From a virus: 64,000 bases of DNA. The stretch covers positions 64,001-128,000 of the IMG/VR virus record IMGVR_UViG_3300031722_000008. One strand, written 5' to 3'. The notes under the pieces were generated by a model. It was not told the origin of the DNA and ran no database searches. It saw only the letters and a program-made list of their open reading frames with translations. The position numbers and the translations under genes were made by a program. This document shows positions 1-64,000 of the stretch, piece after piece (the stretch's first letter is position 1; each line of letters opens with the position of its first letter).

Positions 1-2
1 GA

Positions 3-428
3 GTAACAGCAGTAGCAGGAACAATAACAACAGGAATTATAATGATGAACAGATTAAATAAAAATAATGAAGAATGGAGAGAAATTGTAATCAAAATAGA
101 AAATGAATTAAAAGAGAAATTAAGTGATAAAGATATATCAGTAAAGGAATTAAGTGAAACAATAACTAGAAAGGAAAAAGTAATAAGAAACAGAAATGAA
201 AAAATAAAACAACTAGAAGAAGATTTCAGAGATATAAATCATGAATTAGAAGAAGATTTAGAATTAAAGCATAGTACAATAGGTAGTTTAGAGAAGGAAG
301 TTAAAAAATTAGAAGATGAATTAGATGATTCAATGAAAATAATATTAGAAAGGAATAATGAAATAAAGGAATTAAAAGATAGTATAGAAGAAACAAAGAA
401 CATTAAAAATAATGAAGGGGATAAATAA
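3..428 (+). CDS. Membrane-anchored coiled-coil protein, 5' partial
   Basis: Frame is open from the window start (VTAVAGTITTGIIMMN...), so the ORF extends upstream of the track ATG at 42; hydrophobic stretch then long heptad coiled coil; ends at cassette hairpin. Confidence 0.75.
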   Translation, partial: VTAVAGTITTGIIMMNRLNKNNEEWREIVIKIENELKEKLSDKDISVKELSETITRKEKVIRNRNEKIKQLEEDFRDINHELEEDLELKHSTIGSLEKEVKKLEDELDDSMKIILERNNEIKELKDSIEETKNIKNNEGDK

Positions 429-432
429 AAAG

Positions 433-448
433 GAGGGCGAAAGCCCTC
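433..448. terminator. Cassette terminator hairpin GAGGGC-GAAA-GCCCTC, probably bidirectional
   Basis: 6-bp GC stem with GNRA loop, A-run before and AAAATCTTTT after; lies between convergent genes. Confidence 0.75.
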
Positions 449-457
449 AAAATCTTT

Positions 458-781
458 TTACATCTTTTCAAAAGCTTCATCAACTATATCACTAGCTGTC
501 TTTTGATTAGAAGCATATGCACCTCCAGCAGTTAATGCTCCAACACCTGCTCCTGTCCCAATCCTAGCTTTGTTTGTTGCTGACTTCGTAGCTTTCATAG
601 CTTTCTCTGCATTCATTCTTTGTTCTGTAGCTCTATCAACTATAGCTGAACTTTTTAAATCTCCAGTCATATGCCTACCTTGTAAATAAGCATGATTTTT
701 ACTTGTAGCTTCAAAAAGCCCCTCTGCCTCTTTTAATGATTTTCCATTGATTAAGTTCTTATAGGCGTTAAGTTTTCCCAT
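458..781 (-). CDS. Small Ala/Gly-rich protein, possible virion-internal protein
   Basis: AAGGAGG RBS; GTGAGVGALTAGG segment; C-terminal QKTASDIVDEAF resembles K-x-A-S motifs of the 1082-aa protein. Confidence 0.7.
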   Translation of the reverse strand: MGKLNAYKNLINGKSLKEAEGLFEATSKNHAYLQGRHMTGDLKSSAIVDRATEQRMNAEKAMKATKSATNKARIGTGAGVGALTAGGAYASNQKTASDIVDEAFEKM

Positions 782-814
782 ATTGATTCCTCCTTATTTT
801 TTGATCTATTCTTA

Positions 815-830
815 GTATAAGACATTAAAG
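815..830 (+). promoter_or_regulatory. Conserved phage promoter-like motif GTATAAGACATTAAAG
   Basis: One of 12 near-identical copies, all + strand and upstream of transcription units. Confidence 0.7.
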
Positions 831-855
831 AAAAATAAGAAAGAGAGTGATAAAA

Positions 856-1197
856 ATGAATGAACAAATATTAACATTAATAAACGAATTAGGAGAAGAA
901 AGAGCAATTAGAGCTTTAGATAGAGAAATTAAATTAATAAAGAGAATTGAGAAGAATAAGCAACAAGAAATAGAAGATAGTAAGAAAATAAAACATATAG
1001 ACTTAGAAAAGGCTAGAATAGAAGAACTAGATTTACCAGGAGCAATATATATGGGATTACTTAACATAAAAGTATTTAACGTAAAAGATTTAATTAAATA
1101 TACAAGAGAAGAATTATTGAAAGTAAAAAGGTTAACTGAATATAGAGTAAGTAAAATAGAAGAACAATTAAAGAAATTTGGATTGAAATTAAAGTAA
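856..1197 (+). CDS. Protein with C-terminal RNA polymerase alpha-CTD-like domain
   Basis: RIEELDLPGAIYMGLLNIKVFNVKDLIKYTREELLKVKRLTEYRVSKIEEQLKKFGLKLK follows the RpoA CTD pattern (IEELDL...L....EEL.KV..L......I...L...GL.L). Confidence 0.75.
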   Translation: MNEQILTLINELGEERAIRALDREIKLIKRIEKNKQQEIEDSKKIKHIDLEKARIEELDLPGAIYMGLLNIKVFNVKDLIKYTREELLKVKRLTEYRVSKIEEQLKKFGLKLK

Positions 1198-1198
1198 G

Positions 1199-1221
1199 AA
1201 TAAAGCGAGAGCCTTATTTTT
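1199..1221 (+). terminator. Weak intrinsic terminator
   Basis: AATAAAGC-GAGA-GCCTTATT plus T-run directly after stop. Confidence 0.45.
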
Positions 1222-1239
1222 ATTAGTTCTTTTTTCTTA

Positions 1240-1255
1240 GTATAAGACATTAAAG
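1240..1255 (+). promoter_or_regulatory. Conserved phage promoter-like motif
   Basis: GTATAAGACATTAAAG followed by leader AATAAAAGAAAGAGAGTGATAA. Confidence 0.7.
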
Positions 1256-1279
1256 AATAAAAGAAAGAGAGTGATAATT

Positions 1280-1450
1280 ATGAAAATAACAGATGGAATA
1301 GTGGCAGGAGCAGCAATAGGTTTAGGAATAGCAACAACAACAGTAATATTATTGGTAACAACAATAGGTATTGGAGCAGCAATGAAAGCAAATGAAGAAA
1401 AGATAAATGAGATAGCAGGCATAAACAAAAATGAAAGCGAGGTAAAATAA
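1280..1450 (+). CDS. Small membrane protein, 56 aa (not in ORF track)
   Basis: MKITDGIVAGAAIGLGIATTTVILLVTTIGIGAAMKANEEK...; directly after the cassette leader. Confidence 0.7.
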   Translation: MKITDGIVAGAAIGLGIATTTVILLVTTIGIGAAMKANEEKINEIAGINKNESEVK

Positions 1451-1451
1451 T

Positions 1452-1736
1452 ATGAAAAAAGGATTAGTAGGAGCAGTAATGATAACATTAGGATTAGGAG
1501 TGACAGCAGCAATAGCAAATAAAAGCATAGACAAGGAATTAAATGAAACAGATTTTAAGGAACAACCAATAAAAAAAGGTTTAAAGATTATGGGAAAGAA
1601 AGCAGCAGTAGTAGCAACAGAAATAATGGCAATAACAATGGGACTAGCAGTGATAATAACAGCAGTAGCAAAAGATGATGATGAAGATTTTAATGAAGAA
1701 TTAGAAGAAGAAAAAGTAGAAACAATAGAAGAGTAA
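1452..1736 (+). CDS. Small protein with two hydrophobic helices and acidic tail
   Basis: GAGG RBS, coupled to previous ORF; two TM-like segments. Confidence 0.75.
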   Translation: MKKGLVGAVMITLGLGVTAAIANKSIDKELNETDFKEQPIKKGLKIMGKKAAVVATEIMAITMGLAVIITAVAKDDDEDFNEELEEEKVETIEE

Positions 1737-1772
1737 AAAGAACAAAGTGGCGTAAAGTCACCTGTTCTTTTT
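1736..1772 (+). terminator. Intrinsic terminator
   Basis: AAAAGAACA..GTGGC-GTAAA-GTCAC.TGTTCTTTTT. Confidence 0.55.
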
Positions 1773-1806
1773 ACTTATATTTTAAATTTGAAAGGAAGTA
1801 ATTGAT

Positions 1807-2220
1807 ATGGAATATTCTGAAATGAAAAAGTTTTTAAAAGATAACAACACTACCGAGGAAGAAATGCAAGAGATGTGGGATTATTGTTTAGAAAGTGATC
1901 ACAAATTAATTGTTCAATTAGATAGGTGTGGAAAGTCATGGAGTGATATGAATACTCAAGCTTTATCAACATTAAGAACTGAATATGGGAAATTAAAACA
2001 CAAACTAAAGATTGGGTTTGTAGTGCCTGTATGGAGAAATAAGCCATTCGATGAATTTTCTGATGAAGAGTTATTAGAGTATTGGTTCAGATTAAGATTA
2101 GTAGCTAAAGTAAATGGGTGTGAAGTTATCACTAAAGATAGTTCCAGCGCAGATATGTATGTTGCTGAACTACAAAACCAAATATTAGGAAGAATGAGTA
2201 AAGATAAAGGAGCTGAATAG
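1807..2220 (+). CDS. Hypothetical protein
   Basis: AAAGGA RBS; ORF track. Confidence 0.65.
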   Translation: MEYSEMKKFLKDNNTTEEEMQEMWDYCLESDHKLIVQLDRCGKSWSDMNTQALSTLRTEYGKLKHKLKIGFVVPVWRNKPFDEFSDEELLEYWFRLRLVAKVNGCEVITKDSSSADMYVAELQNQILGRMSKDKGAE

Positions 2221-2223
2221 TAT

Positions 2224-2337
2224 ATGTTTATCTTGAGATTACTGTTTGTATATTTTGTAGTGTTCATTGCATATGCAGTTAAAGGAGTATTTTATGTTTT
2301 AAATACTCCTTTTCGCCTATTCAAAAATAATAGATAA
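2224..2337 (+). CDS. Small hydrophobic protein, 37 aa
   Basis: MFILRLLFVYFVVFIAYAVKGVFY...; AGGAG upstream; fills gap; contains a 12-bp hairpin. Confidence 0.4.
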   Translation: MFILRLLFVYFVVFIAYAVKGVFYVLNTPFRLFKNNR

Positions 2338-2351
2338 GAGGGAGAAGTGTT

Positions 2352-2540
2352 ATGAATAATATCGGATTAGTTAATAGATTAAACGATGCTAAGGGGCAAA
2401 TAGGAGCAGACAAAATAGTTCATGATTTAATGACTTTTTGTGATTCAGATTTTATAGAATTATTTGTAGAGTTCTTGGAAGAAGAAAATGAAATAAGTAC
2501 AAGTAAAGAGGGGGATAGTTATGGGAGAAAAAGTAATTAG
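2352..2540 (+). CDS. Hypothetical protein
   Basis: GGGAG RBS; packed operon. Confidence 0.6.
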   Translation: MNNIGLVNRLNDAKGQIGADKIVHDLMTFCDSDFIELFVEFLEEENEISTSKEGDSYGRKSN

Positions 2541-2841
2541 AAAATTTTCTCAAGATTCAGCAACATATTCAGGAAGAATGGCAATAGAAGAAAATGATTA
2601 TGAAGATGAGATAACCATTATGCTTTATGATGAGAAAACTAATCTCATTGGAGAAATTACAGTACAATGGGTGTTATCTGATGCCCAAGTAATACCTAAA
2701 ATGACTGTGTTTAACGATGCATGGAAAGCATTATCTAAGTGTTATGACTTAATAGGTTTACTAAGTCAACATGATAATGAGAAAACAAGTCCTGAACAGT
2801 TCCGTAAATATTTAATAGATCTTGGATTCGAAGAATCATAA
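2521..2841 (+). CDS. Hypothetical protein
   Basis: RBS; overlapping operon gene. Confidence 0.65.
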   Translation: MGEKVIRKFSQDSATYSGRMAIEENDYEDEITIMLYDEKTNLIGEITVQWVLSDAQVIPKMTVFNDAWKALSKCYDLIGLLSQHDNEKTSPEQFRKYLIDLGFEES

Positions 2842-2856
2842 GGAGGAGAGATAGTT

Positions 2857-3063
2857 ATGTTTAGGTATTCCATTAAGTATTTAAATCATTCAATTAAAAA
2901 TAAGAGATTGGGGTTAATAGCAGGTGTTCCAGATGAAAGTACTCGCAAAATAAAGTTATTTTGGGAGGAATCTCGCAAGGACAGACAATATAGATTAAGA
3001 AAATCTATAGGTAAAGATAAGTATGATAAAAAGCAAATAAGGAGAGATATGTTATGCAAATAA
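2857..3063 (+). CDS. Small basic hypothetical protein
   Basis: AGGAGG RBS. Confidence 0.6.
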   Translation: MFRYSIKYLNHSIKNKRLGLIAGVPDESTRKIKLFWEESRKDRQYRLRKSIGKDKYDKKQIRRDMLCK

Positions 3064-4382
3064 TATTAAGCAAACAAGAATATGACAAGCTATCAGAGGG
3101 TGGCAAGAATAATTTAATACCAGGAATTAAAGATATGAGAACTAAGGAGATAAAGAAAAAGAAGAAAGAAAGCCAATATGTAGTTACTCTTGATGGTAAT
3201 GATAGAGATGTTTTATATACACTTCAAACGTTATTAGCTGTTCAAGGAGCAAGAGATACTTTAGATACATTAACCAATTATACTAGCAAGATCAAGAGGA
3301 TAAACTTAGAGAATTTCAGTATTACCAAGCCATTGGAATTTATTGATTATACTGAAGGATGGAAAGACTCATTAGGTAATGACGATGAAGTTAAAGTTGT
3401 AACTGGGTTTTTTCATGATCCCAATCCATCGGATAATTCAGCGTATCAAGTAAAACTTGGATTACCTCGTAAATTTAGGCAAGGATTTTTAACGTCTAAC
3501 CCATTGGATCGTATGCATGATGATGAATTTCAGCAATTTTTGAAACGAGTAGGTATGTCAGATAGACCTAGAATTTCTGACATGCAAAATAAACAAGATG
3601 AAACCATAGAGCAATGGACAGCTAAACAAGTGTCCGAATCTATGATTCCTGAAATTCTTAGAAAAGAGGAGTTAGAGAGACTTCAAAGATTCATGTGTCC
3701 AGACAAGCATAGAGTACCTGATGTTGATTACTTTGATATGCCATTCCAATTTAGTAAAGATATTCAGATTGAAATGAATCAGCTCCTGAATCGATATCCT
3801 CGAACTTGTTGCGATTACATGAAAAATAAGAACGATGATGTCAAAATAATTTGGGAAAAAGATACTTTTATTAATAGGCACTGGATTGAACGTTCAGAAG
3901 TTATTTCAGAGAATCGCAGAGATTGGACAGTAACTGTCAACGGAAAATATACTATTGTTTTCTCCAGAAATATCAATATTACAAAAAGAGATTTAGAGAA
4001 TGAATTGGTTGAGTGCAAGACTATGGGTGAATTATATAAGATGTGGCTTGATAGAGATGGCAAAAAAAGAGATGAATCCACACTAACTAGTTACTTCGAT
4101 GATTCTTTGTTCGATGAGACCAAGCCAAACAAATATAATAAAGCTTGGGACAGAAATACAATCATCAACGAATATGAAGTGACAGGCGAACCCCATATCA
4201 CTAACAATAATAGTATATGGAAAATTATAGTAAATAAAAAATATGAAATCATATTGATGAGAAAAAATGATGAGACTAAGGAAAATCTAGAAAGAGCTAT
4301 TAGTACATGCTCTAAGTTTCAGGATTTACTTAGAGTTACTCGTACTGTATTCATGCCAGTTAATGAAATAAAGGAAAAATAG
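3054..4382 (+). CDS. Hypothetical protein with duplicated C-terminal ~55-aa domain
   Basis: WTVTVNGKYTIVFSR...LENELVECKT vs WKIIVNKKYEIILMR...LERAISTCSK. Confidence 0.75.
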   Translation: MQIILSKQEYDKLSEGGKNNLIPGIKDMRTKEIKKKKKESQYVVTLDGNDRDVLYTLQTLLAVQGARDTLDTLTNYTSKIKRINLENFSITKPLEFIDYTEGWKDSLGNDDEVKVVTGFFHDPNPSDNSAYQVKLGLPRKFRQGFLTSNPLDRMHDDEFQQFLKRVGMSDRPRISDMQNKQDETIEQWTAKQVSESMIPEILRKEELERLQRFMCPDKHRVPDVDYFDMPFQFSKDIQIEMNQLLNRYPRTCCDYMKNKNDDVKIIWEKDTFINRHWIERSEVISENRRDWTVTVNGKYTIVFSRNINITKRDLENELVECKTMGELYKMWLDRDGKKRDESTLTSYFDDSLFDETKPNKYNKAWDRNTIINEYEVTGEPHITNNNSIWKIIVNKKYEIILMRKNDETKENLERAISTCSKFQDLLRVTRTVFMPVNEIKEK

Positions 4383-4385
4383 AAT

Positions 4386-4401
4386 GAGGGCGAAAGCCCT
4401 C
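4386..4401 (+). terminator. Cassette terminator hairpin
   Basis: GAGGGCGAAAGCCCTC then AAAATCTTTGCT. Confidence 0.75.
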
Positions 4402-4421
4402 AAAATCTTTGCTATTTTCTT

Positions 4422-4437
4422 GTATAAGACATTAAAG
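4422..4437 (+). promoter_or_regulatory. Conserved phage promoter-like motif
   Basis: GTATAAGACATTAAAG plus cassette leader. Confidence 0.7.
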
Positions 4438-4461
4438 AATAAAAGAAAGAGAGTGATTAAT

Positions 4462-4677
4462 ATGAAAAAAGATAAAATGATAATTGGATATGTAGTAGGA
4501 GTAGTAGCGGTGATAACAGCACAAAAAGTAAGTGAACATATAATAAAAAATAAGACAAATGAAGGTGTAAAAGCAGTATTATATTTAGCAGTACATGCAG
4601 GGATAGGATTAGCAGCAGGATTAGTAATGAGAGCATTAGATACAAACAATAATGAAATTGAAGGCGAGGTAGAATAA
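4462..4677 (+). CDS. Small two-helix membrane protein
   Basis: Start moved to the ATG after the cassette leader (MKKDKMIIGYVVG); two hydrophobic segments. Confidence 0.7.
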   Translation: MKKDKMIIGYVVGVVAVITAQKVSEHIIKNKTNEGVKAVLYLAVHAGIGLAAGLVMRALDTNNNEIEGEVE

Positions 4678-4678
4678 T

Positions 4679-4816
4679 ATGAAAAAAGATATAATATTAG
4701 CAATAGGAATATCAGCAATAGTTGGGTTCGTAGCAGGAACAATAGTAACAATACAAGATGTAAGAGGTGATGTAGATAAATTAAGAGGAAAAATTAAAGA
4801 TTATGAAAATAAATAA
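4679..4816 (+). CDS. Small membrane-anchored protein, 45 aa (not in ORF track)
   Basis: MKKDIILAIGISAIVGFVAGTIVTIQDVRGDVDKLRGKIKDYENK; same GCGAGGTARAATAATATG junction as 1450/1452. Confidence 0.7.
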   Translation: MKKDIILAIGISAIVGFVAGTIVTIQDVRGDVDKLRGKIKDYENK

Positions 4817-4819
4817 AAA

Positions 4820-4835
4820 GAGGGCGAAAGCCCTC
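4820..4835 (+). terminator. Cassette terminator hairpin
   Basis: GAGGGCGAAAGCCCTC then AAAATCTTCGCT. Confidence 0.75.
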
Positions 4836-4855
4836 AAAATCTTCGCTTATTTATA

Positions 4856-4871
4856 GTATAAGACATTAAAG
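4856..4871 (+). promoter_or_regulatory. Conserved phage promoter-like motif
   Basis: GTATAAGACATTAAAG plus cassette leader. Confidence 0.7.
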
Positions 4872-4895
4872 AATAAAAGAAAGAGAGTGATAGAT

Positions 4896-5075
4896 ATGAG
4901 TAGATTAGAACAAATAAATGCAGAGATTAGTAGAATAGATAGTAAAGTTAAAGTGATAACAGAAAGACCGTTCAGAAGTGAAAAAGATGAAGAAAGTAGA
5001 GAATTAGCAGTAAATGGATTAATGGATGAAAGAGATGAATTATTTAAAGAAAAAACAAAATTAGAAGCAAAATAA
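4896..5075 (+). CDS. Small helical-hairpin/coiled-coil protein
   Basis: ATG after cassette leader; monocistronic cassette. Confidence 0.7.
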   Translation: MSRLEQINAEISRIDSKVKVITERPFRSEKDEESRELAVNGLMDERDELFKEKTKLEAK

Positions 5076-5080
5076 AAAAG

Positions 5081-5096
5081 GAGGGCGAAAGCCCTC
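5081..5096 (+). terminator. Cassette terminator hairpin
   Basis: GAGGGCGAAAGCCCTC then AAAATCTTTGCT. Confidence 0.75.
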
Positions 5097-5116
5097 AAAA
5101 TCTTTGCTATCTTGTG

Positions 5117-5132
5117 GTATAAGAAATTAAAG
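5117..5132 (+). promoter_or_regulatory. Conserved phage promoter-like motif (1 mismatch)
   Basis: GTATAAGAAATTAAAG; leader carries a short insertion. Confidence 0.65.
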
Positions 5133-5168
5133 AATACGTAATAAATAAAAAGAAAGAGAGTGATAAAT

Positions 5169-5525
5169 ATGAAAGATAAGATAATATTAGCAGTAGTAGC
5201 AGGGGTAACAGTATTAGGAGGAATAGTAGCAACAGCATTATTAATATCAAATACAAAAGCAAATAAAGAGCGAATGGAATTGGATAAGGCAACAGAAGAA
5301 TTAGATAGGTCAACAGAAGAATCAATAGATAGAGTAACTGAAATTATAGTTAAAGAAGTAGGAGTAGATGCATTAGATCAATGTAAAAATGAAATAGTAA
5401 GAAGTTATATTAAGAGCATAGCAAAAAATGATAGCAGGATACTAACAATTGAAGAGCAGAAAATAGTAGAAGATGAAATTACAAAATCAATAGACAGAAT
5501 GAAACAAAAATATAAAGCAATATAA
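5169..5525 (+). CDS. N-terminal TM anchor plus helical domain
   Basis: MKDKIILAVVAGVTVLGGIVATALLIS; cassette context. Confidence 0.75.
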   Translation: MKDKIILAVVAGVTVLGGIVATALLISNTKANKERMELDKATEELDRSTEESIDRVTEIIVKEVGVDALDQCKNEIVRSYIKSIAKNDSRILTIEEQKIVEDEITKSIDRMKQKYKAI

Positions 5526-5530
5526 AAAAG

Positions 5531-5546
5531 GAGGGCTTTCGCCCTC
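5531..5546. terminator. Cassette hairpin in inverted orientation (loop TTTC), probably bidirectional
   Basis: GAGGGCTTTCGCCCTC is the reverse complement of the cassette hairpin; between convergent genes. Confidence 0.7.
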
Positions 5547-5568
5547 AATATCTTTTTTTCTTTTATAT

Positions 5569-8500
5569 TTACATTGCACCGCCATTGTTTACGTTTGGTT
5601 GAGGTATTGTAGATAATGTGCCTGCTGCTCCATTCACATTTTTAACTGCTTTAGAAGCTGCATCAGTAGTTGCTCCGAACATTGTATCTGTCCCTGCTTC
5701 TTTTTCTTCTTTATCTTTATCTGATTTCTTGCTAAAGTCTAACTTATCTTTATCAATAGATTCATCTAAGCATTTAGCTATCTTATAGATGTTATCGATA
5801 GTTGCTACAGCACGATTAATATCATTCTTATCAACACCTGTATCGATATTGTGATAAGTTCCATTAACCTTGAGTGCAGTTAAATCATAAGCTATCTTTT
5901 CTAATACTGGTCTTGCAAGGCTTATATCAGATACAACTTCTTTGATGTTTGGATATAAATTATTGTTATCCTCAATTATAGTTGCAAGCTTTTCAGATAA
6001 ATTATATCCGATACCTAATATTCTAGCTACATCTAAGTATTCTTCTGACTCATGTGTTTGAGCATACTTTTCAAACTTAGGTGATAACTCTGCAGTTTCA
6101 TTAGCTAATTTACCTAGAATATTTCCAGCCTTAAATACAGCACCACCTGGTGTAGCCATATTAACAACAGATTTGGTAATCATAGCTCCCATAACTGTCG
6201 AAGCCAATGTCTTAGCAATATCTAGTGGGTTTACATATTTTTGAACAATATTCTTAACTGCTCGAGTAGATACATTTGTCATTGCTCCACCTTGAAGTTT
6301 TTGAATATCTTGTGCAGTACATTCAGCTGGTATTGGGTAACTAGCTCTTGGTTCATTCTTAGCTTTGTATATAATTTCATTTAGCTTATTTCCTTGGAAT
6401 CTAAGTATTCTAAGAACAGCACGAACTTTACCCTCTTTAATTCTATTGAAGTTTTGATTTCTTAGATTAAAGAATCTTTGATTAGTATCCTTATAATCAA
6501 CAAAGACGTTGTATATGCCTACTCTTCTATCAACACATTCAACAACTACAGTGTTAAGAGCAAAGGCAACCTTTTCTACATCATAACCTGCATCATGTAA
6601 TTGATTCTTTGTATCAAACTCATTTTGGTCCTTAAAGTTAGTTGTTATAATTCCAGCAATTTTAATTACTTTTGAATGAGGATCTGCAACAACTACTTCT
6701 TTTTGAGTTCTACCTGAATAACTCATTAGTGAATTGATGATATCTTCCGATAACCCTGATTCCTTTGCTTTCGCAGTTAAGAAATCTTCATGTGATACTT
6801 GTTCAAACTTGTGTTCATCTAGAGTATAGATATCTGTGCTGTCTGAGTTCACAGTCTTTCCACTAAATAAACTGTTTGTATATCCTGAATTGATTGGCTT
6901 ACAGTTATAGTAATAACCAACAGTACTTATCTTATTTTCTCCTATTGAATTTCCATAAGATAAATTACCTATAAATCCAATGTTTAATGGGATTGTAACC
7001 TTATCGCCATTAAGTGCAAAGAAGTTATCATTATTTTGTAGAGCCCTAAGTTCTGTAGTTACAAGTTTGAAAGCTGAATCTACTTTCTTACATAAGAATG
7101 CATCTTTTTCTAAGATTTTAATTCTTCCATCGTTCGCACATACAAACTTAAACCCAGCAGTTTTTCCACTCATGAATGATGTATCAAGGTTAGATAAAAC
7201 TATTCCTGGTGTCATAGAAACTTGACCATCTTTTATTTCAGGGAATACAATAAATGTTCCATGATCGAAATGTCTTGCATCTTCAAATTTAAACTTGACC
7301 ATTTTTTCAGCATTGTCCAGGTCTTTTCTAGTAGGTGTTTGCTTTTCTTCATCAGCTGCTAATTTTTCAAGTTCATCTCTAGTATTCATGGCTGCTCTTT
7401 TATTTAAAACAAATGCAATAGTATTCATTTCTTCTTCTGTCATAGGTTTTAAACTGGCAACTTTTTCCATGATTGCATTTAAATCAGTAACGACGAAAGT
7501 TTCACCTGCATGTTTCTTGAATTGATTTCTAAGAGAGCCTAATTCTTCTAAGCCTTCGTTAGAGTGTGGTTTCTTTGTGAAATTACCAAATATTGCCTTG
7601 AAGTTATTTTTACCATCCTCAACGAAACGCTTCATGTGATCACTAGCTTCTTTATCTATATTTCCATTATCAAGTTTCATTCCGGATTCTCTTAGTATTG
7701 TTTTGACTGCATCTTCCCCATCCATTGGTGCTGGTACTGTTGACTTTTCTCTTTCAACATCTTGAAGTGCCTTATCGAATCCATCAGCTAAATCTTTTCT
7801 ATGAGAACTCCAACCAAGTCCCATAGCATCATATTCATCAGCAGATTTTTCTAATAATCCAGCTGGTGTAGGATTAGAGTTACCAATAAATTCTATTTCA
7901 CCTAACATATTTTCTGATGCAGTCTTATCTGTACCATCAGCTAAATCTTTCTTTAGATTTTCATAAAACTCATGAGTTGAAGATTTCTTTTCAGCTTTAT
8001 TTTTTGCTTGGCATTGTTCATGGAACTCTGCTTCTTTAATTAAATCGTCCAAGGTTTCGCTTGCTGACTTCAATTGAGAATGAGTATCGAATGATAAATC
8101 TCCATCTTTATTGAGAACACTTATCATTTGGTCAGTTGTTAAATCTTGGATATTCTTTTCACTGTAGTTACTAGCAGTCTTCTCTAGTTCTGTGAACTCT
8201 GATGACGCAGTGACGTATCTGCCTGACCCTGGAGTGTAACTTTGAGAATCTCTAATAGACAGCACATCTCCCATGAATCCGGGTGCTGTTGATGGATTGG
8301 TATAATCTGCCAATCCTTGGTATGGTGAGCCATCGCTTTCGCCTGACTGTTCTTTCTCAAGCTGTCTGTCTAGGTTGATTATAATTTTTTGCAGATTTTC
8401 CCTAGAATATGGAACTCTTTGGTTGTCCATTTGAATGACATCAAAAGGCTCTAAATCACCTCCATGAATCATAAAGGGAAGTTCCACTATTTTGCTTCTA

Positions 8501-8817
8501 ACCTTGACTTGTACGGCACCTGTGCCATCTTCTACGAGGTTTTTTCGCACCTTGTCAAAACTAGAGGGTATAAAGGATACACCCACTTCCAGAACTCTTG
8601 GAAAGAAAGTAAGTTCATTATACATGTATTTTCTAATAAAGTCTTCTATATTTTCTTGAGTAGGGTTATCAATATAGATTCCAGCTATCTTTTCTAAACA
8701 AGTATTTTGAACTGAACTGGCTACCTTATCTATCTTTTCGTGATCTACTGTTTCATAATCAGAAGTTAGTGCTAATGAAGCCATCATAGCTTCACTCACG
8801 TTAATTGCTCTTTTCAT
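5569..8817 (-). CDS. Large 1082-aa protein, possible virion/head protein with recurrent K-x-A motifs
   Basis: AGGAGG RBS; about 20 K-x-A motifs (EKTAS, DKTAS, EKVAS, DKEAS, EKLAA...); same strand as lysis genes; function inferred only. Confidence 0.7.
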   Translation of the reverse strand: MKRAINVSEAMMASLALTSDYETVDHEKIDKVASSVQNTCLEKIAGIYIDNPTQENIEDFIRKYMYNELTFFPRVLEVGVSFIPSSFDKVRKNLVEDGTGAVQVKVRSKIVELPFMIHGGDLEPFDVIQMDNQRVPYSRENLQKIIINLDRQLEKEQSGESDGSPYQGLADYTNPSTAPGFMGDVLSIRDSQSYTPGSGRYVTASSEFTELEKTASNYSEKNIQDLTTDQMISVLNKDGDLSFDTHSQLKSASETLDDLIKEAEFHEQCQAKNKAEKKSSTHEFYENLKKDLADGTDKTASENMLGEIEFIGNSNPTPAGLLEKSADEYDAMGLGWSSHRKDLADGFDKALQDVEREKSTVPAPMDGEDAVKTILRESGMKLDNGNIDKEASDHMKRFVEDGKNNFKAIFGNFTKKPHSNEGLEELGSLRNQFKKHAGETFVVTDLNAIMEKVASLKPMTEEEMNTIAFVLNKRAAMNTRDELEKLAADEEKQTPTRKDLDNAEKMVKFKFEDARHFDHGTFIVFPEIKDGQVSMTPGIVLSNLDTSFMSGKTAGFKFVCANDGRIKILEKDAFLCKKVDSAFKLVTTELRALQNNDNFFALNGDKVTIPLNIGFIGNLSYGNSIGENKISTVGYYYNCKPINSGYTNSLFSGKTVNSDSTDIYTLDEHKFEQVSHEDFLTAKAKESGLSEDIINSLMSYSGRTQKEVVVADPHSKVIKIAGIITTNFKDQNEFDTKNQLHDAGYDVEKVAFALNTVVVECVDRRVGIYNVFVDYKDTNQRFFNLRNQNFNRIKEGKVRAVLRILRFQGNKLNEIIYKAKNEPRASYPIPAECTAQDIQKLQGGAMTNVSTRAVKNIVQKYVNPLDIAKTLASTVMGAMITKSVVNMATPGGAVFKAGNILGKLANETAELSPKFEKYAQTHESEEYLDVARILGIGYNLSEKLATIIEDNNNLYPNIKEVVSDISLARPVLEKIAYDLTALKVNGTYHNIDTGVDKNDINRAVATIDNIYKIAKCLDESIDKDKLDFSKKSDKDKEEKEAGTDTMFGATTDAASKAVKNVNGAAGTLSTIPQPNVNNGGAM

Positions 8818-8905
8818 AATCTTTTCTACCTCCTTTAATTTCTATCTTTATTTTAGATTAAAAAGAGGTTTGTTACAAGTTATTATATATTATCTATTAA
8901 ATCTT

Positions 8906-8921
8906 GTATAAGATATTAAAG
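8906..8921 (+). promoter_or_regulatory. Conserved phage promoter-like motif
   Basis: GTATAAGATATTAAAG. Confidence 0.7.
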
Positions 8922-8940
8922 AAAATGATATATCATTTTC
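8921..8940. promoter_or_regulatory. Perfect 20-bp palindrome, operator or 5' hairpin
   Basis: GAAAATGATATATCATTTTC abuts the promoter motif. Confidence 0.45.
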
Positions 8941-8966
8941 GAAATTACTTTCGGGAGGAATTAAAT

Positions 8967-9731
8967 ATGAAGACAAAACGTATCGAAGGATTGGTGAGAA
9001 AAGCTATGTTATCAAAAACAAAGGATGAGTCAGCAAGAAAAGTGGTTTACTCTGATGGAGGTAGGCTTGAAAAAACTTTAGTTAAATCAGGAATAACTAT
9101 AATTGAAGAGCATCCAGTAATTAAAAGTGAACTACAAAAAGAAAATGAGGATCTAAAAAAAGAGAATGAAGAACTTACAGAGAGTGAAGCTAATTGGTCG
9201 AAGAAATATAATGAATTACTAGGAAAATTTAATGAAAGAGGAAGAGAAGTTAGAAGTTTACTTAATAGAAATACCAATCTAGTACATGAACTTGATAGAA
9301 AAACTAAGGTAGCTAATGAGTTTGAAAGTGCATATGAGAAAAAACTTGATGAACTTGTAAGAAAAACTAAAGTAGCTAATAATCTTAATTCAAATTATAA
9401 TAAATCAATAGAGGAAGTTCATGAATTAAAGATATATAATAAACAATTAAATCTCACTAATTCTTCACTTAATTCTCAGCTAGCAAAAGCTAATAAATCT
9501 ATGCCTATTGAACTAGTAATTAAAGATGTACGTGATTTTCTACGTAATTCTACTAAAGAAGGATTGTTCAGTGTTTCTTGTGAAGGTTTGTATGAATATT
9601 ATAAAACATCTAGAAATCATATGTACTATCTTCCTGAATTAGAAACTTTCGATGCTATTATGCTACAATTTGGCTATTGCACAGTAGTTGATGATGATAA
9701 TTCATGGTTTGGATTGACTGTCGTACAATAA
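8967..9731 (+). CDS. Coiled-coil protein with C-terminal winged-helix-like domain
   Basis: GGGAGG RBS before ATG 8967; internal repeat (EL.RKTKVAN x2); C-terminal VRDFL...LYEYYK...F...M.QFG.....WFGL pattern like D5/P4-primase C-terminal wHTH. Confidence 0.6.
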   Translation: MKTKRIEGLVRKAMLSKTKDESARKVVYSDGGRLEKTLVKSGITIIEEHPVIKSELQKENEDLKKENEELTESEANWSKKYNELLGKFNERGREVRSLLNRNTNLVHELDRKTKVANEFESAYEKKLDELVRKTKVANNLNSNYNKSIEEVHELKIYNKQLNLTNSSLNSQLAKANKSMPIELVIKDVRDFLRNSTKEGLFSVSCEGLYEYYKTSRNHMYYLPELETFDAIMLQFGYCTVVDDDNSWFGLTVVQ

Positions 9732-9748
9732 AATTCATTTGAATACCG

Positions 9749-9772
9749 ATTGGAGGGCAATTGCCCTCCAAT
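9749..9772 (+). terminator. Terminator, perfect 24-bp palindrome of the GAGGGC family
   Basis: ATTGGAGGGCAATTGCCCTCCAAT plus T-run. Confidence 0.7.
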
Positions 9773-9825
9773 TTTTCATTTTAGGTTCAAAATCATCAAC
9801 TAATTGATAATCATTTCTAATTGAC

Positions 9826-10345
9826 AATGGACACTTTTAAAATCAAAGTGTCCATTTTGGACTTTTCATATAATTGAGAAATTTCTAGTCCAGGAAAAGA
9901 AAAATAAAAAGTGGACAGATGGAAATAAATGGGTGTCCACAAAGTGTCCAAGCTTTTTTCTTGTCCCAAAAAGGATTCTCACTAAAAATGATGAATTTGG
10001 ACACTTTTTAGCTAAGGGTATCCCCCTTTATGTAAAAATTCTTTAAAAAAATCTTAAAATAAGAGAGAATTTAAAGGAAAAGGAGTGAATTAAAAAATTA
10101 CCCCTATATAGTTTATCTTAAAGTGTCCTAATATATATATATTATTATATTATATTATATATATATAACCTATAAGTAAGTGTCCATAAGGGTTTCCCCA
10201 AAAATGATTTACCAAATATTATCATTACTGGTGGACACTTACTGGACACTTGAGGACACCCTTATTTTTCCAAAGCAATTATTTCCTTTCAGAGAGCCAC
10301 GCCCACCATGTCCACAAGGACACTTACAGAAATTGTAAGTGTCCA
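9826..10345. repeat. Iteron-like repeat cluster (TGGACACTT/AAGTGTCCA) around an AT-only tract; putative replication origin or centromere
   Basis: 12 exact GGACAC/GTGTCC hexamers in about 520 bp, both orientations, two inverted pairs, a tandem triple at 10232-10259, AT-only stretch 10129-10168; no ORF. Confidence 0.7.
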
Positions 10346-10363
10346 CATTATAGTTTTTTATTA

Positions 10364-10421
10364 TACTGATGAGTACAAATTATCAGAGTATTCTATGTTT
10401 TTGTACTGACGAGTATAAATT
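10364..10421. promoter_or_regulatory. Pair of 18-bp direct repeats, operator-like
   Basis: TACTGATGAGTACAAATT and TACTGACGAGTATAAATT, 40 bp apart, each with a TACT..AGTA dyad. Confidence 0.4.
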
Positions 10422-10505
10422 GCGCTCAATTTTGCATTTTAGTATATTTTCCACGCAAGCCATGACATAGATGATACAATATAAAACAGAACGGAGGTGT
10501 AAGCC

Positions 10506-10604
10506 ATGAAAACTGTAGTAATAGGAATCATCATTTATATAGTATTGCTGATTATCACGCTAGCATTTGTGCGAGGTGCAAGTGGCAAGGAGAGCAAGGA
10601 ATGA
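10506..10604 (+). CDS. Small single-TM peptide, 32 aa (not in ORF track)
   Basis: GGAGGTG RBS; MKTVVIGIIIYIVLLIITLAFVRGASGKESKE; TGnTACAAT extended -10 upstream. Confidence 0.6.
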   Translation: MKTVVIGIIIYIVLLIITLAFVRGASGKESKE

Positions 10605-10630
10605 AATTCATCAAAGTCTTGGATTAATTA

Positions 10631-10646
10631 GTATAAGACATTAAAG
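10631..10646 (+). promoter_or_regulatory. Conserved phage promoter-like motif with 5' hairpin
   Basis: GTATAAGACATTAAAG; 10640-10652 pairs with 10672-10684. Confidence 0.7.
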
Positions 10647-10694
10647 AAGAAAGAGCTTAAGACTAAGTTTATTTCTTCTTTAATATTTTGTTTT

Positions 10695-10916
10695 ATGATT
10701 GGAGGGATTTGTATAAAATGTTGTGTCGAGGGTTGCGAGAACGAAGCAATCAAAACTATTCCTTTTGTTTGTACTAATTCAAGTTTAGATTTAAGGCTCC
10801 ATGATGGTGAAACCTTTAATTTGTCTGTATGTGCGAAGCATGAGGAGAAAATAATAATACCAACAGAAATAAGTTATGAAATCAAATGGGAGGGAGAAAA
10901 TCATGAGTCAATATAA
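10695..10916 (+). CDS. Small Cys/His zinc-binding protein
   Basis: C-x4-C ... C-x2-H; exact start uncertain. Confidence 0.55.
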   Translation: MIGGICIKCCVEGCENEAIKTIPFVCTNSSLDLRLHDGETFNLSVCAKHEEKIIIPTEISYEIKWEGENHESI

Positions 10917-11397
10917 ATATTCTATAGATTTTAAAGTAATGAATCCAGAAAGTGTAGAGCTTATAAACAAAGGATTCAACATGAATCAATCATCAATGAT
11001 AAATTCAGCAGTAGTGGAATCAATCACTACTGCTTTGAATTTAAAACAAACAGCTTTTATTATAACAGATTCTCAATTAATTAAGGATGATACAGTAATC
11101 GGAATAGAAGACAGAAATGAGCCACGAATGATAGAAGATTTAGTAAGTATTAATAATCTTCTTGCTGTAATTGATTTGAGTGATGAGTTTAATGATCATG
11201 TATTTGAATTGGAAAGATTATACAACAAAAAGATGGAAGGTCGAATAGGTTTTATGACATGGCTAAATTATTATATAAAAATTGATTACAGTTCCGTTGG
11301 ATTTAAAGACAAAGCAATAGCAGCTATAAGAAAAGCTGATGAATTGATAGGAAAAAATAAAATCAAATGGGAGGGCGAAAATAGTGAGAATAAGTGA
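10903..11397 (+). CDS. Hypothetical protein
   Basis: GGGAGG RBS before MSQYKY. Confidence 0.65.
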   Translation: MSQYKYSIDFKVMNPESVELINKGFNMNQSSMINSAVVESITTALNLKQTAFIITDSQLIKDDTVIGIEDRNEPRMIEDLVSINNLLAVIDLSDEFNDHVFELERLYNKKMEGRIGFMTWLNYYIKIDYSSVGFKDKAIAAIRKADELIGKNKIKWEGENSENK

Positions 11398-11680
11398 TGA
11401 TAAAATGAATGAAATAGTTAAGGAAGTGGTAGGTGAAGTCACTTCAAACTACGAAATCGGAGAAATATGGAATGGACTTGATGAGCCATATAAAGAAGAT
11501 GTTGAGAATAAAGTATTTGGAATAATTAAAAATGGAATTAATAATGAAGAATTTGGAAGTATATCCGATGAAGAACTTAGTGAGTGGGGATTCACTGAAA
11601 ATCAAAAAGAGATTATTAAAAAGATGTATGCAACTCATAAGAAAGGAACTTTTCCAAACCCTAGATGTGCACTGTATTAA
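11384..11680 (+). CDS. Hypothetical acidic protein
   Basis: GGGAGG RBS, GTG start. Confidence 0.65.
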   Translation: MRISDDKMNEIVKEVVGEVTSNYEIGEIWNGLDEPYKEDVENKVFGIIKNGINNEEFGSISDEELSEWGFTENQKEIIKKMYATHKKGTFPNPRCALY

Positions 11681-11692
11681 GGAGGCAAATTA

Positions 11693-11998
11693 ATGAAATC
11701 AACAGAATTAATAAAAAGATCAGATGCTGATATTTTACCAATTAAAACAGGTGTTCCTTATACAAAGGAAGTTTTATGGGATTATATCAAAGAAAATGAA
11801 AATCAAAAGAAAGAAGATGTCTTTATCGATAAAGGAGAAAAAACCAGTTATCTATGTCATTTATCGCTAGAAACTTTCAGTCTTTGTTTTTTACTCAATG
11901 CAAGTAAATTAAAAGAAACAGATAAAATAATAGTAACCTTAGACGGAAATAGGTTAAGTATAAAAGAGATTGAAGGTGACAGTAATGGTTCAATGTAA
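11693..11998 (+). CDS. Hypothetical protein
   Basis: AGGAGG RBS. Confidence 0.65.
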   Translation: MKSTELIKRSDADILPIKTGVPYTKEVLWDYIKENENQKKEDVFIDKGEKTSYLCHLSLETFSLCFLLNASKLKETDKIIVTLDGNRLSIKEIEGDSNGSM

Positions 11999-12140
11999 AA
12001 TATCAATAAATAATGAAGAGGGTTGCATCAACTGCTGTGATTTCTGTACTTCACAGTGTGAGAAGAAATGTATTTTTACTAAAAGAGGATTGGCTTGCGA
12101 CAATAAACTGATTGGCAAGGAGAGTGAGAACGATGAGTGA
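11985..12140 (+). CDS. Small Cys-rich protein, 51 aa (not in ORF track)
   Basis: MVQCKISINNEEGCINCCDFCTSQCEKKCIF...; AAGGTG RBS; fills gap. Confidence 0.55.
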   Translation: MVQCKISINNEEGCINCCDFCTSQCEKKCIFTKRGLACDNKLIGKESENDE

Positions 12141-12390
12141 AGCTGCTAAAAAAATAGCCTTGATAGTAACTTTAACTAATGGGAAAAGATATGCTATTGC
12201 ATCTGATACATCACCATTAGTTTTTATTGCATCACTGAATGGTGATGGATTTAAATATTATGAATTATATACAGATCAAATGGATTATAATGTCCATTGT
12301 AAACTCAATAGAGTTGCTATCAATGCTAGGGATATATCTTCAGTAGAATATTATGAAAAGACAGGTGATGAAGATGGAGTTAAAGAGTAG
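12133..12390 (+). CDS. Hypothetical protein
   Basis: AGGAG RBS; start MSEAAKK. Confidence 0.6.
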   Translation: MSEAAKKIALIVTLTNGKRYAIASDTSPLVFIASLNGDGFKYYELYTDQMDYNVHCKLNRVAINARDISSVEYYEKTGDEDGVKE

Positions 12391-12805
12391 CGAAGAATTA
12401 TATCCTGGATGGGAAGATGCTAACAAAACTATAGATAAGATAAATAATATGTTTGCAGTATCAATACAATGTGGAGGTTGTACTGATATAAGTTTCTTTC
12501 CACAAGGAATAGATTCAATAGTTCCAATGAAATATCAGTATCAAGTTCATAATAGAACTTTAGCTTTTAATAAGTGGCTTATTATGCAATTAAAGATTGG
12601 ACACTTTTGGCATCTTCCTAATTTAGGATATTCCGGTGCAGTAGCTAAAATAATATTAAATAAGATTAAGTCATATGAGAAAGAAAATCATTTAGATATA
12701 AGCAAACTTTACAAAACAGTTATGGGAGTATGGAGTGGTCCTGATTTTGTTCCACTTCCTGAGTCACTAACACGTTTCATTAAATTATATGAGATAGAGA
12801 GGTAG
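12353..12805 (+). CDS. Hypothetical protein
   Basis: Packed operon; true start probably 12368 or 12374. Confidence 0.6.
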   Translation: MKRQVMKMELKSSEELYPGWEDANKTIDKINNMFAVSIQCGGCTDISFFPQGIDSIVPMKYQYQVHNRTLAFNKWLIMQLKIGHFWHLPNLGYSGAVAKIILNKIKSYEKENHLDISKLYKTVMGVWSGPDFVPLPESLTRFIKLYEIER

Positions 12806-12813
12806 GAAATAAT

Positions 12814-13362
12814 ATGAAGATATGTTTTACAGGCCATCGTCCAGATAAACTTGGAGGGTACAATAGAGATTCTGATAAAAATCTAAGAATAAAAGAAAAA
12901 ATAAAAAATACGGTGCTTGAAATAATTAAAGATCAATACAACGTATGCACTGTAATCGTTGGTGGAGCGCTTGGTACTGACCAAATGGCTTTCGACGCGT
13001 GCCATGAAATAAAGTGGCCACTAACTATTGAAATAGCAATACCATTTGGTCAGCAGTATATAAAATGGACACCAAAACAACAAGAATATTATCTAGAACA
13101 ACTCAAACTAGCAGATGAAGTTACCGCAGTAGATTATGTAGAGGGGTATGAAGTAAAAGGAATCGATAAAGATATTTACCATCCAGGCAAAATGGATAAG
13201 AGAAATAGATACATGGTAGATAACGCTGACATTGTTATCGCTGTATGGAATGGTGACGAGAAAAGTAAAAGTGGCACTTGGAACTGCATTAAATATGCAA
13301 GAAAAAAAGGTAAGAAGATCATTTATATAGATCCTAATAATTTGGAGGAGGCAGCAAGATGA
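12814..13362 (+). CDS. SLOG family (YspA/DUF1273-like) nucleotide-binding protein
   Basis: CFTGHRP, GGALGTDQ, RNRYMVD, AVWNG...SGT motifs. Confidence 0.85.
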   Translation: MKICFTGHRPDKLGGYNRDSDKNLRIKEKIKNTVLEIIKDQYNVCTVIVGGALGTDQMAFDACHEIKWPLTIEIAIPFGQQYIKWTPKQQEYYLEQLKLADEVTAVDYVEGYEVKGIDKDIYHPGKMDKRNRYMVDNADIVIAVWNGDEKSKSGTWNCIKYARKKGKKIIYIDPNNLEEAAR

Positions 13363-13529
13363 GTAAAGAAATTGATAATGCAGTAAAATTACTAAGGGAT
13401 AATGGGTATGCAGTTAAAAAATTAACCAATTCAATGAAAAAAGATAGCCAAAAATGTGCAGAGTTAAGTGCTAAAGGAAAAGAAATGGAGTGCTTTGGAT
13501 GCGCTTGTAGTATCTGTATAGCTCAATAA
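13359..13529 (+). CDS. Small Cys-rich protein, 56 aa (not in ORF track)
   Basis: GGAGG RBS; ends CFGCACSICIAQ. Confidence 0.6.
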   Translation: MSKEIDNAVKLLRDNGYAVKKLTNSMKKDSQKCAELSAKGKEMECFGCACSICIAQ

Positions 13530-13549
13530 ATAGGAGGAGGAAAATTAAG

Positions 13550-13675
13550 ATGAAATTAAGAGATAAATACGGATGGCCGATAGAAACAGTTAAAGGAAAC
13601 CATGTAGTAAATTTCTTCAGAACACTATTTCTTATAAATTTAAGAAAAACCTATAATAAAAGGAATGATAAATAA
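13550..13675 (+). CDS. Small protein, 41 aa (not in ORF track)
   Basis: AGGAGGAGG RBS; MKLRDKYGWPIETVKG... Confidence 0.55.
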   Translation: MKLRDKYGWPIETVKGNHVVNFFRTLFLINLRKTYNKRNDK

Positions 13676-13698
13676 TTTAGAAAGCGAGGAATAATAAA

Positions 13699-14574
13699 AT
13701 GGCAATGAAAGATGGAATATTTCTACATGATTACCTTCATGTAGAAACAGATAGTTTTGGAAATCAAGATGAAGAACAAGTAAAAGTAGGGTTAGTTAAT
13801 TTTGGTAGTGAGGGCAAAAGACACTACTCTTTTGATGAAGTAAAGGAAATGATTGAGAGTGGTGAACTAAAAGATGATAATATCAAAATAAATGAAAAGG
13901 GTGAAGTTCAGCTACGCGGTCACTACTTAACTTATTGCAAAGCATTCAATGTTGTTTGCGGCAGACCAATTAATGTTAAAAATGAGGAAGATAGTAAGAA
14001 AATTATAGAATATGGAAGAAAGATAGGTATAATCCATGATGATTTTGTTCCTATGGAAGGTTGGTTTGGAACAAAAGAAGTAAAGGAAGATTTAATTATT
14101 GTAGATTACAATGAAGAAGAGCCTGAAAAAACTTTTACAATCACATATACCTTTAAGAACAAGGAATTAGATGATAATTTTGCAGAGGATATTTGTATTG
14201 GTGCGATAAAGAAGTTAGCTGGCCACAGAGTTACAGTTCATAGAGGTGAACCTGAACCAGACATAGAAAAGATATTTGAATGTTCAGATGTATGGTTTAA
14301 TAAGGAAGAGAAGAAACTTATAATTAGTGGAGTCAAAGCACAGTGGATGACAAAGCACATTGAGTTCGCAATTAAGAATTTGGATTTAGAATTATGGATG
14401 TTATTTAATCCTAATAAATTATGGAATAGATTCTTCTACGCAGCAACGCAAGCAGTGAGAGATAGAAATCAAGAGCATTGGTTCAACGATTTGATCCAAC
14501 CAAAGAGTGAAACTAAGAGAAATACTGAATGGAAAGATAAAAAGCTTGGAAAAACATGGGAGGGCAAGGAATAA
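13699..14574 (+). CDS. Hypothetical protein
   Basis: 291-aa ORF with RBS. Confidence 0.75.
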   Translation: MAMKDGIFLHDYLHVETDSFGNQDEEQVKVGLVNFGSEGKRHYSFDEVKEMIESGELKDDNIKINEKGEVQLRGHYLTYCKAFNVVCGRPINVKNEEDSKKIIEYGRKIGIIHDDFVPMEGWFGTKEVKEDLIIVDYNEEEPEKTFTITYTFKNKELDDNFAEDICIGAIKKLAGHRVTVHRGEPEPDIEKIFECSDVWFNKEEKKLIISGVKAQWMTKHIEFAIKNLDLELWMLFNPNKLWNRFFYAATQAVRDRNQEHWFNDLIQPKSETKRNTEWKDKKLGKTWEGKE

Positions 14575-14576
14575 TT

Positions 14577-14870
14577 ATGGATAGTGTAAAATGGGCGCTC
14601 GCATCTTCACTGAATACAAGTCCAGATAAGACTGTAGTGAAATCAACATCCAATTCAATTAGTGTCAAGAACAAAGGTTGCAAAGGCACAATGAGGAAAA
14701 GGAGTCAATGTACTACATGCGGTAGGAAAGGCACTTATCAAATGGGAATATTTGCATGGGGAGCTTGTTGCAATAGAGATGATGGTTGGAGAAGACTTGA
14801 GGGCGAATTAAAAAAGGATAAGCCATGTGAATTCTATATAATAAAGGAGAGTAAGGAAGATGTTAGATAG
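14577..14870 (+). CDS. Cys-rich hypothetical protein
   Basis: CTTC...CC...C; start MDSVKW after AAGGA. Confidence 0.6.
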   Translation: MDSVKWALASSLNTSPDKTVVKSTSNSISVKNKGCKGTMRKRSQCTTCGRKGTYQMGIFAWGACCNRDDGWRRLEGELKKDKPCEFYIIKESKEDVR

Positions 14871-15051
14871 AGGCGAAAATGGAAAATTAAAATTAGATAC
14901 GAATAGCTTAGCATTATTTATAAATGAATTGTATAGCCAATGTAAAACCCAAGAAGAAGTAGACTTTCTAAAAGAAAATCTAGTAAGTGTATCTGAATGT
15001 GAAGCAGAAACAAGAGAAGAGGAGATAGAAGATGGTAAGGACAATAATTAA
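14860..15051 (+). CDS. Small acidic protein
   Basis: Overlapping operon gene. Confidence 0.55.
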   Translation: MLDRGENGKLKLDTNSLALFINELYSQCKTQEEVDFLKENLVSVSECEAETREEEIEDGKDNN

Positions 15052-15277
15052 TTCAACAAAAACAAGAAGACAACCAATGCCAAATCAATGTGAAATATGC
15101 GGTAATTATAAAGCAGAAAAGAAAGAAAACAGAGATATTACTGATAGCACTAAAAATAAATGTTTCAAACAATGGGAAAGAGGAAACAATAAGTATGCAC
15201 CATTCACTAACAGTAAAAGAGAAATAGAGCTTACATGTAATGAATTTAGTCATATGAGAGTATTAAAAGCATGGTAG
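15032..15277 (+). CDS. Small Cys-containing protein
   Basis: GAGGAG RBS; CEIC. Confidence 0.6.
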   Translation: MVRTIINSTKTRRQPMPNQCEICGNYKAEKKENRDITDSTKNKCFKQWERGNNKYAPFTNSKREIELTCNEFSHMRVLKAW

Positions 15278-15289
15278 GAGGAATTAATT

Positions 15290-15913
15290 ATGCCAAAAAT
15301 TAAAAATCAAAGAGAAACCGAAAGAGCAGTAAGTGAAATATCTTCACTTGTAGGATATATTAAAGTTGCCGATGAGTTCATCACTAAAAAGTTCAGTGGA
15401 GATGAGTATTCAGTAGGCTTTTCTATTCCAGTTCCAGGTGATTATTCTGATAAATTTGAATCTGCAATGATTTGCAAAAATAAAAGAATTATAAATTCAA
15501 TGGTAAGGCAATACAAGAATGAATCAAGAGCAAAGATTATAAGTATACTGGAGAAACACCCAGAAATAGAATTAGATGATGAAGAAATGAGTCTAGTATA
15601 CGTAAAGAAAGATAATAAACTGTTATATGCGATTTGGGTAGACGAAAACAATCCATTCTTAATAGGATCTATTTATATACTGCAAGACCTAGATAATGAA
15701 TGTTACTATGTTAAACAGGGAAATTGCGATGCTGTAGCTAAGGATTCTGTCACATTAATATCAAAAGAATTTTATGAATTATTATTTCAATCACAACAAA
15801 GTATTTACAATAACATTAAACTAATGGACTTACTTCCTGTAGCAAAAGAGCATTTAACTGGAATATGTAAATTGAAAAATGTACACAGAAAGGATGATGA
15901 TAGTGAAAGATAA
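15290..15913 (+). CDS. Hypothetical protein
   Basis: AGGAGG RBS. Confidence 0.7.
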   Translation: MPKIKNQRETERAVSEISSLVGYIKVADEFITKKFSGDEYSVGFSIPVPGDYSDKFESAMICKNKRIINSMVRQYKNESRAKIISILEKHPEIELDDEEMSLVYVKKDNKLLYAIWVDENNPFLIGSIYILQDLDNECYYVKQGNCDAVAKDSVTLISKEFYELLFQSQQSIYNNIKLMDLLPVAKEHLTGICKLKNVHRKDDDSER

Positions 15914-16058
15914 AAGAGCAGAGCTATTAGAGAGATGGGGCAAGTTGGGAGTTATTTGTGTGCGTGGAGTAAACCCCTACTCTCACCCACTAGATAAATT
16001 AGAAGAAGTAATTGATTGGCTAGAAAAGAAGAAGGCGAAAGATGAGGCGAATAAATAA
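15903..16058 (+). CDS. Small protein, 51 aa (not in ORF track)
   Basis: GTG start overlapping previous stop; its TAA overlaps next ATG. Confidence 0.5.
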   Translation: MKDKRAELLERWGKLGVICVRGVNPYSHPLDKLEEVIDWLEKKKAKDEANK

Positions 16059-16501
16059 TGGGTATCGATAGATGCAAAATAGTATGCAGTAGAGATGGAG
16101 GACCAAACACAATAACTTTTGGACAAGTGTATGAAGCGGTTTTTGCTAATATGCTAGAAGACCGCTCAAAATGCACACAATACTTTATTATTAATGATAA
16201 AAATGAAGGGGAAATAGTCAGTGGATTTAATTTTTTATACTATACTGAATCTAGAAGTTTTGATAGCGCAATAAAATGGTTTAGTGATAGCGATATAGAT
16301 AAAGTACTTTTTGTTCCGGGTAAAATAAGAATTTATAAAGAAAAAGTAAAAGAAGACAGTATTTTCAATCTTAATTATATGGTCAGTTGTGAAACCGGAG
16401 GAACTAAGAAGTTTGAAGATATTGATGATATTGAACTTAAATTATCTCTATTAAAAGAAGATTGGATGATATGTAGATTGAATCCACTTTCTCACGCATA
16501 G
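16058..16501 (+). CDS. Hypothetical protein
   Basis: Packed operon. Confidence 0.65.
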   Translation: MGIDRCKIVCSRDGGPNTITFGQVYEAVFANMLEDRSKCTQYFIINDKNEGEIVSGFNFLYYTESRSFDSAIKWFSDSDIDKVLFVPGKIRIYKEKVKEDSIFNLNYMVSCETGGTKKFEDIDDIELKLSLLKEDWMICRLNPLSHA

Positions 16502-16510
16502 GAGGAAATT

Positions 16511-16738
16511 ATGAAAATAGTATTAGTTAAAGAGCAAGGAACAGTTAGAATACTAGAGGGTAAAGGTAAAGTAGATGGCAATGCGCTAGCATTGAGGTCT
16601 AAGTTTGCTGGTGGAGATTTGAAATACTATGAGTTAGATTATGAAGAGAGAGAAGGGTGTCCATTAGAGGGATATATAGTGGTATTGAATGAGCATCCTA
16701 ACCTGCTTAACACATCTAAGATGATAAGGGAGTTGTAA
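16511..16738 (+). CDS. Hypothetical protein
   Basis: AGGAGG RBS. Confidence 0.65.
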   Translation: MKIVLVKEQGTVRILEGKGKVDGNALALRSKFAGGDLKYYELDYEEREGCPLEGYIVVLNEHPNLLNTSKMIREL

Positions 16739-16743
16739 TATCT

Positions 16744-17091
16744 ATGGGGGTATGCAAAATTGAATTATTAAAAAATATAATCAAAGAAAGTATCAGTAAC
16801 AAGTGTAAACTACTAGAGGATAGAAAATTAAAAAATCTTCATAAAAGAATGAGAGAAGAGTTAAGCACATTAAATACTTTAAATAGTATAATAACAGATA
16901 TTGATAGTGAATGTTTCTATACTATTACGAATGGTGATAAATATTTAAACTCAAGTATCACAAAGAAAGATACAGGGGATATATGTGAAGCCATGAGATT
17001 CAGAGAAGAAGATGGAGCAAAAAGATTTAGTTCAACATTAACTGATGATTATAAACCAGTAAAGGTAAGTTTTATTATCAGTGATATTTAA
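16744..17091 (+). CDS. Hypothetical protein
   Basis: Packed operon. Confidence 0.6.
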   Translation: MGVCKIELLKNIIKESISNKCKLLEDRKLKNLHKRMREELSTLNTLNSIITDIDSECFYTITNGDKYLNSSITKKDTGDICEAMRFREEDGAKRFSSTLTDDYKPVKVSFIISDI

Positions 17092-17097
17092 AGAAAG

Positions 17098-17508
17098 GTG
17101 GCAAATAATATGATATCAACAAAAAGAGTAGCTGAAATTTTAAGCGATTGTTTCTTAAAGAAAGAGGAAATTGTAGATGATAAACCAATCATTGAACCTA
17201 TTTATGTAGAGAGTATTAAAATAACATTTGGACTTCATCCAGAAAGAATCAAGGCACACGCAGAAGAAATTGGTACTATGGTAAATGAACTTCCAGATAA
17301 ATTTAAGGAGGGGAGTTCATTCTTAGATATGTGCATAACGAAAGATGGTAAGCTCTGGACAGGCTTTCAACAACAAATGGAACAATTAATGATACTTGGT
17401 GTTGCTGCTGGAAAGTTAGAATATTGCGCTCCTAAAAAGGATTGGTATGCACTTCCTGGTGGTATGCCATATGTAAGGATTACTAAGGAGAGTAAAGATG
17501 AAGAATAG
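17098..17508 (+). CDS. Hypothetical phage protein
   Basis: FGLHPERI...GGMPY; packed operon. Confidence 0.7.
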   Translation: MANNMISTKRVAEILSDCFLKKEEIVDDKPIIEPIYVESIKITFGLHPERIKAHAEEIGTMVNELPDKFKEGSSFLDMCITKDGKLWTGFQQQMEQLMILGVAAGKLEYCAPKKDWYALPGGMPYVRITKESKDEE

Positions 17509-17839
17509 GGTACCAATAGAAAAATTCTTTGAATTGACTGATGAGCAAATATTTGGGCTTTTTAAAACTATGTCATTTATCTCCTTGAATTTAAAAACAC
17601 CCGAAGATATAGGTAAAGCAAGAAGAGTTTTTGTAAATATGGGAGTAACTCATACTGCAATAGATGCATTACACCATGGATTAAATATGACAACTATTTT
17701 AGATATCCTTACTAAAAATCATACAGTTAAAGCAATGGAGCAACAATGTATTATTCATAATGAACCAGACTACGGATTCAAATGGTATATAGAATTATTC
17801 CACGACATCGACGTTCCCCTTGTAACTGCAGAAGATTAA
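17498..17839 (+). CDS. Hypothetical protein
   Basis: AAGGAG RBS. Confidence 0.65.
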   Translation: MKNRVPIEKFFELTDEQIFGLFKTMSFISLNLKTPEDIGKARRVFVNMGVTHTAIDALHHGLNMTTILDILTKNHTVKAMEQQCIIHNEPDYGFKWYIELFHDIDVPLVTAED

Positions 17840-17863
17840 GAATTAATATATGCTTTATGGGAG

Positions 17864-17891
17864 TTGTTAAAGAAAGTATATATAGTATAAT
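17864..17891 (+). promoter_or_regulatory. Possible host sigma-A promoter
   Basis: TTGTTA-16-TATAAT upstream of 17921. Confidence 0.35.
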
Positions 17892-17920
17892 TATATTATT
17901 ATACACAAAGGAGTGAACTT

Positions 17921-18337
17921 ATGGATAACAATAACAATATTAATATTGATCAAGCAATGAATGGGTTAACATTGTGGCATGGAGAAATCTCTAGCTTCGA
18001 CAACAACGTAAGAGATGAAACGGATAATCTTAGGATAGTATGTTTAAATCTGCAAATGGAAGGCAGTAGATATCAAATACCAACAATAGAACCAATAGCA
18101 AAAAACCTTGCTGCTACTATTGTAAAATTAAATACCCAATGCAATCTATTAATAAATAAAGGTAGAAAAGAATTGGGGGAATTTACTAAATTCATATTTG
18201 ATTATATAAAAGAATGTCAAAAAGAAATACAATTATTAAAGACAGAAATAAACAGCTCATATGAAAGAAATGAATTACTGGCTAAGGAAAATGCAGAGCT
18301 TAAAAAAGAAATAGAGGAATTAAAGAATAGACAATAA
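17921..18337 (+). CDS. Coiled-coil hypothetical protein
   Basis: AAGGAG RBS; C-terminal heptads. Confidence 0.7.
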   Translation: MDNNNNINIDQAMNGLTLWHGEISSFDNNVRDETDNLRIVCLNLQMEGSRYQIPTIEPIAKNLAATIVKLNTQCNLLINKGRKELGEFTKFIFDYIKECQKEIQLLKTEINSSYERNELLAKENAELKKEIEELKNRQ

Positions 18338-18368
18338 TAACGTGGGCCATATGGCCCACGTTATTATT
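18333..18368 (+). terminator. Terminator, perfect 36-bp palindrome
   Basis: AATAATAACGTGGGCCAT|ATGGCCCACGTTATTATT. Confidence 0.75.
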
Positions 18369-18382
18369 TTGCCCTTTATATC

Positions 18383-18398
18383 GTATAAGATATTAAAG
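18383..18398 (+). promoter_or_regulatory. Conserved phage promoter-like motif
   Basis: GTATAAGATATTAAAG plus full cassette leader. Confidence 0.7.
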
Positions 18399-18422
18399 AA
18401 TAAAAGAAAGAGAGTGATAAAT

Positions 18423-18782
18423 ATGAATTTTGAAGAAAAATTAAAAATGTTCGGTATAGGAGCAATAGTAACAAGTTTAACAGGAATAATATGTACAGCA
18501 ATAATAACAGGAAATGCAAAAGAAAAGGAGCAAATAATAAAGGATAATGATTTAGAAAGAGTTGAAATAGAAAGACAAAAGAATGATTTGAGTTTAAGTT
18601 ATATAAAGTGTAAAGAAACAAAAGAGAAGTTAGAAAAGAGAGAATTAGATTTAAAGAGTAAAGAAGTAGATTTAAAAGAAAGAGAGAACCATGTAAAAGT
18701 GTGTGAGCAGAATTTAGAGTGTTCAATTAGGGATATGAAAAATTATATAAAATATGAATTGAAAGAGAAAAAAGAAGAATAA
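18423..18782 (+). CDS. TM-anchored coiled-coil protein (cassette family)
   Basis: ATG after cassette leader; FGIGAIVTSLTGIICTAIITG then coiled coil. Confidence 0.75.
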   Translation: MNFEEKLKMFGIGAIVTSLTGIICTAIITGNAKEKEQIIKDNDLERVEIERQKNDLSLSYIKCKETKEKLEKRELDLKSKEVDLKERENHVKVCEQNLECSIRDMKNYIKYELKEKKEE

Positions 18783-18783
18783 A

Positions 18784-18808
18784 AAAAGAAGGCGATGAGC
18801 CTTCTTTT
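18784..18808 (+). terminator. Intrinsic terminator
   Basis: AAAAGAAGGC-GATGA-GCCTTCTTTT. Confidence 0.7.
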
Positions 18809-18898
18809 AATTTAGGGGGCATTGTAACGAGAACAATAACATATGGACAATTTCATTATAACACGAGATTTTGTTTTTTTCAAAATATAGTTTTTCTT

Positions 18899-18914
18899 GT
18901 ATAAGATATTAAAT
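18899..18914 (+). promoter_or_regulatory. Conserved phage promoter-like motif with 5' hairpin
   Basis: GTATAAGATATTAAAT; 18908-18919 pairs with 18938-18949. Confidence 0.65.
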
Positions 18915-18967
18915 AAAGAAGAGTTAGGAAAATTCTATCTTTATTTAATTTTTTGCTTTAGAAAGGA

Positions 18968-19183
18968 ATGAGATTGATGATTAAAGTCTGTATTTGTTGC
19001 GCAGTGATAGGTGTTACACTAGAAATAGGTAACAGATTCTGTATCGCACGCAACGAAAAAAATCCTAGCAGTAAATATCGATTAATACAGAAAGGTATTA
19101 ATGGTACGCTAAAATATCTTAAAATGGGCGTTGGTTCCTATGCAGTTGTAAAAACTGGAATAAATTTAATGAAGGAGAGATAA
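18968..19183 (+). CDS. Small membrane-associated protein
   Basis: Hydrophobic N-terminus; AAAGGA RBS. Confidence 0.55.
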   Translation: MRLMIKVCICCAVIGVTLEIGNRFCIARNEKNPSSKYRLIQKGINGTLKYLKMGVGSYAVVKTGINLMKER

Positions 19184-19185
19184 TT

Positions 19186-19770
19186 ATGATTTTTGTAGCA
19201 TTAACAGGGTTATTAATAGGTTCAGTTGGAGGTTCAGTCATTGGGAATGGAATAAAAGTAAATGATGAAAACAAATTAAGAGTTGATTTCAAGAAAGGCT
19301 GGGCAGAATCAAATAGATATGGTCTTTTATCTGAATTATTAGTTACAGCAGCTTTTTGTGCGCTAAGTGGAGCAGGAGAAGTTGTTAATGAAGCATTTGA
19401 TGATACTAAGAAAGAATTATACGAAAGAAAAGATGAGATAGCAGGGAAAGTAGCTGATACTAGACTTGAAAAAGAAAAAAGCAGTATATTAAAGACTTAC
19501 AGTAGAATTTATAATGCTCAAGATCCCAATAATGAAATCAATTCAATATCTGAAGAACAAGGTATTGATAAGTTCAAACTTTATGGAATTAAATCATTAG
19601 AAGAGGGAGACATATGCAATATAATTGATGAGAAGAAAGAGGATTTAAAATCACTAGAGAACTTAACACTTGCTTATAGCTTTAATCATGCAATGAACTT
19701 TGATGATTTAGAAAGAATACAAAGAAGTTATAATTACGCAGAGGAAGAATACAACAAAATAAATAGATAA
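19186..19770 (+). CDS. Membrane-anchored hypothetical protein
   Basis: AAGGAG RBS; N-terminal Gly-rich hydrophobic helix. Confidence 0.7.
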   Translation: MIFVALTGLLIGSVGGSVIGNGIKVNDENKLRVDFKKGWAESNRYGLLSELLVTAAFCALSGAGEVVNEAFDDTKKELYERKDEIAGKVADTRLEKEKSSILKTYSRIYNAQDPNNEINSISEEQGIDKFKLYGIKSLEEGDICNIIDEKKEDLKSLENLTLAYSFNHAMNFDDLERIQRSYNYAEEEYNKINR

Positions 19771-19771
19771 G

Positions 19772-20248
19772 ATGACATTCAGGGGGATGAGTATTATGCA
19801 ATTTATATCAGATAAAGAATTCAAAGAAGCAGAAAAAATAGTTCAAGAGGAATTGGAAGATGCGTGGGAATTTAATGTCGGCGACTTATATATGTTAAAG
19901 AGTGATTTGGAAACAAATCCAGAGCATGCAAATATATATGCAGTTAGTCTAATCCAAAAAGAATTATTAGAAAAAGACTTTCCTCACTTAAAAAAAGAGA
20001 AGATGTTCCACCTTTGGACAGAAGGTGAACTTAGAACCTATATAGAAAAGAAAACAGGTAATTCGGTAGACCTTGATTATTTCGCTAATAACATTAAGTA
20101 TTCTAATGATGGATATAAGATAAGAAGATTTAATATTGAGAATGAGAAAACAAAATGTTATCCAAATTTAGGTCACAGCGCAATCCATGCTTATTGGCAA
20201 GTAACACAAAAAGTAGCAAGGATGGGAGGTGCGAATAATGGAAAATGA
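19772..20248 (+). CDS. Hypothetical protein
   Basis: Packed operon; start may be a downstream ATG. Confidence 0.65.
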   Translation: MTFRGMSIMQFISDKEFKEAEKIVQEELEDAWEFNVGDLYMLKSDLETNPEHANIYAVSLIQKELLEKDFPHLKKEKMFHLWTEGELRTYIEKKTGNSVDLDYFANNIKYSNDGYKIRRFNIENEKTKCYPNLGHSAIHAYWQVTQKVARMGGANNGK

Positions 20249-20468
20249 TAATCCTATATATATAGTTACTATAGTAGCTTATGAAAAGATCACTAATCTT
20301 CAACCTTTTTCAAGTCCTAGTCTTGCAGTAAATTTCCTAAATTCATGTATAAATACTCAATTTGAGACTCAGGATTTAACAGAGTATAAAATAAGAGATA
20401 AGCTTGCAACAACAGAATTTCGAGGAACAGATATCTTTATAAGGTTTATTAATGAGAATGCTAGTTAG
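20238..20468 (+). CDS. Hypothetical protein
   Basis: GGAGGTG RBS before MENDN. Confidence 0.6.
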   Translation: MENDNPIYIVTIVAYEKITNLQPFSSPSLAVNFLNSCINTQFETQDLTEYKIRDKLATTEFRGTDIFIRFINENAS

Positions 20469-20481
20469 GTCGTGATTCATA

Positions 20482-20916
20482 ATGAGGGGTACAGTTTTAT
20501 TTTTCAATAAGACTTATGGATTTATAAGGGCTGACAACAATGAACTAGAAGAAGATATTTTTTTTAGATATAAAGATATAATTACTGAGACTTCATTTAA
20601 GCAAGCTTCTCAAGGAGATATAGTTGAATTCGAAATAGAATTAGAGAAAGAGAGGCTCAAAGCTAAAGATGTTAAAATCATGGAAGAAATAATAAATGGA
20701 AAGAAAGTAATAAGGGTTTGTATATATCCAATCAAGGACAACACATTCCCTCTTTTTTCTTTCTATGAACAAGTGATATCTAAAACAGCAGTAGGACTAA
20801 AGCATGCCTTTATATTTAACGACAAAATTATCGCTACATCTGAAAAGATAGATAAGAATATGGCGATGGACATAATTAATAATAAAAATGATGATTATAT
20901 ATTTAAATTTATATAA
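20482..20916 (+). CDS. Cold-shock (OB-fold) domain protein with C-terminal extension
   Basis: MRGTVLFFNKTYGFI...DIFF...GDIVEFEI...A.DV matches the CSD RNP1/RNP2 pattern. Confidence 0.8.
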   Translation: MRGTVLFFNKTYGFIRADNNELEEDIFFRYKDIITETSFKQASQGDIVEFEIELEKERLKAKDVKIMEEIINGKKVIRVCIYPIKDNTFPLFSFYEQVISKTAVGLKHAFIFNDKIIATSEKIDKNMAMDIINNKNDDYIFKFI

Positions 20917-20933
20917 AAGGAGGAACTGATGAT

Positions 20934-21242
20934 ATGGCAATAGCAAAAAAAGAAAGATTCGAAAATAAAGGAATAAAACAAAAGCTAAATATTCCAGGAG
21001 CTAATTTTCCACCAGATAAAATAACTTATGGTGATATGAAGCTAACATTTTTAGGTACCTCAAATAAAGAAGATTTATTTCCACCAAGTACTCAAGATGC
21101 TGATTTAATAAATCCAATAATGGAGGGTAATATCGGACAGTATATTTATTCGGCACCAAATGCAGACCTATATGATTTACTTATCTATAAGGATGAAGTT
21201 GATCAAATATTCTTGCATAGCATAAAAACTAGACTGCAATAA
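20934..21242 (+). CDS. Hypothetical protein
   Basis: AGGAGG RBS. Confidence 0.65.
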   Translation: MAIAKKERFENKGIKQKLNIPGANFPPDKITYGDMKLTFLGTSNKEDLFPPSTQDADLINPIMEGNIGQYIYSAPNADLYDLLIYKDEVDQIFLHSIKTRLQ

Positions 21243-21255
21243 GGAGGCGGAGAAA

Positions 21256-22041
21256 TTGCCAAAAAAAATGACAGAACTTGAAAAGCGCAGGCAACGCACA
21301 CAAGAATTCCTAAATGAGCTTGGAGTAAAAATGCCAATCGTTAAATTCTCAACTCCAACGAAAGAGGCTGACCTAATTAACAACAAAAATTTCATTAGTG
21401 TAGCGAGTGAGATTATTTTTGATAAAGTAATGGATTCAGCAATGAACGAACCTAAACTGCACACAGCTGTATTTAAAAATTCATTCAAGAGGAAGTTTCT
21501 ATGTAAGACATGGGCAAAAACAAAACTTCCAATGATAACAAATAGTATTTATGCTGAAGTAATAAATACTCTGCAAGATACCATTATTGTTGATTCATTG
21601 GAAGGAGAAGAAAAAGAGTGGCTAGATGTAGACTATCCTCTTTACATGGTATGTGACAGTAAATACTTTCAATCAAACTTTTGGGAGTTCAGAGACCAAG
21701 AATTAAAAAGTATAGAAGTTGCTGCACAGGATTTTATTGATTATACATCACTACTTGTATGTAAATACATCTTTTCTTTTACAAGAGATTTAGATGATTC
21801 ATCTAAAGAGCAGATACTTGGGAATATAGGTGGACTTGATGACATAAGGAATGCTGTAAAAATAACATTCCTCGGTAAGCTACTATCATACAGTAGTGTC
21901 CTTGCATGGTATGATTCCTTTCTAAAACATTACGAAGTCTGTATACTGTTAGGGAAAGATGAATTTGAGAAAGGAGTTAGTAAGATTGAGGAAATGCCAA
22001 GAAGTAGAAGTAGAAATAGAAAGGAGAAAATAGTTAAATGA
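21256..22041 (+). CDS. Hypothetical protein
   Basis: AGGAGG RBS; 261-aa ORF. Confidence 0.7.
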   Translation: MPKKMTELEKRRQRTQEFLNELGVKMPIVKFSTPTKEADLINNKNFISVASEIIFDKVMDSAMNEPKLHTAVFKNSFKRKFLCKTWAKTKLPMITNSIYAEVINTLQDTIIVDSLEGEEKEWLDVDYPLYMVCDSKYFQSNFWEFRDQELKSIEVAAQDFIDYTSLLVCKYIFSFTRDLDDSSKEQILGNIGGLDDIRNAVKITFLGKLLSYSSVLAWYDSFLKHYEVCILLGKDEFEKGVSKIEEMPRSRSRNRKEKIVK

Positions 22042-22412
22042 GTAAAGTAGATTTAATAATAACTGAGAAACCAGTTCAAGATGTTGCGGTATATCCAGGA
22101 GGCGTTATTTATGGAGAAATAATTGTGGATGGTGAAATAAGAGATATAAATGATCCTACAATAATAATAACACCTGCAGTAAAAAAGAATAAGAGCCTCT
22201 TTATAGTTTCTTATGAACTTGGAGAGAAATTCATTCTTGTTGATTTAGAAGATAACATTGGTAATTTAGATGATAATGAATTAATTAGGGCAACACCTAA
22301 CATACTTATGTTTTCAGAAATAGTTACTGAATTAGTAAAATTATATCCTGGCTCTATATGGAAATATGCATCACATACAGATGTATCTATAGATTTAAAT
22401 ATATTGGTCTAA
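22038..22412 (+). CDS. Hypothetical protein
   Basis: AAGGAG RBS, ATGA overlap. Confidence 0.65.
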   Translation: MSKVDLIITEKPVQDVAVYPGGVIYGEIIVDGEIRDINDPTIIITPAVKKNKSLFIVSYELGEKFILVDLEDNIGNLDDNELIRATPNILMFSEIVTELVKLYPGSIWKYASHTDVSIDLNILV

Positions 22413-22449
22413 TAAAACAGGATTACATTGCGTAATCCTGTTTTATTTA
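22411..22449 (+). terminator. Intrinsic terminator
   Basis: AATAAAACAGGATTAC-ATTGC-GTAATCCTGTTTTATT. Confidence 0.7.
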
Positions 22450-22467
22450 TAAAAGGAGGGACTAATC

Positions 22468-22773
22468 TTGAGTAGAAAGCAATTAGATTTCAGTAGTGAC
22501 GAAGTAATTATTGATGTGCTTGGATGTGCGAATGGAGTTTATGGAGGTGGTATAGCTGTTCCAATAGATGGAGGACATCCATGTGGATGGGAATGGATAG
22601 ATTTCAAAGACGTTGAAGATATATTAGAGCATAAATTTGAAGATTGTGAAATAAGTGATGGTTGCAGCAATGGAGATTTCACAGATAAAACATTAAAAGA
22701 AATATTAAAAATAACAGAAGGCAAATTCGCATTCGAGGTAAATAGAAATTCTATAGATTGGGAAACAGATTAA
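22468..22773 (+). CDS. Acidic hypothetical protein
   Basis: AGGAGG RBS, TTG start. Confidence 0.65.
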   Translation: MSRKQLDFSSDEVIIDVLGCANGVYGGGIAVPIDGGHPCGWEWIDFKDVEDILEHKFEDCEISDGCSNGDFTDKTLKEILKITEGKFAFEVNRNSIDWETD

Positions 22774-22799
22774 TATTATAAAGAAATGGGGTACCAAAA

Positions 22800-23270
22800 A
22801 TGAAAATGCAAGAAGTAGGAACAATAATATTTACAAGTTTAGCTGTTGCGGAAAAAAATCTAAGAGATTTATTAGAATCAACAGAAGCTATTAAGGAAAT
22901 GAAAAATATTCTTTCTCATATGACAGAGAAGGAACAGGATGAGTTTTTATTAGACCCATCTAAGGTTAAAAAGGTTGAGCAAGCATTAGAGTATGCTTTT
23001 GGGAATCCTTCTGAAGATAAATTTATAGAGGCTATTAGTTCTTCCGCTGAATTGATCTCGGTTGACAATGCGCTAAATGAAATGATGCATAATTTCACCA
23101 AGGAGAAACGCATTCCAAACCCAAAAGCTATAGCAAGATTATCAAAATCTTTTGTCACATATATAGAGATACTCAATGATTTTTATGATAAGACACTAGG
23201 CGATAATAAAATCAACGCTATTAAAGAAGAATTCCTTAAAATGTTAATAGTTACCACAATAGAACTTTAG
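22800..23270 (+). CDS. Helical hypothetical protein
   Basis: ORF track; packed upstream of SbcD. Confidence 0.65.
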   Translation: MKMQEVGTIIFTSLAVAEKNLRDLLESTEAIKEMKNILSHMTEKEQDEFLLDPSKVKKVEQALEYAFGNPSEDKFIEAISSSAELISVDNALNEMMHNFTKEKRIPNPKAIARLSKSFVTYIEILNDFYDKTLGDNKINAIKEEFLKMLIVTTIEL

Positions 23271-23279
23271 GAGGGCATT

Positions 23280-24305
23280 ATGAAGATAATATATTTTACA
23301 GATCCACATGGAAAAGCAGGTAATCCATCAGTCCGTTTAGATAACTTTTCTGAAACAATTCTCAATAAATTCAAATATGTTGGGAAGTATGCTGAACAGA
23401 TTAAAGCAGCAGCTATACTTATTGGTGGAGATTTACTTGATACTCCCGATGTATCTCAAAACTTTATCAGTGAACTTTCTTATATAATACAGAATTATCC
23501 ATGTGAAACAGATGTGATACTCGGAAACCACGACATCTATGGATACAATCCCGAAACTTTCTTAAGAACATCATTGAACATTTCTAATAAATTAAATGCT
23601 TTTAATCGATTGGGTAAGGAACCTAAAGTTGTACAAAATATGCTTGAAGGTCCAATAGCTGCCATAACAGGTCAAGACAGCTACGTTCACTTAGATAAAC
23701 CTGAGAACATTGGAGATTATGCAGACTCAAAGGTAATTGATGGAGCAGTTAACATTCATATGGTACATGGAATGCTTGTAGAAAAAGTATGGCCACAGGT
23801 TAAGTATTGCACTACACTTGAGCAAGTTATGGAGGCTAATCCTAATGCAGATATAATACTAAGTGGACATGAACACACTGGCTATGGAATTAAAATATTT
23901 TACAGATCAGATGGAAGAAAAGTTATCTTCTGTAATCCAGGAAGTCTTGCAAGAGTTACATCTAGTACTGGAGACTTGCGTAAAGATGTAAGAATGGCTG
24001 TTATAACTATTGAGAATGGCGAATATGATATCGAGTTAGTAAATCTACCTCTTGATATTGCAAGACCTGCTAATGAGGTTATAGATTGGGAAAGAGTAGC
24101 TCTAGAAAAAGCTAATAAAGAAAAGTTACAGAACTTACTTACAAATATAAGTAAACCAGAATTAGCTACTGACCTAAATTACTTTGAAGCCCTAAATCAG
24201 TTAGTCGAAAGAAGTGAAGTTCCTATCGATGAAAGAGTTATAGCTGAATGTATAAAACAACTACAAGCAGCAGAAGAAGCATTAAAAATGGATAAAGAGG
24301 ACTAG
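23280..24305 (+). CDS. sbcD: SbcD/Mre11-like metallophosphoesterase (DNA repair nuclease)
   Basis: D-x-H, GGDLLD, GNHD, HG, GHEH, NPGS motifs; SbcC halves downstream. Confidence 0.85.
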   Translation: MKIIYFTDPHGKAGNPSVRLDNFSETILNKFKYVGKYAEQIKAAAILIGGDLLDTPDVSQNFISELSYIIQNYPCETDVILGNHDIYGYNPETFLRTSLNISNKLNAFNRLGKEPKVVQNMLEGPIAAITGQDSYVHLDKPENIGDYADSKVIDGAVNIHMVHGMLVEKVWPQVKYCTTLEQVMEANPNADIILSGHEHTGYGIKIFYRSDGRKVIFCNPGSLARVTSSTGDLRKDVRMAVITIENGEYDIELVNLPLDIARPANEVIDWERVALEKANKEKLQNLLTNISKPELATDLNYFEALNQLVERSEVPIDERVIAECIKQLQAAEEALKMDKED

Positions 24306-24336
24306 TATAAATTTTAAAAAGACTAGACAAAATGTA

Positions 24337-24350
24337 GTATAAGATATTTG
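24337..24350 (+). promoter_or_regulatory. Variant of conserved promoter motif upstream of abrB
   Basis: GTATAAGATATTTG: first 12 nt match consensus. Confidence 0.4.
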
Positions 24351-24392
24351 TAAGAGGAACAAACTATATAATAAAAAATGGAGGAATGAAGG

Positions 24393-24638
24393 ATGAAAGC
24401 AACAGGAATAGTAAGAAAGATCGATGAATTAGGAAGGGTAGTAATACCAATGGAATTAAGAAGGACTTTAGGAATTAAAGAAAAAGATGGAATGGAAATT
24501 ATGGTAGATGGAGAGAGTATTGTACTTAGAAAGTATGAACCAGCATGTATATTCTGCGCAGAAGCAGGAGACACAATAAACTATAAAGGAAAAAATATAT
24601 GTAATAAATGTTTTGAAGAAATTAAAAAACAAAAATAA
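24393..24638 (+). CDS. abrB: AbrB transition-state regulator, clostridial type with C-terminal CxxC pairs
   Basis: MKATGIVRKIDELGRVVIPMELRRTLGI...IVLRKYEPACIFC...ICNKC. Confidence 0.95.
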   Translation: MKATGIVRKIDELGRVVIPMELRRTLGIKEKDGMEIMVDGESIVLRKYEPACIFCAEAGDTINYKGKNICNKCFEEIKKQK

Positions 24639-24657
24639 AACAAATAGGAAGAAATAT

Positions 24658-24684
24658 TAAGGTGGAGTAAAATCCACCTTATTA
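24658..24684 (+). terminator. Intrinsic terminator after abrB
   Basis: TAAGGTGGA-GTAAAA-TCCACCTTA. Confidence 0.6.
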
Positions 24685-24719
24685 ACTTTGCTAAAATTTT
24701 TTGATGGGGGAATGTAAAA

Positions 24720-25457
24720 ATGAAACAAATGCAATTTAGAAGTAAAAGTGTAGCAGCACCAAAGGGACCACAAATGATAGGTAATAATGCTCTTAAAACT
24801 CAATTATTTAAGAGTGCAAGCGGTAAAGTAGTAAGTATGGACACTAAAAGAAAACTAAATACAAAATTAGATTTAAAAGCAAAGATGGCAAACAATAAAC
24901 CAGTATTTGAGACAGGAGATAATTGCAAAAACAGAACAGTGAAGAGAGGTTATTTAGGTTCTGATGAAGTTAATATTTTCATGAATATGTTTGCTTGTGT
25001 TCAATTGGTTGAGGGCGTTAGGAATTTAGAATATAAGGAATCTTCAGAAGCATGGGGTATATGGAAAGAAAAAGGCATTATAACTCCAGAGCAACAAAAG
25101 AACTTAAAGTTGTTTGTGACTTATGGAGCTAAATTTTTGAATGATGTTTTTAATAATAATCTTGATTCAGGAACAAAAGATTCTCTTAGTAAGAAATTAT
25201 TAAATTATGATTATAGAATTACTGACGATTATACATTAAGAAAAGTATATGCAATGTTTGAAGGTGATAAAGAATATAGCATATCGAAAGATAATTTCTT
25301 TGACATGGTTGAATCTAAGATGATAACTGATTGTAAGGGTTGCACTAAATGTAGAGATAATTGCGATACTTTTAAATTGTTCGATGATTATTTAGTTCCA
25401 CCAGTATCAGAAAATAGCGCTTGTACTCAACCTAACTGTGAGTATGCTTATGTATAA
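24720..25457 (+). CDS. Firmicutes phage protein with C-terminal Cys cluster (DUF5651-like, tentative)
   Basis: CKGCTKC...C...VP...C.YAY C-terminus; family call from memory. Confidence 0.55.
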   Translation: MKQMQFRSKSVAAPKGPQMIGNNALKTQLFKSASGKVVSMDTKRKLNTKLDLKAKMANNKPVFETGDNCKNRTVKRGYLGSDEVNIFMNMFACVQLVEGVRNLEYKESSEAWGIWKEKGIITPEQQKNLKLFVTYGAKFLNDVFNNNLDSGTKDSLSKKLLNYDYRITDDYTLRKVYAMFEGDKEYSISKDNFFDMVESKMITDCKGCTKCRDNCDTFKLFDDYLVPPVSENSACTQPNCEYAYV

Positions 25458-25809
25458 CGAAGAATGGGAGCAATCAATACAAATAGCAAGAGAGGCTGTA
25501 TGTAGGAACCCAGAATTTTACGAGATGTTTATGAAAGATCCTTTGTTTCGTAATGCTATGCAATTTCTTAATAGAAATAAAGTTAAGGAATCTGAATTAA
25601 TAAAATTAATCTATGATTTGTGTAAGAGTAACGAAGAGCTTACTCGCAAATTGATTGAGATTGATATAAAGAAACCAAGAGTATATATAATAGACAAAGA
25701 AATGTTTGTACCTTATAAGGGGGAATTAAATGAAAACAACGATAGAGGAAGTAGTAGCGAGAGCATTGAGACCCAAGAACAACTTAAAAGAGATACTTTC
25801 AAAGATTAA
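25438..25809 (+). CDS. Hypothetical protein
   Basis: Packed operon. Confidence 0.55.
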   Translation: MSMLMYNEEWEQSIQIAREAVCRNPEFYEMFMKDPLFRNAMQFLNRNKVKESELIKLIYDLCKSNEELTRKLIEIDIKKPRVYIIDKEMFVPYKGELNENNDRGSSSESIETQEQLKRDTFKD

Positions 25810-26068
25810 TCCTGAAACAATAATCGATGTAAAAATACCAAGAACAATAAATGGCTATGAGGTGTTTTTTTCATATATAACTATAAGAGGAAATAAAAAA
25901 GAAAACAAAAGGAAAGTACTCTTAGTAGAACATGATTTTTATCCTGGTCATTTAGAGAAAAAGTTTTATGAGTGGATAGATAAATACAATAAAGAACATG
26001 AGGGTAGGCCATATCTAAAGGTAAAGTTTCTTAGATATGAGTTCCTTGGTTCTATGATAGAAGATTAA
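25730..26068 (+). CDS. Hypothetical protein
   Basis: AAGGGGG RBS. Confidence 0.65.
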   Translation: MKTTIEEVVARALRPKNNLKEILSKINPETIIDVKIPRTINGYEVFFSYITIRGNKKENKRKVLLVEHDFYPGHLEKKFYEWIDKYNKEHEGRPYLKVKFLRYEFLGSMIED

Positions 26069-26282
26069 TATCTTCTATCATCATTTCCTTCTGATACCTC
26101 GGAGCTGAGGGTTGGTTTAGTGAAATAGATATTAACCAGTATCTATTTCACGTATATCTTGGCATAAACCGTAGAATGGATTCGCCTATGTATTTTGAAA
26201 GTAATATATCGAATTGCTCGAGAAAGTTTTAAAATCAAGTAAATCTTTTTTCCTTACTTAATTGGTAATAAATTAAGTAAGG
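26055..26282. other. Structured intergenic region with four or five hairpins upstream of the PAPS-reductase-like gene
   Basis: TGATAGAAGAT/ATCTTCTATCA; GTGAAATAGATA/TATCTATTTCAC; CCTTACTTAATT/AATTAAGTAAGG. Confidence 0.4.
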
Positions 26283-27313
26283 TGAAGGAAATGAAAAAAA
26301 TCGAACTACAAATGTTACAAGCATTACCACTAGAAATAAAGATAGCAAAAACCATAAGACGGATTATTGAATGGGTTGAATTTTACGGAGAAGAACACTG
26401 CTATATAAGTTTCAGTGGAGGAAAAGACTCTGTAGTATTAACTCATTTAGTTAGAAAATTATATCCAAACATTCCTCTTGTATTCGCTGATACTGGACTT
26501 GAGTATCCCGAAATAAGAGATTTTGTAAAGAAACAAAGTAATGTAACTATGGTTAAACCTAAAATGACCATATCAGAAGTTATCACTAGATATGGATTTC
26601 CAGTTGTAAGTAAGGCAGTATCAGGAAATATATATAAAGTAAGATTTCAAAATCTATGTGCAAGATTTAAGAACTATTTATTGAATGGTGATGAGAGAGG
26701 AAAATTTGGAACAATACCAAAGAAGTGGCAATTTCTTTTAAATGTAGATTTCAAAATAGGTAATGGATGTTGTAATGCCATGAAGAAAGCTCCAATTAAA
26801 CGGTATGAAAAGAAGAGCGGAAGATATGCTATGTTTACAGGAGAAACAGCAGATGAGAGCAGAGATAGAGAGAAAACTTATCTTAAATGGGGCTGTAATG
26901 CATTTTCTAGAAAGTCAGGTCCCAAAAGCACACCAATTGGATTTTGGACAAATAATGATGTACTCGAATATATACATAGAAATCACTTGGAGATTTCAGA
27001 AATATATGGAGATATAATCATTAAAGATTACAGAACACTCCCTGACGAAAGTAAGTATCCTATTTATGATACAACAGGAGAGAAAAGGACAGGATGTATG
27101 TTTTGTTTGTATGGCATTCATATGGAAGATAGTCCTCATAGAATAGATAGAATGCTTACTACTCATCCAAGAATAAGAGATTATTGTTTGAGGGGTGGAA
27201 AATATAATGATGAGGGATTATGGGTACCACATCAAGGATTAGGCTTTGCTCATGTATTGGAAGTTTTAAAAATACCATTTATAAAGATAGGAGAGATTAT
27301 TAATGGAAAATAA
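26282..27313 (+). CDS. PAPS reductase family (PP-loop) protein
   Basis: SFSGGKDS PP-loop, DTGLEYPE, CC..MKK, RTGCMFC; start may be ATG 26291. Confidence 0.9.
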   Translation: MKEMKKIELQMLQALPLEIKIAKTIRRIIEWVEFYGEEHCYISFSGGKDSVVLTHLVRKLYPNIPLVFADTGLEYPEIRDFVKKQSNVTMVKPKMTISEVITRYGFPVVSKAVSGNIYKVRFQNLCARFKNYLLNGDERGKFGTIPKKWQFLLNVDFKIGNGCCNAMKKAPIKRYEKKSGRYAMFTGETADESRDREKTYLKWGCNAFSRKSGPKSTPIGFWTNNDVLEYIHRNHLEISEIYGDIIIKDYRTLPDESKYPIYDTTGEKRTGCMFCLYGIHMEDSPHRIDRMLTTHPRIRDYCLRGGKYNDEGLWVPHQGLGFAHVLEVLKIPFIKIGEIINGK

Positions 27314-27737
27314 AATAAGAATCTTAGGAAAACCAATAGATGTTGAGAAAATGGAACATGCATTATCGGAGTTAGATATGTCTAAAAAGGAAAGTGAATT
27401 AAGACTAGAAATTCAAGATATAATCGATAACAATAAATTAAATGTGAAAGTTTTATGTAACGGAAATGGTATAGTGTCTTACAAAAGAACAATCAAAGAA
27501 TATGAGAAATATAAGAAAGCAGGCACACTAGATAGGCTTTCTGATCATTTCTATAAATTTCTAACATTAGATTGTAATGATATAGCTCATTACAATAAGC
27601 TTGGATATATTGATTACTATGATAATGACTTTAATCTTGTCCAAAAAGAGGTTATTGATAGGACTCTTGCACCTAGATGGAAAACAGATGTAATAAAAAT
27701 ACTAAATGAAATTCAATCGAAAGTGAGGGTATGGTAA
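27303..27737 (+). CDS. Hypothetical protein
   Basis: AGGAG RBS. Confidence 0.65.
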   Translation: MENKIRILGKPIDVEKMEHALSELDMSKKESELRLEIQDIIDNNKLNVKVLCNGNGIVSYKRTIKEYEKYKKAGTLDRLSDHFYKFLTLDCNDIAHYNKLGYIDYYDNDFNLVQKEVIDRTLAPRWKTDVIKILNEIQSKVRVW

Positions 27738-27913
27738 TGACAATAGATGATGCGAAAAATAATATAGGAAATAAGGTTATCTATGAGCGCGCTCATTGCA
27801 AGGCAGAATATGGAGTAATTACATCAGTAAATAGCAGGACTGTTTTTGTTAGATATGGTACTAATGTAAATTCTCAAGGTACTGATCCCGAAGACTTAAC
27901 ATTAGATAAATAA
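27731..27913 (+). CDS. Small SH3/Tudor-like beta protein
   Basis: IGNKVIY...EYGVITSVN...VFVRY...T.PEDL. Confidence 0.55.
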   Translation: MVMTIDDAKNNIGNKVIYERAHCKAEYGVITSVNSRTVFVRYGTNVNSQGTDPEDLTLDK

Positions 27914-27925
27914 GGGGATGATGGC

Positions 27926-28174
27926 ATGGATTTGATGAATGAGGAAATAATAGGAGTACTACCATTAAGTAATGTCATGGCTATCATGATAGCCATGACA
28001 GAAGAAGAAGATTATATTTATTATCAATGGTCAGATGAAAATGAAGCTATTAAAACTGATTTATTTTGTGATGGTGATGGACAAGCTTATTTTGAAGTAG
28101 AGGGTGGAGACAAATATTATACAAGAGATTTTGTAAAAATAGATAAGAGGGTGAGAGAGTTATGTCAGAAGTAA
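27926..28174 (+). CDS. Small acidic protein
   Basis: AAGGGG RBS. Confidence 0.6.
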   Translation: MDLMNEEIIGVLPLSNVMAIMIAMTEEEDYIYYQWSDENEAIKTDLFCDGDGQAYFEVEGGDKYYTRDFVKIDKRVRELCQK

Positions 28175-28746
28175 TAATAATAGATGGTATTCCTTATACA
28201 AAATCAAATAAGAGAATGAGATATAATCCTGAATTTTGCGAAAATCATGGAGAGCCATATACTGATGATGATTTAATATATATCTGTTCTGTTAGCGAAG
28301 GCATGAAAAAAGGGGATATAGCTATGGCCATTGGGAAAACTCATGGTTCAATATTGAATAAACTTTATTTATTAAAACATCGCTATTTCAATAAAGAAAA
28401 AGAAATAACAATGTTTGATTATTATAAAGGAGTGGCAGATGGTAAATATGAGCAAATTGATTTGAAGAGAAGATATCGATCAGATTTACCAAATAACGGA
28501 AAAGCTTATAAAACTGAAGAATTAATATATATGTGTTTTAATTATGATAAATTATCAAAAAATGAAATAGCCATTGAAATAGGAAAAACTCAAGTAGGGA
28601 TAAGAGGTAAGGTTGGCAAATTAAAACATGAATATTTCAATAAAGAAAAGAAAATAACAATGTTCGATTATTATAAAGATTTGGGGGATAAAAAATATGG
28701 CAAAGAAAAAGATAATGATTCAGATACCATTGATAAAGTATCTTAA
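28162..28746 (+). CDS. Protein with two tandem Myb/HTH-like repeats
   Basis: YTDDDLIYIC...IAMAIGKT...LKHRYFNKEKEITMFDYYK repeated as YKTEELIYMC...IAIEIGKT...LKHEYFNKEKKITMFDYYK. Confidence 0.7.
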   Translation: MSEVIIIDGIPYTKSNKRMRYNPEFCENHGEPYTDDDLIYICSVSEGMKKGDIAMAIGKTHGSILNKLYLLKHRYFNKEKEITMFDYYKGVADGKYEQIDLKRRYRSDLPNNGKAYKTEELIYMCFNYDKLSKNEIAIEIGKTQVGIRGKVGKLKHEYFNKEKKITMFDYYKDLGDKKYGKEKDNDSDTIDKVS

Positions 28747-29005
28747 AGAGATAACAAAAGATTGGGGAAAATCAGAGCAAATATTTGTAACAAAAACTTA
28801 CGGTGGCTGGGTAATAATATCTGATGAAGAACCACCAACATTAGATAAGGCAGAGGGACCTAATCATTATGAGTTTGATAATTGTATGGCATGGATGAAG
28901 TTACCTAGAGAAATACATGAGCATATCGATTTGAAGCGTGGCGAAAATAAGACATTAGATAAAGTACTTTATGAATTAGATGAGAAAGAAAAGAATTTGA
29001 AATAG
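28697..29005 (+). CDS. Hypothetical protein
   Basis: GGGGG RBS. Confidence 0.6.
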   Translation: MAKKKIMIQIPLIKYLKEITKDWGKSEQIFVTKTYGGWVIISDEEPPTLDKAEGPNHYEFDNCMAWMKLPREIHEHIDLKRGENKTLDKVLYELDEKEKNLK

Positions 29006-29007
29006 AG

Positions 29008-29553
29008 GTGCTTATGGAAGAAAAATATATACACATCGATGATTTAAATGTTCATGCAGCAATCACTATGTTTTTACTTAAAAATATAAAAGAAGCAATG
29101 AAGTTGGAAAAGGATATTTTTATCTGTGCCTATGCAATAGATAAAAATATAGGTGATTCGGTTGGTCCACTCGTGGGATATAAAATAAGGAACATGAATC
29201 AAAATAAAATGATTGTTTGTGGTTCACTTGAGAATACATTTCAAGCTCTAAATATTGAAACTGTCCACAATACTATATCCAATAGTTTTGATAATTTATA
29301 TATAATAGCTATAGATGCTTGTTTAGGTGATTATAGGGATATAGGAAAAATACTTTTAAAATATGGCTCGGTACGACCTGGTGCAGGTGTTAATAAAAAA
29401 ATTCCTCCAGTAGGCGATATAAGTATAAAAGCTATTGTTGATGATTCTGATGATTATGAATTCTTTCCTCATAAACCTATGAGATTAAATTTCATAATGA
29501 GATTTGCTGATATTATCTCGGAGGCTATACTGAAAGTGAATAGTATCATATAA
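29008..29553 (+). CDS. yyaC: Spore protease YyaC family (DUF1256)
   Basis: GDSVGPLVG, IIAIDACLG, PGAGVNKKIPPVGDISI motifs. Confidence 0.85.
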   Translation: MLMEEKYIHIDDLNVHAAITMFLLKNIKEAMKLEKDIFICAYAIDKNIGDSVGPLVGYKIRNMNQNKMIVCGSLENTFQALNIETVHNTISNSFDNLYIIAIDACLGDYRDIGKILLKYGSVRPGAGVNKKIPPVGDISIKAIVDDSDDYEFFPHKPMRLNFIMRFADIISEAILKVNSII

Positions 29554-29627
29554 TATCTGTACGGGACTACAATTTGGTGGTAAACTTAATGTCATGCGGG
29601 TGGGAATGATAAGAATTGAGGTGAAAA

Positions 29628-29825
29628 GTGATGGAAAAATACGCAGTAGATTCAGCAATGATAGTAGCATCAGATGACCAATTATCAACAATTAAACAGT
29701 TAGTTAACGTAGTTGGTTCAGATGAAGCAGGTGATATCACAGTAAAAACAGCTAGCCAAGCAGAAAAGGTAATCAAAGATTTAGAAAGTAAAGTAAGGAG
29801 ATGTCAAAATGGCAGAAACAAATAG
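29628..29825 (+). CDS. Small helical protein, likely paralog of next gene
   Basis: ASDDQLSTIKQL...TASQAEKVIKDL. Confidence 0.55.
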   Translation: MMEKYAVDSAMIVASDDQLSTIKQLVNVVGSDEAGDITVKTASQAEKVIKDLESKVRRCQNGRNK

Positions 29826-30078
29826 GAATCTTTTCAATGCATTTCCTACATTAGAACAATATGAAGCAGATGAACATTATTGCGTTAATGACAGAGACTT
29901 AAATAAATGCACAGGTAAACAGAGAGCCTACATTCATGGACTATTAGATAAAGCTCATATGGACGAAGAAGAACTTTTCCAAAGCTTAGGTATTGATGCT
30001 GAAACACTGAAAGACTTTACTATTGAAAATGCAGGAGAAGCAATAGATTATCTTAAAAGTGAATTAGGTTGGAATTAA
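29809..30078 (+). CDS. Small helical protein
   Basis: CTGKQRAYIHGL...FTIENAGEAIDYL. Confidence 0.6.
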   Translation: MAETNRNLFNAFPTLEQYEADEHYCVNDRDLNKCTGKQRAYIHGLLDKAHMDEEELFQSLGIDAETLKDFTIENAGEAIDYLKSELGWN

Positions 30079-30097
30079 ATTCGAGGGGGGAACTTAA

Positions 30098-30379
30098 GTG
30101 TCAATAGAAATTACAAGAGGATCAGAAAGTAAAACTAAAATCATTCAAGATGCTATAGACTTACTAAGTAAAGCTATCTTAAATGGAGATTTAGTAATAA
30201 ATGTTAAAAATAACTTAAATCAAGATATAGTACTCTACGTTAAAGAAGTATCTAATAGAACAGTAAATCTAGAGATACTTGAACCAAATACCAAGATGCA
30301 CATTCAATGCGAAAATGTTGAAAAACTTACATTATTGGATAGCAATATTCAACTATCAATTAAAATAGTTTTAAATTAA
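30098..30379 (+). CDS. Hypothetical protein
   Basis: GAGGGGG RBS, GTG start. Confidence 0.6.
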   Translation: MSIEITRGSESKTKIIQDAIDLLSKAILNGDLVINVKNNLNQDIVLYVKEVSNRTVNLEILEPNTKMHIQCENVEKLTLLDSNIQLSIKIVLN

Positions 30380-30396
30380 ATTTGAGGGGGATAACT

Positions 30397-31302
30397 ATGA
30401 ATATCAATGAATTATTAACAAAGACAACAGGAGAACAAGTAACATTTAAGGCTGTATTAACTAAGAAGGATTTAGCTCCAAAGAATGGTGGAGGGAACTT
30501 TTTAAATATCGGACTTACAGATGCCGATAAAAGATTTACTTTTCCTATATTCGATGAAGTTGAAAAATATGATAAAGGGTTAGTGCAAGGCGTAGCTTAT
30601 TTAGTTGCTGGAACAGTTAATATATGGAACGGTAATCTTCAATTGAAAAATGTGAGATTTAGATCATTAAAGCAAGACGAATATACTGCTGGTGAATTTA
30701 TATCTAGTTATGAAGTTTCTGATGCACTTATCCAAAACTTCAAAAATACAATCAATGATCTTTGTGAGCCTTATAAGACAATTGCTGAACATGCATTTGG
30801 ATTAAAGGGTGATGCAGAAAGATGGACAAAATTCATGACTTGCCCATCAGCAGAAAGTAAACATGGAAATAAAATTGCTGGTCTATTTCTTCATTCAATG
30901 GGTGTTCTAGGAAATATAGTCAATATGAGAAAAATGTACGAAAAGTTAGATATGTACGGAAATGTAGATCAAGCAATTAACTGGGATAGATTAAAACTTA
31001 AAGCTATGATTCATGATTATAAGAAAGTTGATGAATATGAGTATGACACATATATAAGAAGAATACCTAGTGTTGTTGGACATATTTATGATGGAGTAGC
31101 TTATATAGATGAGATAAACAAGGAATGTGATAATATCTTATCTAGAGAAGAGTTAGAAAATATTAAGACAGCTATACTTTCTCATCATGGACAATATGGA
31201 CCTCAACAACCTAAGAGTGAAGAAGACATGTTACTTCACTTATCAGACATGATAGATTCAAGAATAGTTGGTAGAATGGAAGACTGTTCCTTAGAACAAT
31301 AA
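30397..31302 (+). CDS. YhaM/Cbf1-like OB-fold plus HD-domain 3'-5' exonuclease
   Basis: N-terminal OB fold; H...GLFLH, HD..K..EY, GH, SHHG, D..DS motifs. Confidence 0.85.
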   Translation: MNINELLTKTTGEQVTFKAVLTKKDLAPKNGGGNFLNIGLTDADKRFTFPIFDEVEKYDKGLVQGVAYLVAGTVNIWNGNLQLKNVRFRSLKQDEYTAGEFISSYEVSDALIQNFKNTINDLCEPYKTIAEHAFGLKGDAERWTKFMTCPSAESKHGNKIAGLFLHSMGVLGNIVNMRKMYEKLDMYGNVDQAINWDRLKLKAMIHDYKKVDEYEYDTYIRRIPSVVGHIYDGVAYIDEINKECDNILSREELENIKTAILSHHGQYGPQQPKSEEDMLLHLSDMIDSRIVGRMEDCSLEQ

Positions 31303-31305
31303 AAA

Positions 31306-31338
31306 AATATGGGGTTGCGATAATCGCAACTCCATATT
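31306..31338 (+). terminator. Hairpin terminator
   Basis: AATATGGGGTTGCGA-TAA-TCGCAACTCCATATT. Confidence 0.55.
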
Positions 31339-31434
31339 AATAAAAAAAGGAGGAACTCAAAAAATAACACTTAGTAAGAAGACCTTATATTCATTTTAGA
31401 CCTATATTACACATAAAGCAAGGAGGCGATTAGT

Positions 31435-31701
31435 GTGGATGAAAATAAAGTTGAAAACACTAATGAAGTTGCAGACAGTAATGAAGAAATCCAATATATG
31501 GACGAGGCAACGTTCAAGGAACATTTAAAGCAAACCTTTGGTGAAGTATATACATTGAAGGGTTTAAAAAAGAAATATGTTATTGAAAGCGTGGCATATG
31601 GAGGAGTGTTATGTACCAATAAAAAAACAGGATCCATGTGTATATTTATGGACGTAAAATCTGAGACAACACAGTATTTTTATAAATCTGGGGGATTATA
31701 A
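31435..31701 (+). CDS. Hypothetical protein
   Basis: AGGAGG RBS, GTG start. Confidence 0.65.
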   Translation: MDENKVENTNEVADSNEEIQYMDEATFKEHLKQTFGEVYTLKGLKKKYVIESVAYGGVLCTNKKTGSMCIFMDVKSETTQYFYKSGGL

Positions 31702-31845
31702 ATGTTTTTAATTGCAACATTAGTTTTAACTGTATTAAGTTGTTTTAATTTTGCTATCGCTAAAAAGAAAAATGGTATAGCGATTTTCGCAGGAATAGGA
31801 TGCTTACTTTTAGCAGTATTAGTATTAATAATTGGGACTATGTAA
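31702..31845 (+). CDS. Small two-TM protein, 47 aa (not in ORF track)
   Basis: MFLIATLVLTVLSCFNFAIAKKKNGIAIFAGIGCLLLAVLVLIIGTM; GGGGG RBS. Confidence 0.55.
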   Translation: MFLIATLVLTVLSCFNFAIAKKKNGIAIFAGIGCLLLAVLVLIIGTM

Positions 31846-31864
31846 ATCGAGGGAGAGGATAATA

Positions 31865-33142
31865 TTGAAATCAATTATAAGAGTGACATATATCAATTTC
31901 AAATGTCACAAGTATCTAGTTTTAGACTTCTCTAAATTAACCTGTTTAGTTGGCGCTTCGGACAAAGGTAAGTCAGCTAGTATCAAGGGAATTAAATGGT
32001 GTCTTTTTAATAAGTATTCAGGTAGTATTATTAATTTTGATGCCACACAAGCTACGGTAATAGTAGAATTTGATGATGGGACTATAATAAAAAGAAGCAT
32101 AGGTTCTGAAGATAATACTTATAATATAACTTATAGTGATGGCAGAGAACTTGAAATGAAAGACTTTGGTGCAGGAACTATAAAAGAAGTAGCAGAAGCT
32201 CATGGTATGCTGGACTCTGATTTTTTCAGAAATATAGGAAACCAATTAGACAAAGCATTCTTTTTAGGAGAAACTCCAACAAATAAAGGTGCGTTAATTG
32301 GTAAGTTAGCACAAACAGATGTTATTGATTTATCCATCAGTAATACTGGTAGTGAAATCAGAGCCAAGAATGCAAAACATAAGGAATATAAAAAAGACTT
32401 AAAAGAAACTAAGGCAAGTTTAGCTGACTTGAAAGGTCTTCCTTCTATGGAAAAAGCTATCGAGTATGCTGAGAAAAGACAAGAGAAGATATTATATTTA
32501 GAAAACAAATTAAAAAATATCAACAGTGCAGTTAAGAAATTAGGTGAATATAAATCCAAAAAAGAGCAAATGGAGAAAGTGGCATCATGTACCGATGTAT
32601 CCGAAGAAGCTATAAAATTACTTGATGAAGCTATTGATATTAATGAAAAAATAAGCACAATTAAGAAAACATTAGATTCTCTTAATTCTTATAAAAAGAA
32701 GTCTGCATCAGCTAAAGAAATAATTGACAGGGTAAGCATAGAAGATATTAGTGTTGCTATTGAGCAAATCGATGAGATTATATTATTGACAACTAATATT
32801 AAAAATATGAAAGATAGAAATGCCCGATTGAAAGAACTACTCAAAAAGAAATTTGAATTAGAGGAATTACCAAAAAGCGAAGATATTGATTCAGTTATTG
32901 AAAATTTAGATAAAGGAATAGAAATTCTAGAATCTCTATCTAGAATAAAACCTGTTAATGATAAATATAAGAAAGAAATTTTAAGAAAAGAAAATGGAGA
33001 AAAGGTTATTGAAGATTTAGACAAAAAACATGATGACGTAGTTGAAGAATACAAAAATGGATTACGTGAGTCAAAACGTTGCGAAGTATGTATGTCCGTA
33101 ATGACAGAAGAACATATTCACAATATAGAAGAATATATGTAG
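31865..33142 (+). CDS. SbcC/Rad50-like ATPase, N-terminal half (Walker A, coiled coil, zinc hook)
   Basis: INFKCH, GASDKGKS Walker A, Q-loop NQLD..F, long coiled coil, CEVC hook near C-terminus; TTG start after GAGG. Confidence 0.8.
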   Translation: MKSIIRVTYINFKCHKYLVLDFSKLTCLVGASDKGKSASIKGIKWCLFNKYSGSIINFDATQATVIVEFDDGTIIKRSIGSEDNTYNITYSDGRELEMKDFGAGTIKEVAEAHGMLDSDFFRNIGNQLDKAFFLGETPTNKGALIGKLAQTDVIDLSISNTGSEIRAKNAKHKEYKKDLKETKASLADLKGLPSMEKAIEYAEKRQEKILYLENKLKNINSAVKKLGEYKSKKEQMEKVASCTDVSEEAIKLLDEAIDINEKISTIKKTLDSLNSYKKKSASAKEIIDRVSIEDISVAIEQIDEIILLTTNIKNMKDRNARLKELLKKKFELEELPKSEDIDSVIENLDKGIEILESLSRIKPVNDKYKKEILRKENGEKVIEDLDKKHDDVVEEYKNGLRESKRCEVCMSVMTEEHIHNIEEYM

Positions 33143-33153
33143 GAGGGTCAATT

Positions 33154-36100
33154 ATGGCATGCAAATTTTATCAGTTACACGATCATACAGAGAAAAGCTT
33201 AAATGATGGTATGATTAAAGTTAAAAAGCTTGCAAAGAAATTAAAAGAACAGGGCGTAGATAAATTTGCTGTTACTGAACATGGAGAAATGATGGATATG
33301 CCCGCAGCGTATTTAGCGCTTAAAGATGAAGATATCGAACTTATCGTTGGAATGGAAACATATGTTGCTCCAAGAAAAAGAAGTGATAAGGAAAAAAGCG
33401 AAGGTGATGATGCTAATTATCATCTAGTACTTCTTGCGGAAAACAACGAAGGCTATGATAACCTTAAAATCCTTGCATCTGAAGCTGCACTGAACGGATT
33501 TTACTATAAGCCTAGAGTAGATAAGGAACTTCTTAGACAATACCATAAGGGCATCATAGCATCAAGTGCTTGTCTTGGAGGAAGTATAAATCAATTCCTT
33601 TTAGAAGATAAATATGAAGAAGCTAAATTAGAGGCTCTTGAATATTTAGATATATTTGGTGAAGGGAATTTCTTCTTAGAACTTCAAAGGCATGGACTTA
33701 GAGAACAAGAGCAGATTGAGCCTATGATTCTTAGATTAAGTAGAGAAACTGGAATACCACTCATAGCAACTAATGATTGTCATTACCTAAATAAAGAAGA
33801 TTGGGAAGCTCACGATATACTTATGGCAATTCAAGCAGGAACAACTATTGATGATACTAAGAGAAAAATTTATACTTCTCATGAGTTTTATGTAAAGTCT
33901 CCCGAAGAAATGATTCATCTGTTTCGTGACGTACCCGAAGCTATAGAAAACACCGTAAGAATAGCAGATAGGTGTCACGTTGAATTAGAATTTGGAGTTA
34001 ATAAAATACCACCATTCAAACTTCCAAATGGATACAAAGGCACGGAGAATGATTTTTTAAGGGAAATAGTTGAAGGCAATGCTAAAATAAAATATTCAGG
34101 AATATCAGAAGAAGTTCAAGAAAGAATAGATTTTGAACTTGAAGTAATTGAAAGAATGGGATATGTAAACTACTTCCTTATTAATTGGGACTTCTTTAGA
34201 TTCTGTAGAGAGGGTACTTATGAAATAGAAGATGCTCCAAATACTGATTGGGACCCAATACTAACAGGTCCTGGTAGAGGTTCGGGAGCTGGATCAATAG
34301 TTGCTTATTGTACTGATATTACTAAAATTGAACCACTCCAGTTCAATTTATTATTTGAAAGATTCTTATCGCCGGAAAGAGTATCAATGCCGGATATCGA
34401 TAGTGATTTCGAAGATACTCGAAGACAAGAAGTTATTGATTATGTTGTATATAAATATGGAAGAGAATGTATATCTCAAATAATAACTTTTGGAACACTA
34501 GCAGCGAGAGCAGTAATAAGAAGAGTGGGGAAAGCATTGGATTATCCATACGCAGTATGTGACAAAATAGCAAAATCTATACCTGCAGAAGTTGGAATAA
34601 CAATAGAAAAGGCACTGGCAGTAAATCAGTCACTTAGAAAAGCATATGATACTGATAAGAGTATAAAGCGCTTATTGGACTTCTCTATGCAATTAGAAGG
34701 TTTAGTTACTAGTTGTAGTACTCATGCGGCAGGAGTACTAATAACTGATAAGAAAGGTGTTACAGCCCATGTTCCTTTATGGGAAAATAAAGGTGGAATT
34801 GTTGCTCAATTCTCTAAGGATTATATTGAGATGCTAGGACTTCTTAAGATGGATTTCTTAGGACTTGGTACATTAGGTATTCTTGGTGATGCAAAAAGAA
34901 TGATTAGAGCAAATCATGGAGTTAATATTGATTTTGATGAATTATATAAACTACCAACAATGGAACCACTACAACTTATAAGGGATGGAAAGACTGAATG
35001 CTTATTCCAATTAAATGGAGCAGGTATGACAGCATTTATGAAAGAATTAAAGCCAAACAGTATAGAAGATATAATTCTAGGTATCTCTATGTACAGACCA
35101 GGACCTATGGCTGAAATACCAAAACTTCTATATAGTAAAAGAAATCCTAATAGTATCACATATGAGGTTGATGGACTTAAATATATTCTTGACCCTACTT
35201 ATGGAAGTATTGTATATCAGGAACAATGTATGCAAATAGTTGTTGCGATAGCAGGATTCTCTAAGGCAGACAGCGATAACTTTAGGCGTATTATATCTAA
35301 GAAGAAATTAAAAGAAATGCCAAAACAACGTGAATGGTTCGTTCATGGAAGAAAGAAAGATGATTATGATTATGAAGGGCATCTTAGGCACTACAAAGCA
35401 GATATACTAGGAGGAGTAGCTTTAGGTCATAGCGAAGAGGCACTGAATAAGTTATTCGATAAGATGGTTGACTTCGCCGCTTATGCTTTCAATAAATCCC
35501 ATGCTGCTGCTTATGCTTTTGTTGGATATTTAACTGCATGGTTTATGAAATATTATCCTGTAGAATTTATGGCTGCTAATCTTAATGCTGTTCAAAAGAA
35601 TAGAGCCAAGATTGCGCGGTATATGAATTATGCAAGGAAAGAATTGAATCTCGAAATTTTAGAGCCTGATATAAATGAATCAGTAGAAAGATTTAAAGCT
35701 ACAAAAGATGGAAAGATAATGTATACTCTATCAATAAAAGGAGCATCTATTGATTGTTTAAAGAGAATAGTCGAAGAAAGAGAAACTAATGGTAAATTCG
35801 AGAATCTTATCGATTTTATAGCTAGAACGAGAAATTTCCTAGATAAAAAGACTTATGAGGGATTAATAGGATCAGGAGCATTAAAATGTTTTGGAATAAT
35901 AAAATCTCAACATTTAGCAGCACTTGATGATTTCTGGGATGGATGCCTTAAGAAAACTAAAGATTCCGAAAAGAATGCTTTAAAGAAAAACAAAGACTTT
36001 AATTTCGAAGAAATATTGCTAGGAAAAATAGATGGATTATTACCAAATATAAATGAATATCCTAAAGATATAGATTTAAGACTTGAAAAAGAGTTCCTAG

Positions 36101-36705
36101 GAATGTATCTTACTGATAATCCATTATACAGATATGCATATACTATCAAGACTAGCAATAATTTTGAGTTATCTGATGTTGATTATGAAGTTGATGAAGA
36201 GACTGGAATTATAATGATGTCGAATGATTCAGTGAGAGATAGACAGAAAGTTAGATTTGTAACCATACTAAATGATGTAGCTGAATTAACAACAAAGAAA
36301 AAGACTTTAATGGCAAGGCTAGAATTAGAGGATTTAACAGGAATAGCTGGAGCTTTAATTTGGCCATCAACGTATGATTCAATCAAAAGTAAATTAAAGA
36401 AAAATGAAATCTACATGTGTCATGGCTACTTAATGGTATCATCAGATGAAGCACCAACCATTGTCGTTGAGGATATGGAACTTATGGAAGAAATGGTTAC
36501 AGAAAGAGCAATCATTTCAGTTGATAGTAAAGAAGATGCTGTTGATATCATTAATTACATTAACGATACTGATATGGCAAAAGGTATGACTCCGGTTTAT
36601 CTAGTTTACAATAATCTCCAAACATTACTAACTAGGAATTATTGGATAAACTTAAATCATATGAATCAAAAATATGAAAATAAAATTAAAATAAAGATTT
36701 GGTAG
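33154..36705 (+). CDS. dnaE: DNA polymerase III alpha subunit (DnaE type)
   Basis: PHP domain (H.HT..S..DG, TEHG, ATNDCHY), GPGRGSGAGS, PDIDSDF, KMDFLGL, YAFNKSHAAAY; AGGAGG RBS before MACKF. Confidence 0.95.
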   Translation: MACKFYQLHDHTEKSLNDGMIKVKKLAKKLKEQGVDKFAVTEHGEMMDMPAAYLALKDEDIELIVGMETYVAPRKRSDKEKSEGDDANYHLVLLAENNEGYDNLKILASEAALNGFYYKPRVDKELLRQYHKGIIASSACLGGSINQFLLEDKYEEAKLEALEYLDIFGEGNFFLELQRHGLREQEQIEPMILRLSRETGIPLIATNDCHYLNKEDWEAHDILMAIQAGTTIDDTKRKIYTSHEFYVKSPEEMIHLFRDVPEAIENTVRIADRCHVELEFGVNKIPPFKLPNGYKGTENDFLREIVEGNAKIKYSGISEEVQERIDFELEVIERMGYVNYFLINWDFFRFCREGTYEIEDAPNTDWDPILTGPGRGSGAGSIVAYCTDITKIEPLQFNLLFERFLSPERVSMPDIDSDFEDTRRQEVIDYVVYKYGRECISQIITFGTLAARAVIRRVGKALDYPYAVCDKIAKSIPAEVGITIEKALAVNQSLRKAYDTDKSIKRLLDFSMQLEGLVTSCSTHAAGVLITDKKGVTAHVPLWENKGGIVAQFSKDYIEMLGLLKMDFLGLGTLGILGDAKRMIRANHGVNIDFDELYKLPTMEPLQLIRDGKTECLFQLNGAGMTAFMKELKPNSIEDIILGISMYRPGPMAEIPKLLYSKRNPNSITYEVDGLKYILDPTYGSIVYQEQCMQIVVAIAGFSKADSDNFRRIISKKKLKEMPKQREWFVHGRKKDDYDYEGHLRHYKADILGGVALGHSEEALNKLFDKMVDFAAYAFNKSHAAAYAFVGYLTAWFMKYYPVEFMAANLNAVQKNRAKIARYMNYARKELNLEILEPDINESVERFKATKDGKIMYTLSIKGASIDCLKRIVEERETNGKFENLIDFIARTRNFLDKKTYEGLIGSGALKCFGIIKSQHLAALDDFWDGCLKKTKDSEKNALKKNKDFNFEEILLGKIDGLLPNINEYPKDIDLRLEKEFLGMYLTDNPLYRYAYTIKTSNNFELSDVDYEVDEETGIIMMSNDSVRDRQKVRFVTILNDVAELTTKKKTLMARLELEDLTGIAGALIWPSTYDSIKSKLKKNEIYMCHGYLMVSSDEAPTIVVEDMELMEEMVTERAIISVDSKEDAVDIINYINDTDMAKGMTPVYLVYNNLQTLLTRNYWINLNHMNQKYENKIKIKIW

Positions 36706-36718
36706 GGGGATTTTAAAA

Positions 36719-36958
36719 ATGAAAACAATGGTAGAATTAACAAATTTAAAGAAAAAGGCAAGTGACTTAAGGGATCAATCAATTCAAGCAAAGGCAACAA
36801 TGAAAGAAGTAGATATCAATATTGAGAATGAAGAGAAAGAATTGAAGTCACTAGGGATAAAAGACATAGAAAAAGCTGATGAGGAAATTGAGGGATTTGA
36901 AAAGCAAGCAGAAGATTTATACAATGAAGCCTACAGTAAAATAGAAAAGTGGATTTAA
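36719..36958 (+). CDS. Small coiled-coil protein, possible linker subunit of split SbcC
   Basis: Helical hairpin with central LGI; lies between the SbcC halves. Confidence 0.6.
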   Translation: MKTMVELTNLKKKASDLRDQSIQAKATMKEVDINIENEEKELKSLGIKDIEKADEEIEGFEKQAEDLYNEAYSKIEKWI

Positions 36959-36963
36959 CTTTC

Positions 36964-36998
36964 TAATAAAAAGGGTGTATTATGCGCCCTTTTTATTA
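36964..36998 (+). terminator. Intrinsic terminator
   Basis: TAATAAAAAGGGTGTA-TTA-TGCGCCCTTTTTATTA. Confidence 0.65.
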
Positions 36999-37025
36999 AT
37001 TATGATATGAGTGGGGGGTATATAA

Positions 37026-37934
37026 ATGAAAAGAGGATGGAGTGATTTACAAGAAGAAATATTAAGAGATATATGTGATATAGATTTTCTAGTTCCAATG
37101 ACTGTTATATGTTTTTTGGTTCGAAAATCAGAAACATCTATCAGATTAAAATTGAAAGAGTTAGGACTTAAACGAGCAATATCAGTATGGTCAAAATCAG
37201 ATGATAAATATATAGTTGAAAATTATCCAAATAAAAATATAATGCTAGGAACTATGAGTATTAAGCTTGGCATGTCAGAGAATGCTATTCATATAAGAGC
37301 TTCAAGATTAGGAATTAAGAGGGGAATATCAGATTTAGATCAGTATCTGATAGATAATTATGGAAAGGAAGATTGTATTCCTAAGGAAATTGCTAGTAAA
37401 TTTTGCGTGTCATTATCTCATGTTTATAATCGAGCAGCGGAGTTGAAATTAGTAACACCTCATGAATATGGAGAAACAACTACATCAAAGTATAATGAAA
37501 TCACCCAAAGATATAGCAAGGATAATACAGTAGCCCTTGCTATATCTTTGGGTGTATCTGAATATACAGTAAGAAGGATTGCAAGTAAAGAAAAAATAAG
37601 AAAAGCAAAGAAAATTAAGAAACAAAACAAAAAACCTAAAGTTAAACCTAGATGGACAAAAGAACAAGAACTTTTTCTTAAAGAAAATTATTACAAAATG
37701 ACATCTAATGATATGATGTCAATATTTCATAAATCATCTTCATCAATAAATAGTAAACTTAGGCATATGGGATTGCGAGATGGTAGCCTAAAAATATATT
37801 GTATTGGATCCATTAAGTTTACTTATATTACCGAGGAAGAAAAAAGAAGAAAATATGAATATGTTACAATGTATCTACAATTATTAAATCAAAACAAAAG
37901 GGGAGATTATTATGTCATCAGAAAAGCTAGCTAA
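37026..37934 (+). CDS. Protein with multiple Myb/HTH-like repeats
   Basis: Repeated W[ST]...D..L.ENY....IA.KLG.S...I..RA..LG[LI] units. Confidence 0.7.
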   Translation: MKRGWSDLQEEILRDICDIDFLVPMTVICFLVRKSETSIRLKLKELGLKRAISVWSKSDDKYIVENYPNKNIMLGTMSIKLGMSENAIHIRASRLGIKRGISDLDQYLIDNYGKEDCIPKEIASKFCVSLSHVYNRAAELKLVTPHEYGETTTSKYNEITQRYSKDNTVALAISLGVSEYTVRRIASKEKIRKAKKIKKQNKKPKVKPRWTKEQELFLKENYYKMTSNDMMSIFHKSSSSINSKLRHMGLRDGSLKIYCIGSIKFTYITEEEKRRKYEYVTMYLQLLNQNKRGDYYVIRKAS

Positions 37935-38514
37935 ATATATAAGTGATATGAGAACTGATTTAGCAATAAAACAAAGCAAAAAATCAGAATTAGAAAAGAA
38001 ACAAGTAGGTATAGAGCTTAATATAAAAAATTTAAATATAGACGTTCTAGAAGAAACTGTAATAGTGTTAAAGAAGTTATCTAAAACTCAGCGTGATTCC
38101 GCGAAACTAAGATTAGAGGAGTTAGCTACAGAAGCATTGCAATATTCTATGAATGATACAAGAAGAGTAGAAATAAGGATAAATGATACATTAAAAAGAC
38201 AACAAGCTTATGTATGGCTAGTTGATGATGTAACAGGGCATGAAACAGACCCATATGAAGATAATGGTGGTGGAGTTATAGATATTTTAGGTATTGGATT
38301 ACTTATAATATCTCTACAATCAGCTGAACCACCAATAGACGGACCAGTACTTATCGATGAACCTTTTAAAATGGTATCCGAGGAATTTATTCCTGCTCTA
38401 GCAAACTTTATCAGAAAAATTTCTGATGATTTTGGAAGACAAATAATAGTAGTAACTCATAATAAATATCTAGCAAATACTTTTGATACAAAGATTGATT
38501 TCAATCTAATATAA
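37912..38514 (+). CDS. SbcC/Rad50-like ATPase, C-terminal half
   Basis: Coiled coil, NGGG signature, LIDEP Walker B/D-loop, IVVTH H-loop. Confidence 0.8.
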   Translation: MSSEKLAKYISDMRTDLAIKQSKKSELEKKQVGIELNIKNLNIDVLEETVIVLKKLSKTQRDSAKLRLEELATEALQYSMNDTRRVEIRINDTLKRQQAYVWLVDDVTGHETDPYEDNGGGVIDILGIGLLIISLQSAEPPIDGPVLIDEPFKMVSEEFIPALANFIRKISDDFGRQIIVVTHNKYLANTFDTKIDFNLI

Positions 38515-38531
38515 TAACTGGAGGTATACTT

Positions 38532-39290
38532 ATGAATAATAAGAAAGTTTCGACACTAATAGTCATATCATTATTGGCAACCTATAGTGTTGGCGCTACT
38601 TATGAATCGCATAGGCAAAGCGTAATTAAACAAGCAACCATAGAAAGAGAAGAAACACTTAGAGAGAACATGGAAAAAGAATTAAGCGACGCACGCATTG
38701 AAAGTGATACTAATAAGGAAAAGTTAGCCGAATTAGAATCTCAAGTGCAAGAAAAAACCAATGCATTGGAGTTAGCCAGGCGAAGTATTGAACTCCTTAA
38801 TACAAGAGTAGAGTTTGATTATAATGATGTAACAAAACCTTCCCATGCAACTAATATTGATATGAGAAGGGTACTTAAAGGAACTAAAATGTATGATATA
38901 GCTGATGCAATAGTTTCTGCTGAGGAGCAATACAAGAATGTGAATGCTTTTCTCCTTGCAGGAATAATTGCTCAAGAATCAAGTTGGGGAGGAAGTGATA
39001 GAGCTGTATATGATAACAACTTAACTGGTTATGGTGTTTATAATCCTGCAAGCAGGGGAATTAATCCTAATAGCAGATACCAAAGTGTTATGAATACAGC
39101 CAAATTACTTAGTCGAGATTATCTAACCCCAGGAGGAGAACACTACAACGGAGTTAGCTTAATAGCTGTGAATGAAAAGTACTGCTATCAAAAGGATATG
39201 AAGACTGTTGATTATAGATGGACATCTGGAATATCAAGTATAGCTAATGACTTAGTGAAAAAAGCAAATAGTTATAAGAAGGAGAGATAG
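38532..39290 (+). CDS. Membrane-anchored glucosaminidase (GH73-like) peptidoglycan hydrolase
   Basis: N-terminal TM, coiled coil, AIVSAEEQY..VNAFLLAGIIAQESSWG, NNLTG, KYC...W. Confidence 0.8.
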   Translation: MNNKKVSTLIVISLLATYSVGATYESHRQSVIKQATIEREETLRENMEKELSDARIESDTNKEKLAELESQVQEKTNALELARRSIELLNTRVEFDYNDVTKPSHATNIDMRRVLKGTKMYDIADAIVSAEEQYKNVNAFLLAGIIAQESSWGGSDRAVYDNNLTGYGVYNPASRGINPNSRYQSVMNTAKLLSRDYLTPGGEHYNGVSLIAVNEKYCYQKDMKTVDYRWTSGISSIANDLVKKANSYKKER

Positions 39291-39295
39291 TTGAT

Positions 39296-39754
39296 ATGGA
39301 ATTTTGGGTAGATAAATTCACTTTTGAAATAAAAGATTTAATTGAAAAAAAGAGAAAACTTATAGCAGAAAGAGATAAGATAAGAGGTAATTTCAAAGCT
39401 GCTGAAGCATATTTTACCAAGATAGGCAGTAAGCAAGAAATCCAACTTGGAGCAGAAAGAATGTTAGAATTATCTAAGAAATTTTTAGAGATAGATAATG
39501 AGATTTCAGATATAGATATAGTAATTGCATCTAATCTTGAAATCTACCTAGGCAATTTTACTGCAAGAGTTAAAATGCCAGATAGATTGAATGATGCTGG
39601 TGATTTAATAAGACATGATTGTGTATATGCAGTTCCGTTTAAATCCGGCGATGAAAACTTAAAGGAAGTTGTACCTGACGATATATGGTTCTTGAAACTT
39701 ATCAAAACTGCATTTAAAGCTACCAATGTTACATTTATTGAAAAGGAAGAGTAG
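39296..39754 (+). CDS. Hypothetical protein
   Basis: AAGGAG RBS. Confidence 0.65.
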   Translation: MEFWVDKFTFEIKDLIEKKRKLIAERDKIRGNFKAAEAYFTKIGSKQEIQLGAERMLELSKKFLEIDNEISDIDIVIASNLEIYLGNFTARVKMPDRLNDAGDLIRHDCVYAVPFKSGDENLKEVVPDDIWFLKLIKTAFKATNVTFIEKEE

Positions 39755-39757
39755 TTT

Positions 39758-40327
39758 ATGGAGAAAGTAACATTTAAGATGCATGGAGATTGGTTTACTG
39801 ATTATATAAGGACATTATATTATGGAGATGATCTAAACTTCAATAAGTGTAGAGATTCATTGATACAGAGCCTATGCTTAAATAATATCTCCGAAGAAGA
39901 AAAGGAAGAGTTAGCTAAATTAATACTTTTCGGAGAAAAGAGATTTGTCGGAATAAATAATTTTGATTTGATTGATGATGTTGATTTTGATGTTTATAAA
40001 TACAGTAGATTTTCAAGACCAACATTTCATTTAAATTGCAGAGGTATCAGAGGAATACTCACAAGAGAAGGAATATTTGTGCAATGCCCATATGAAGGTC
40101 ATGCCAGTACAATAGAAAAGATAGGTATCGATAAATGTGAAGGAGCAATACAATTTTGGATGGGACTTATGGGAGCTGGTGCTAGTAAGGATAAATGGGA
40201 AGATAATATAACTAAACAGCAGCACAAATTCTTCTATCAGAATATACACTATATGCATCCAGAACAAATCAAAAATTGGAAAAACTTAGTTAAACATGAA
40301 ATACTCATAAGAAAATATAACTTGTAG
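39758..40327 (+). CDS. Hypothetical protein
   Basis: Packed operon. Confidence 0.65.
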   Translation: MEKVTFKMHGDWFTDYIRTLYYGDDLNFNKCRDSLIQSLCLNNISEEEKEELAKLILFGEKRFVGINNFDLIDDVDFDVYKYSRFSRPTFHLNCRGIRGILTREGIFVQCPYEGHASTIEKIGIDKCEGAIQFWMGLMGAGASKDKWEDNITKQQHKFFYQNIHYMHPEQIKNWKNLVKHEILIRKYNL

Positions 40328-40339
40328 GAGGAATTAATT

Positions 40340-40546
40340 ATGCTGAAGAAAAAGTATTATAAAATGGAAGTAACAATAAAAGCACATGTGTTGGTACCAG
40401 CAGATGAATATGACGATAAAGAATTAGCAATAGAATGTATTGAAACAGGAGATATCGAGGATATTGCTTCTCAAATTAAAGAATGTAATGATGAACCTTG
40501 TTTTGTGTTTGTTAATAAGAATACAGTCAAAGAAGTAGAATACTAA
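40340..40546 (+). CDS. Small acidic protein
   Basis: AGGAGG RBS. Confidence 0.6.
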   Translation: MLKKKYYKMEVTIKAHVLVPADEYDDKELAIECIETGDIEDIASQIKECNDEPCFVFVNKNTVKEVEY

Positions 40547-40703
40547 TTCGAAGGAGATAATAATATGCCCGATAAAATAAATTGCAATTGTAGTATATGT
40601 AAAAAATATACTCCATATAGCGAAAAGTGGGTTTTAATATCAATTTATTTAGCCAATAGAAAAAATCGAAAAATAAGTAATTCGCAAAACTAATTAATAA
40701 TTA

Positions 40704-40719
40704 GTATAAGATATTAAAG
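40704..40719 (+). promoter_or_regulatory. Conserved phage promoter-like motif
   Basis: GTATAAGATATTAAAG. Confidence 0.7.
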
Positions 40720-40843
40720 AAAGGTGACTTCACCTAGAAGTGAATAATACTAGGTCAGTAAGATAGTCCGTATAGGGTGACGGAAAAATAACAACTCTAT
40801 TATTCAAATATAATAAATGTGATGAAAATCACATTTATTTTTT
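40715..40843 (+). ncRNA. Candidate ~125-nt structured small RNA with pseudoknot potential
   Basis: Bounded by promoter motif and terminator AATAAATGTGAT-GAAA-ATCACATTTATT-TTTT; no ORF; hairpin loops complementary to downstream sequence. Confidence 0.5.
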
Positions 40844-40867
40844 GCTCAAAAATAAGGAGGGGTAATT

Positions 40868-41041
40868 GTGAATTGTAAGGAAAAAGATTGTGGAGCGAGA
40901 TGTAGTTTCGAGTGCATTGTATGTAGTCAGAACAGAGATAGTGGAGAAGAAGGTGTAGTTAATTGCTATAGAAAAAAGTCACCATCAATAATTAAAAGTA
41001 TATTAAGTGTATTCGGAAAGAAGATAAGAGTTATACTGTAA
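40868..41041 (+). CDS. Small Cys-rich protein, 57 aa (not in ORF track)
   Basis: AAGGAGG RBS, GTG start; six Cys. Confidence 0.55.
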   Translation: MNCKEKDCGARCSFECIVCSQNRDSGEEGVVNCYRKKSPSIIKSILSVFGKKIRVIL

Positions 41042-41061
41042 GATAAGTAACGAAGGGAGAA

Positions 41062-41394
41062 ATGGTAATGAATTTTTTTTGGATGAATTTTTCATTAGGA
41101 ATATGTCTATTTATAATAGATAGGACGATGAGTTATTTTAAGGAAGAAAGAACAGAAACAGAAGAAAAAGAATTAGAATTAGATTTCAAAAGAAATGCTG
41201 AACAGTTAGAGGAAATGTTATCTTATATTATCTACAAACCTGGATTAGCTAATGACATAATAAGCTCTGTAAATATTATTAAGAATAATGTGTTTTTAAA
41301 GCAATTTGTAGTGTTTGTCTTTTTTCAAATTCCTGCAATTAATATATTCATGTTTTTATCGAATTTTAAAAAAGACAAAAATAAACCTTTATAA
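41062..41394 (+). CDS. Two-TM membrane protein
   Basis: AAGGGAG RBS; N- and C-terminal hydrophobic helices. Confidence 0.6.
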   Translation: MVMNFFWMNFSLGICLFIIDRTMSYFKEERTETEEKELELDFKRNAEQLEEMLSYIIYKPGLANDIISSVNIIKNNVFLKQFVVFVFFQIPAINIFMFLSNFKKDKNKPL

Positions 41395-41410
41395 ATCAAG
41401 TAATAATCTA

Positions 41411-41426
41411 GTATAAGATATTAAAG
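41411..41426 (+). promoter_or_regulatory. Conserved phage promoter-like motif with multi-hairpin leader
   Basis: GTATAAGATATTAAAG; leader hairpins ATTTAACAACA/TGTTGTTAAAT and CCTTA/TAAGG. Confidence 0.7.
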
Positions 41427-41539
41427 AGAGAAAGGGTTAATAACAATTTAACAACAGGAATGTTGTTAAATATGTCCTTAGAGATAAGGGTTTATATTCC
41501 TTTGTCTCTTAATTTTATTTTAAAAATGGAGGAAGAAAT

Positions 41540-42484
41540 ATGATAATTAATAATGAAAACTTCGGAGAAGTTGTAGCAAAAATGTTAAGGGCGGCATCAG
41601 AATATCACAAGGCAGAGAGATTTGATACTTGTGGTATTATTTTTGACAAAGATGATAACTCATTAAAACTAATCTCAGTTTGGTTCTTTGTTAGAGTTAC
41701 AAATGTAAAGATTGAAATTGATATTCCTAGAGGAAAGCCATTTTATAATGTTTTAGGAAAAGTATGGACAGAAATTCCTTATGAGAAACCAGTTGAATAT
41801 TACATGGAAAAAAGAGCTGAAAGTTATAACTTCGTAGGAAGAACAGAATACTATGCAAATAATATATTAAATATTATCAACAAGGAAACTGAGAAAGTAT
41901 TGGATTTAAGAGCAAGATATGTATTTGTTCAAGGATTTTTACCTCAAGGCTGTGCAGCAATAACTTTCAAAGAAGAAAATGGAAAGCCAGTATTTAAAGC
42001 GCCTAAGATACCAAAGAAATTTGTCATTGATGAAAATTCAGCAATTCCTGAAAAATTTGTTCAACCTGGGATTACTTATGCATGTACATTAAATGATTGC
42101 GGAGATACTGTAACTCTTGATGTAATAACAAAATTCGGAAAAACTAGATCAGGTATGTTCGTTTCAGAAGTTAAGTATGATAGTAAATGCCTACCTAGAT
42201 TAAATAATTTAGAAATAATTCACCCTGAACTAACTGTATGTTCTAATATATTAGAAACATCAGATGAAGAAATTAATATGCCACCAATACATCTAGGTGC
42301 TATGTTATTGTATGATTTGCTTAAAATACTTTTAATTTGCAAAACATCTAAATTCAACCTACATTATCAAGAAAAAATAAATGATGATATATGGATAGAA
42401 TCTGTACCAGAAGATGATGATGACGCAAAAGTATCTATATTCTTCCCTCCTTATGATTACTATAAAAATATTCAAAGAGGATAA
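41540..42484 (+). CDS. Putative highly diverged sliding clamp (DnaN-like fold)
   Basis: N-terminus MIINNENFGEVVAKMLRAAS...CGIIFDKDDNSLKLIS and C-terminus IHLGAMLLYDLLKIL...FNLHY...IWIES...VSIFFP follow DnaN domain patterns; by-eye alignment only. Confidence 0.45.
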   Translation: MIINNENFGEVVAKMLRAASEYHKAERFDTCGIIFDKDDNSLKLISVWFFVRVTNVKIEIDIPRGKPFYNVLGKVWTEIPYEKPVEYYMEKRAESYNFVGRTEYYANNILNIINKETEKVLDLRARYVFVQGFLPQGCAAITFKEENGKPVFKAPKIPKKFVIDENSAIPEKFVQPGITYACTLNDCGDTVTLDVITKFGKTRSGMFVSEVKYDSKCLPRLNNLEIIHPELTVCSNILETSDEEINMPPIHLGAMLLYDLLKILLICKTSKFNLHYQEKINDDIWIESVPEDDDDAKVSIFFPPYDYYKNIQRG

Positions 42485-42488
42485 ATAA

Positions 42489-43034
42489 ATGCAAGAGGAT
42501 TACCTAACAATGATTATAGCTAAAGACAAAAACTTATGGCCTAATCCTGAGAATATAGATGTTGAAGATATAGATAAATCCATATTTAACTACTTGGAAG
42601 AAAGAGAGCATTTAAATACTCCTAGGAATCAAGAGAAATTCTCAGAAACAGTTAACGATTTTTATCACATGGCACAAGAAGAATTTTTCGAAGAGAACGA
42701 AGAATACTTGATTCCTTCGCCACAAATAATTAGCGATATGATAGATGAAGAAAACATCAATATCATATCGCTATTTGTATTAGATACAGAAAAAAGAAAT
42801 AGCGAGGATAGGATAGAGAATATAATTAATATTTATATAAAAGAAATATCCTCTCAACTATTATATTCTGTCATAGAAGCATTAGATACTCTAGGACTAC
42901 CCTTCTCCGATAAAGATCATCCAAATGATAAGGCAGTATCGGAGGTGAGAAATAAATGCTTTTATGACCCTTATCAAATAAGAATGTTTGGAGATGAAAT
43001 ATATGACAGAAGGAAAATTGATAGAAATTGTTAG
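42489..43034 (+). CDS. Acidic paralog 1 with QxxMF motif (QIRMF)
   Basis: LIPSPQII...LDTLGLPF...DPYQIRMFGDEI. Confidence 0.7.
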   Translation: MQEDYLTMIIAKDKNLWPNPENIDVEDIDKSIFNYLEEREHLNTPRNQEKFSETVNDFYHMAQEEFFEENEEYLIPSPQIISDMIDEENINIISLFVLDTEKRNSEDRIENIINIYIKEISSQLLYSVIEALDTLGLPFSDKDHPNDKAVSEVRNKCFYDPYQIRMFGDEIYDRRKIDRNC

Positions 43035-43626
43035 CGATAAATTACCTGATGGAGTTCAGGATTTTGACAATATAGAAAATAGAATGGTTTTGTCATGGAC
43101 TGGTGATATGCCAGAAAATATGAAAGAAGTAAATGAATATATAATAGGGGATATATATAAGGAAGAGTGCATAAATAAACAAGGTATCCCTGAATTCGAT
43201 GATCTTTTGGAAAGTGTTGATATTCTTAATTCTGAATGTATGGCAGAGATAGCTCTCATACAAGTAGTTCAAGAATATAATGAACAAGGTATTGATATTG
43301 GAGATGTATCGGAAGAGAAACTCTCAGAAGATACAGCAGAGAAGGAAGCTGGAGTCCTAGACTTCTATAGTTATAATGGAATGATTGATACTAAACAAGA
43401 AATATTTAATTATGCTGAAGAAAAAGGTATGAGTTTCATGATATCAAATCATACAGAGGAGTATGATAATTTTACATGGGGAATTGAAATGTCAGAAGAA
43501 TCACAACTAGACATTATAGTTAATGGACCTCAAATACCAATGTTTCCAGAATTAGCTGTAGATGAATGTGAAAATGATTTTTGTAGATACGGTGGTTTCT
43601 TTCTACATGTATCGGAGGCTGTATAA
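43003..43626 (+). CDS. Acidic paralog 2 with QxxMF motif (QIPMF)
   Basis: GIPEFDDL...AEEKGMSF...NGPQIPMFPEL; start at MTEGK after GGAG. Confidence 0.7.
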   Translation: MTEGKLIEIVSDKLPDGVQDFDNIENRMVLSWTGDMPENMKEVNEYIIGDIYKEECINKQGIPEFDDLLESVDILNSECMAEIALIQVVQEYNEQGIDIGDVSEEKLSEDTAEKEAGVLDFYSYNGMIDTKQEIFNYAEEKGMSFMISNHTEEYDNFTWGIEMSEESQLDIIVNGPQIPMFPELAVDECENDFCRYGGFFLHVSEAV

Positions 43627-44331
43627 ATGAACGATATTATTATAAGATCTGACGAAGATGAAATTGTAGACAAAAGACTAGCTGAATTAACAAATCTACT
43701 TATCGTGGATAGTGATGAGTCTTCAGAAAAATATGTCAAGGAATTAATTGAGGAATTAAATAATATACCAAAATCAGGAATACCATGCTTAAGTGATATT
43801 CTTCAACCAATGATAGATAATAACGATACTGTTATTGATATTATCATGAAAACCCTAATAGTAAATGATAGAGTTGATATGCCAACAGATTGTGATAGAG
43901 GGGCTACAGACAGATCATCATGTGCAGAATGCGAAGAACTCTGCGAGTGCTATGAAGATTTAGATTACGAGATAAGACTTGATGAATTTCCACAATGTGA
44001 TGATACTCACTTGGCATACTTATTATATTACATTCTTGTGAATACAGGTATGAGTATGATTATGGAAAAGGATGATTACAATGCGTTCCCAGACTTCTGT
44101 ATGCATTTTGATTACGATAATGAGGGAATTTTATCAGACTACTTCACTGGAACAGAAAATAAAAACAAGGTAATAGTAAATCATGCTCAACAAATGATGT
44201 TCTCTGAAATATTTATGGAAGAGAATAATCAGAATGGGAGTTGCTATTGTTATGGGCAAAACTTCGCAATAATGTTTGATAATTACAATATACAGGAAGA
44301 AAGATTAGCCTTAAAGGAAGGAGGTAAATAA
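43627..44331 (+). CDS. Acidic paralog 3 with QxxMF motif (QQMMF) and Cys cluster
   Basis: GIPCLSDI...CAECEELCEC...LVNTGMSM...NHAQQMMFSEI. Confidence 0.7.
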   Translation: MNDIIIRSDEDEIVDKRLAELTNLLIVDSDESSEKYVKELIEELNNIPKSGIPCLSDILQPMIDNNDTVIDIIMKTLIVNDRVDMPTDCDRGATDRSSCAECEELCECYEDLDYEIRLDEFPQCDDTHLAYLLYYILVNTGMSMIMEKDDYNAFPDFCMHFDYDNEGILSDYFTGTENKNKVIVNHAQQMMFSEIFMEENNQNGSCYCYGQNFAIMFDNYNIQEERLALKEGGK

Positions 44332-44957
44332 TGTCAATACAATTAAGAGAGGATATTTTCTCAGAATATATAGATGAAAAAAATCCAGAAATAATATATA
44401 CAGCGAATCCAAATTCTTTACTTATGATAAAGGATATCATTCTGGAACAACTTAATAACAGAGGAGAGGCTTCGTTAGAATGGATAATAAGTGATATTCA
44501 TTTTGGTAATGCAAGAGTATTTGAAAATATAGCAGCTAAAGGTTTTGATACAGGGAAATTTGATATAGGTAACTTTGATAATTATGGTGATGGAATTACT
44601 GAAATGGCTGATGATATAGAACAATGGTATTTTGTTGAAGATGAATTAACAGAATTAGAAAACCTAATATATGAGTCAGCTAAACAATTTGACTTACCTG
44701 TATATATGACAGCAGAGCAGGTAGATGAATACCCAACTTTTATAAGAAGATTCTCTGAAGAAAATTCTTATCTGGACTGCATAGCTAAAGAAAAAGAGAT
44801 AAAGGTCAATGCATTCCATGCACAAATTCCAATGTTTGATGATCTATTCGATAACTGCGGAAGTTGTTTTTATGGAAGAGAAAATGTGCTATTAATTGAT
44901 GAATACAATAAAAATAGGAATTATGGATTAATGGAGGGTAGCGATGAAAGAAGATAA
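44331..44957 (+). CDS. Acidic paralog 4 with QxxMF motif (QIPMF)
   Basis: ...AFHAQIPMFDDL; GSC.Y shared with paralog 3. Confidence 0.7.
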   Translation: MSIQLREDIFSEYIDEKNPEIIYTANPNSLLMIKDIILEQLNNRGEASLEWIISDIHFGNARVFENIAAKGFDTGKFDIGNFDNYGDGITEMADDIEQWYFVEDELTELENLIYESAKQFDLPVYMTAEQVDEYPTFIRRFSEENSYLDCIAKEKEIKVNAFHAQIPMFDDLFDNCGSCFYGRENVLLIDEYNKNRNYGLMEGSDERR

Positions 44958-45630
44958 ATCTCTCCGGATAATAAATCCAGACATCGATATGCTTGAAATG
45001 CAATCAGAAATTATAGGCATAAATGAAGATAATTTCGAAAGAGATAAGAACACTATATTGGAAATGTATAAATCGGAATATACGAAATATAAGGATCGCG
45101 CAAACATACCTCTTTTTTCTGATATAGAAAATTCTGTTCTCGCTTATAATTATGACAAGTGTTATGAAATATCAGTTATTGAATTTGAAACATTTGATAA
45201 AGCAGAAGTTATGAATACATTTTATAGCTCTGCTTATTGTTCCACAATGGACATAAATGATAGAATACAGGCGATACTAGATCAGAAGACAGGTAATATG
45301 ATGAATGATATAGGGTGGTCACATTCCGAAGCTATAAGAATGTGTATAAGGAATTCACTAAATGAATTGGGTGTTATTTATGAAGATAATGATCCTTGTA
45401 ATCCATTCCTCCGAAATATATTTGCAGATTTTAATATTTTCAGAATAGTAGCTAATAATGCTCAAATAGTAATGTTTCCGGACATACATAGACAGGAGTA
45501 TATGTATGATGCGGACTTAATCAATGATACTTTAGATGATATTACAAACTATGTCATAGAAAGAAGAACACAGAGCGCAATAAAAGATAGGTTGCTTGGT
45601 TCTGGGGGTGATAAAAATGTCCCAAAGTAA
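44944..45630 (+). CDS. Acidic paralog 5 with QxxMF motif (QIVMF)
   Basis: NIPLFSDI...LNELGVIY...NNAQIVMFPDI. Confidence 0.7.
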   Translation: MKEDKSLRIINPDIDMLEMQSEIIGINEDNFERDKNTILEMYKSEYTKYKDRANIPLFSDIENSVLAYNYDKCYEISVIEFETFDKAEVMNTFYSSAYCSTMDINDRIQAILDQKTGNMMNDIGWSHSEAIRMCIRNSLNELGVIYEDNDPCNPFLRNIFADFNIFRIVANNAQIVMFPDIHRQEYMYDADLINDTLDDITNYVIERRTQSAIKDRLLGSGGDKNVPK

Positions 45631-45976
45631 AGAGATAACTAAATCTATGCTCCGAAACAGAGGACTAATTATGCAAGATACGGAAAACAATACTTTTGTT
45701 GAAATCGTATCATCAAATTATATAGTTTGTATAAATCGAAGAATAAAAAAGGGACAAACTATAGTTCCTGAATATTACGAAATCAGCGACGAGTGCTTGG
45801 AGTTCATTGCTGACCATGGAATAAAAACTGTTACATGGAACGGCATGATATTAAATGCTATGTCAGCTCTAGATTTATCATTAAAAGATGTACTTGAAGA
45901 TGAAGGTTTTATTTTTGAATATAACCGAGAAATAGTGAATCCTTATCAGCAGATTATGTTCGAGGATTTAAATTAA
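45617..45976 (+). CDS. Paralog 6 with C-terminal QxxMF motif (QQIMF)
   Basis: LEDEGFIF...NPYQQIMFEDLN-stop; start MSQSK after GGGGGTG. Confidence 0.7.
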   Translation: MSQSKEITKSMLRNRGLIMQDTENNTFVEIVSSNYIVCINRRIKKGQTIVPEYYEISDECLEFIADHGIKTVTWNGMILNAMSALDLSLKDVLEDEGFIFEYNREIVNPYQQIMFEDLN

Positions 45977-45990
45977 GGAAGGTGTAAATA

Positions 45991-46365
45991 ATGAGTAAAA
46001 GCATTATAGAAATAGAAGATAGTCAGCTTCAAAAAGAAGCTAGATGGGAGGACGTAGAAAAGATTATACTCAACACATACAATGAACTTTTTGATAAGGA
46101 TAAGAAAGAACCGAGCATAAGCAGAGTATTCGATGAAATTAAATATAAGTTTGAAACTGAAGCATATGACATTATCTACGGAATATCAGCAGAAGACATT
46201 ACAGAAGAAATGATAATGGTATGTCTTACGAAAAAGGGCTGTGTATTCACATGGTGCGGAACAGTATGTTGTGAAGCGCAACAAGTGATGTTTGGGGAGA
46301 TATACGAACAATTAGAAGGAGATTTCATCAGCTACAATAATAATATCATAGGTCTTCATGAGTGA
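45991..46365 (+). CDS. Acidic paralog 7 with QxxMF motif (QQVMF)
   Basis: EPSISRVF...LTKKGCVF...CEAQQVMFGEI. Confidence 0.7.
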   Translation: MSKSIIEIEDSQLQKEARWEDVEKIILNTYNELFDKDKKEPSISRVFDEIKYKFETEAYDIIYGISAEDITEEMIMVCLTKKGCVFTWCGTVCCEAQQVMFGEIYEQLEGDFISYNNNIIGLHE

Positions 46366-47011
46366 TATAGATAAAAGTGATGTTGTATTTAAATCTCTGT
46401 CATGTTTTAAATCCATGTTAAAATATGACAGAGTTAATCCCCAAATATTTCTTCATAATAAATCAGCTTATATGCTCGGAGAAAAAACGAAAGGAAAGAT
46501 AGAATTTTTAAATAGGAGCTTTGAAACTTTAGTGGGTATACCATTCAATAAAGGTTTCGAGTATTCAGAAAATATAACAAACAAGATTTTAAGTGAGAAT
46601 ATCAATATAATTAATAAGTTAGCCAGGACTTATTGCGAAACTCTATTTTATATTGATAAGGTAAAGTTAATTAAATTCATTGACGATAATTATAATTCTT
46701 TAGCAAAGTTAAATAAAATGAAATTAACTATAACAACTGTGCCTCATATAAGGTTTAATTTTAAGCCTATAAAAAAATCTACTTCAGTGTTTGAGAGTGA
46801 ATATATTATTTCAGAACCTGTAAGAGTGAGTCCAAACTTTAGAGTAAAAGATGAAGAGATTGTTTTAAATTCTCTTCTTTTTTATGAAGTTATAAATAAT
46901 GAACTTTTTTCACAAATAATAAAAATGGAGATAAACAAAGAAAAGAAATTTATAAGATTAGCTTGTGTTAATGATAATGTAAAAGTTAAGTTTATAATTA
47001 ACCAAAGATAA
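46358..47011 (+). CDS. Second putative diverged clamp-like protein (about two DnaN-like domains)
   Basis: FYIDKVKLIKFIDD...KMKLTIT...IRFN...EEIVLNSLLFYEVIN...IKMEIN...FIRL...VKFII follows DnaN domain III pattern; by-eye only. Confidence 0.4.
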   Translation: MSDIDKSDVVFKSLSCFKSMLKYDRVNPQIFLHNKSAYMLGEKTKGKIEFLNRSFETLVGIPFNKGFEYSENITNKILSENINIINKLARTYCETLFYIDKVKLIKFIDDNYNSLAKLNKMKLTITTVPHIRFNFKPIKKSTSVFESEYIISEPVRVSPNFRVKDEEIVLNSLLFYEVINNELFSQIIKMEINKEKKFIRLACVNDNVKVKFIINQR

Positions 47012-47092
47012 AGTCTAGAAATTGCTTAACGTGTTCGGCAAATAATGGTATCATTAACATTGAACACTAAAAAGAGATGGGGGATTGGCACA

Positions 47093-50000
47093 ATGGATAA
47101 ACTAGAATGGTACGAGAGCGTTGAAAATAAGATCAATGAAGATATTGATTTGTTTTATGGTGAGTTTTATAGCGGAGCAAAACCTAAAAAGATAGGACCT
47201 GATAGCTATAGAATTAATCCATGTCCAGTATGTGGACATTCTAATAGTTGCACATTAACAGGAAATACTGTTCATTGTTTCAGTGGTGAATGTGGATGGA
47301 AAGGAACACATATTACGGCATGGTATGAATATGCAAAAGAAAAGCTCAATTTGTCACTTTACGAGGCGGTGGCGAAGTTAGAAAAATTCACAGGATATAA
47401 GTTTCCAGCTGGAACAAAAGAAGAAATAGAAGCTTATGAGAAGCATCAGAAACAACAAGCAATTTTGAGAATTTCAGAAGATTTTTACCACAAACAGCTT
47501 TTAATATGTAATTTGACTTTTCCTTTCAAAGATAAGAGATACACACCACTTGATTATATGTTACAAGTAAGAAAAAGAAAGATAGAAACCTTGAAGGATT
47601 TTAAAGTTGGATTTGCTATTAATTACTTTGGATTAAGAAGTGAATTATTGGAACAAGGATTTACGAAAGAAGAAATTAAAGAAGGAAAAGCATGGCAACC
47701 AGAAGGAACTTTTGTGTTCTTCTATAGGCATCCATTAACAAAGGATATTGTAAGGACAAATATTAAAAATCCATTTGGGTCAAAATCTAAAGAAAAAAAT
47801 GAGTTAGGTCAAAGTATAGATGGCGATGTTATTGTTGGATATTCTACTGGAAGTAAGTTTATGTATTTTCCTCCGAATTTCTCCTTCGATAAAGATATTA
47901 CTATAGTTGAAGGGGAGCATGATGTATTTGCTGCCTATGAAAATGGATTTAATGTAGCTGGTGTTGGAGGACAAATAGAAAGAGAATACCAATTATCTGT
48001 ATTGGATAAGGCAAAAGAAAATATAACCTTTCATACGATGTATGATAATGATGATGCTGGAAGTAAATATACTGAATTCACTAATGAATATTTTGCTGAC
48101 AGGCCAGTAAAGAAAATAAAATATGATGAAGCATTCAATGATCCTGATGAATATTTCAGAGAGTGCGAAAATCACAAATCCCTTGAAGAATTATTTGAAT
48201 TTGCAGAAACATTAACTACTGACAAATATAAGATTCGCAGACAAGGTAACTTATGGACTGTAGCAACGAGAGAAAGAAAACTTGAATTTACCATGAAAGG
48301 CAAAAATGATAAAGGTTCTTTCAGTGGAAATGCTGTATATTATTATAATGGTCTATTAAGCGATAGAGATGATAATATACAACTCGTAAAATGCAAAGCT
48401 AAGATAAAGCCATTAAACTTTTATTTATATGACCATATAGAAGAGTATTTTAATAGTAATTTAGATAAGAAAAGCATCGATGAATTAATATTGATATATT
48501 CAATGTCAGCGAAGAAAGATGAGATAATTAAAAGATTAGCCGAAATGTTATTTGAGTCAGAAAATGATGAGTCTATTATAAATAACATGAAAGTTCAATT
48601 AAGTAAGCATGTAACGAATCATGAGAATGTTGTTGATGAAATACTTAAAGAGGTTAATGATATACAGAATAAGGCTAATACAACATCGTTATCGAACATA
48701 CCTAAAATGCGTGTTGGACAATACTACAATGTGAGAAACGGTGATGCTTATATGTATTTTACTTATGTAAAAATCGATGGTGATATAAAAAGAAAATTAC
48801 CTTTCCTGCTTAGGAATGATGGAACACTAATAAGACTCGATCTATTAAAAAGAAAGGATTCTCAATGCTTGCTTCTTATTGATAATAAGTATGAACTTCC
48901 ATGGGAAATAAATGATGCTATTCTAGAACTTAATGAGTGTTGCTTGACTCAAGAATGGGTAGAGAAATATAAAGATGGCAAAATATCAGATAGTGAATTA
49001 GAACCTTCAATACTTATAAAGAGAATAGAGGGTTATATTAGGAAATTTTATTATACTAATGATTCAAATATCTACAAGGTGCTATCTCTCTATATATATT
49101 CAACCTACTCATATGAATTATTTGCACAAATACCATATCTTTATTTAAATGGTTCTAAGGGTTCAGGTAAGTCAATTCTAGATGAATGCATTAGATTATT
49201 ATCCTTTAATTCAAAGATGGCTGTAGACATAACTGAAGCAGCATTATTCAGAACACTATCTGTTGAAGGAGGAGTATTAATACTTGATGAGCAGGAAAAC
49301 TTAAATTCTAAAAATGCGAGAACTACTGATAGTGGTATGGCAGCAATACTGAAAGGTGGCTACGCAAGAAGTGGTGCAGTATATAGAGTTAACAATGAAA
49401 AAGGGGGCATAGTAGAGAAATATACTATCTACGGACCTAAGGTTATATCCAACATAATGGGAATGGATGATGTAATTGAGGATAGATGTATAATAATTGA
49501 AACATATGCCCTTAAATTGACTAAAGAAACTAAAATGGAAGATCCTAAATATTACGCGGAAGAAAGATTAGATGAAATAAGAGAACTCACAAGTAAATGT
49601 GCGATCTCTGCCCTGAAAAATTTCAAGACGCTATATGATATATATAATGGTAACTTATTCGAAACAGGGAATGCACGTTTATCGCAAATACTAACTCCTA
49701 TATTAGCTGTAGCTAAATTGGTTGATTTGAGAGAAAAAGAAAATGCATTATCTACTAATCCAGATATAAAAGATTATATCGGAGAATATGAAAGATCATT
49801 AATGGATTATTTTGTTATACTGAATGAGCTTAAAAAGAATACTGCTCAAAGTACTCCAGAGGGTATAATAAAATCTTCTGTATCTACAGTTGCAAAAGAA
49901 CTCTGGGGATTAGTTCCACCTCACAATATAGAATTTATAGATTCGTCATCACATAAATATACCGAAGCTATAAAATGCGATAAGGAGCAAGGCTGGTTCG

Positions 50001-50305
50001 AAATCAATGTACTTCACTTTAAATGTTTCATCGAAGAAGTTAAACCTGGAGAAACAGCTTATGCTAGATATATTCCTAAATGGATTAAGACTGTTTTCAA
50101 AATCGATGCATGCGATATAAAAAGAAAAGCTGTGCATATTGAAAATGAAGATTTGATGAAAGAATTTAAAGGTAATGTAAAACCTAAGGTAAACTTTTAT
50201 AGGTTTTATTTTAAAGACTATATAAACATGGATGAAGCATTTTTCGGCAACAGCAAAGAAAATGATTCAGCTATTAAGACCGATAAAGGGGCAGAACTAT
50301 TTTAG
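47093..50305 (+). CDS. Primase-helicase fusion (zinc finger, TOPRIM, P-loop ATPase)
   Basis: CPVCGH...CFSGECG; VEGEHD...YDNDDAG...DPDEY; GSKGSGKS Walker A, LILDEQE Walker B. Confidence 0.85.
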   Translation: MDKLEWYESVENKINEDIDLFYGEFYSGAKPKKIGPDSYRINPCPVCGHSNSCTLTGNTVHCFSGECGWKGTHITAWYEYAKEKLNLSLYEAVAKLEKFTGYKFPAGTKEEIEAYEKHQKQQAILRISEDFYHKQLLICNLTFPFKDKRYTPLDYMLQVRKRKIETLKDFKVGFAINYFGLRSELLEQGFTKEEIKEGKAWQPEGTFVFFYRHPLTKDIVRTNIKNPFGSKSKEKNELGQSIDGDVIVGYSTGSKFMYFPPNFSFDKDITIVEGEHDVFAAYENGFNVAGVGGQIEREYQLSVLDKAKENITFHTMYDNDDAGSKYTEFTNEYFADRPVKKIKYDEAFNDPDEYFRECENHKSLEELFEFAETLTTDKYKIRRQGNLWTVATRERKLEFTMKGKNDKGSFSGNAVYYYNGLLSDRDDNIQLVKCKAKIKPLNFYLYDHIEEYFNSNLDKKSIDELILIYSMSAKKDEIIKRLAEMLFESENDESIINNMKVQLSKHVTNHENVVDEILKEVNDIQNKANTTSLSNIPKMRVGQYYNVRNGDAYMYFTYVKIDGDIKRKLPFLLRNDGTLIRLDLLKRKDSQCLLLIDNKYELPWEINDAILELNECCLTQEWVEKYKDGKISDSELEPSILIKRIEGYIRKFYYTNDSNIYKVLSLYIYSTYSYELFAQIPYLYLNGSKGSGKSILDECIRLLSFNSKMAVDITEAALFRTLSVEGGVLILDEQENLNSKNARTTDSGMAAILKGGYARSGAVYRVNNEKGGIVEKYTIYGPKVISNIMGMDDVIEDRCIIIETYALKLTKETKMEDPKYYAEERLDEIRELTSKCAISALKNFKTLYDIYNGNLFETGNARLSQILTPILAVAKLVDLREKENALSTNPDIKDYIGEYERSLMDYFVILNELKKNTAQSTPEGIIKSSVSTVAKELWGLVPPHNIEFIDSSSHKYTEAIKCDKEQGWFEINVLHFKCFIEEVKPGETAYARYIPKWIKTVFKIDACDIKRKAVHIENEDLMKEFKGNVKPKVNFYRFYFKDYINMDEAFFGNSKENDSAIKTDKGAELF

Positions 50306-50320
50306 TCTGTCCCTTTTATT
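50283..50320 (+). terminator. Hairpin terminator spanning the primase stop
   Basis: ATAAAGGGGCAGA...TCTGTCCCTTTTAT. Confidence 0.5.
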
Positions 50321-50340
50321 GTCTTTAGGTAGATAACTTG

Positions 50341-50356
50341 GTATAAGATATTAAAG
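50341..50356 (+). promoter_or_regulatory. Conserved phage promoter-like motif
   Basis: GTATAAGATATTAAAG plus AAAAGAAAGAGAG leader. Confidence 0.7.
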
Positions 50357-50380
50357 TAAAAGAAAGAGAGGAAAAATAAT

Positions 50381-50608
50381 ATGAAAATAATAAGTAAATT
50401 AATAACACTAGGACTAGGAGGAATTATAGGAATAGGAGCAATTGCAGCACAAGGAGCAATAAGCAGAAAAAAGATTAGGTTAGAAAAAAATGAAACAAAA
50501 TCTTCAAAGGAAGAAGAAAAAGTGATAGAGGAAGAAATATCAGCAGAAGAAGAAATTAATAACAACGAGAATAATATCAATATTGATGATTCAGACATAA
50601 AAGCTTAA
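50381..50608 (+). CDS. Small TM-anchored protein (cassette family)
   Basis: LITLGLGGIIGIGAIAAQG then charged tail. Confidence 0.7.
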   Translation: MKIISKLITLGLGGIIGIGAIAAQGAISRKKIRLEKNETKSSKEEEKVIEEEISAEEEINNNENNINIDDSDIKA

Positions 50609-50661
50609 ATAACATTAAGATGTAAAGTGGAAAAAATAAGATGATAAAGTGAGGAATTAAG

Positions 50662-50871
50662 ATGAATAGTTTATTTTTAAAGAAAATTGGAAAGATAGCA
50701 ATTGAAGGTGGAAAAATAATAATAATCGAAGGGATAATAAGTTTAGTTAGTCAAAGACTAAGAGAAACAAGTAGAACAAATTACAACAATGTAAAAGACA
50801 GCACAAGACAAGGAATAAATTTAACAAAGAATGAATTGACAGGAGCAAGTCCAGAAGATTGGGATTTATAG
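50662..50871 (+). CDS. Small amphipathic protein
   Basis: GAGGA RBS. Confidence 0.6.
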   Translation: MNSLFLKKIGKIAIEGGKIIIIEGIISLVSQRLRETSRTNYNNVKDSTRQGINLTKNELTGASPEDWDL

Positions 50872-50879
50872 TAAAACAT

Positions 50880-50909
50880 AAAACAGGAACGGTAAACGTT
50901 CCTGTTTTT
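50880..50909 (+). terminator. Intrinsic terminator
   Basis: AAAACAGGAACG-GTAAA-CGTTCCTGTTTTT. Confidence 0.7.
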
Positions 50910-50938
50910 CATTATTTAAAAATGGGAGGAAGATTAGT

Positions 50939-51745
50939 ATGCTAATGATGTTTGGCTCTGCTTTAAGGAGGGCACCATTTGAAAGAGCAATGCCTTTCAA
51001 TGACAGCGATTTGATGATACTTGTAAATCCAGATTATGGATTTAGATTGTGTAATATTACTACTGAAGATGGCGAAAAATTTGGGATTAAAAATTTCATG
51101 ATATCAGAAACTGAGGTTTCTGGACAAAAGCCAAAAGATATATTTGGGAAAAAGCCATTCGAAGAAAGAGTTAAAGAATTTGGTGAAATCTTTAATGGGA
51201 GAGTTGAAAGATTTTTTGAAACTGAGAAGAGCGACTATATCTTCTTTGATTTAGAGGAACAAAAATATCTAAGAAAATTAATGTCCAAAAAAGGATTGAG
51301 TTGCTCTGTTGAGATATATAAGTATCATAAAAATAAACCACCAGAAAAAATAGAGTATCTTGATTTGCCTTATGAAGAAGCAATCATGATAACTAAATTT
51401 TTATCATCGTGCAAAGTTAGAACTGTTTTAAATTGCAGAGATTATTATTATATGAACAAGGCCAATCATGAAAAAAGTAGGGAAAGGCGTTCAAAATATA
51501 GTAATTTTAATAATAAAAGGGATAGTGAAATGGAAATTCTATTCAATAGGTACAAGCAGTTAAGGGATTTGACAAGCAAAGAAAGAGTTGATAAGTATTT
51601 CAAGGCACTTACTGTTAAGTATCATCCTGACAGAGAGGGAGGTGACGCAGAAATATGCGCAACCATCAGAGAAGATTTTGGAAATATTAAGGAAGGCAGA
51701 TGGTATATAAATCTTAAGGATAAAGAGGATGGGGGCGAAAAATAA
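50939..51745 (+). CDS. Protein with C-terminal J-domain (HPD motif)
   Basis: VDKYFKALTVKYHPDREGGDAE...I.E.F. Confidence 0.75.
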   Translation: MLMMFGSALRRAPFERAMPFNDSDLMILVNPDYGFRLCNITTEDGEKFGIKNFMISETEVSGQKPKDIFGKKPFEERVKEFGEIFNGRVERFFETEKSDYIFFDLEEQKYLRKLMSKKGLSCSVEIYKYHKNKPPEKIEYLDLPYEEAIMITKFLSSCKVRTVLNCRDYYYMNKANHEKSRERRSKYSNFNNKRDSEMEILFNRYKQLRDLTSKERVDKYFKALTVKYHPDREGGDAEICATIREDFGNIKEGRWYINLKDKEDGGEK

Positions 51746-52377
51746 TGAATATGGACGACATGATTAATCAGCTGAATCAGCAATATGAGGAAGTTGATTC
51801 CAAGGAAACTGTTAAAGAAGAGAAGATAGATCTCAATGAAATATTAAAAGCTAATGAAATTACCGAGAAATGGTTGGATGAAGAAAGAGAGTTCCAAAAG
51901 AATTCTAAGGATGATAATTTCAGTAAAGATGCATTTACTAAGAAAAGAAGTTCTTCTTATGAGAAGAAAGAGGAAAAGAAAGAGGAGAAACGAAGTTCGT
52001 ATGGTTATTATAAGAGCAGTGAAGACGAAAAGAAATCCTCATATAGCAGCAAGTACAGTTCTTCATCTTCTTCAAAGAAGAGTTCTGACGATATTTTCTA
52101 TGAGAAAGTGGAAAATGCATTTATTGAAAAAGTAAATAAAATGGTGGATGGATTATTCGATAAGAATCTAAATAAAATAGAACATGAAGGCGAGTGGGAT
52201 ATGCTAGACCTTCAATATGAACTTAACAGAAAAAGGATTACTGATAGGGATTATGAGGATAAAATCATCACAAAAGAATTTAATAAAGCTATGGAAAAGC
52301 ATAGCAATAGTTGTTCAAGAAAAGTTGATATAGCCGAATTAATGATACTATTAAAAGTTAATCCACATAGATATTAA
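51745..52377 (+). CDS. Charged protein with Ser/Lys low-complexity middle
   Basis: SSYSSKYSSSSSSKKSS; TAATG coupling. Confidence 0.65.
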   Translation: MNMDDMINQLNQQYEEVDSKETVKEEKIDLNEILKANEITEKWLDEEREFQKNSKDDNFSKDAFTKKRSSSYEKKEEKKEEKRSSYGYYKSSEDEKKSSYSSKYSSSSSSKKSSDDIFYEKVENAFIEKVNKMVDGLFDKNLNKIEHEGEWDMLDLQYELNRKRITDRDYEDKIITKEFNKAMEKHSNSCSRKVDIAELMILLKVNPHRY

Positions 52378-52398
52378 TAAAATTTAGGAGGAATTGTA

Positions 52399-52692
52399 AT
52401 GGGTTTTTTAAAGAAGATAGGTAAAAGAATAACAGGCAATGTAAAAAAAGATATTGATTATTTGAGAGGTGAGGGGGCTGATGAAAAGGCTGACCTAGTT
52501 TATGACAGAATCAAATCTTTCCTTTCAGGTGGATGGAATATAATGATAGACAAGATAGTTAATTTATTGTTAAAATCAGCAGAGAAAGATGTTAGAATAA
52601 TAATATCAGAATGTAAGGCTCATGGTGTTGATCCATATGAACGTTTTCCAGCAAATTTAAGAGATAAATTGAAAAAGAATTACGCAATGTAA
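52399..52692 (+). CDS. Hypothetical protein
   Basis: AGGAGG RBS. Confidence 0.65.
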   Translation: MGFLKKIGKRITGNVKKDIDYLRGEGADEKADLVYDRIKSFLSGGWNIMIDKIVNLLLKSAEKDVRIIISECKAHGVDPYERFPANLRDKLKKNYAM

Positions 52693-52725
52693 TTCTTTTT
52701 CAATGAGGGGTGGGGTGTTTAGTAA

Positions 52726-52911
52726 GTGACAAAAGAGAACAGCAATGACAACAAAATTATCCCCAAAGATATTACCTCAAAACTATTAAGCATAATCCTA
52801 ATAGCAATAGGAAATGTTCTCATCATTGTAGGGGAAAACTTAATAGAAAAAGGTAAGGGGAATCTAAATCTGGATCGATACAGTGATGATTTTCTTTCAG
52901 ACAATAAATAG
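52726..52911 (+). CDS. Small hydrophobic protein
   Basis: GGGGTG RBS; LLSIILIAIGNVLIIVG. Confidence 0.5.
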   Translation: MTKENSNDNKIIPKDITSKLLSIILIAIGNVLIIVGENLIEKGKGNLNLDRYSDDFLSDNK

Positions 52912-52928
52912 TTAGAGGAGGAGAAATT

Positions 52929-54911
52929 TTGTTAGTACTTAAAGTCGAGGGGAAATTCAAGATACTGAAAATAGAATGCTCAGCTGGCATGGCCAGCGAC
53001 GTTCTATTTTCGCTTTCTGAAATCCCAAAAGAAGTTGATACAACAAATAACAATGTCTGTACAATACTTATCGACATGAAATATATCGATAAGTGTAACA
53101 CTACTCTTAATAAATATAAGGGCAGTGTGAAATTTGATAGTAGTTTTCTTGAATGGAAGAAAAAATTCCATAAGAAAACACCAATACTAATCAGAAGCGC
53201 AGTTATAAATACCAAAATATATAGAAGTCCTGATTTCGAAGTACCACATCAAGCAATAGAAGATGCAACGAAATACTTTTTTAAACCTGCAGTAAATATG
53301 AAATCTTATAAAGACAAGAAGTGGGATGGATATGTAAAATTATACGAGAGAAGATTCTATAAGTTCCCAACAGGACTAATAGACAGAGTTTTAGAGGTAT
53401 TTGATAAAGAAGAAATACCATATACATTAGAACATGTGCATGATGAGAGTCCACCTAAAGAATTTGATTGGGAACCAAAAGAACTATTTGTTCCATCGGA
53501 AGACCAATTAGAAGCTGTTGATATTTGCATGAAATATGGAAGAGGAGTAGTTAAGGCAGCCACAGGATTTGGTAAAACTGCAATGCTTGCGAGATACTTA
53601 ACTGCAAGTCATGGTGTTCCTACCCTCTTTATAGCCAATAAGAAGATACTTTTAGATGATGCAGCCAATGACTTTAGAAATGGAATAGAGGGTCTCCTTG
53701 AGGGTGATATAGCTCAAATTAAGGATGGTAAGTTTGGTGATATTAATTTGAGAAAGAAAGAAAGTTTTACTCAATATGATTTAGATAATGCACTGTCAGA
53801 TAAAAAGATAATCGTAGCAACAATACAAAGTCTACATGCAAGAGTGGAGGATACAAAAACTAGGGGTGCATTAATTCATTGGCTTCATAATACTTGTAAG
53901 TTTGTGATGATTGATGAGAGCCAAGCTATCAATGATAAGCAATGGCAAGATGTATTGAATGAAGTAAGAGCGCCATATAGAATTGCCCTATCTGCTACAC
54001 CAAGACGTACAGATGGAGCTACATTACTCATAGCAGCACAATCAGGACCACTAATATATGAAACTACTGCTGATGAACAAATAAGAAAAGGTAGACTCTG
54101 TGATTTAAAAATTGATTGTTGGCCATTCGATCATAAGCTATATAACGACAATGACAAGGAACTTAACTATGCAGAAGTGTATACTCAATGTATAGTTGAG
54201 AATGAAGAGAGAAATAGATTCTTAATTGAGAGAACTTTAGAAATGTTAGATGAGGAAAGGCAAGTATTAATGTTAGTCCTTAGGATAGAACATGGACATA
54301 TACTAAAAGAAATGCTACTAGAGAAAGGATTGAGTTTAGATGAAGTTAACTTCGTATGGGGGGATACACCAGATAAGGTTAGAACAAAAGCCGTTGAAGA
54401 CTTTAGAAAAGGGAAATACAAAATACTTATCGGAAGCACCGTTGCTGATGCCGGACTCAATATCCCCTCCATCTCTGGAGTCATACTCTGCGGAGCTGGA
54501 AATTCTGACATCACGCATATACAACGGATTGGGCGTGGATCAAGAACTTTTGACTACCTCAAAAACTGGGGCTTCGAACCTAAATTTATCCATGATGCAA
54601 ATGGAGAAAAGATTACGAGAATCATTGATCCAATTGATATTAACATCGCCTTTTTTAAGAAGCAATCTAAAAATAGATACTATAATGCCTGTGAAGAGTT
54701 CGGAGCCGATAGAGTCCATCTGATAGGTGTTGACGCGTCTATATTTAGATACAGAAGTAAAAAGACGGAAAGCAAAAAAGATATCGATGACCAAAAAGCA
54801 TTAGAAGATATGTTTAATGCATTCAGTGGCGTAGATAATGAGGAAACCGAGGAAAATACTATGAGTCAAAATGATGCAGTTGATAATTTCATAAGTATAT
54901 TCAAAAGGTAG
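52929..54911 (+). CDS. Superfamily 2 DNA helicase (UvsW/Rad25-like)
   Basis: AATGFGKT, MIDESQ, LSATP, GLNIP, QRIGRGSR. Confidence 0.9.
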   Translation: MLVLKVEGKFKILKIECSAGMASDVLFSLSEIPKEVDTTNNNVCTILIDMKYIDKCNTTLNKYKGSVKFDSSFLEWKKKFHKKTPILIRSAVINTKIYRSPDFEVPHQAIEDATKYFFKPAVNMKSYKDKKWDGYVKLYERRFYKFPTGLIDRVLEVFDKEEIPYTLEHVHDESPPKEFDWEPKELFVPSEDQLEAVDICMKYGRGVVKAATGFGKTAMLARYLTASHGVPTLFIANKKILLDDAANDFRNGIEGLLEGDIAQIKDGKFGDINLRKKESFTQYDLDNALSDKKIIVATIQSLHARVEDTKTRGALIHWLHNTCKFVMIDESQAINDKQWQDVLNEVRAPYRIALSATPRRTDGATLLIAAQSGPLIYETTADEQIRKGRLCDLKIDCWPFDHKLYNDNDKELNYAEVYTQCIVENEERNRFLIERTLEMLDEERQVLMLVLRIEHGHILKEMLLEKGLSLDEVNFVWGDTPDKVRTKAVEDFRKGKYKILIGSTVADAGLNIPSISGVILCGAGNSDITHIQRIGRGSRTFDYLKNWGFEPKFIHDANGEKITRIIDPIDINIAFFKKQSKNRYYNACEEFGADRVHLIGVDASIFRYRSKKTESKKDIDDQKALEDMFNAFSGVDNEETEENTMSQNDAVDNFISIFKR

Positions 54912-54922
54912 GAGGGATTAAT

Positions 54923-55150
54923 TTGAGTAAAGTATGTCTTCATTCAATATGGAAATGTATAGATAATGATGATGAGATGTATGAAAGATATTGCATTGTA
55001 AAAAGTATAGATGATGATCCTGATTATAATGGAGAAGGAACCATAGAATTATTATATGCTAATAATATCAGGAGTTATGGTAAGGTGCGTAGATTCATGC
55101 CGGGCATAACTCATAGATTTATAAAGATGTACGAGGGTAGGAGGGATTAA
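54923..55150 (+). CDS. Hypothetical protein
   Basis: AGGAGG RBS, TTG start. Confidence 0.55.
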   Translation: MSKVCLHSIWKCIDNDDEMYERYCIVKSIDDDPDYNGEGTIELLYANNIRSYGKVRRFMPGITHRFIKMYEGRRD

Positions 55151-55151
55151 T

Positions 55152-55829
55152 ATGGACATTGAATTAGAAATGGAGCGTTTCACTTTTAAATTAGATTCTA
55201 TTCATATTCAGTCAACATGTTCAAAATTTGATGATATAAAAAGGAGTTTGGACATTTTCAAGAAGAGTACTCTTCTTGAAAATGTCTTCGAAGCTCACCT
55301 AAAGGATAATTTAATTAAACAAATAAAAAGAGATTCTTATTGGAGATACAAAAAATATTTAGAAAATCACCTGGACGAGATTTTAGAGAAAGCAAAGTCA
55401 TGCTATGTATTCCGCATGGATACTGAATTATCGAGATCATATTGGATTGATGGAGAGAGTGATAATCATTACAATGAATATGATATTACCAATATGTGTT
55501 CAACGAACGAATGGTTTTATGAACGCGAAGATGGTAGCACAATCATCGTATATGATTTGAATGGCGATATTAAGGCGACATTCAAAATTAAGATAGATAG
55601 TCAGCGTACCTTTACTGGTAATTGGATTAGTCATCAAGATTTTATATTTACTTATATTCCCGAAGGAATTATTGGTAACGAGGAAACAGATAGTTTTAAA
55701 GCAGGTTATTTAGATGGTTTTAGAGTTAGGAAATTTCGCACTAGACCATGTCCACAATATCCGCGTGGATACGAAAAAATGGACCAAGAAGAATATGACA
55801 GAGGATACAATAAAGGATTGGAGGGATAA
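55152..55829 (+). CDS. Hypothetical protein
   Basis: AGGAGG RBS; C-terminal GY.DG / Y.RGY..G motifs. Confidence 0.65.
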   Translation: MDIELEMERFTFKLDSIHIQSTCSKFDDIKRSLDIFKKSTLLENVFEAHLKDNLIKQIKRDSYWRYKKYLENHLDEILEKAKSCYVFRMDTELSRSYWIDGESDNHYNEYDITNMCSTNEWFYEREDGSTIIVYDLNGDIKATFKIKIDSQRTFTGNWISHQDFIFTYIPEGIIGNEETDSFKAGYLDGFRVRKFRTRPCPQYPRGYEKMDQEEYDRGYNKGLEG

Positions 55830-55833
55830 ATAA

Positions 55834-56175
55834 ATGAATCAAGATATGGAAATAAAATTCAATGATTATGAAAAAGAAAAAGTGGGGGAAATATTTGAAA
55901 AGCATATAGCTAAAACTACATTAAATATCGAAGGAATAGAAGGCAAGCTAATTAACGGAAAAAGAAAATATGGACTTAAATGGGACTTAGTTAAATTATA
56001 TAAGGATGAAAAATTTTTAGAGGGACATATTGATATGACAAGGATAGGAGCATTAAATTCCATATTAAAAGATATGATATGCCTAAATAATGATGACAAT
56101 GAATCATTATTTGAAGAAGTAAAAATAACAAAGGAATATATAACTGGTATAATCAATGATGAATACTTTAAATAA
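55834..56175 (+). CDS. Hypothetical protein
   Basis: GGAGG RBS. Confidence 0.6.
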   Translation: MNQDMEIKFNDYEKEKVGEIFEKHIAKTTLNIEGIEGKLINGKRKYGLKWDLVKLYKDEKFLEGHIDMTRIGALNSILKDMICLNNDDNESLFEEVKITKEYITGIINDEYFK

Positions 56176-56197
56176 ATGATGGTGGGGGATATAAAAA

Positions 56198-57334
56198 ATG
56201 AAACAAAAATTTGAATTAACATTAACAAGTAAGTATGCTGCTGAGTGGGGAATACAAGATGCTCTTAGGGAATTTATGCAAAACTGCTATGACCAATCTA
56301 AAAAGCAAGAGGGTAATGATTGGGGAGTTCATTATGATAAAGATACGCAATCATTATTTATCACTAATAAAAAATCAGTTCTCAAAAAACAATCATTACT
56401 TCTTGGATATACAACAAAGCAAGATGATGATGAAACTATAGGACAATTTGGAGAAGGATATAAGATAGCTCTATTAGTACTTACAAGGCTAGAGAAAACA
56501 GTAACTATTTATACTGGTGAGGCTAATAAAAAAGAAGAATGGTCGTCTAGATTTGTTACTTCCAAAAGGTATAATTATGAGAAGATATTAACAGTATTTG
56601 TTGATACAGACACTAAGCAAAATTATGATAATAATCTAACTATAAAAATAGATAATATAACTGAAGACGAATATAATGATTTTACTTCAAGAGTATTACA
56701 TCTTCAAAAGGATGTAGGTGAATTTTTAACGTGTAGCGAAGGAGAGATATTATTAGGCGAAAAACACAAAGGAAAGATATACGTAAATGGATTATATGTA
56801 AGTAAAATAAAAGATTTCCTTTTTGGTTATGATATAAAACCTGCTTATCTTAAAATAGGCAGAGATAGAAACCTAGTTGATTCTTTTGATATACAATTTC
56901 AGACTTCTAGAATGTGGAAGCAACATAACAATGAAAAACTAGCAATAATGATATCAGCACAATCTCCAGATATAAAATATATATGGTTGCCTGGAGAAGA
57001 AAATGTAGAAGAACTAAAAACAGTAAGTGATGATGTCTATGAAGAGATTAAAAAGGAAAACGAGGATAAAGATATATATCCAGTAACAAACCAAGAAGAA
57101 TATAATATGGCTAAAGAAGCTTACCCTAGTGCAACTCCTGTTATTGTAAATGAACTTCAAAAGAAAGTAATAAATAATAGCGAGAAATTTAAGGAGAAAG
57201 TCGCTTCTTACAAAAAGGAAGAGACTTCTCCAATTAAAGAATATGAATTATGGAAAAATAAATATATGGGTGAGAGAGTTTATCAAACGGCATTTAGGGA
57301 ACTTGATGATATTATAGAAAGAATAATGAAGTAG
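56198..57334 (+). CDS. GHKL (HATPase_c-like) ATP-binding protein
   Basis: ALREFMQNCYD N-box, LG.T.K, IGQFGEGYK G-box, IYVNGL. Confidence 0.75.
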   Translation: MKQKFELTLTSKYAAEWGIQDALREFMQNCYDQSKKQEGNDWGVHYDKDTQSLFITNKKSVLKKQSLLLGYTTKQDDDETIGQFGEGYKIALLVLTRLEKTVTIYTGEANKKEEWSSRFVTSKRYNYEKILTVFVDTDTKQNYDNNLTIKIDNITEDEYNDFTSRVLHLQKDVGEFLTCSEGEILLGEKHKGKIYVNGLYVSKIKDFLFGYDIKPAYLKIGRDRNLVDSFDIQFQTSRMWKQHNNEKLAIMISAQSPDIKYIWLPGEENVEELKTVSDDVYEEIKKENEDKDIYPVTNQEEYNMAKEAYPSATPVIVNELQKKVINNSEKFKEKVASYKKEETSPIKEYELWKNKYMGERVYQTAFRELDDIIERIMK

Positions 57335-57473
57335 GAGATAATGAGATGCTGAATTATAGTCAGAGGTATTGTGAGAAATGCAAAAAATGGTATATACCTA
57401 AAGATTTATCAGAATGTATGAGATGCTCTATATGTAATGGTGAGGTACATGGAGATGAGTGAGGTGAGAGTAG

Positions 57474-57968
57474 ATGAGAATATTAAATGATATAATTGCA
57501 GATCTAAAAGAAGGAAAAGAAGTAGAATATGAAGAAGCAAGGCTAGCGGCGATTGTGTATTCTAATCTTTTATTCTTTGCTAATAATAACATAAAACAAT
57601 TACTAGGAACCAAAAATCCACTTGTAAAATCTTTAGTTGAAGAAGACTATATCCGAAGACATCACAATGCACTTAAAAAATCTCCAGAGGAATGGCTTGG
57701 CAATGACCACCCCGACAACGAGGAGCATAAGAAGTTCATGGAGATTGGAAATAAAATATTTGACCATGTTATAGAGAAGATAATGAAGGATCAAATGATT
57801 GTAGATGAAAAAAGAAGAGAAGAAAGTGTTCCACTTAAACCATATAATATACATCATTCTAATAATACTACGATTGGATTATGTCCTTCATGTGATACAA
57901 GAGTCAGGAATGGTATAGGTGGCAGAGATGAAGAATGTCCTAGATGTAAAAGAAAGATGAAGTGGTAG
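57474..57968 (+). CDS. Hypothetical protein with C-terminal zinc ribbon
   Basis: CPSC...CPRC. Confidence 0.65.
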   Translation: MRILNDIIADLKEGKEVEYEEARLAAIVYSNLLFFANNNIKQLLGTKNPLVKSLVEEDYIRRHHNALKKSPEEWLGNDHPDNEEHKKFMEIGNKIFDHVIEKIMKDQMIVDEKRREESVPLKPYNIHHSNNTTIGLCPSCDTRVRNGIGGRDEECPRCKRKMKW

Positions 57969-57977
57969 GAGGCATAT

Positions 57978-58676
57978 ATGAATAATAAAATCAAAAATAA
58001 AAGAACAAGAAGAAAGAGAGAATTGCAAGCTAAGGAGAGAGTGCAGTTCTCTCTTGAGCAAAAAAGGATAGATGAAAATATAGCGAAGGCATCGTTACTA
58101 GGATATGATATGAGCGTTAAAGCGATTAACTATGAAGATAGTCCGATTATAGGAGTAGATTGGGGTAGAGAAGAAAGTTATAGTGTTCCAGTAACAACAT
58201 TGAGAGGTAAGGCGTATCCTGGATGGATTGATGATGCTTCATTCATGGCTGACAAAGAAATTCAAAAGGCTATGGAGATATTACAGAATCAAGGCGTTGC
58301 GTTCCATGCTAGCACTGATAAATATGTGAGGGAAGAAATTATAGTTCATGCAGTACAATATAACCTCAGTAAAGGAAGAGGATTGGAAGATGGATTTACA
58401 TTGGAAGATTATATGTCCGAAAAAGTTAATCTTTACAATAAAGCATTTTCTAGCTTTGGACATATAACAAAAGTTCCTGAACTATTTACTGATGAAAATC
58501 TAAAGAGATTAGTTTTTCCGTATATAATAGATAAGGATAAGAAAACTGTATATATAGAAAAGGATGATTATATTGTTATTGATAATGAGGGAAATAAAGG
58601 TCTTATAAACAAGGAAGATTTTGAAAAGAATTTTAGGAGGGCTAGGCTTTATGAAGAAGTCAAAGAAAGATTATGA
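57978..58676 (+). CDS. Hypothetical phage protein
   Basis: AGGAGG RBS; C-terminal DDYIV...G........FEK.F motif common in phage proteins. Confidence 0.65.
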   Translation: MNNKIKNKRTRRKRELQAKERVQFSLEQKRIDENIAKASLLGYDMSVKAINYEDSPIIGVDWGREESYSVPVTTLRGKAYPGWIDDASFMADKEIQKAMEILQNQGVAFHASTDKYVREEIIVHAVQYNLSKGRGLEDGFTLEDYMSEKVNLYNKAFSSFGHITKVPELFTDENLKRLVFPYIIDKDKKTVYIEKDDYIVIDNEGNKGLINKEDFEKNFRRARLYEEVKERL

Positions 58677-58815
58677 AAACTTTCTAAATGAATTAGGAAT
58701 ACCTAATAGCGATTTAATAAGCAATGGAGGAAGAATAAGGGATGGAAGTAAATATGGCTCATGGCTTCGTAGAAATGACTCTATTGCTTTTGAGGTTGGT
58801 TATAGGGAATGGTAA
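58651..58815 (+). CDS. Small hypothetical protein
   Basis: AGGAGG RBS before MKKSK; YG.WLRRND.IAF.VGY.EW. Confidence 0.6.
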   Translation: MKKSKKDYENFLNELGIPNSDLISNGGRIRDGSKYGSWLRRNDSIAFEVGYREW

Positions 58816-58894
58816 AATAAATATATACAAAGCTAATAACAAATGTTAAAATTGGCTTAGATAGAATTAAATGTTAAACGGAGGGGTATGAAAA

Positions 58895-59338
58895 GTGAGT
58901 AATGAAGTTTCAATACAAGATGAAGTAAAAGTTGATACCGAAAGTAATATTGAAATTGAAATAAAAGAAAAGGTCTTCGCTAGGATGTGTCAAATACTTG
59001 ACGAAAAGGGCATATTAATTCCTGGGATAATAGTTGAAAACAAAAAGAAAGAGAAGAAATCAATAACAGTTCCTTTTAATGAATATGATAAGATAGAGAG
59101 ATATATCAAAGAATCTTTCTTTGAGGAAACAAAAAAGGACATTAGTTTCTTTTCTAAAGATTTAATAGATAGAATAACAGTGTTAATGATTCTTGAACAT
59201 CATACTAAGTGTGAAGCCATCGATACATTAGATGATATAATTGACGCAATTATAAATCCAATGATTCTTAAAGGTAAAACAATTGAAGCTAGAGAAGATG
59301 AAAAAGGTATGTTTGTAATGTATACATTAAATAAATAA
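58895..59338 (+). CDS. Hypothetical protein
   Basis: GGAGG RBS. Confidence 0.65.
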   Translation: MSNEVSIQDEVKVDTESNIEIEIKEKVFARMCQILDEKGILIPGIIVENKKKEKKSITVPFNEYDKIERYIKESFFEETKKDISFFSKDLIDRITVLMILEHHTKCEAIDTLDDIIDAIINPMILKGKTIEAREDEKGMFVMYTLNK

Positions 59339-59341
59339 AAA

Positions 59342-59569
59342 ATGGGGGTTTTGGACATGAGTGCAACAAAAAAACAAGAAAAGGTTAATTGCTCATGTCC
59401 TTTATGTAATTCTATGTCAAAATTACTAAAGGGAAATACAAGAAAAACTTTTTTTTGTGACCAATGTTGCATTGAGTTCAAAACCGACGATAAGTACAAA
59501 GTGGTCAATGTGTTTCGTGTAACAGAAAATGGAGATGTAGAAGAGGTAAAGGACTGGAAAAAAAAATAG
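59342..59569 (+). CDS. Zinc-ribbon protein
   Basis: CPLC...FFCDQCCIEF. Confidence 0.65.
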   Translation: MGVLDMSATKKQEKVNCSCPLCNSMSKLLKGNTRKTFFCDQCCIEFKTDDKYKVVNVFRVTENGDVEEVKDWKKK

Positions 59570-59594
59570 AGCGGCATTGCCGCTCTATTTTTTT
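59560..59594. terminator. Bidirectional terminator between replication and lysis modules
   Basis: AAAAAAATAGAGCGGCA-T-TGCCGCTCTATTTTTTT. Confidence 0.85.
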
Positions 59595-59597
59595 CGC

Positions 59598-59963
59598 TTA
59601 CTTATTCTCTATATTTTTATCTGTATCTGATTCTCCAACCATAAGTGTACCAAAAGAACTTCCTATATTTAATGCAGCTGATTCCAGTAAAGCTTCTATC
59701 TGTTCATCAGTTAATTTGCCTCCGAACATCTTAGTCATAAACTTAACAACATAGTCTTTCTTAAGGCTACTCTTATCGTCACCAGTATACTTCTGATACA
59801 TTTTCTCAGCAGCTTCAGCTGCAATGCCTGCCCATGATTTATATTTATTAAGATTTTCTGCACCAATCTTTTTTACTATAAATGGCACAGCAGTTACGCC
59901 TGCAACAGATACTACTAATTTGATTATAAGATTTGAAATTTCATATATTTGATCACTTGTCAT
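59598..59963 (-). CDS. Holin, LL-H family-like
   Basis: One TM then WA.IA..AAE..Y....KK.YV...........QIEALLESA; next to endolysin. Confidence 0.75.
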   Translation of the reverse strand: MTSDQIYEISNLIIKLVVSVAGVTAVPFIVKKIGAENLNKYKSWAGIAAEAAEKMYQKYTGDDKSSLKKDYVVKFMTKMFGGKLTDEQIEALLESAALNIGSSFGTLMVGESDTDKNIENK

Positions 59964-59997
59964 AATGAATTACCTCCTAAATTTTATTCTATAGATA

Positions 59998-60025
59998 ATT
60001 ATATCACAACATGTTTCAGAATCAA
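59998..60025 (-). promoter_or_regulatory. Sigma-A-like promoter for the holin gene
   Basis: TTGATT-16-TATAAT with extended TG on minus strand. Confidence 0.45.
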
Positions 60026-60030
60026 TGATT

Positions 60031-60876
60031 TTATTTTGTCCAGGCTCCTGATTCATCAACTTTGAACCCATCAGGAGTAACCATGTTTGAAGCCATGACA
60101 CCATCACTAAAGAAATAGTAACATTCTCCATTAATCCATATCCATTCGTTCTTAGCCATCTTACATGAAGATTTTAACCAATACCAACGTCCTCCATCTT
60201 GAACCCATGAAGATTGTTTAGCATATCCATCGATATCAAATAAATAATATTCTCCATCAATGAACTTCCATTGATCCTTGTAGTAATATTCATTAGCAAC
60301 ATCAGTACAATACCACCAACCTTTAGGATAAAGATTCCAGCCTAAATTAACTACTGATTGACCAGTTAATCCTTTTACTATTGCATTAGCTATCGCTTCT
60401 GCTCCTAATGAATTATATTGATTTGTATCAGATTCATTGTCACAGAAACATATTTCTATTAGCATCGCAGTCATTGAAGGCCTTGCAACCATAGCTAAAT
60501 GACTACCATCTTTTATTCCTCTATCAGTGAATCCCATATTAACTATATTATTTAGTACATTTCTAGCTTGTGGCACCTCTTTGGCATTATAAGTAAACAC
60601 TTCTGTTCCATGCCCATTTCCATCACTTGCGTTAGCATGAATACTAATACAGTAATCACAGTTGTTATTATTTGCTTCAATGTATCTTTGATATAAGCTA
60701 TTACTTACACTTGAAGCATAAGATGGTCTTGTTTGAATTACCTCATTACCAATAGCAACTAATTTAGATACCACTAATTCACCAACCATATCGATTATAG
60801 TTTCTTCAGGTATATATCCACCAGCACCTCTATCTTGGCCAACGCCATGACCAAAATCTATCGCATATTTACTCAT
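60031..60876 (-). CDS. Endolysin: N-acetylmuramoyl-L-alanine amidase (Amidase_3) with cell-wall/choline-binding repeats
   Basis: IDFGHG, E, SIHAN, LIEICFCDN; C-terminal W...G.WYY(F)...G.M repeats. Confidence 0.92.
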   Translation of the reverse strand: MSKYAIDFGHGVGQDRGAGGYIPEETIIDMVGELVVSKLVAIGNEVIQTRPSYASSVSNSLYQRYIEANNNNCDYCISIHANASDGNGHGTEVFTYNAKEVPQARNVLNNIVNMGFTDRGIKDGSHLAMVARPSMTAMLIEICFCDNESDTNQYNSLGAEAIANAIVKGLTGQSVVNLGWNLYPKGWWYCTDVANEYYYKDQWKFIDGEYYLFDIDGYAKQSSWVQDGGRWYWLKSSCKMAKNEWIWINGECYYFFSDGVMASNMVTPDGFKVDESGAWTK

Positions 60877-60891
60877 CTATATCATCCTTTC

Positions 60892-61887
60892 TTATTTAAC
60901 TTCTACTATAAAGCAGTCATATCCTAATTCTTTTAATTTGTTTTGCATAGCTACAGCGTTATCTCTGACTTTAAATACTCCACATTGAACCTTGAATAAG
61001 TCAGGGTATATTCTTACGCAGCTGTCGATACCTTTCTTGCTTAATTCTAAAACTAATTCGTCAGCATATGCTCTAACTTTAAATGCACCAAGTTGTACTC
61101 TGTAAAGAATGCTACCTACTGGTGTAGGTCCTGGTGTTGGAGTAGGAGGTTTAACTACTTTCTCATCTGTAAGTGTCCATAATTCTTTGATTATTGATGA
61201 ACTTAAATCCAAATGAACATAACCATTATCACCTAAGTTACCCCAACTATTAAGGATTTTTAATTTATCACCTTTAAATCCAACGATTAACATACAGTGA
61301 CCTCCACAAAGTTTTCCTGAAGGTTCACTAGGAATATTACCGCCATTTGTTTGAAGTTCATAGAAGTTATCATATACTTTAACTGTTATGATAATAGGCT
61401 TTTTCTCTACAGTTAAATATCTCTTTATATCTTCAACATTTAACCTCACATATCCCTTACTCTTATTCGAAGTTGCCTTTTGGAATAATAATTCCTTTCC
61501 ATATTTATCAAGGAAAGCAATTATCCCAGGATACTCTTCATTAACAGGAAAGTCTTTATTTAAAACATTTCCTTCTTTTACTAAATGTGCAAGTGCTTCT
61601 CTAACTATCATTCCTGAACCTTGGAAATCAGAATCAGATCTATTTGCATAAATAAATCCAACAGAGAATTGTTCATTAGCTTGCTTGACAATTTCCTCAC
61701 ATTCACTCAAGGAATGAGCTACGCAACTACCTACTTTGAATTGATTCTTTGGCCCAAATTGATATGGCACATCTAACTCATAAGGTATTGTGACCTCACC
61801 ATCAGCGCAAGCGATGTCTGAGTAAAGCACATCCCTCTCATCGTCTGGTGAACCTAAACAAGTTAATTTATAATTTTTAATATCCAT
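60892..61887 (-). CDS. Papain-like (C1) cysteine peptidase with C-terminal SPOR repeats
   Basis: NQ..VGSCVAHS, GGHCMLIVG, NSWG catalytic motifs; Pro/Thr linker; YRVQLGAF and FKVQCGVF SPOR units. Confidence 0.85.
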   Translation of the reverse strand: MDIKNYKLTCLGSPDDERDVLYSDIACADGEVTIPYELDVPYQFGPKNQFKVGSCVAHSLSECEEIVKQANEQFSVGFIYANRSDSDFQGSGMIVREALAHLVKEGNVLNKDFPVNEEYPGIIAFLDKYGKELLFQKATSNKSKGYVRLNVEDIKRYLTVEKKPIIITVKVYDNFYELQTNGGNIPSEPSGKLCGGHCMLIVGFKGDKLKILNSWGNLGDNGYVHLDLSSSIIKELWTLTDEKVVKPPTPTPGPTPVGSILYRVQLGAFKVRAYADELVLELSKKGIDSCVRIYPDLFKVQCGVFKVRDNAVAMQNKLKELGYDCFIVEVK

Positions 61888-62297
61888 TATTTATTTTCCT
61901 CCTCATTATCATTTTTATCATTATCTTTTTTCTTTCCAATACTTATATTAAACCTTTTTAATATAAAGTCCAATATCTCTCCATTATAAAATTTATAAAT
62001 ATATTTATAACCACCAGCACCAGCTACAAAACTATAAAATATTAATGCTTTGTAACCTCCATAAGAAGCGATTATAGTATTCTCGAAAAAAAACAATGCG
62101 AATGTTGATGTAATACTTGTTATAATTATTTTATTTACTTCGACTTTGTCATTTTTATTTCTTATTAACTCATATATTTCATGCAGATATGAGCCAATCA
62201 AGGCAAAAATAAATATCAATAGAAAAATAATAATTGAATTAAGAACGTCGTTGACTTGAAGCCCCATGGCATTTAATGTATCTAGTAATATCTGCAT
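61887..62297 (-). CDS. Three-TM membrane protein, holin-like
   Basis: Three hydrophobic helices, charged C-terminus, in lysis operon; GGAGGAG RBS before MQILL. Confidence 0.6.
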   Translation of the reverse strand: MQILLDTLNAMGLQVNDVLNSIIIFLLIFIFALIGSYLHEIYELIRNKNDKVEVNKIIITSITSTFALFFFENTIIASYGGYKALIFYSFVAGAGGYKYIYKFYNGEILDFILKRFNISIGKKKDNDKNDNEEENK

Positions 62298-62316
62298 ATC
62301 ATCTCCTCCATTATTT

Positions 62317-63261
62317 TCAAACTTTACTAACACCTCTTGCTATTCCAATGAAACCTAGTAATAGGATTATTGTTATTAATATCCCAGTACCTTTTAGGTT
62401 ATTGTTTATAGTGTCATATTTATCTTCAGTATTTTTTATTGTACTTTCATAGTATTGAAGTAAATCTGCATGATTTGCTTTTAAATCATCATATACGTTG
62501 AATCCTTGAATGAATACAATTTTATCATTATCTGTTTTAATGCCATTCTGATCTATATCTTCTATGCCAAAAATATCAGAATCTTGTCTTAGGTAACTTG
62601 CAGTTAAAAATTCTACGTATTCGAATCCTTTAGCTCCATACTTATCGAATAATTTTTGTAGTTCGGACTCATCCATTTTTACTGGCAGATAATATCCATC
62701 AGGTGTAGGTAAGTACATCCAGAAGCTATAATCTTTATTTGTCTGATTCATGAAACCATTTATGGCTATTCTTGCAAGAGGTTTATTATTTTGTTTAGCT
62801 ATCTCATTGTCTATTGTAAACACTTCACCCAATTCAAATGCACAATTATGAGATGTATCAGCTACCTTTCCTAATTTAGTCCAAACATTCATATCATTGT
62901 TATCATTTTTTACATTCAGAAATTTGCCCTGTATATTACTTTTCAATATATGATATATTGGGTAATCTCCTATGACACTCAAATCATGCTTCAACGCATC
63001 TTTATTTGGGTATGCTTTGAGTATATCTTTTTCTGCTGAATCTTTAACGATATCTGCTTGCACTTTTGCTTTGTCAATATTTTCATCAACGATAGCCATG
63101 ATAGCGATGTACTCTTGTTCCTTTGTCCTTTCTATATCATTCCTCTTTAGTTCTTCCATAGTCTGCGACGTAGTTAAAACTGAATAAATATTAGCTCCTA
63201 ATATTAAAGCTATTATTACTGAAACTACCATTATTGTTATTGAATATTTTCTTTCTTTCAT
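62317..63261 (-). CDS. Two-TM protein with large extracytoplasmic domain
   Basis: N- and C-terminal TM helices; AGGAGG RBS. Confidence 0.7.
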   Translation of the reverse strand: MKERKYSITIMVVSVIIALILGANIYSVLTTSQTMEELKRNDIERTKEQEYIAIMAIVDENIDKAKVQADIVKDSAEKDILKAYPNKDALKHDLSVIGDYPIYHILKSNIQGKFLNVKNDNNDMNVWTKLGKVADTSHNCAFELGEVFTIDNEIAKQNNKPLARIAINGFMNQTNKDYSFWMYLPTPDGYYLPVKMDESELQKLFDKYGAKGFEYVEFLTASYLRQDSDIFGIEDIDQNGIKTDNDKIVFIQGFNVYDDLKANHADLLQYYESTIKNTEDKYDTINNNLKGTGILITIILLLGFIGIARGVSKV

Positions 63262-63325
63262 CTATTTTTATCCTCCTATTAAATTTAATATTCAATTATT
63301 ATTTCTATCACTTAATTCTAACATC

Positions 63326-63383
63326 AAAATAACTAAATAAAAAGGAAGGTGAAATTTCACCTTCCTTTTTATTTAGTTATTTT
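63326..63383. terminator. Terminator, perfect 58-bp palindrome
   Basis: AAAATAACTAAATAAAAAGGAAGGTGAAA|TTTCACCTTCCTTTTTATTTAGTTATTTT. Confidence 0.75.
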
Positions 63384-63389
63384 TAACTA

Positions 63390-63560
63390 CTAAGCAACTA
63401 CTGTTTGCATAGCTATATACTCAGCTACAGCAGCTCTGTAATCTAGTTTCGGATCAGTATTAGTTGGTACTACTGGCTTAGTGCTACCTTCTACTGGTTC
63501 TAAATCCCATCTACCACCCTTAACTAAAATAGCATAGCATGTTATTAAATATGGTTTCAT
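63390..63560 (-). CDS. CD1375/XkdX-like small tail-region protein, 56 aa (not in ORF track)
   Basis: MKPYLITCYAILVKGGRWDLE...VP...YRAAVAEYIA; GGAGGTG RBS. Confidence 0.65.
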   Translation of the reverse strand: MKPYLITCYAILVKGGRWDLEPVEGSTKPVVPTNTDPKLDYRAAVAEYIAMQTVVA

Positions 63561-63613
63561 TATATTGCACCTCCCAAAATATTACTTTTACATACTTATT
63601 CTACGCTTTATTT

Positions 63614-63889
63614 CTAAGAAAGTCCAGCATTTGCTTTTAAAATTTCAACTTCCATTGTAAGTGAAATTATTGCTTCTGCCATATCCATACTGCCTTGGTC
63701 TACTGGGTCATTCATCATAGGCGTATCTATTTGAGGTTGTGGTTTGCCGTCAGGGTATTTAGCCCTGAATTCAGCAAACATTGCTTTCTCTGTTTCTGTT
63801 GCTCCTTCTTCGTATATGCACTTTGTGCCATCTTCACTATCGATATATAATATTCCATCTCTTAAATCTGTTTTGTCAAAATTTAACAC
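63614..63889 (-). CDS. Hypothetical tail-region protein
   Basis: GAGGTG RBS; C-terminal DMAEAIISL..EV..LK seen upstream of CD1375-like genes. Confidence 0.6.
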   Translation of the reverse strand: MLNFDKTDLRDGILYIDSEDGTKCIYEEGATETEKAMFAEFRAKYPDGKPQPQIDTPMMNDPVDQGSMDMAEAIISLTMEVEILKANAGLS

Positions 63890-64000
63890 TTGAGCACCTC
63901 CTATACTTTTTCTCTACAATCTATAGTTATTTTCCAAGTTCCGAGTCCTTGAACATATACGCCCCTAGTAGGAACTTGACTTTTTAATGCAGGATTATTA

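Follow-up and report, generated by a model that had tools for sequence, protein, structure and literature searches.

A phage replication locus with two clamp-fold proteins and a predicted family of clamp-binding partners

Sliding clamps and their short docking motifs organize replication and repair, and in T4 and Mu they do the same for late transcription. The genome of an uncultured phage (160,540 bp), of which we analyzed a 64,000-nucleotide window, raises the question of what such a motif does when it recurs in seven consecutive genes lying between two genes for clamp-like proteins. All nine open reading frames (9/9) of this block are present, and they and every other feature positioned below lie on the + strand.

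Seven acidic proteins with a shared motif

The array (42489–46365) consists of seven consecutive ORFs for acidic proteins (pI 4.1–4.7), flanked by the two clamp-fold genes, and every one of them (7/7) carries QxxMF, 4 to 50 residues from its C-terminus. In array order, the versions are QIRMF at residue 163 of paralog 1 (42489–43034, 181 aa, pI 4.3), QIPMF at residue 182 of paralog 2 (42988–43626, 212 aa from a TTG start, pI 4.1), QQMMF at residue 188 of paralog 3 (43627–44331, 234 aa, pI 4.1, with a Cys-rich insert), QIPMF at residue 165 of paralog 4 (44331–44957, 208 aa, pI 4.2; the copy used for complex prediction), QIVMF at residue 174 of paralog 5 (44944–45630, 228 aa, pI 4.5), QQIMF four residues from the C-terminus of paralog 6, a short form (45596–45976), and QQVMF at residue 97 of paralog 7 (45991–46365, 124 aa, pI 4.4). 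The true start of paralog 2 is probably an ATG a few codons past the TTG at 42988, and that of paralog 6 is probably 45617 or 45671, because the gene caller gives a 101-aa product. Across all genome ORFs of at least 40 aa, QxxMF was observed eight times versus about 2.3 expected by composition, with seven occurrences in the array. The eighth, QNDMF, was considered as a possible clamp client; it lies inside the anaerobic ribonucleotide reductase NrdD and was taken as chance. No further real phage gene contains QxxMF or QxxLF. The ORF coordinates and this genome-wide count confirm the preliminary description of seven acidic ORFs that each carry the motif.

All-vs-all profile alignment with hhalign established the paralogy computationally, linking paralogs 2–5 over their full length at 95–99% probability, 5–7 and 6–7 at 96%, and 1–5 at 81%. 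Judged from these profiles, the seven paralogs are one expanded, fast-diverging family, as had been proposed, and the links between them make the motif a case of within-family conservation rather than seven independent events. The shared upstream features described earlier, an IP...D helix and an L...G.hF turn, were recovered as well, with P41 and L79 invariant in alignment A6. The dN/dS values, at 0.08–0.18, are those of an array computed to be under purifying selection, with seven distinct orthogroups retained. Neither Pfam nor PHROGs gave any paralog a match below E 0.01; with all nine proteins of the block as queries there was no significant match, the weak ones to BPA, Amidase_2, and START_2 falling far below the cut-offs, and paralog profiles A5 and A6 searched against PDB sequences returned nothing meaningful (best E 0.2). 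Neighbors of paralogs 4 and 7 in the ESM Atlas were uninformative because the Atlas itself models both proteins poorly (pLDDT 0.35 and 0.51).

Conservation of the motif, likewise a computed observation, extends across related genomes. QxxMF is retained in 43 of 43 paralogs from six genomes, and Q-x-x-[ML]-F in all 57 motif-bearing paralogs, among which Q and F never vary and position 4 holds M 45 times and L 12 times (logo, [IV]hhN[HP]AQ[IQL][VI][ML]F[PED][DE]L[FY]). Two divergent copies lack it, namely paralog 6 of L012 (RIKVF) and paralog 1 of L014. All six motif-bearing paralogs of L012, a distant phage, carry QxxLF, as do both paralogs present on the contig of L015, whose clamp C-terminal tail also differs. 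Such a concerted change from M to L within a genome fits one shared receptor, and comparison of motif position 4 with clamp residues is confined to a single L-type genome (L015) that has both genes on one contig. The pentapeptide, as Q-x-x-[LM]-F, fits the Dalrymple-type beta-clamp-binding motif (QL[SD]LF or QxxLF). It fails as a PCNA-interacting peptide, or PIP box (Qxx[ILM]xx[FY][FY]), in which aromatics are needed at positions 7 and 8, the logo having D or E at position 7 and L at position 8. In the short paralogs, the motif lies 3–11 residues from the C-terminus, and near-C-terminal placement is seen in many clamp clients.

A promoter-like 16-mer, GTATAAGATATTAAAG, stands at the head of the block (41411–41426). 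The genome holds 25 copies with at most two mismatches, 25/25 on the + strand, and the next copy after 41411 is at 50341, past the gene for the primase-helicase (47045–50305, 1086 aa, Toprim domain), which follows the second clamp-fold gene. The single promoter-motif copy ahead of the block and the position upstream of the primase-helicase, both reported initially, stand, and 41411–50305 looks like one transcription unit with the primase-helicase as its last gene. A sigma-70 promoter scan was uninformative, as its counts equaled those of shuffles, and a search of sequencing runs listed no RNA holder.

Comparison with related phages found the array conserved and syntenic in at least nine metagenomic contigs (L002, L003, L004, L006, L007, and L016–L019), all keeping the order clamp, seven or eight paralogs, clamp, primase. 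Synteny of the paralogs with the two clamp genes, likewise computed, holds strictly for clamp identities from 36 to 100%. Scanning IMG/VR with either clamp protein or alignment A2 yielded no relative, megablast and tblastn against GenBank phages yielded no match, and a JGI metagenome scan yielded one further locus. The clamp–array–clamp layout was not found in the phage collections or literature searched.

Flanking proteins and replication genes

The array is bracketed by a 314-aa protein (41540–42484, pI 5.4) with two clamp domains and about 100 extra residues, and by a basic 217-aa protein (46358–47011, pI 9.4) with a compact two-domain PCNA/gp45-like clamp fold. AF2 modeled the 314-aa protein with a pLDDT of 88.7 and a pTM of 0.84. 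Foldseek returned 170 matches to this model at E ≤ 1e-3, every top match being PCNA or a beta clamp, and its neighbors in the ESM Atlas and BFVD were DnaN, PCNA, and phage clamps. Superposition on DnaN domains II+III with VIA gave Z 14.4 and rmsd 3.9 over 205 aligned residues, placing residues 2–307 in register with residues ~129–366 of E. coli beta at a sequence identity of about 10%. The model of the 217-aa protein (pLDDT 90.4, pTM 0.88) drew 459 Foldseek matches at E ≤ 1e-3, led by ASFV PCNA, yeast PCNA, and 9-1-1, and superposed on Hus1, PCNA, and DnaN with VIA Z 15.2 and rmsd 2.7–3.0, 185–188 of its 217 residues being aligned. Our criterion for a clamp fold was a clamp domain (beta-alpha-beta3) present in tandem and superposable on solved clamps; both models satisfy it, and a two-domain sliding-clamp fold is the high-confidence prediction for each flanking protein.

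Neither protein has a Pfam match at E ≤ 1 or any PHROG match, a PF00712 search of the whole genome gave nothing at E ≤ 10, and the 314-aa family profile found no clamp among PDB sequences. The two proteins show no detectable similarity to each other by hhalign (probability 0.5%). Their proposed identity as clamps is thus supported structurally, on the computed evidence of AF2, Foldseek, and VIA superposition, whereas the "DnaN-domain residue patterns" first read in their genes could not be confirmed at the sequence level, because the Pfam DnaN and PCNA models give no match; the likeness is structural only.

The phage encodes its own DnaE (Pol III alpha; 33079–36705, 1208 aa). This protein has no internal QxxLF/MF clamp motif, and its equivalent linker contains a conserved F[DN]FE; a gut-phage DnaE, 45% identical, keeps QMTLF in a genome without such an array. 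On the basis of sequence comparison alone, the internal clamp motif that gut-phage relatives keep has been lost from the phage DnaE. No AAA+ or delta/delta' clamp loader was detectable in the genome: PF00004 had no match, and the only PF13177 (DNA_pol3_delta2) match, a weak one of 14 bits beside NrdD, is in a frame with a stop and was rejected as noise. A diverged or host loader is not excluded.

Predicted docking and its interpretation

Paralog 4 and the 314-aa protein were modeled in a three-chain complex prediction with custom alignments and scored by ipSAE. The complex reached 0.87 versus 0.06 for the best of three controls, and swapping out the 314-aa chain reduced the score to 0.00; in calibration, 58 of 80 solved complexes attained this mark, versus 2 of 110 mismatched pairs. 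Three runs share at least 79% of contacts, with a partner pLDDT of at least 78. The lowest-error contacts pair Q165, I166, M168, and F169 of paralog 4 with residues 47–50 and 301–306 of the 314-aa protein; the predicted interface, whose contacts in the first of these stretches span 45–50, also takes in residues 20–27 and 251–259. Through the VIA register, the contact residues correspond approximately to E. coli beta 152–155, 172–177, 242–247, and 360–366, the established peptide-cleft residues. The QIPMF of paralog 4 is accordingly placed by the model, without binding data, at the equivalent of the canonical beta-clamp cleft. The predicted interface is domain-to-domain, comprising ~43 clamp residues and 120–130 confident contacts, and its basic residues on the 314-aa protein (R17, K24, R27, K91, R92, K212, K309, and R313) face the very acidic paralog. 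Beta-clamp–peptide complexes are abundant among solved structures, so the predictor may simply be reproducing them and could put a QxxMF peptide into whatever clamp-like cleft it is given. The controls had no such motif, and the use of three chains with custom alignments is unlike the calibration set.

The explanation we favor, with a probability of roughly 0.6 and with binding predicted only, is a phage-specific sliding-clamp system whose partners, an expanded family of its own, bind the clamp cleft. The 314-aa protein, most like DnaN II+III, and the 217-aa basic PCNA/gp45-like protein would bracket seven acidic partners, each dedicated to the 314-aa protein. Q-x-x-M-F, a beta-type clamp-binding motif, would insert into the hydrophobic cleft that the two domains make with the C-terminal tail, and the remainder of the paralog C-terminal domain would pack against the same clamp face. 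Because all seven would share one cleft, they would have to compete or alternate on the clamp, and their divergent N-terminal and central parts would let a single clamp have seven distinct outputs; examples are the recruitment or regulation of replisome or transcription components and control over clamp loading. That the clamps form rings, that the phage DnaE uses them, and the role of each paralog are inferred. A further arrangement, possible but rather unlikely, is that docking is outsourced: no replication or repair enzyme of the phage would have a clamp-binding motif, the seven acidic adaptors alone would hold QxxMF, and every adaptor would link its own enzyme or process to a heteromeric phage clamp, or the set would stand in for the AAA+ loader through ATP-free opening or chaperoning of protomers.

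The preliminary description had proposed either hijacking of the host clamp or a heteromeric phage clamp serving a client set of its own. Of the latter, the client-set portion is favored because QIPMF is predicted to dock on the phage's 314-aa protein and swapping that chain abolishes the signal; the heteromeric ring is not shown. Under the former, which we regard as unlikely, the paralogs would occupy host DnaN through QxxMF, stopping or redirecting host replication and repair, while the phage clamps serve DnaE by a different motif. Qxx[ML]F, the consensus in the paralogs, is indeed the canonical bacterial beta-clamp motif, its absence from the phage DnaE implies that the polymerase does not need it, and phage binders of host DnaN exist, Twort Gp168 (PDB 7evp) being among the fold matches. 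However, the predicted docking involves the phage's own protein, the synteny between paralogs and phage clamp genes is strict, and seven orthogroups are under purifying selection where one inhibitor would be enough.

It is less likely still that QxxMF sits in the core of a novel small domain with a non-clamp function (anti-defense, DNA mimicry, or host takeover) and that the clamp neighborhood is incidental. In paralogs 2–5, the motif lies between conserved strands (hhhN before, YG..N after) and could partly be a structural element; the paralogs have no detectable homology to known clamp clients, and the interface residues of the 314-aa family are no more conserved than others (mean entropy 1.51 vs 1.26 elsewhere, one-sided Mann-Whitney p = 0.97). 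Yet in most genomes paralogs 1, 6, and 7 stop 3–14 residues past the motif, where a core element would not usually lie, and the M to L switch is common to all motif-bearing paralogs of one genome. The high complex score with clean controls and the strict synteny with both clamp genes also argue against this explanation.

Least likely is a sub-case of the favored reading, in which the paralogs are ATP-independent openers or chaperones that, like the delta "wrench" of the bacterial clamp loader, would attach to the cleft and to one face of a clamp protomer, hold it open or monomeric, and pass it to DNA in place of an AAA+ loader; the lack of a detectable loader, the extent of the interface beyond a peptide in a groove, its basic-to-acidic character, and the established binding of E. 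coli delta to the cleft through LF in a folded domain are in line with it. Seven openers per clamp would be unparsimonious, and fewer than half of viral processivity factors have loaders, some being without closed rings (PMC4889955).

Comparison with known clamps and significance

A phage-specific clamp system of the kind favored here would resemble DnaN in that the 314-aa protein superposes on domains II+III, the peptide-cleft pair, and in the predicted placement of Q-x-x-[ML]-F at the equivalent cleft and C-terminal tail. It differs in having two domains rather than three, in its low identity, and in its lack of a Pfam match. DnaN clients use QL[SD]LF-type motifs and include DnaE (QADMF), delta, Hda, Pol II/IV/V, and MutS/L, whereas the phage partners are seven small acidic paralogs encoded beside the clamp rather than enzymes, and the phage DnaE is without the motif. 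T4 gp45 is likewise a phage-encoded two-domain clamp and a hub for several small partners. Its partners gp43, gp33, gp55, and others bind through C-terminal hydrophobic tails, and gp33 is a small acidic adaptor joining the clamp to RNA polymerase. However, gp45 has no sequence relation to the phage clamps (no PHROG match), and T4 has one clamp gene, the gp44/62 loader, and unrelated partners, whereas this locus has two clamp-fold genes, no detected loader, and a tandem paralog family.

Several diverged two-domain clamp paralogs per genome are also found in the heteromeric clamps of Sulfolobus (PCNA1-2-3) and of eukaryotes (Rad9-Hus1-Rad1), and the 217-aa protein has Hus1 and Rad9 among its best structural matches; unlike those sets, the phage pair has no detectable mutual similarity. 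The "PolIII beta-like processivity factors" of Bacillus phages (vB_BcM_Sam46, pW4), two-domain proteins of ~217 aa, are similar in size and predicted fold, and they rank among the best viral matches in BFVD, which was searched with the 314-aa model alone. Inhibitors of the Twort Gp168 type are also phage proteins that bind a beta-type clamp, but they are single genes targeting host DnaN, whereas the receptor predicted here is phage-encoded.

Together, these results suggest that a private clamp hub has arisen in a phage lineage that encodes its own Pol III alpha. It comprises two clamp-fold proteins that have diverged beyond the reach of sequence annotation and a seven-member family in which the docking motif is the only invariant feature. 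Were docking outsourced to the adaptors, it would represent a new organization of a replisome hub. If the predicted binding holds, the array would provide seven natural ligands that compete for a single clamp cleft and a route to learn how a clamp functions without a recognizable loader, and many "hypothetical" blocks in phage replication modules may hide clamps.

Two flanking proteins with a predicted clamp fold

The interval 41540–47011 is filled by nine plus-strand ORFs with overlaps or gaps of only a few bases. The outermost two encode proteins of 314 aa (41540–42484) and 217 aa (46358–47011), which the preliminary description had called clamp-like. Neither matches a Pfam or PHROG family, and a search of the phage genome with a DnaN model returned nothing. 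AlphaFold2 models were built from alignments of 17 relatives for the 314-aa protein (pLDDT 88.7, pTM 0.84) and 12 relatives for the 217-aa protein (pLDDT 90.4, pTM 0.88). Foldseek returned 170 matches at E ≤ 1e-3 for the 314-aa model, the top ones all being PCNA, beta clamp, 9-1-1 subunit, or ASFV PCNA structures. VIA-align placed 205 of its residues on residues ~129–377 (domains II and III) of bacterial beta clamps (Z 14.4, rmsd 3.9), with DnaN accounting for 50 of 50 among the matches listed; ~100 residues of the protein lie beyond this alignment. Neighbors in the ESM Atlas and BFVD were DnaN, PCNA, and phage clamps, including two-domain Bacillus phage "PolIII beta-like processivity factors" of ~217 aa. 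For the 217-aa model, Foldseek gave 459 matches at E ≤ 1e-3, and Z was 15.2 to Hus1 and yeast PCNA and 14.6–15.0 to DnaN domains II and III, covering 185–193 of 217 residues. Judged by these models, both proteins are two-domain clamp-fold proteins that meet the structural definition and fail that of sequence-family membership; the clamp-like assignment is thereby confirmed at the level of prediction.

A family of acidic QxxMF proteins

The seven middle ORFs (paralogs 1–7, 42489–46365) encode very acidic proteins (pI 4.1–4.7), and, as first noticed, all seven carry Q-x-x-M-F near the C-terminus. This motif occurs eight times in genome ORFs of at least 40 aa, compared with ~2.3 expected from composition; the one occurrence outside the paralogs lies inside NrdD. 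QxxLF is absent from all real genes of the phage. Profile–profile comparison of ortholog groups related paralogs 2–5 to each other over their full length with 95–99% probability, and further linked 5 with 7 and 6 with 7 (96% each), 1 with 5 (81%), and 1 with 6 (66%). Judged from sequence profiles alone, the seven paralogs are homologous rather than convergent. In the same type of comparison, neither flanking protein matched any paralog, nor did the two match each other. A core of ~100 residues is evident from the short paralogs 6 and 7, consisting of a helix with an invariant Pro (IPxxxEIxD), an invariant Leu within LxxxG.hF, a hairpin, and then QxxMF. Paralog 3 (43627–44331) and its orthologs additionally contain a Cys-rich insert (C-x2-C ... 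C-x-C, residues ~88–115) not found in the other paralogs, which may be a small metal-binding knuckle.

The 17 relatives of the 314-aa protein (36–82% identity) are all metagenomic, and none is annotated. With paralog 4 as the query, an exhaustive HMMER search reached only ten clusters, aside from an ankyrin-repeat match rejected as a false positive, and no GenBank phage matches the nine-gene block. A synteny search recovered one shared gene order (DnaE, followed after a few genes by the 314-aa gene, then seven or eight paralogs, a ~215-aa gene, and the primase) in the related metagenomic phage contigs L002, L003, L004, L006, L007, and L016–L019, with partial arrays in L005 and L012–L015. The number of paralogs is not fixed at seven, as an eighth copy, a tandem duplicate of paralog 7, is present in L002 (8921–9671) and L013 (2269–3022).

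QxxMF is kept in 43 of 43 paralogs from the first six genomes, and the logo over 57 paralogs reads [IV]-h-h-N-[HP]-A-Q-[IQL]-[VI]-[ML]-F-[PED]-[DE]-L-[FY]. In the distant phage L012, motif position 4 is Leu in all six motif-bearing paralogs, while L013 is mixed; L015 has Leu in both paralogs present, and the C-terminal tail of its clamp differs. The motif is missing from two divergent copies, paralog 6 of L012 (RIKVF) and paralog 1 of L014. Orthologous paralogs are 23–57% identical where the 314-aa protein is 50–68% identical, indicating that the paralogs diverge faster, so the idea of one expanded, fast-diverging family stands. Between two related genomes, dN/dS was 0.08–0.18 for the seven of nine genes with estimable dS; in paralogs 3 and 5, dS had reached saturation. 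Divergence across the nine genes (g0–g8) of L006 and L016 is very uneven (identity of 88% for the clamp, 55% for paralog 4, and 85% for paralog 6), which suggests mosaic exchange within the array.

The surrounding replication module

The virus record (160,540 bp, ~31% GC), of which the window covers bases 64,001–128,000, has direct terminal repeats and a completeness rating of 100%, and its plus strand holds nearly all genes. An exact copy of the 16-mer GTATAAGATATTAAAG lies at 41411, and the next is found at 50341, directly after the gene for the Toprim primase-helicase (47045–50305). With up to two mismatches, 25 copies occur between 3 kb and 114 kb of the genome, all on the plus strand, including those at window positions 40704, 41411, and 50341. 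From its sequence and distribution, the 16-mer is likely a phage-specific promoter, and its placement fits a single transcription unit running from the 314-aa gene to the primase. A hairpin resembling a terminator (41480–41509; 11 base pairs followed by a run of T) separates the 16-mer from the first start codon, that of the 314-aa gene, and could serve as an attenuator or mark where the upstream unit ends.

Upstream, the phage encodes a DnaE (Pol III alpha; 33079–36705) with PHP, polymerase, finger, HhH, and OB domains. In bacterial DnaE, the internal clamp motif is located in the linker that precedes the conserved LEKE.LG.YL.DNPLY segment. The corresponding phage linker (35910–36125) and those of three orthologs share a conserved F[DN]FE and contain no Qxx[LM]F, whereas a 45%-identical DnaE on a human-gut phage contig (L010:14995–18456) has QMTLF at that site. 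The gut-phage contig encodes homologs of none of the nine genes. Together these differences imply that the clade, which carries its own clamp-fold genes, also altered how its polymerase contacts a clamp. Unlike the uninterrupted copy in the window, the DnaE ortholog at L003:3390–8189 harbors an intein bearing a LAGLIDADG endonuclease, and that at L005:1602–6613 is split around a free-standing LAGLIDADG gene. Following DnaE, a 302-aa protein (37026–37934) has no Pfam match itself; its orthologs show faint matches to Sigma70_r4_2 and HTH, and it could be a transcription factor within the replication module.

The phage also encodes a SNF2-type helicase. Outside the window, genome positions 8030–12175 (L009) hold NrdD (anaerobic ribonucleotide reductase) with an ATP-cone, a nearby radical-SAM protein that is likely the NrdD activase, and ThyX. 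These genes point to an anaerobic host, in agreement with the peat metagenome source. Near-identical DNA is found in peat metagenome runs and, in part, in wastewater runs.

Predicted docking on the 314-aa protein

A complex prediction, of the general kind suggested in the preliminary description, was performed with three chains, using alignments of the 314-aa protein (A2), the 217-aa protein (A3), and paralog 4 with 14 relatives (A4), the paralog being the scored partner. The score was 0.87 (runs 0.87, 0.88, and 0.86) versus 0.06 for the best of three controls; in calibration, 58 of 80 solved complexes attained that mark, as did 2 of 110 mismatched pairs. Contact agreement between runs was 79% or better, and partner pLDDT was at least 78. 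Replacing the 314-aa chain with an unrelated protein lowered the score to 0.00, and the 217-aa chain touched paralog 4 through a single residue, identifying the 314-aa protein as the predicted receptor. The lowest-error contacts join Q165, I166, M168, and F169 of paralog 4 to clamp residues 47–50 and 301–306; further predicted contacts involve clamp residues 20–27, 81–92, 251–259, and 309–313 and paralog residues 176–186. In the approximate VIA register (model 2–307 versus E. coli beta 129–366), clamp residues 20–27, 45–50, and 301–307 correspond to about E. coli beta 147–154, 172–177, and 360–366, segments that line the beta-clamp peptide cleft.

The job departs from the tool's calibration, and the control partners lacked such a motif. 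Because solved clamp–peptide complexes are common, some of the signal may reflect structures memorized by the predictor. Within the 314-aa family, conservation at the predicted interface positions does not exceed that of the remaining residues. Docking of the motif on the phage clamp has the support of a prediction and is not demonstrated: the check placed QxxMF of paralog 4 on the phage protein and goes no further.

With docking predicted only, the block is most economically read as a clamp system encoded by the phage and equipped with a dedicated family of partners that bind the cleft. The bacterial "tool-belt" clamp is a precedent, and T4 gp33 is a small acidic adaptor. T4 gp45 with gp33 and gp55 (PMC2988020) and Mu, where the host clamp is reportedly used for late transcription (PMC12867686), are also precedents. 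No clamp loader was detected in the phage genome. Viral processivity factors include ones that are not closed rings, and the absence of a loader is not unusual among them (PMC4889955). It is not excluded that the paralogs act as a delta-like clamp opener or chaperone. The paralogs might also hijack the host clamp, as proposed initially beside a heteromeric phage clamp; this is disfavored, without being excluded, by the chain-specific complex signal on the phage 314-aa protein, the strict synteny with the clamp genes, and the concerted Met-to-Leu change. The same signal, synteny, and substitution disfavor a purely structural QxxMF, which is likewise not excluded.

For a phage clamp with its own partners, the retention of seven orthogroups, their common motif, and the lack of a phage enzyme bearing it (the NrdD occurrence aside) suggest that the partners are interchangeable in one cleft. 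The seven would all occupy the same cleft, each with a different output. While its clamp folds and docking are predicted only, the system is worth bench work.
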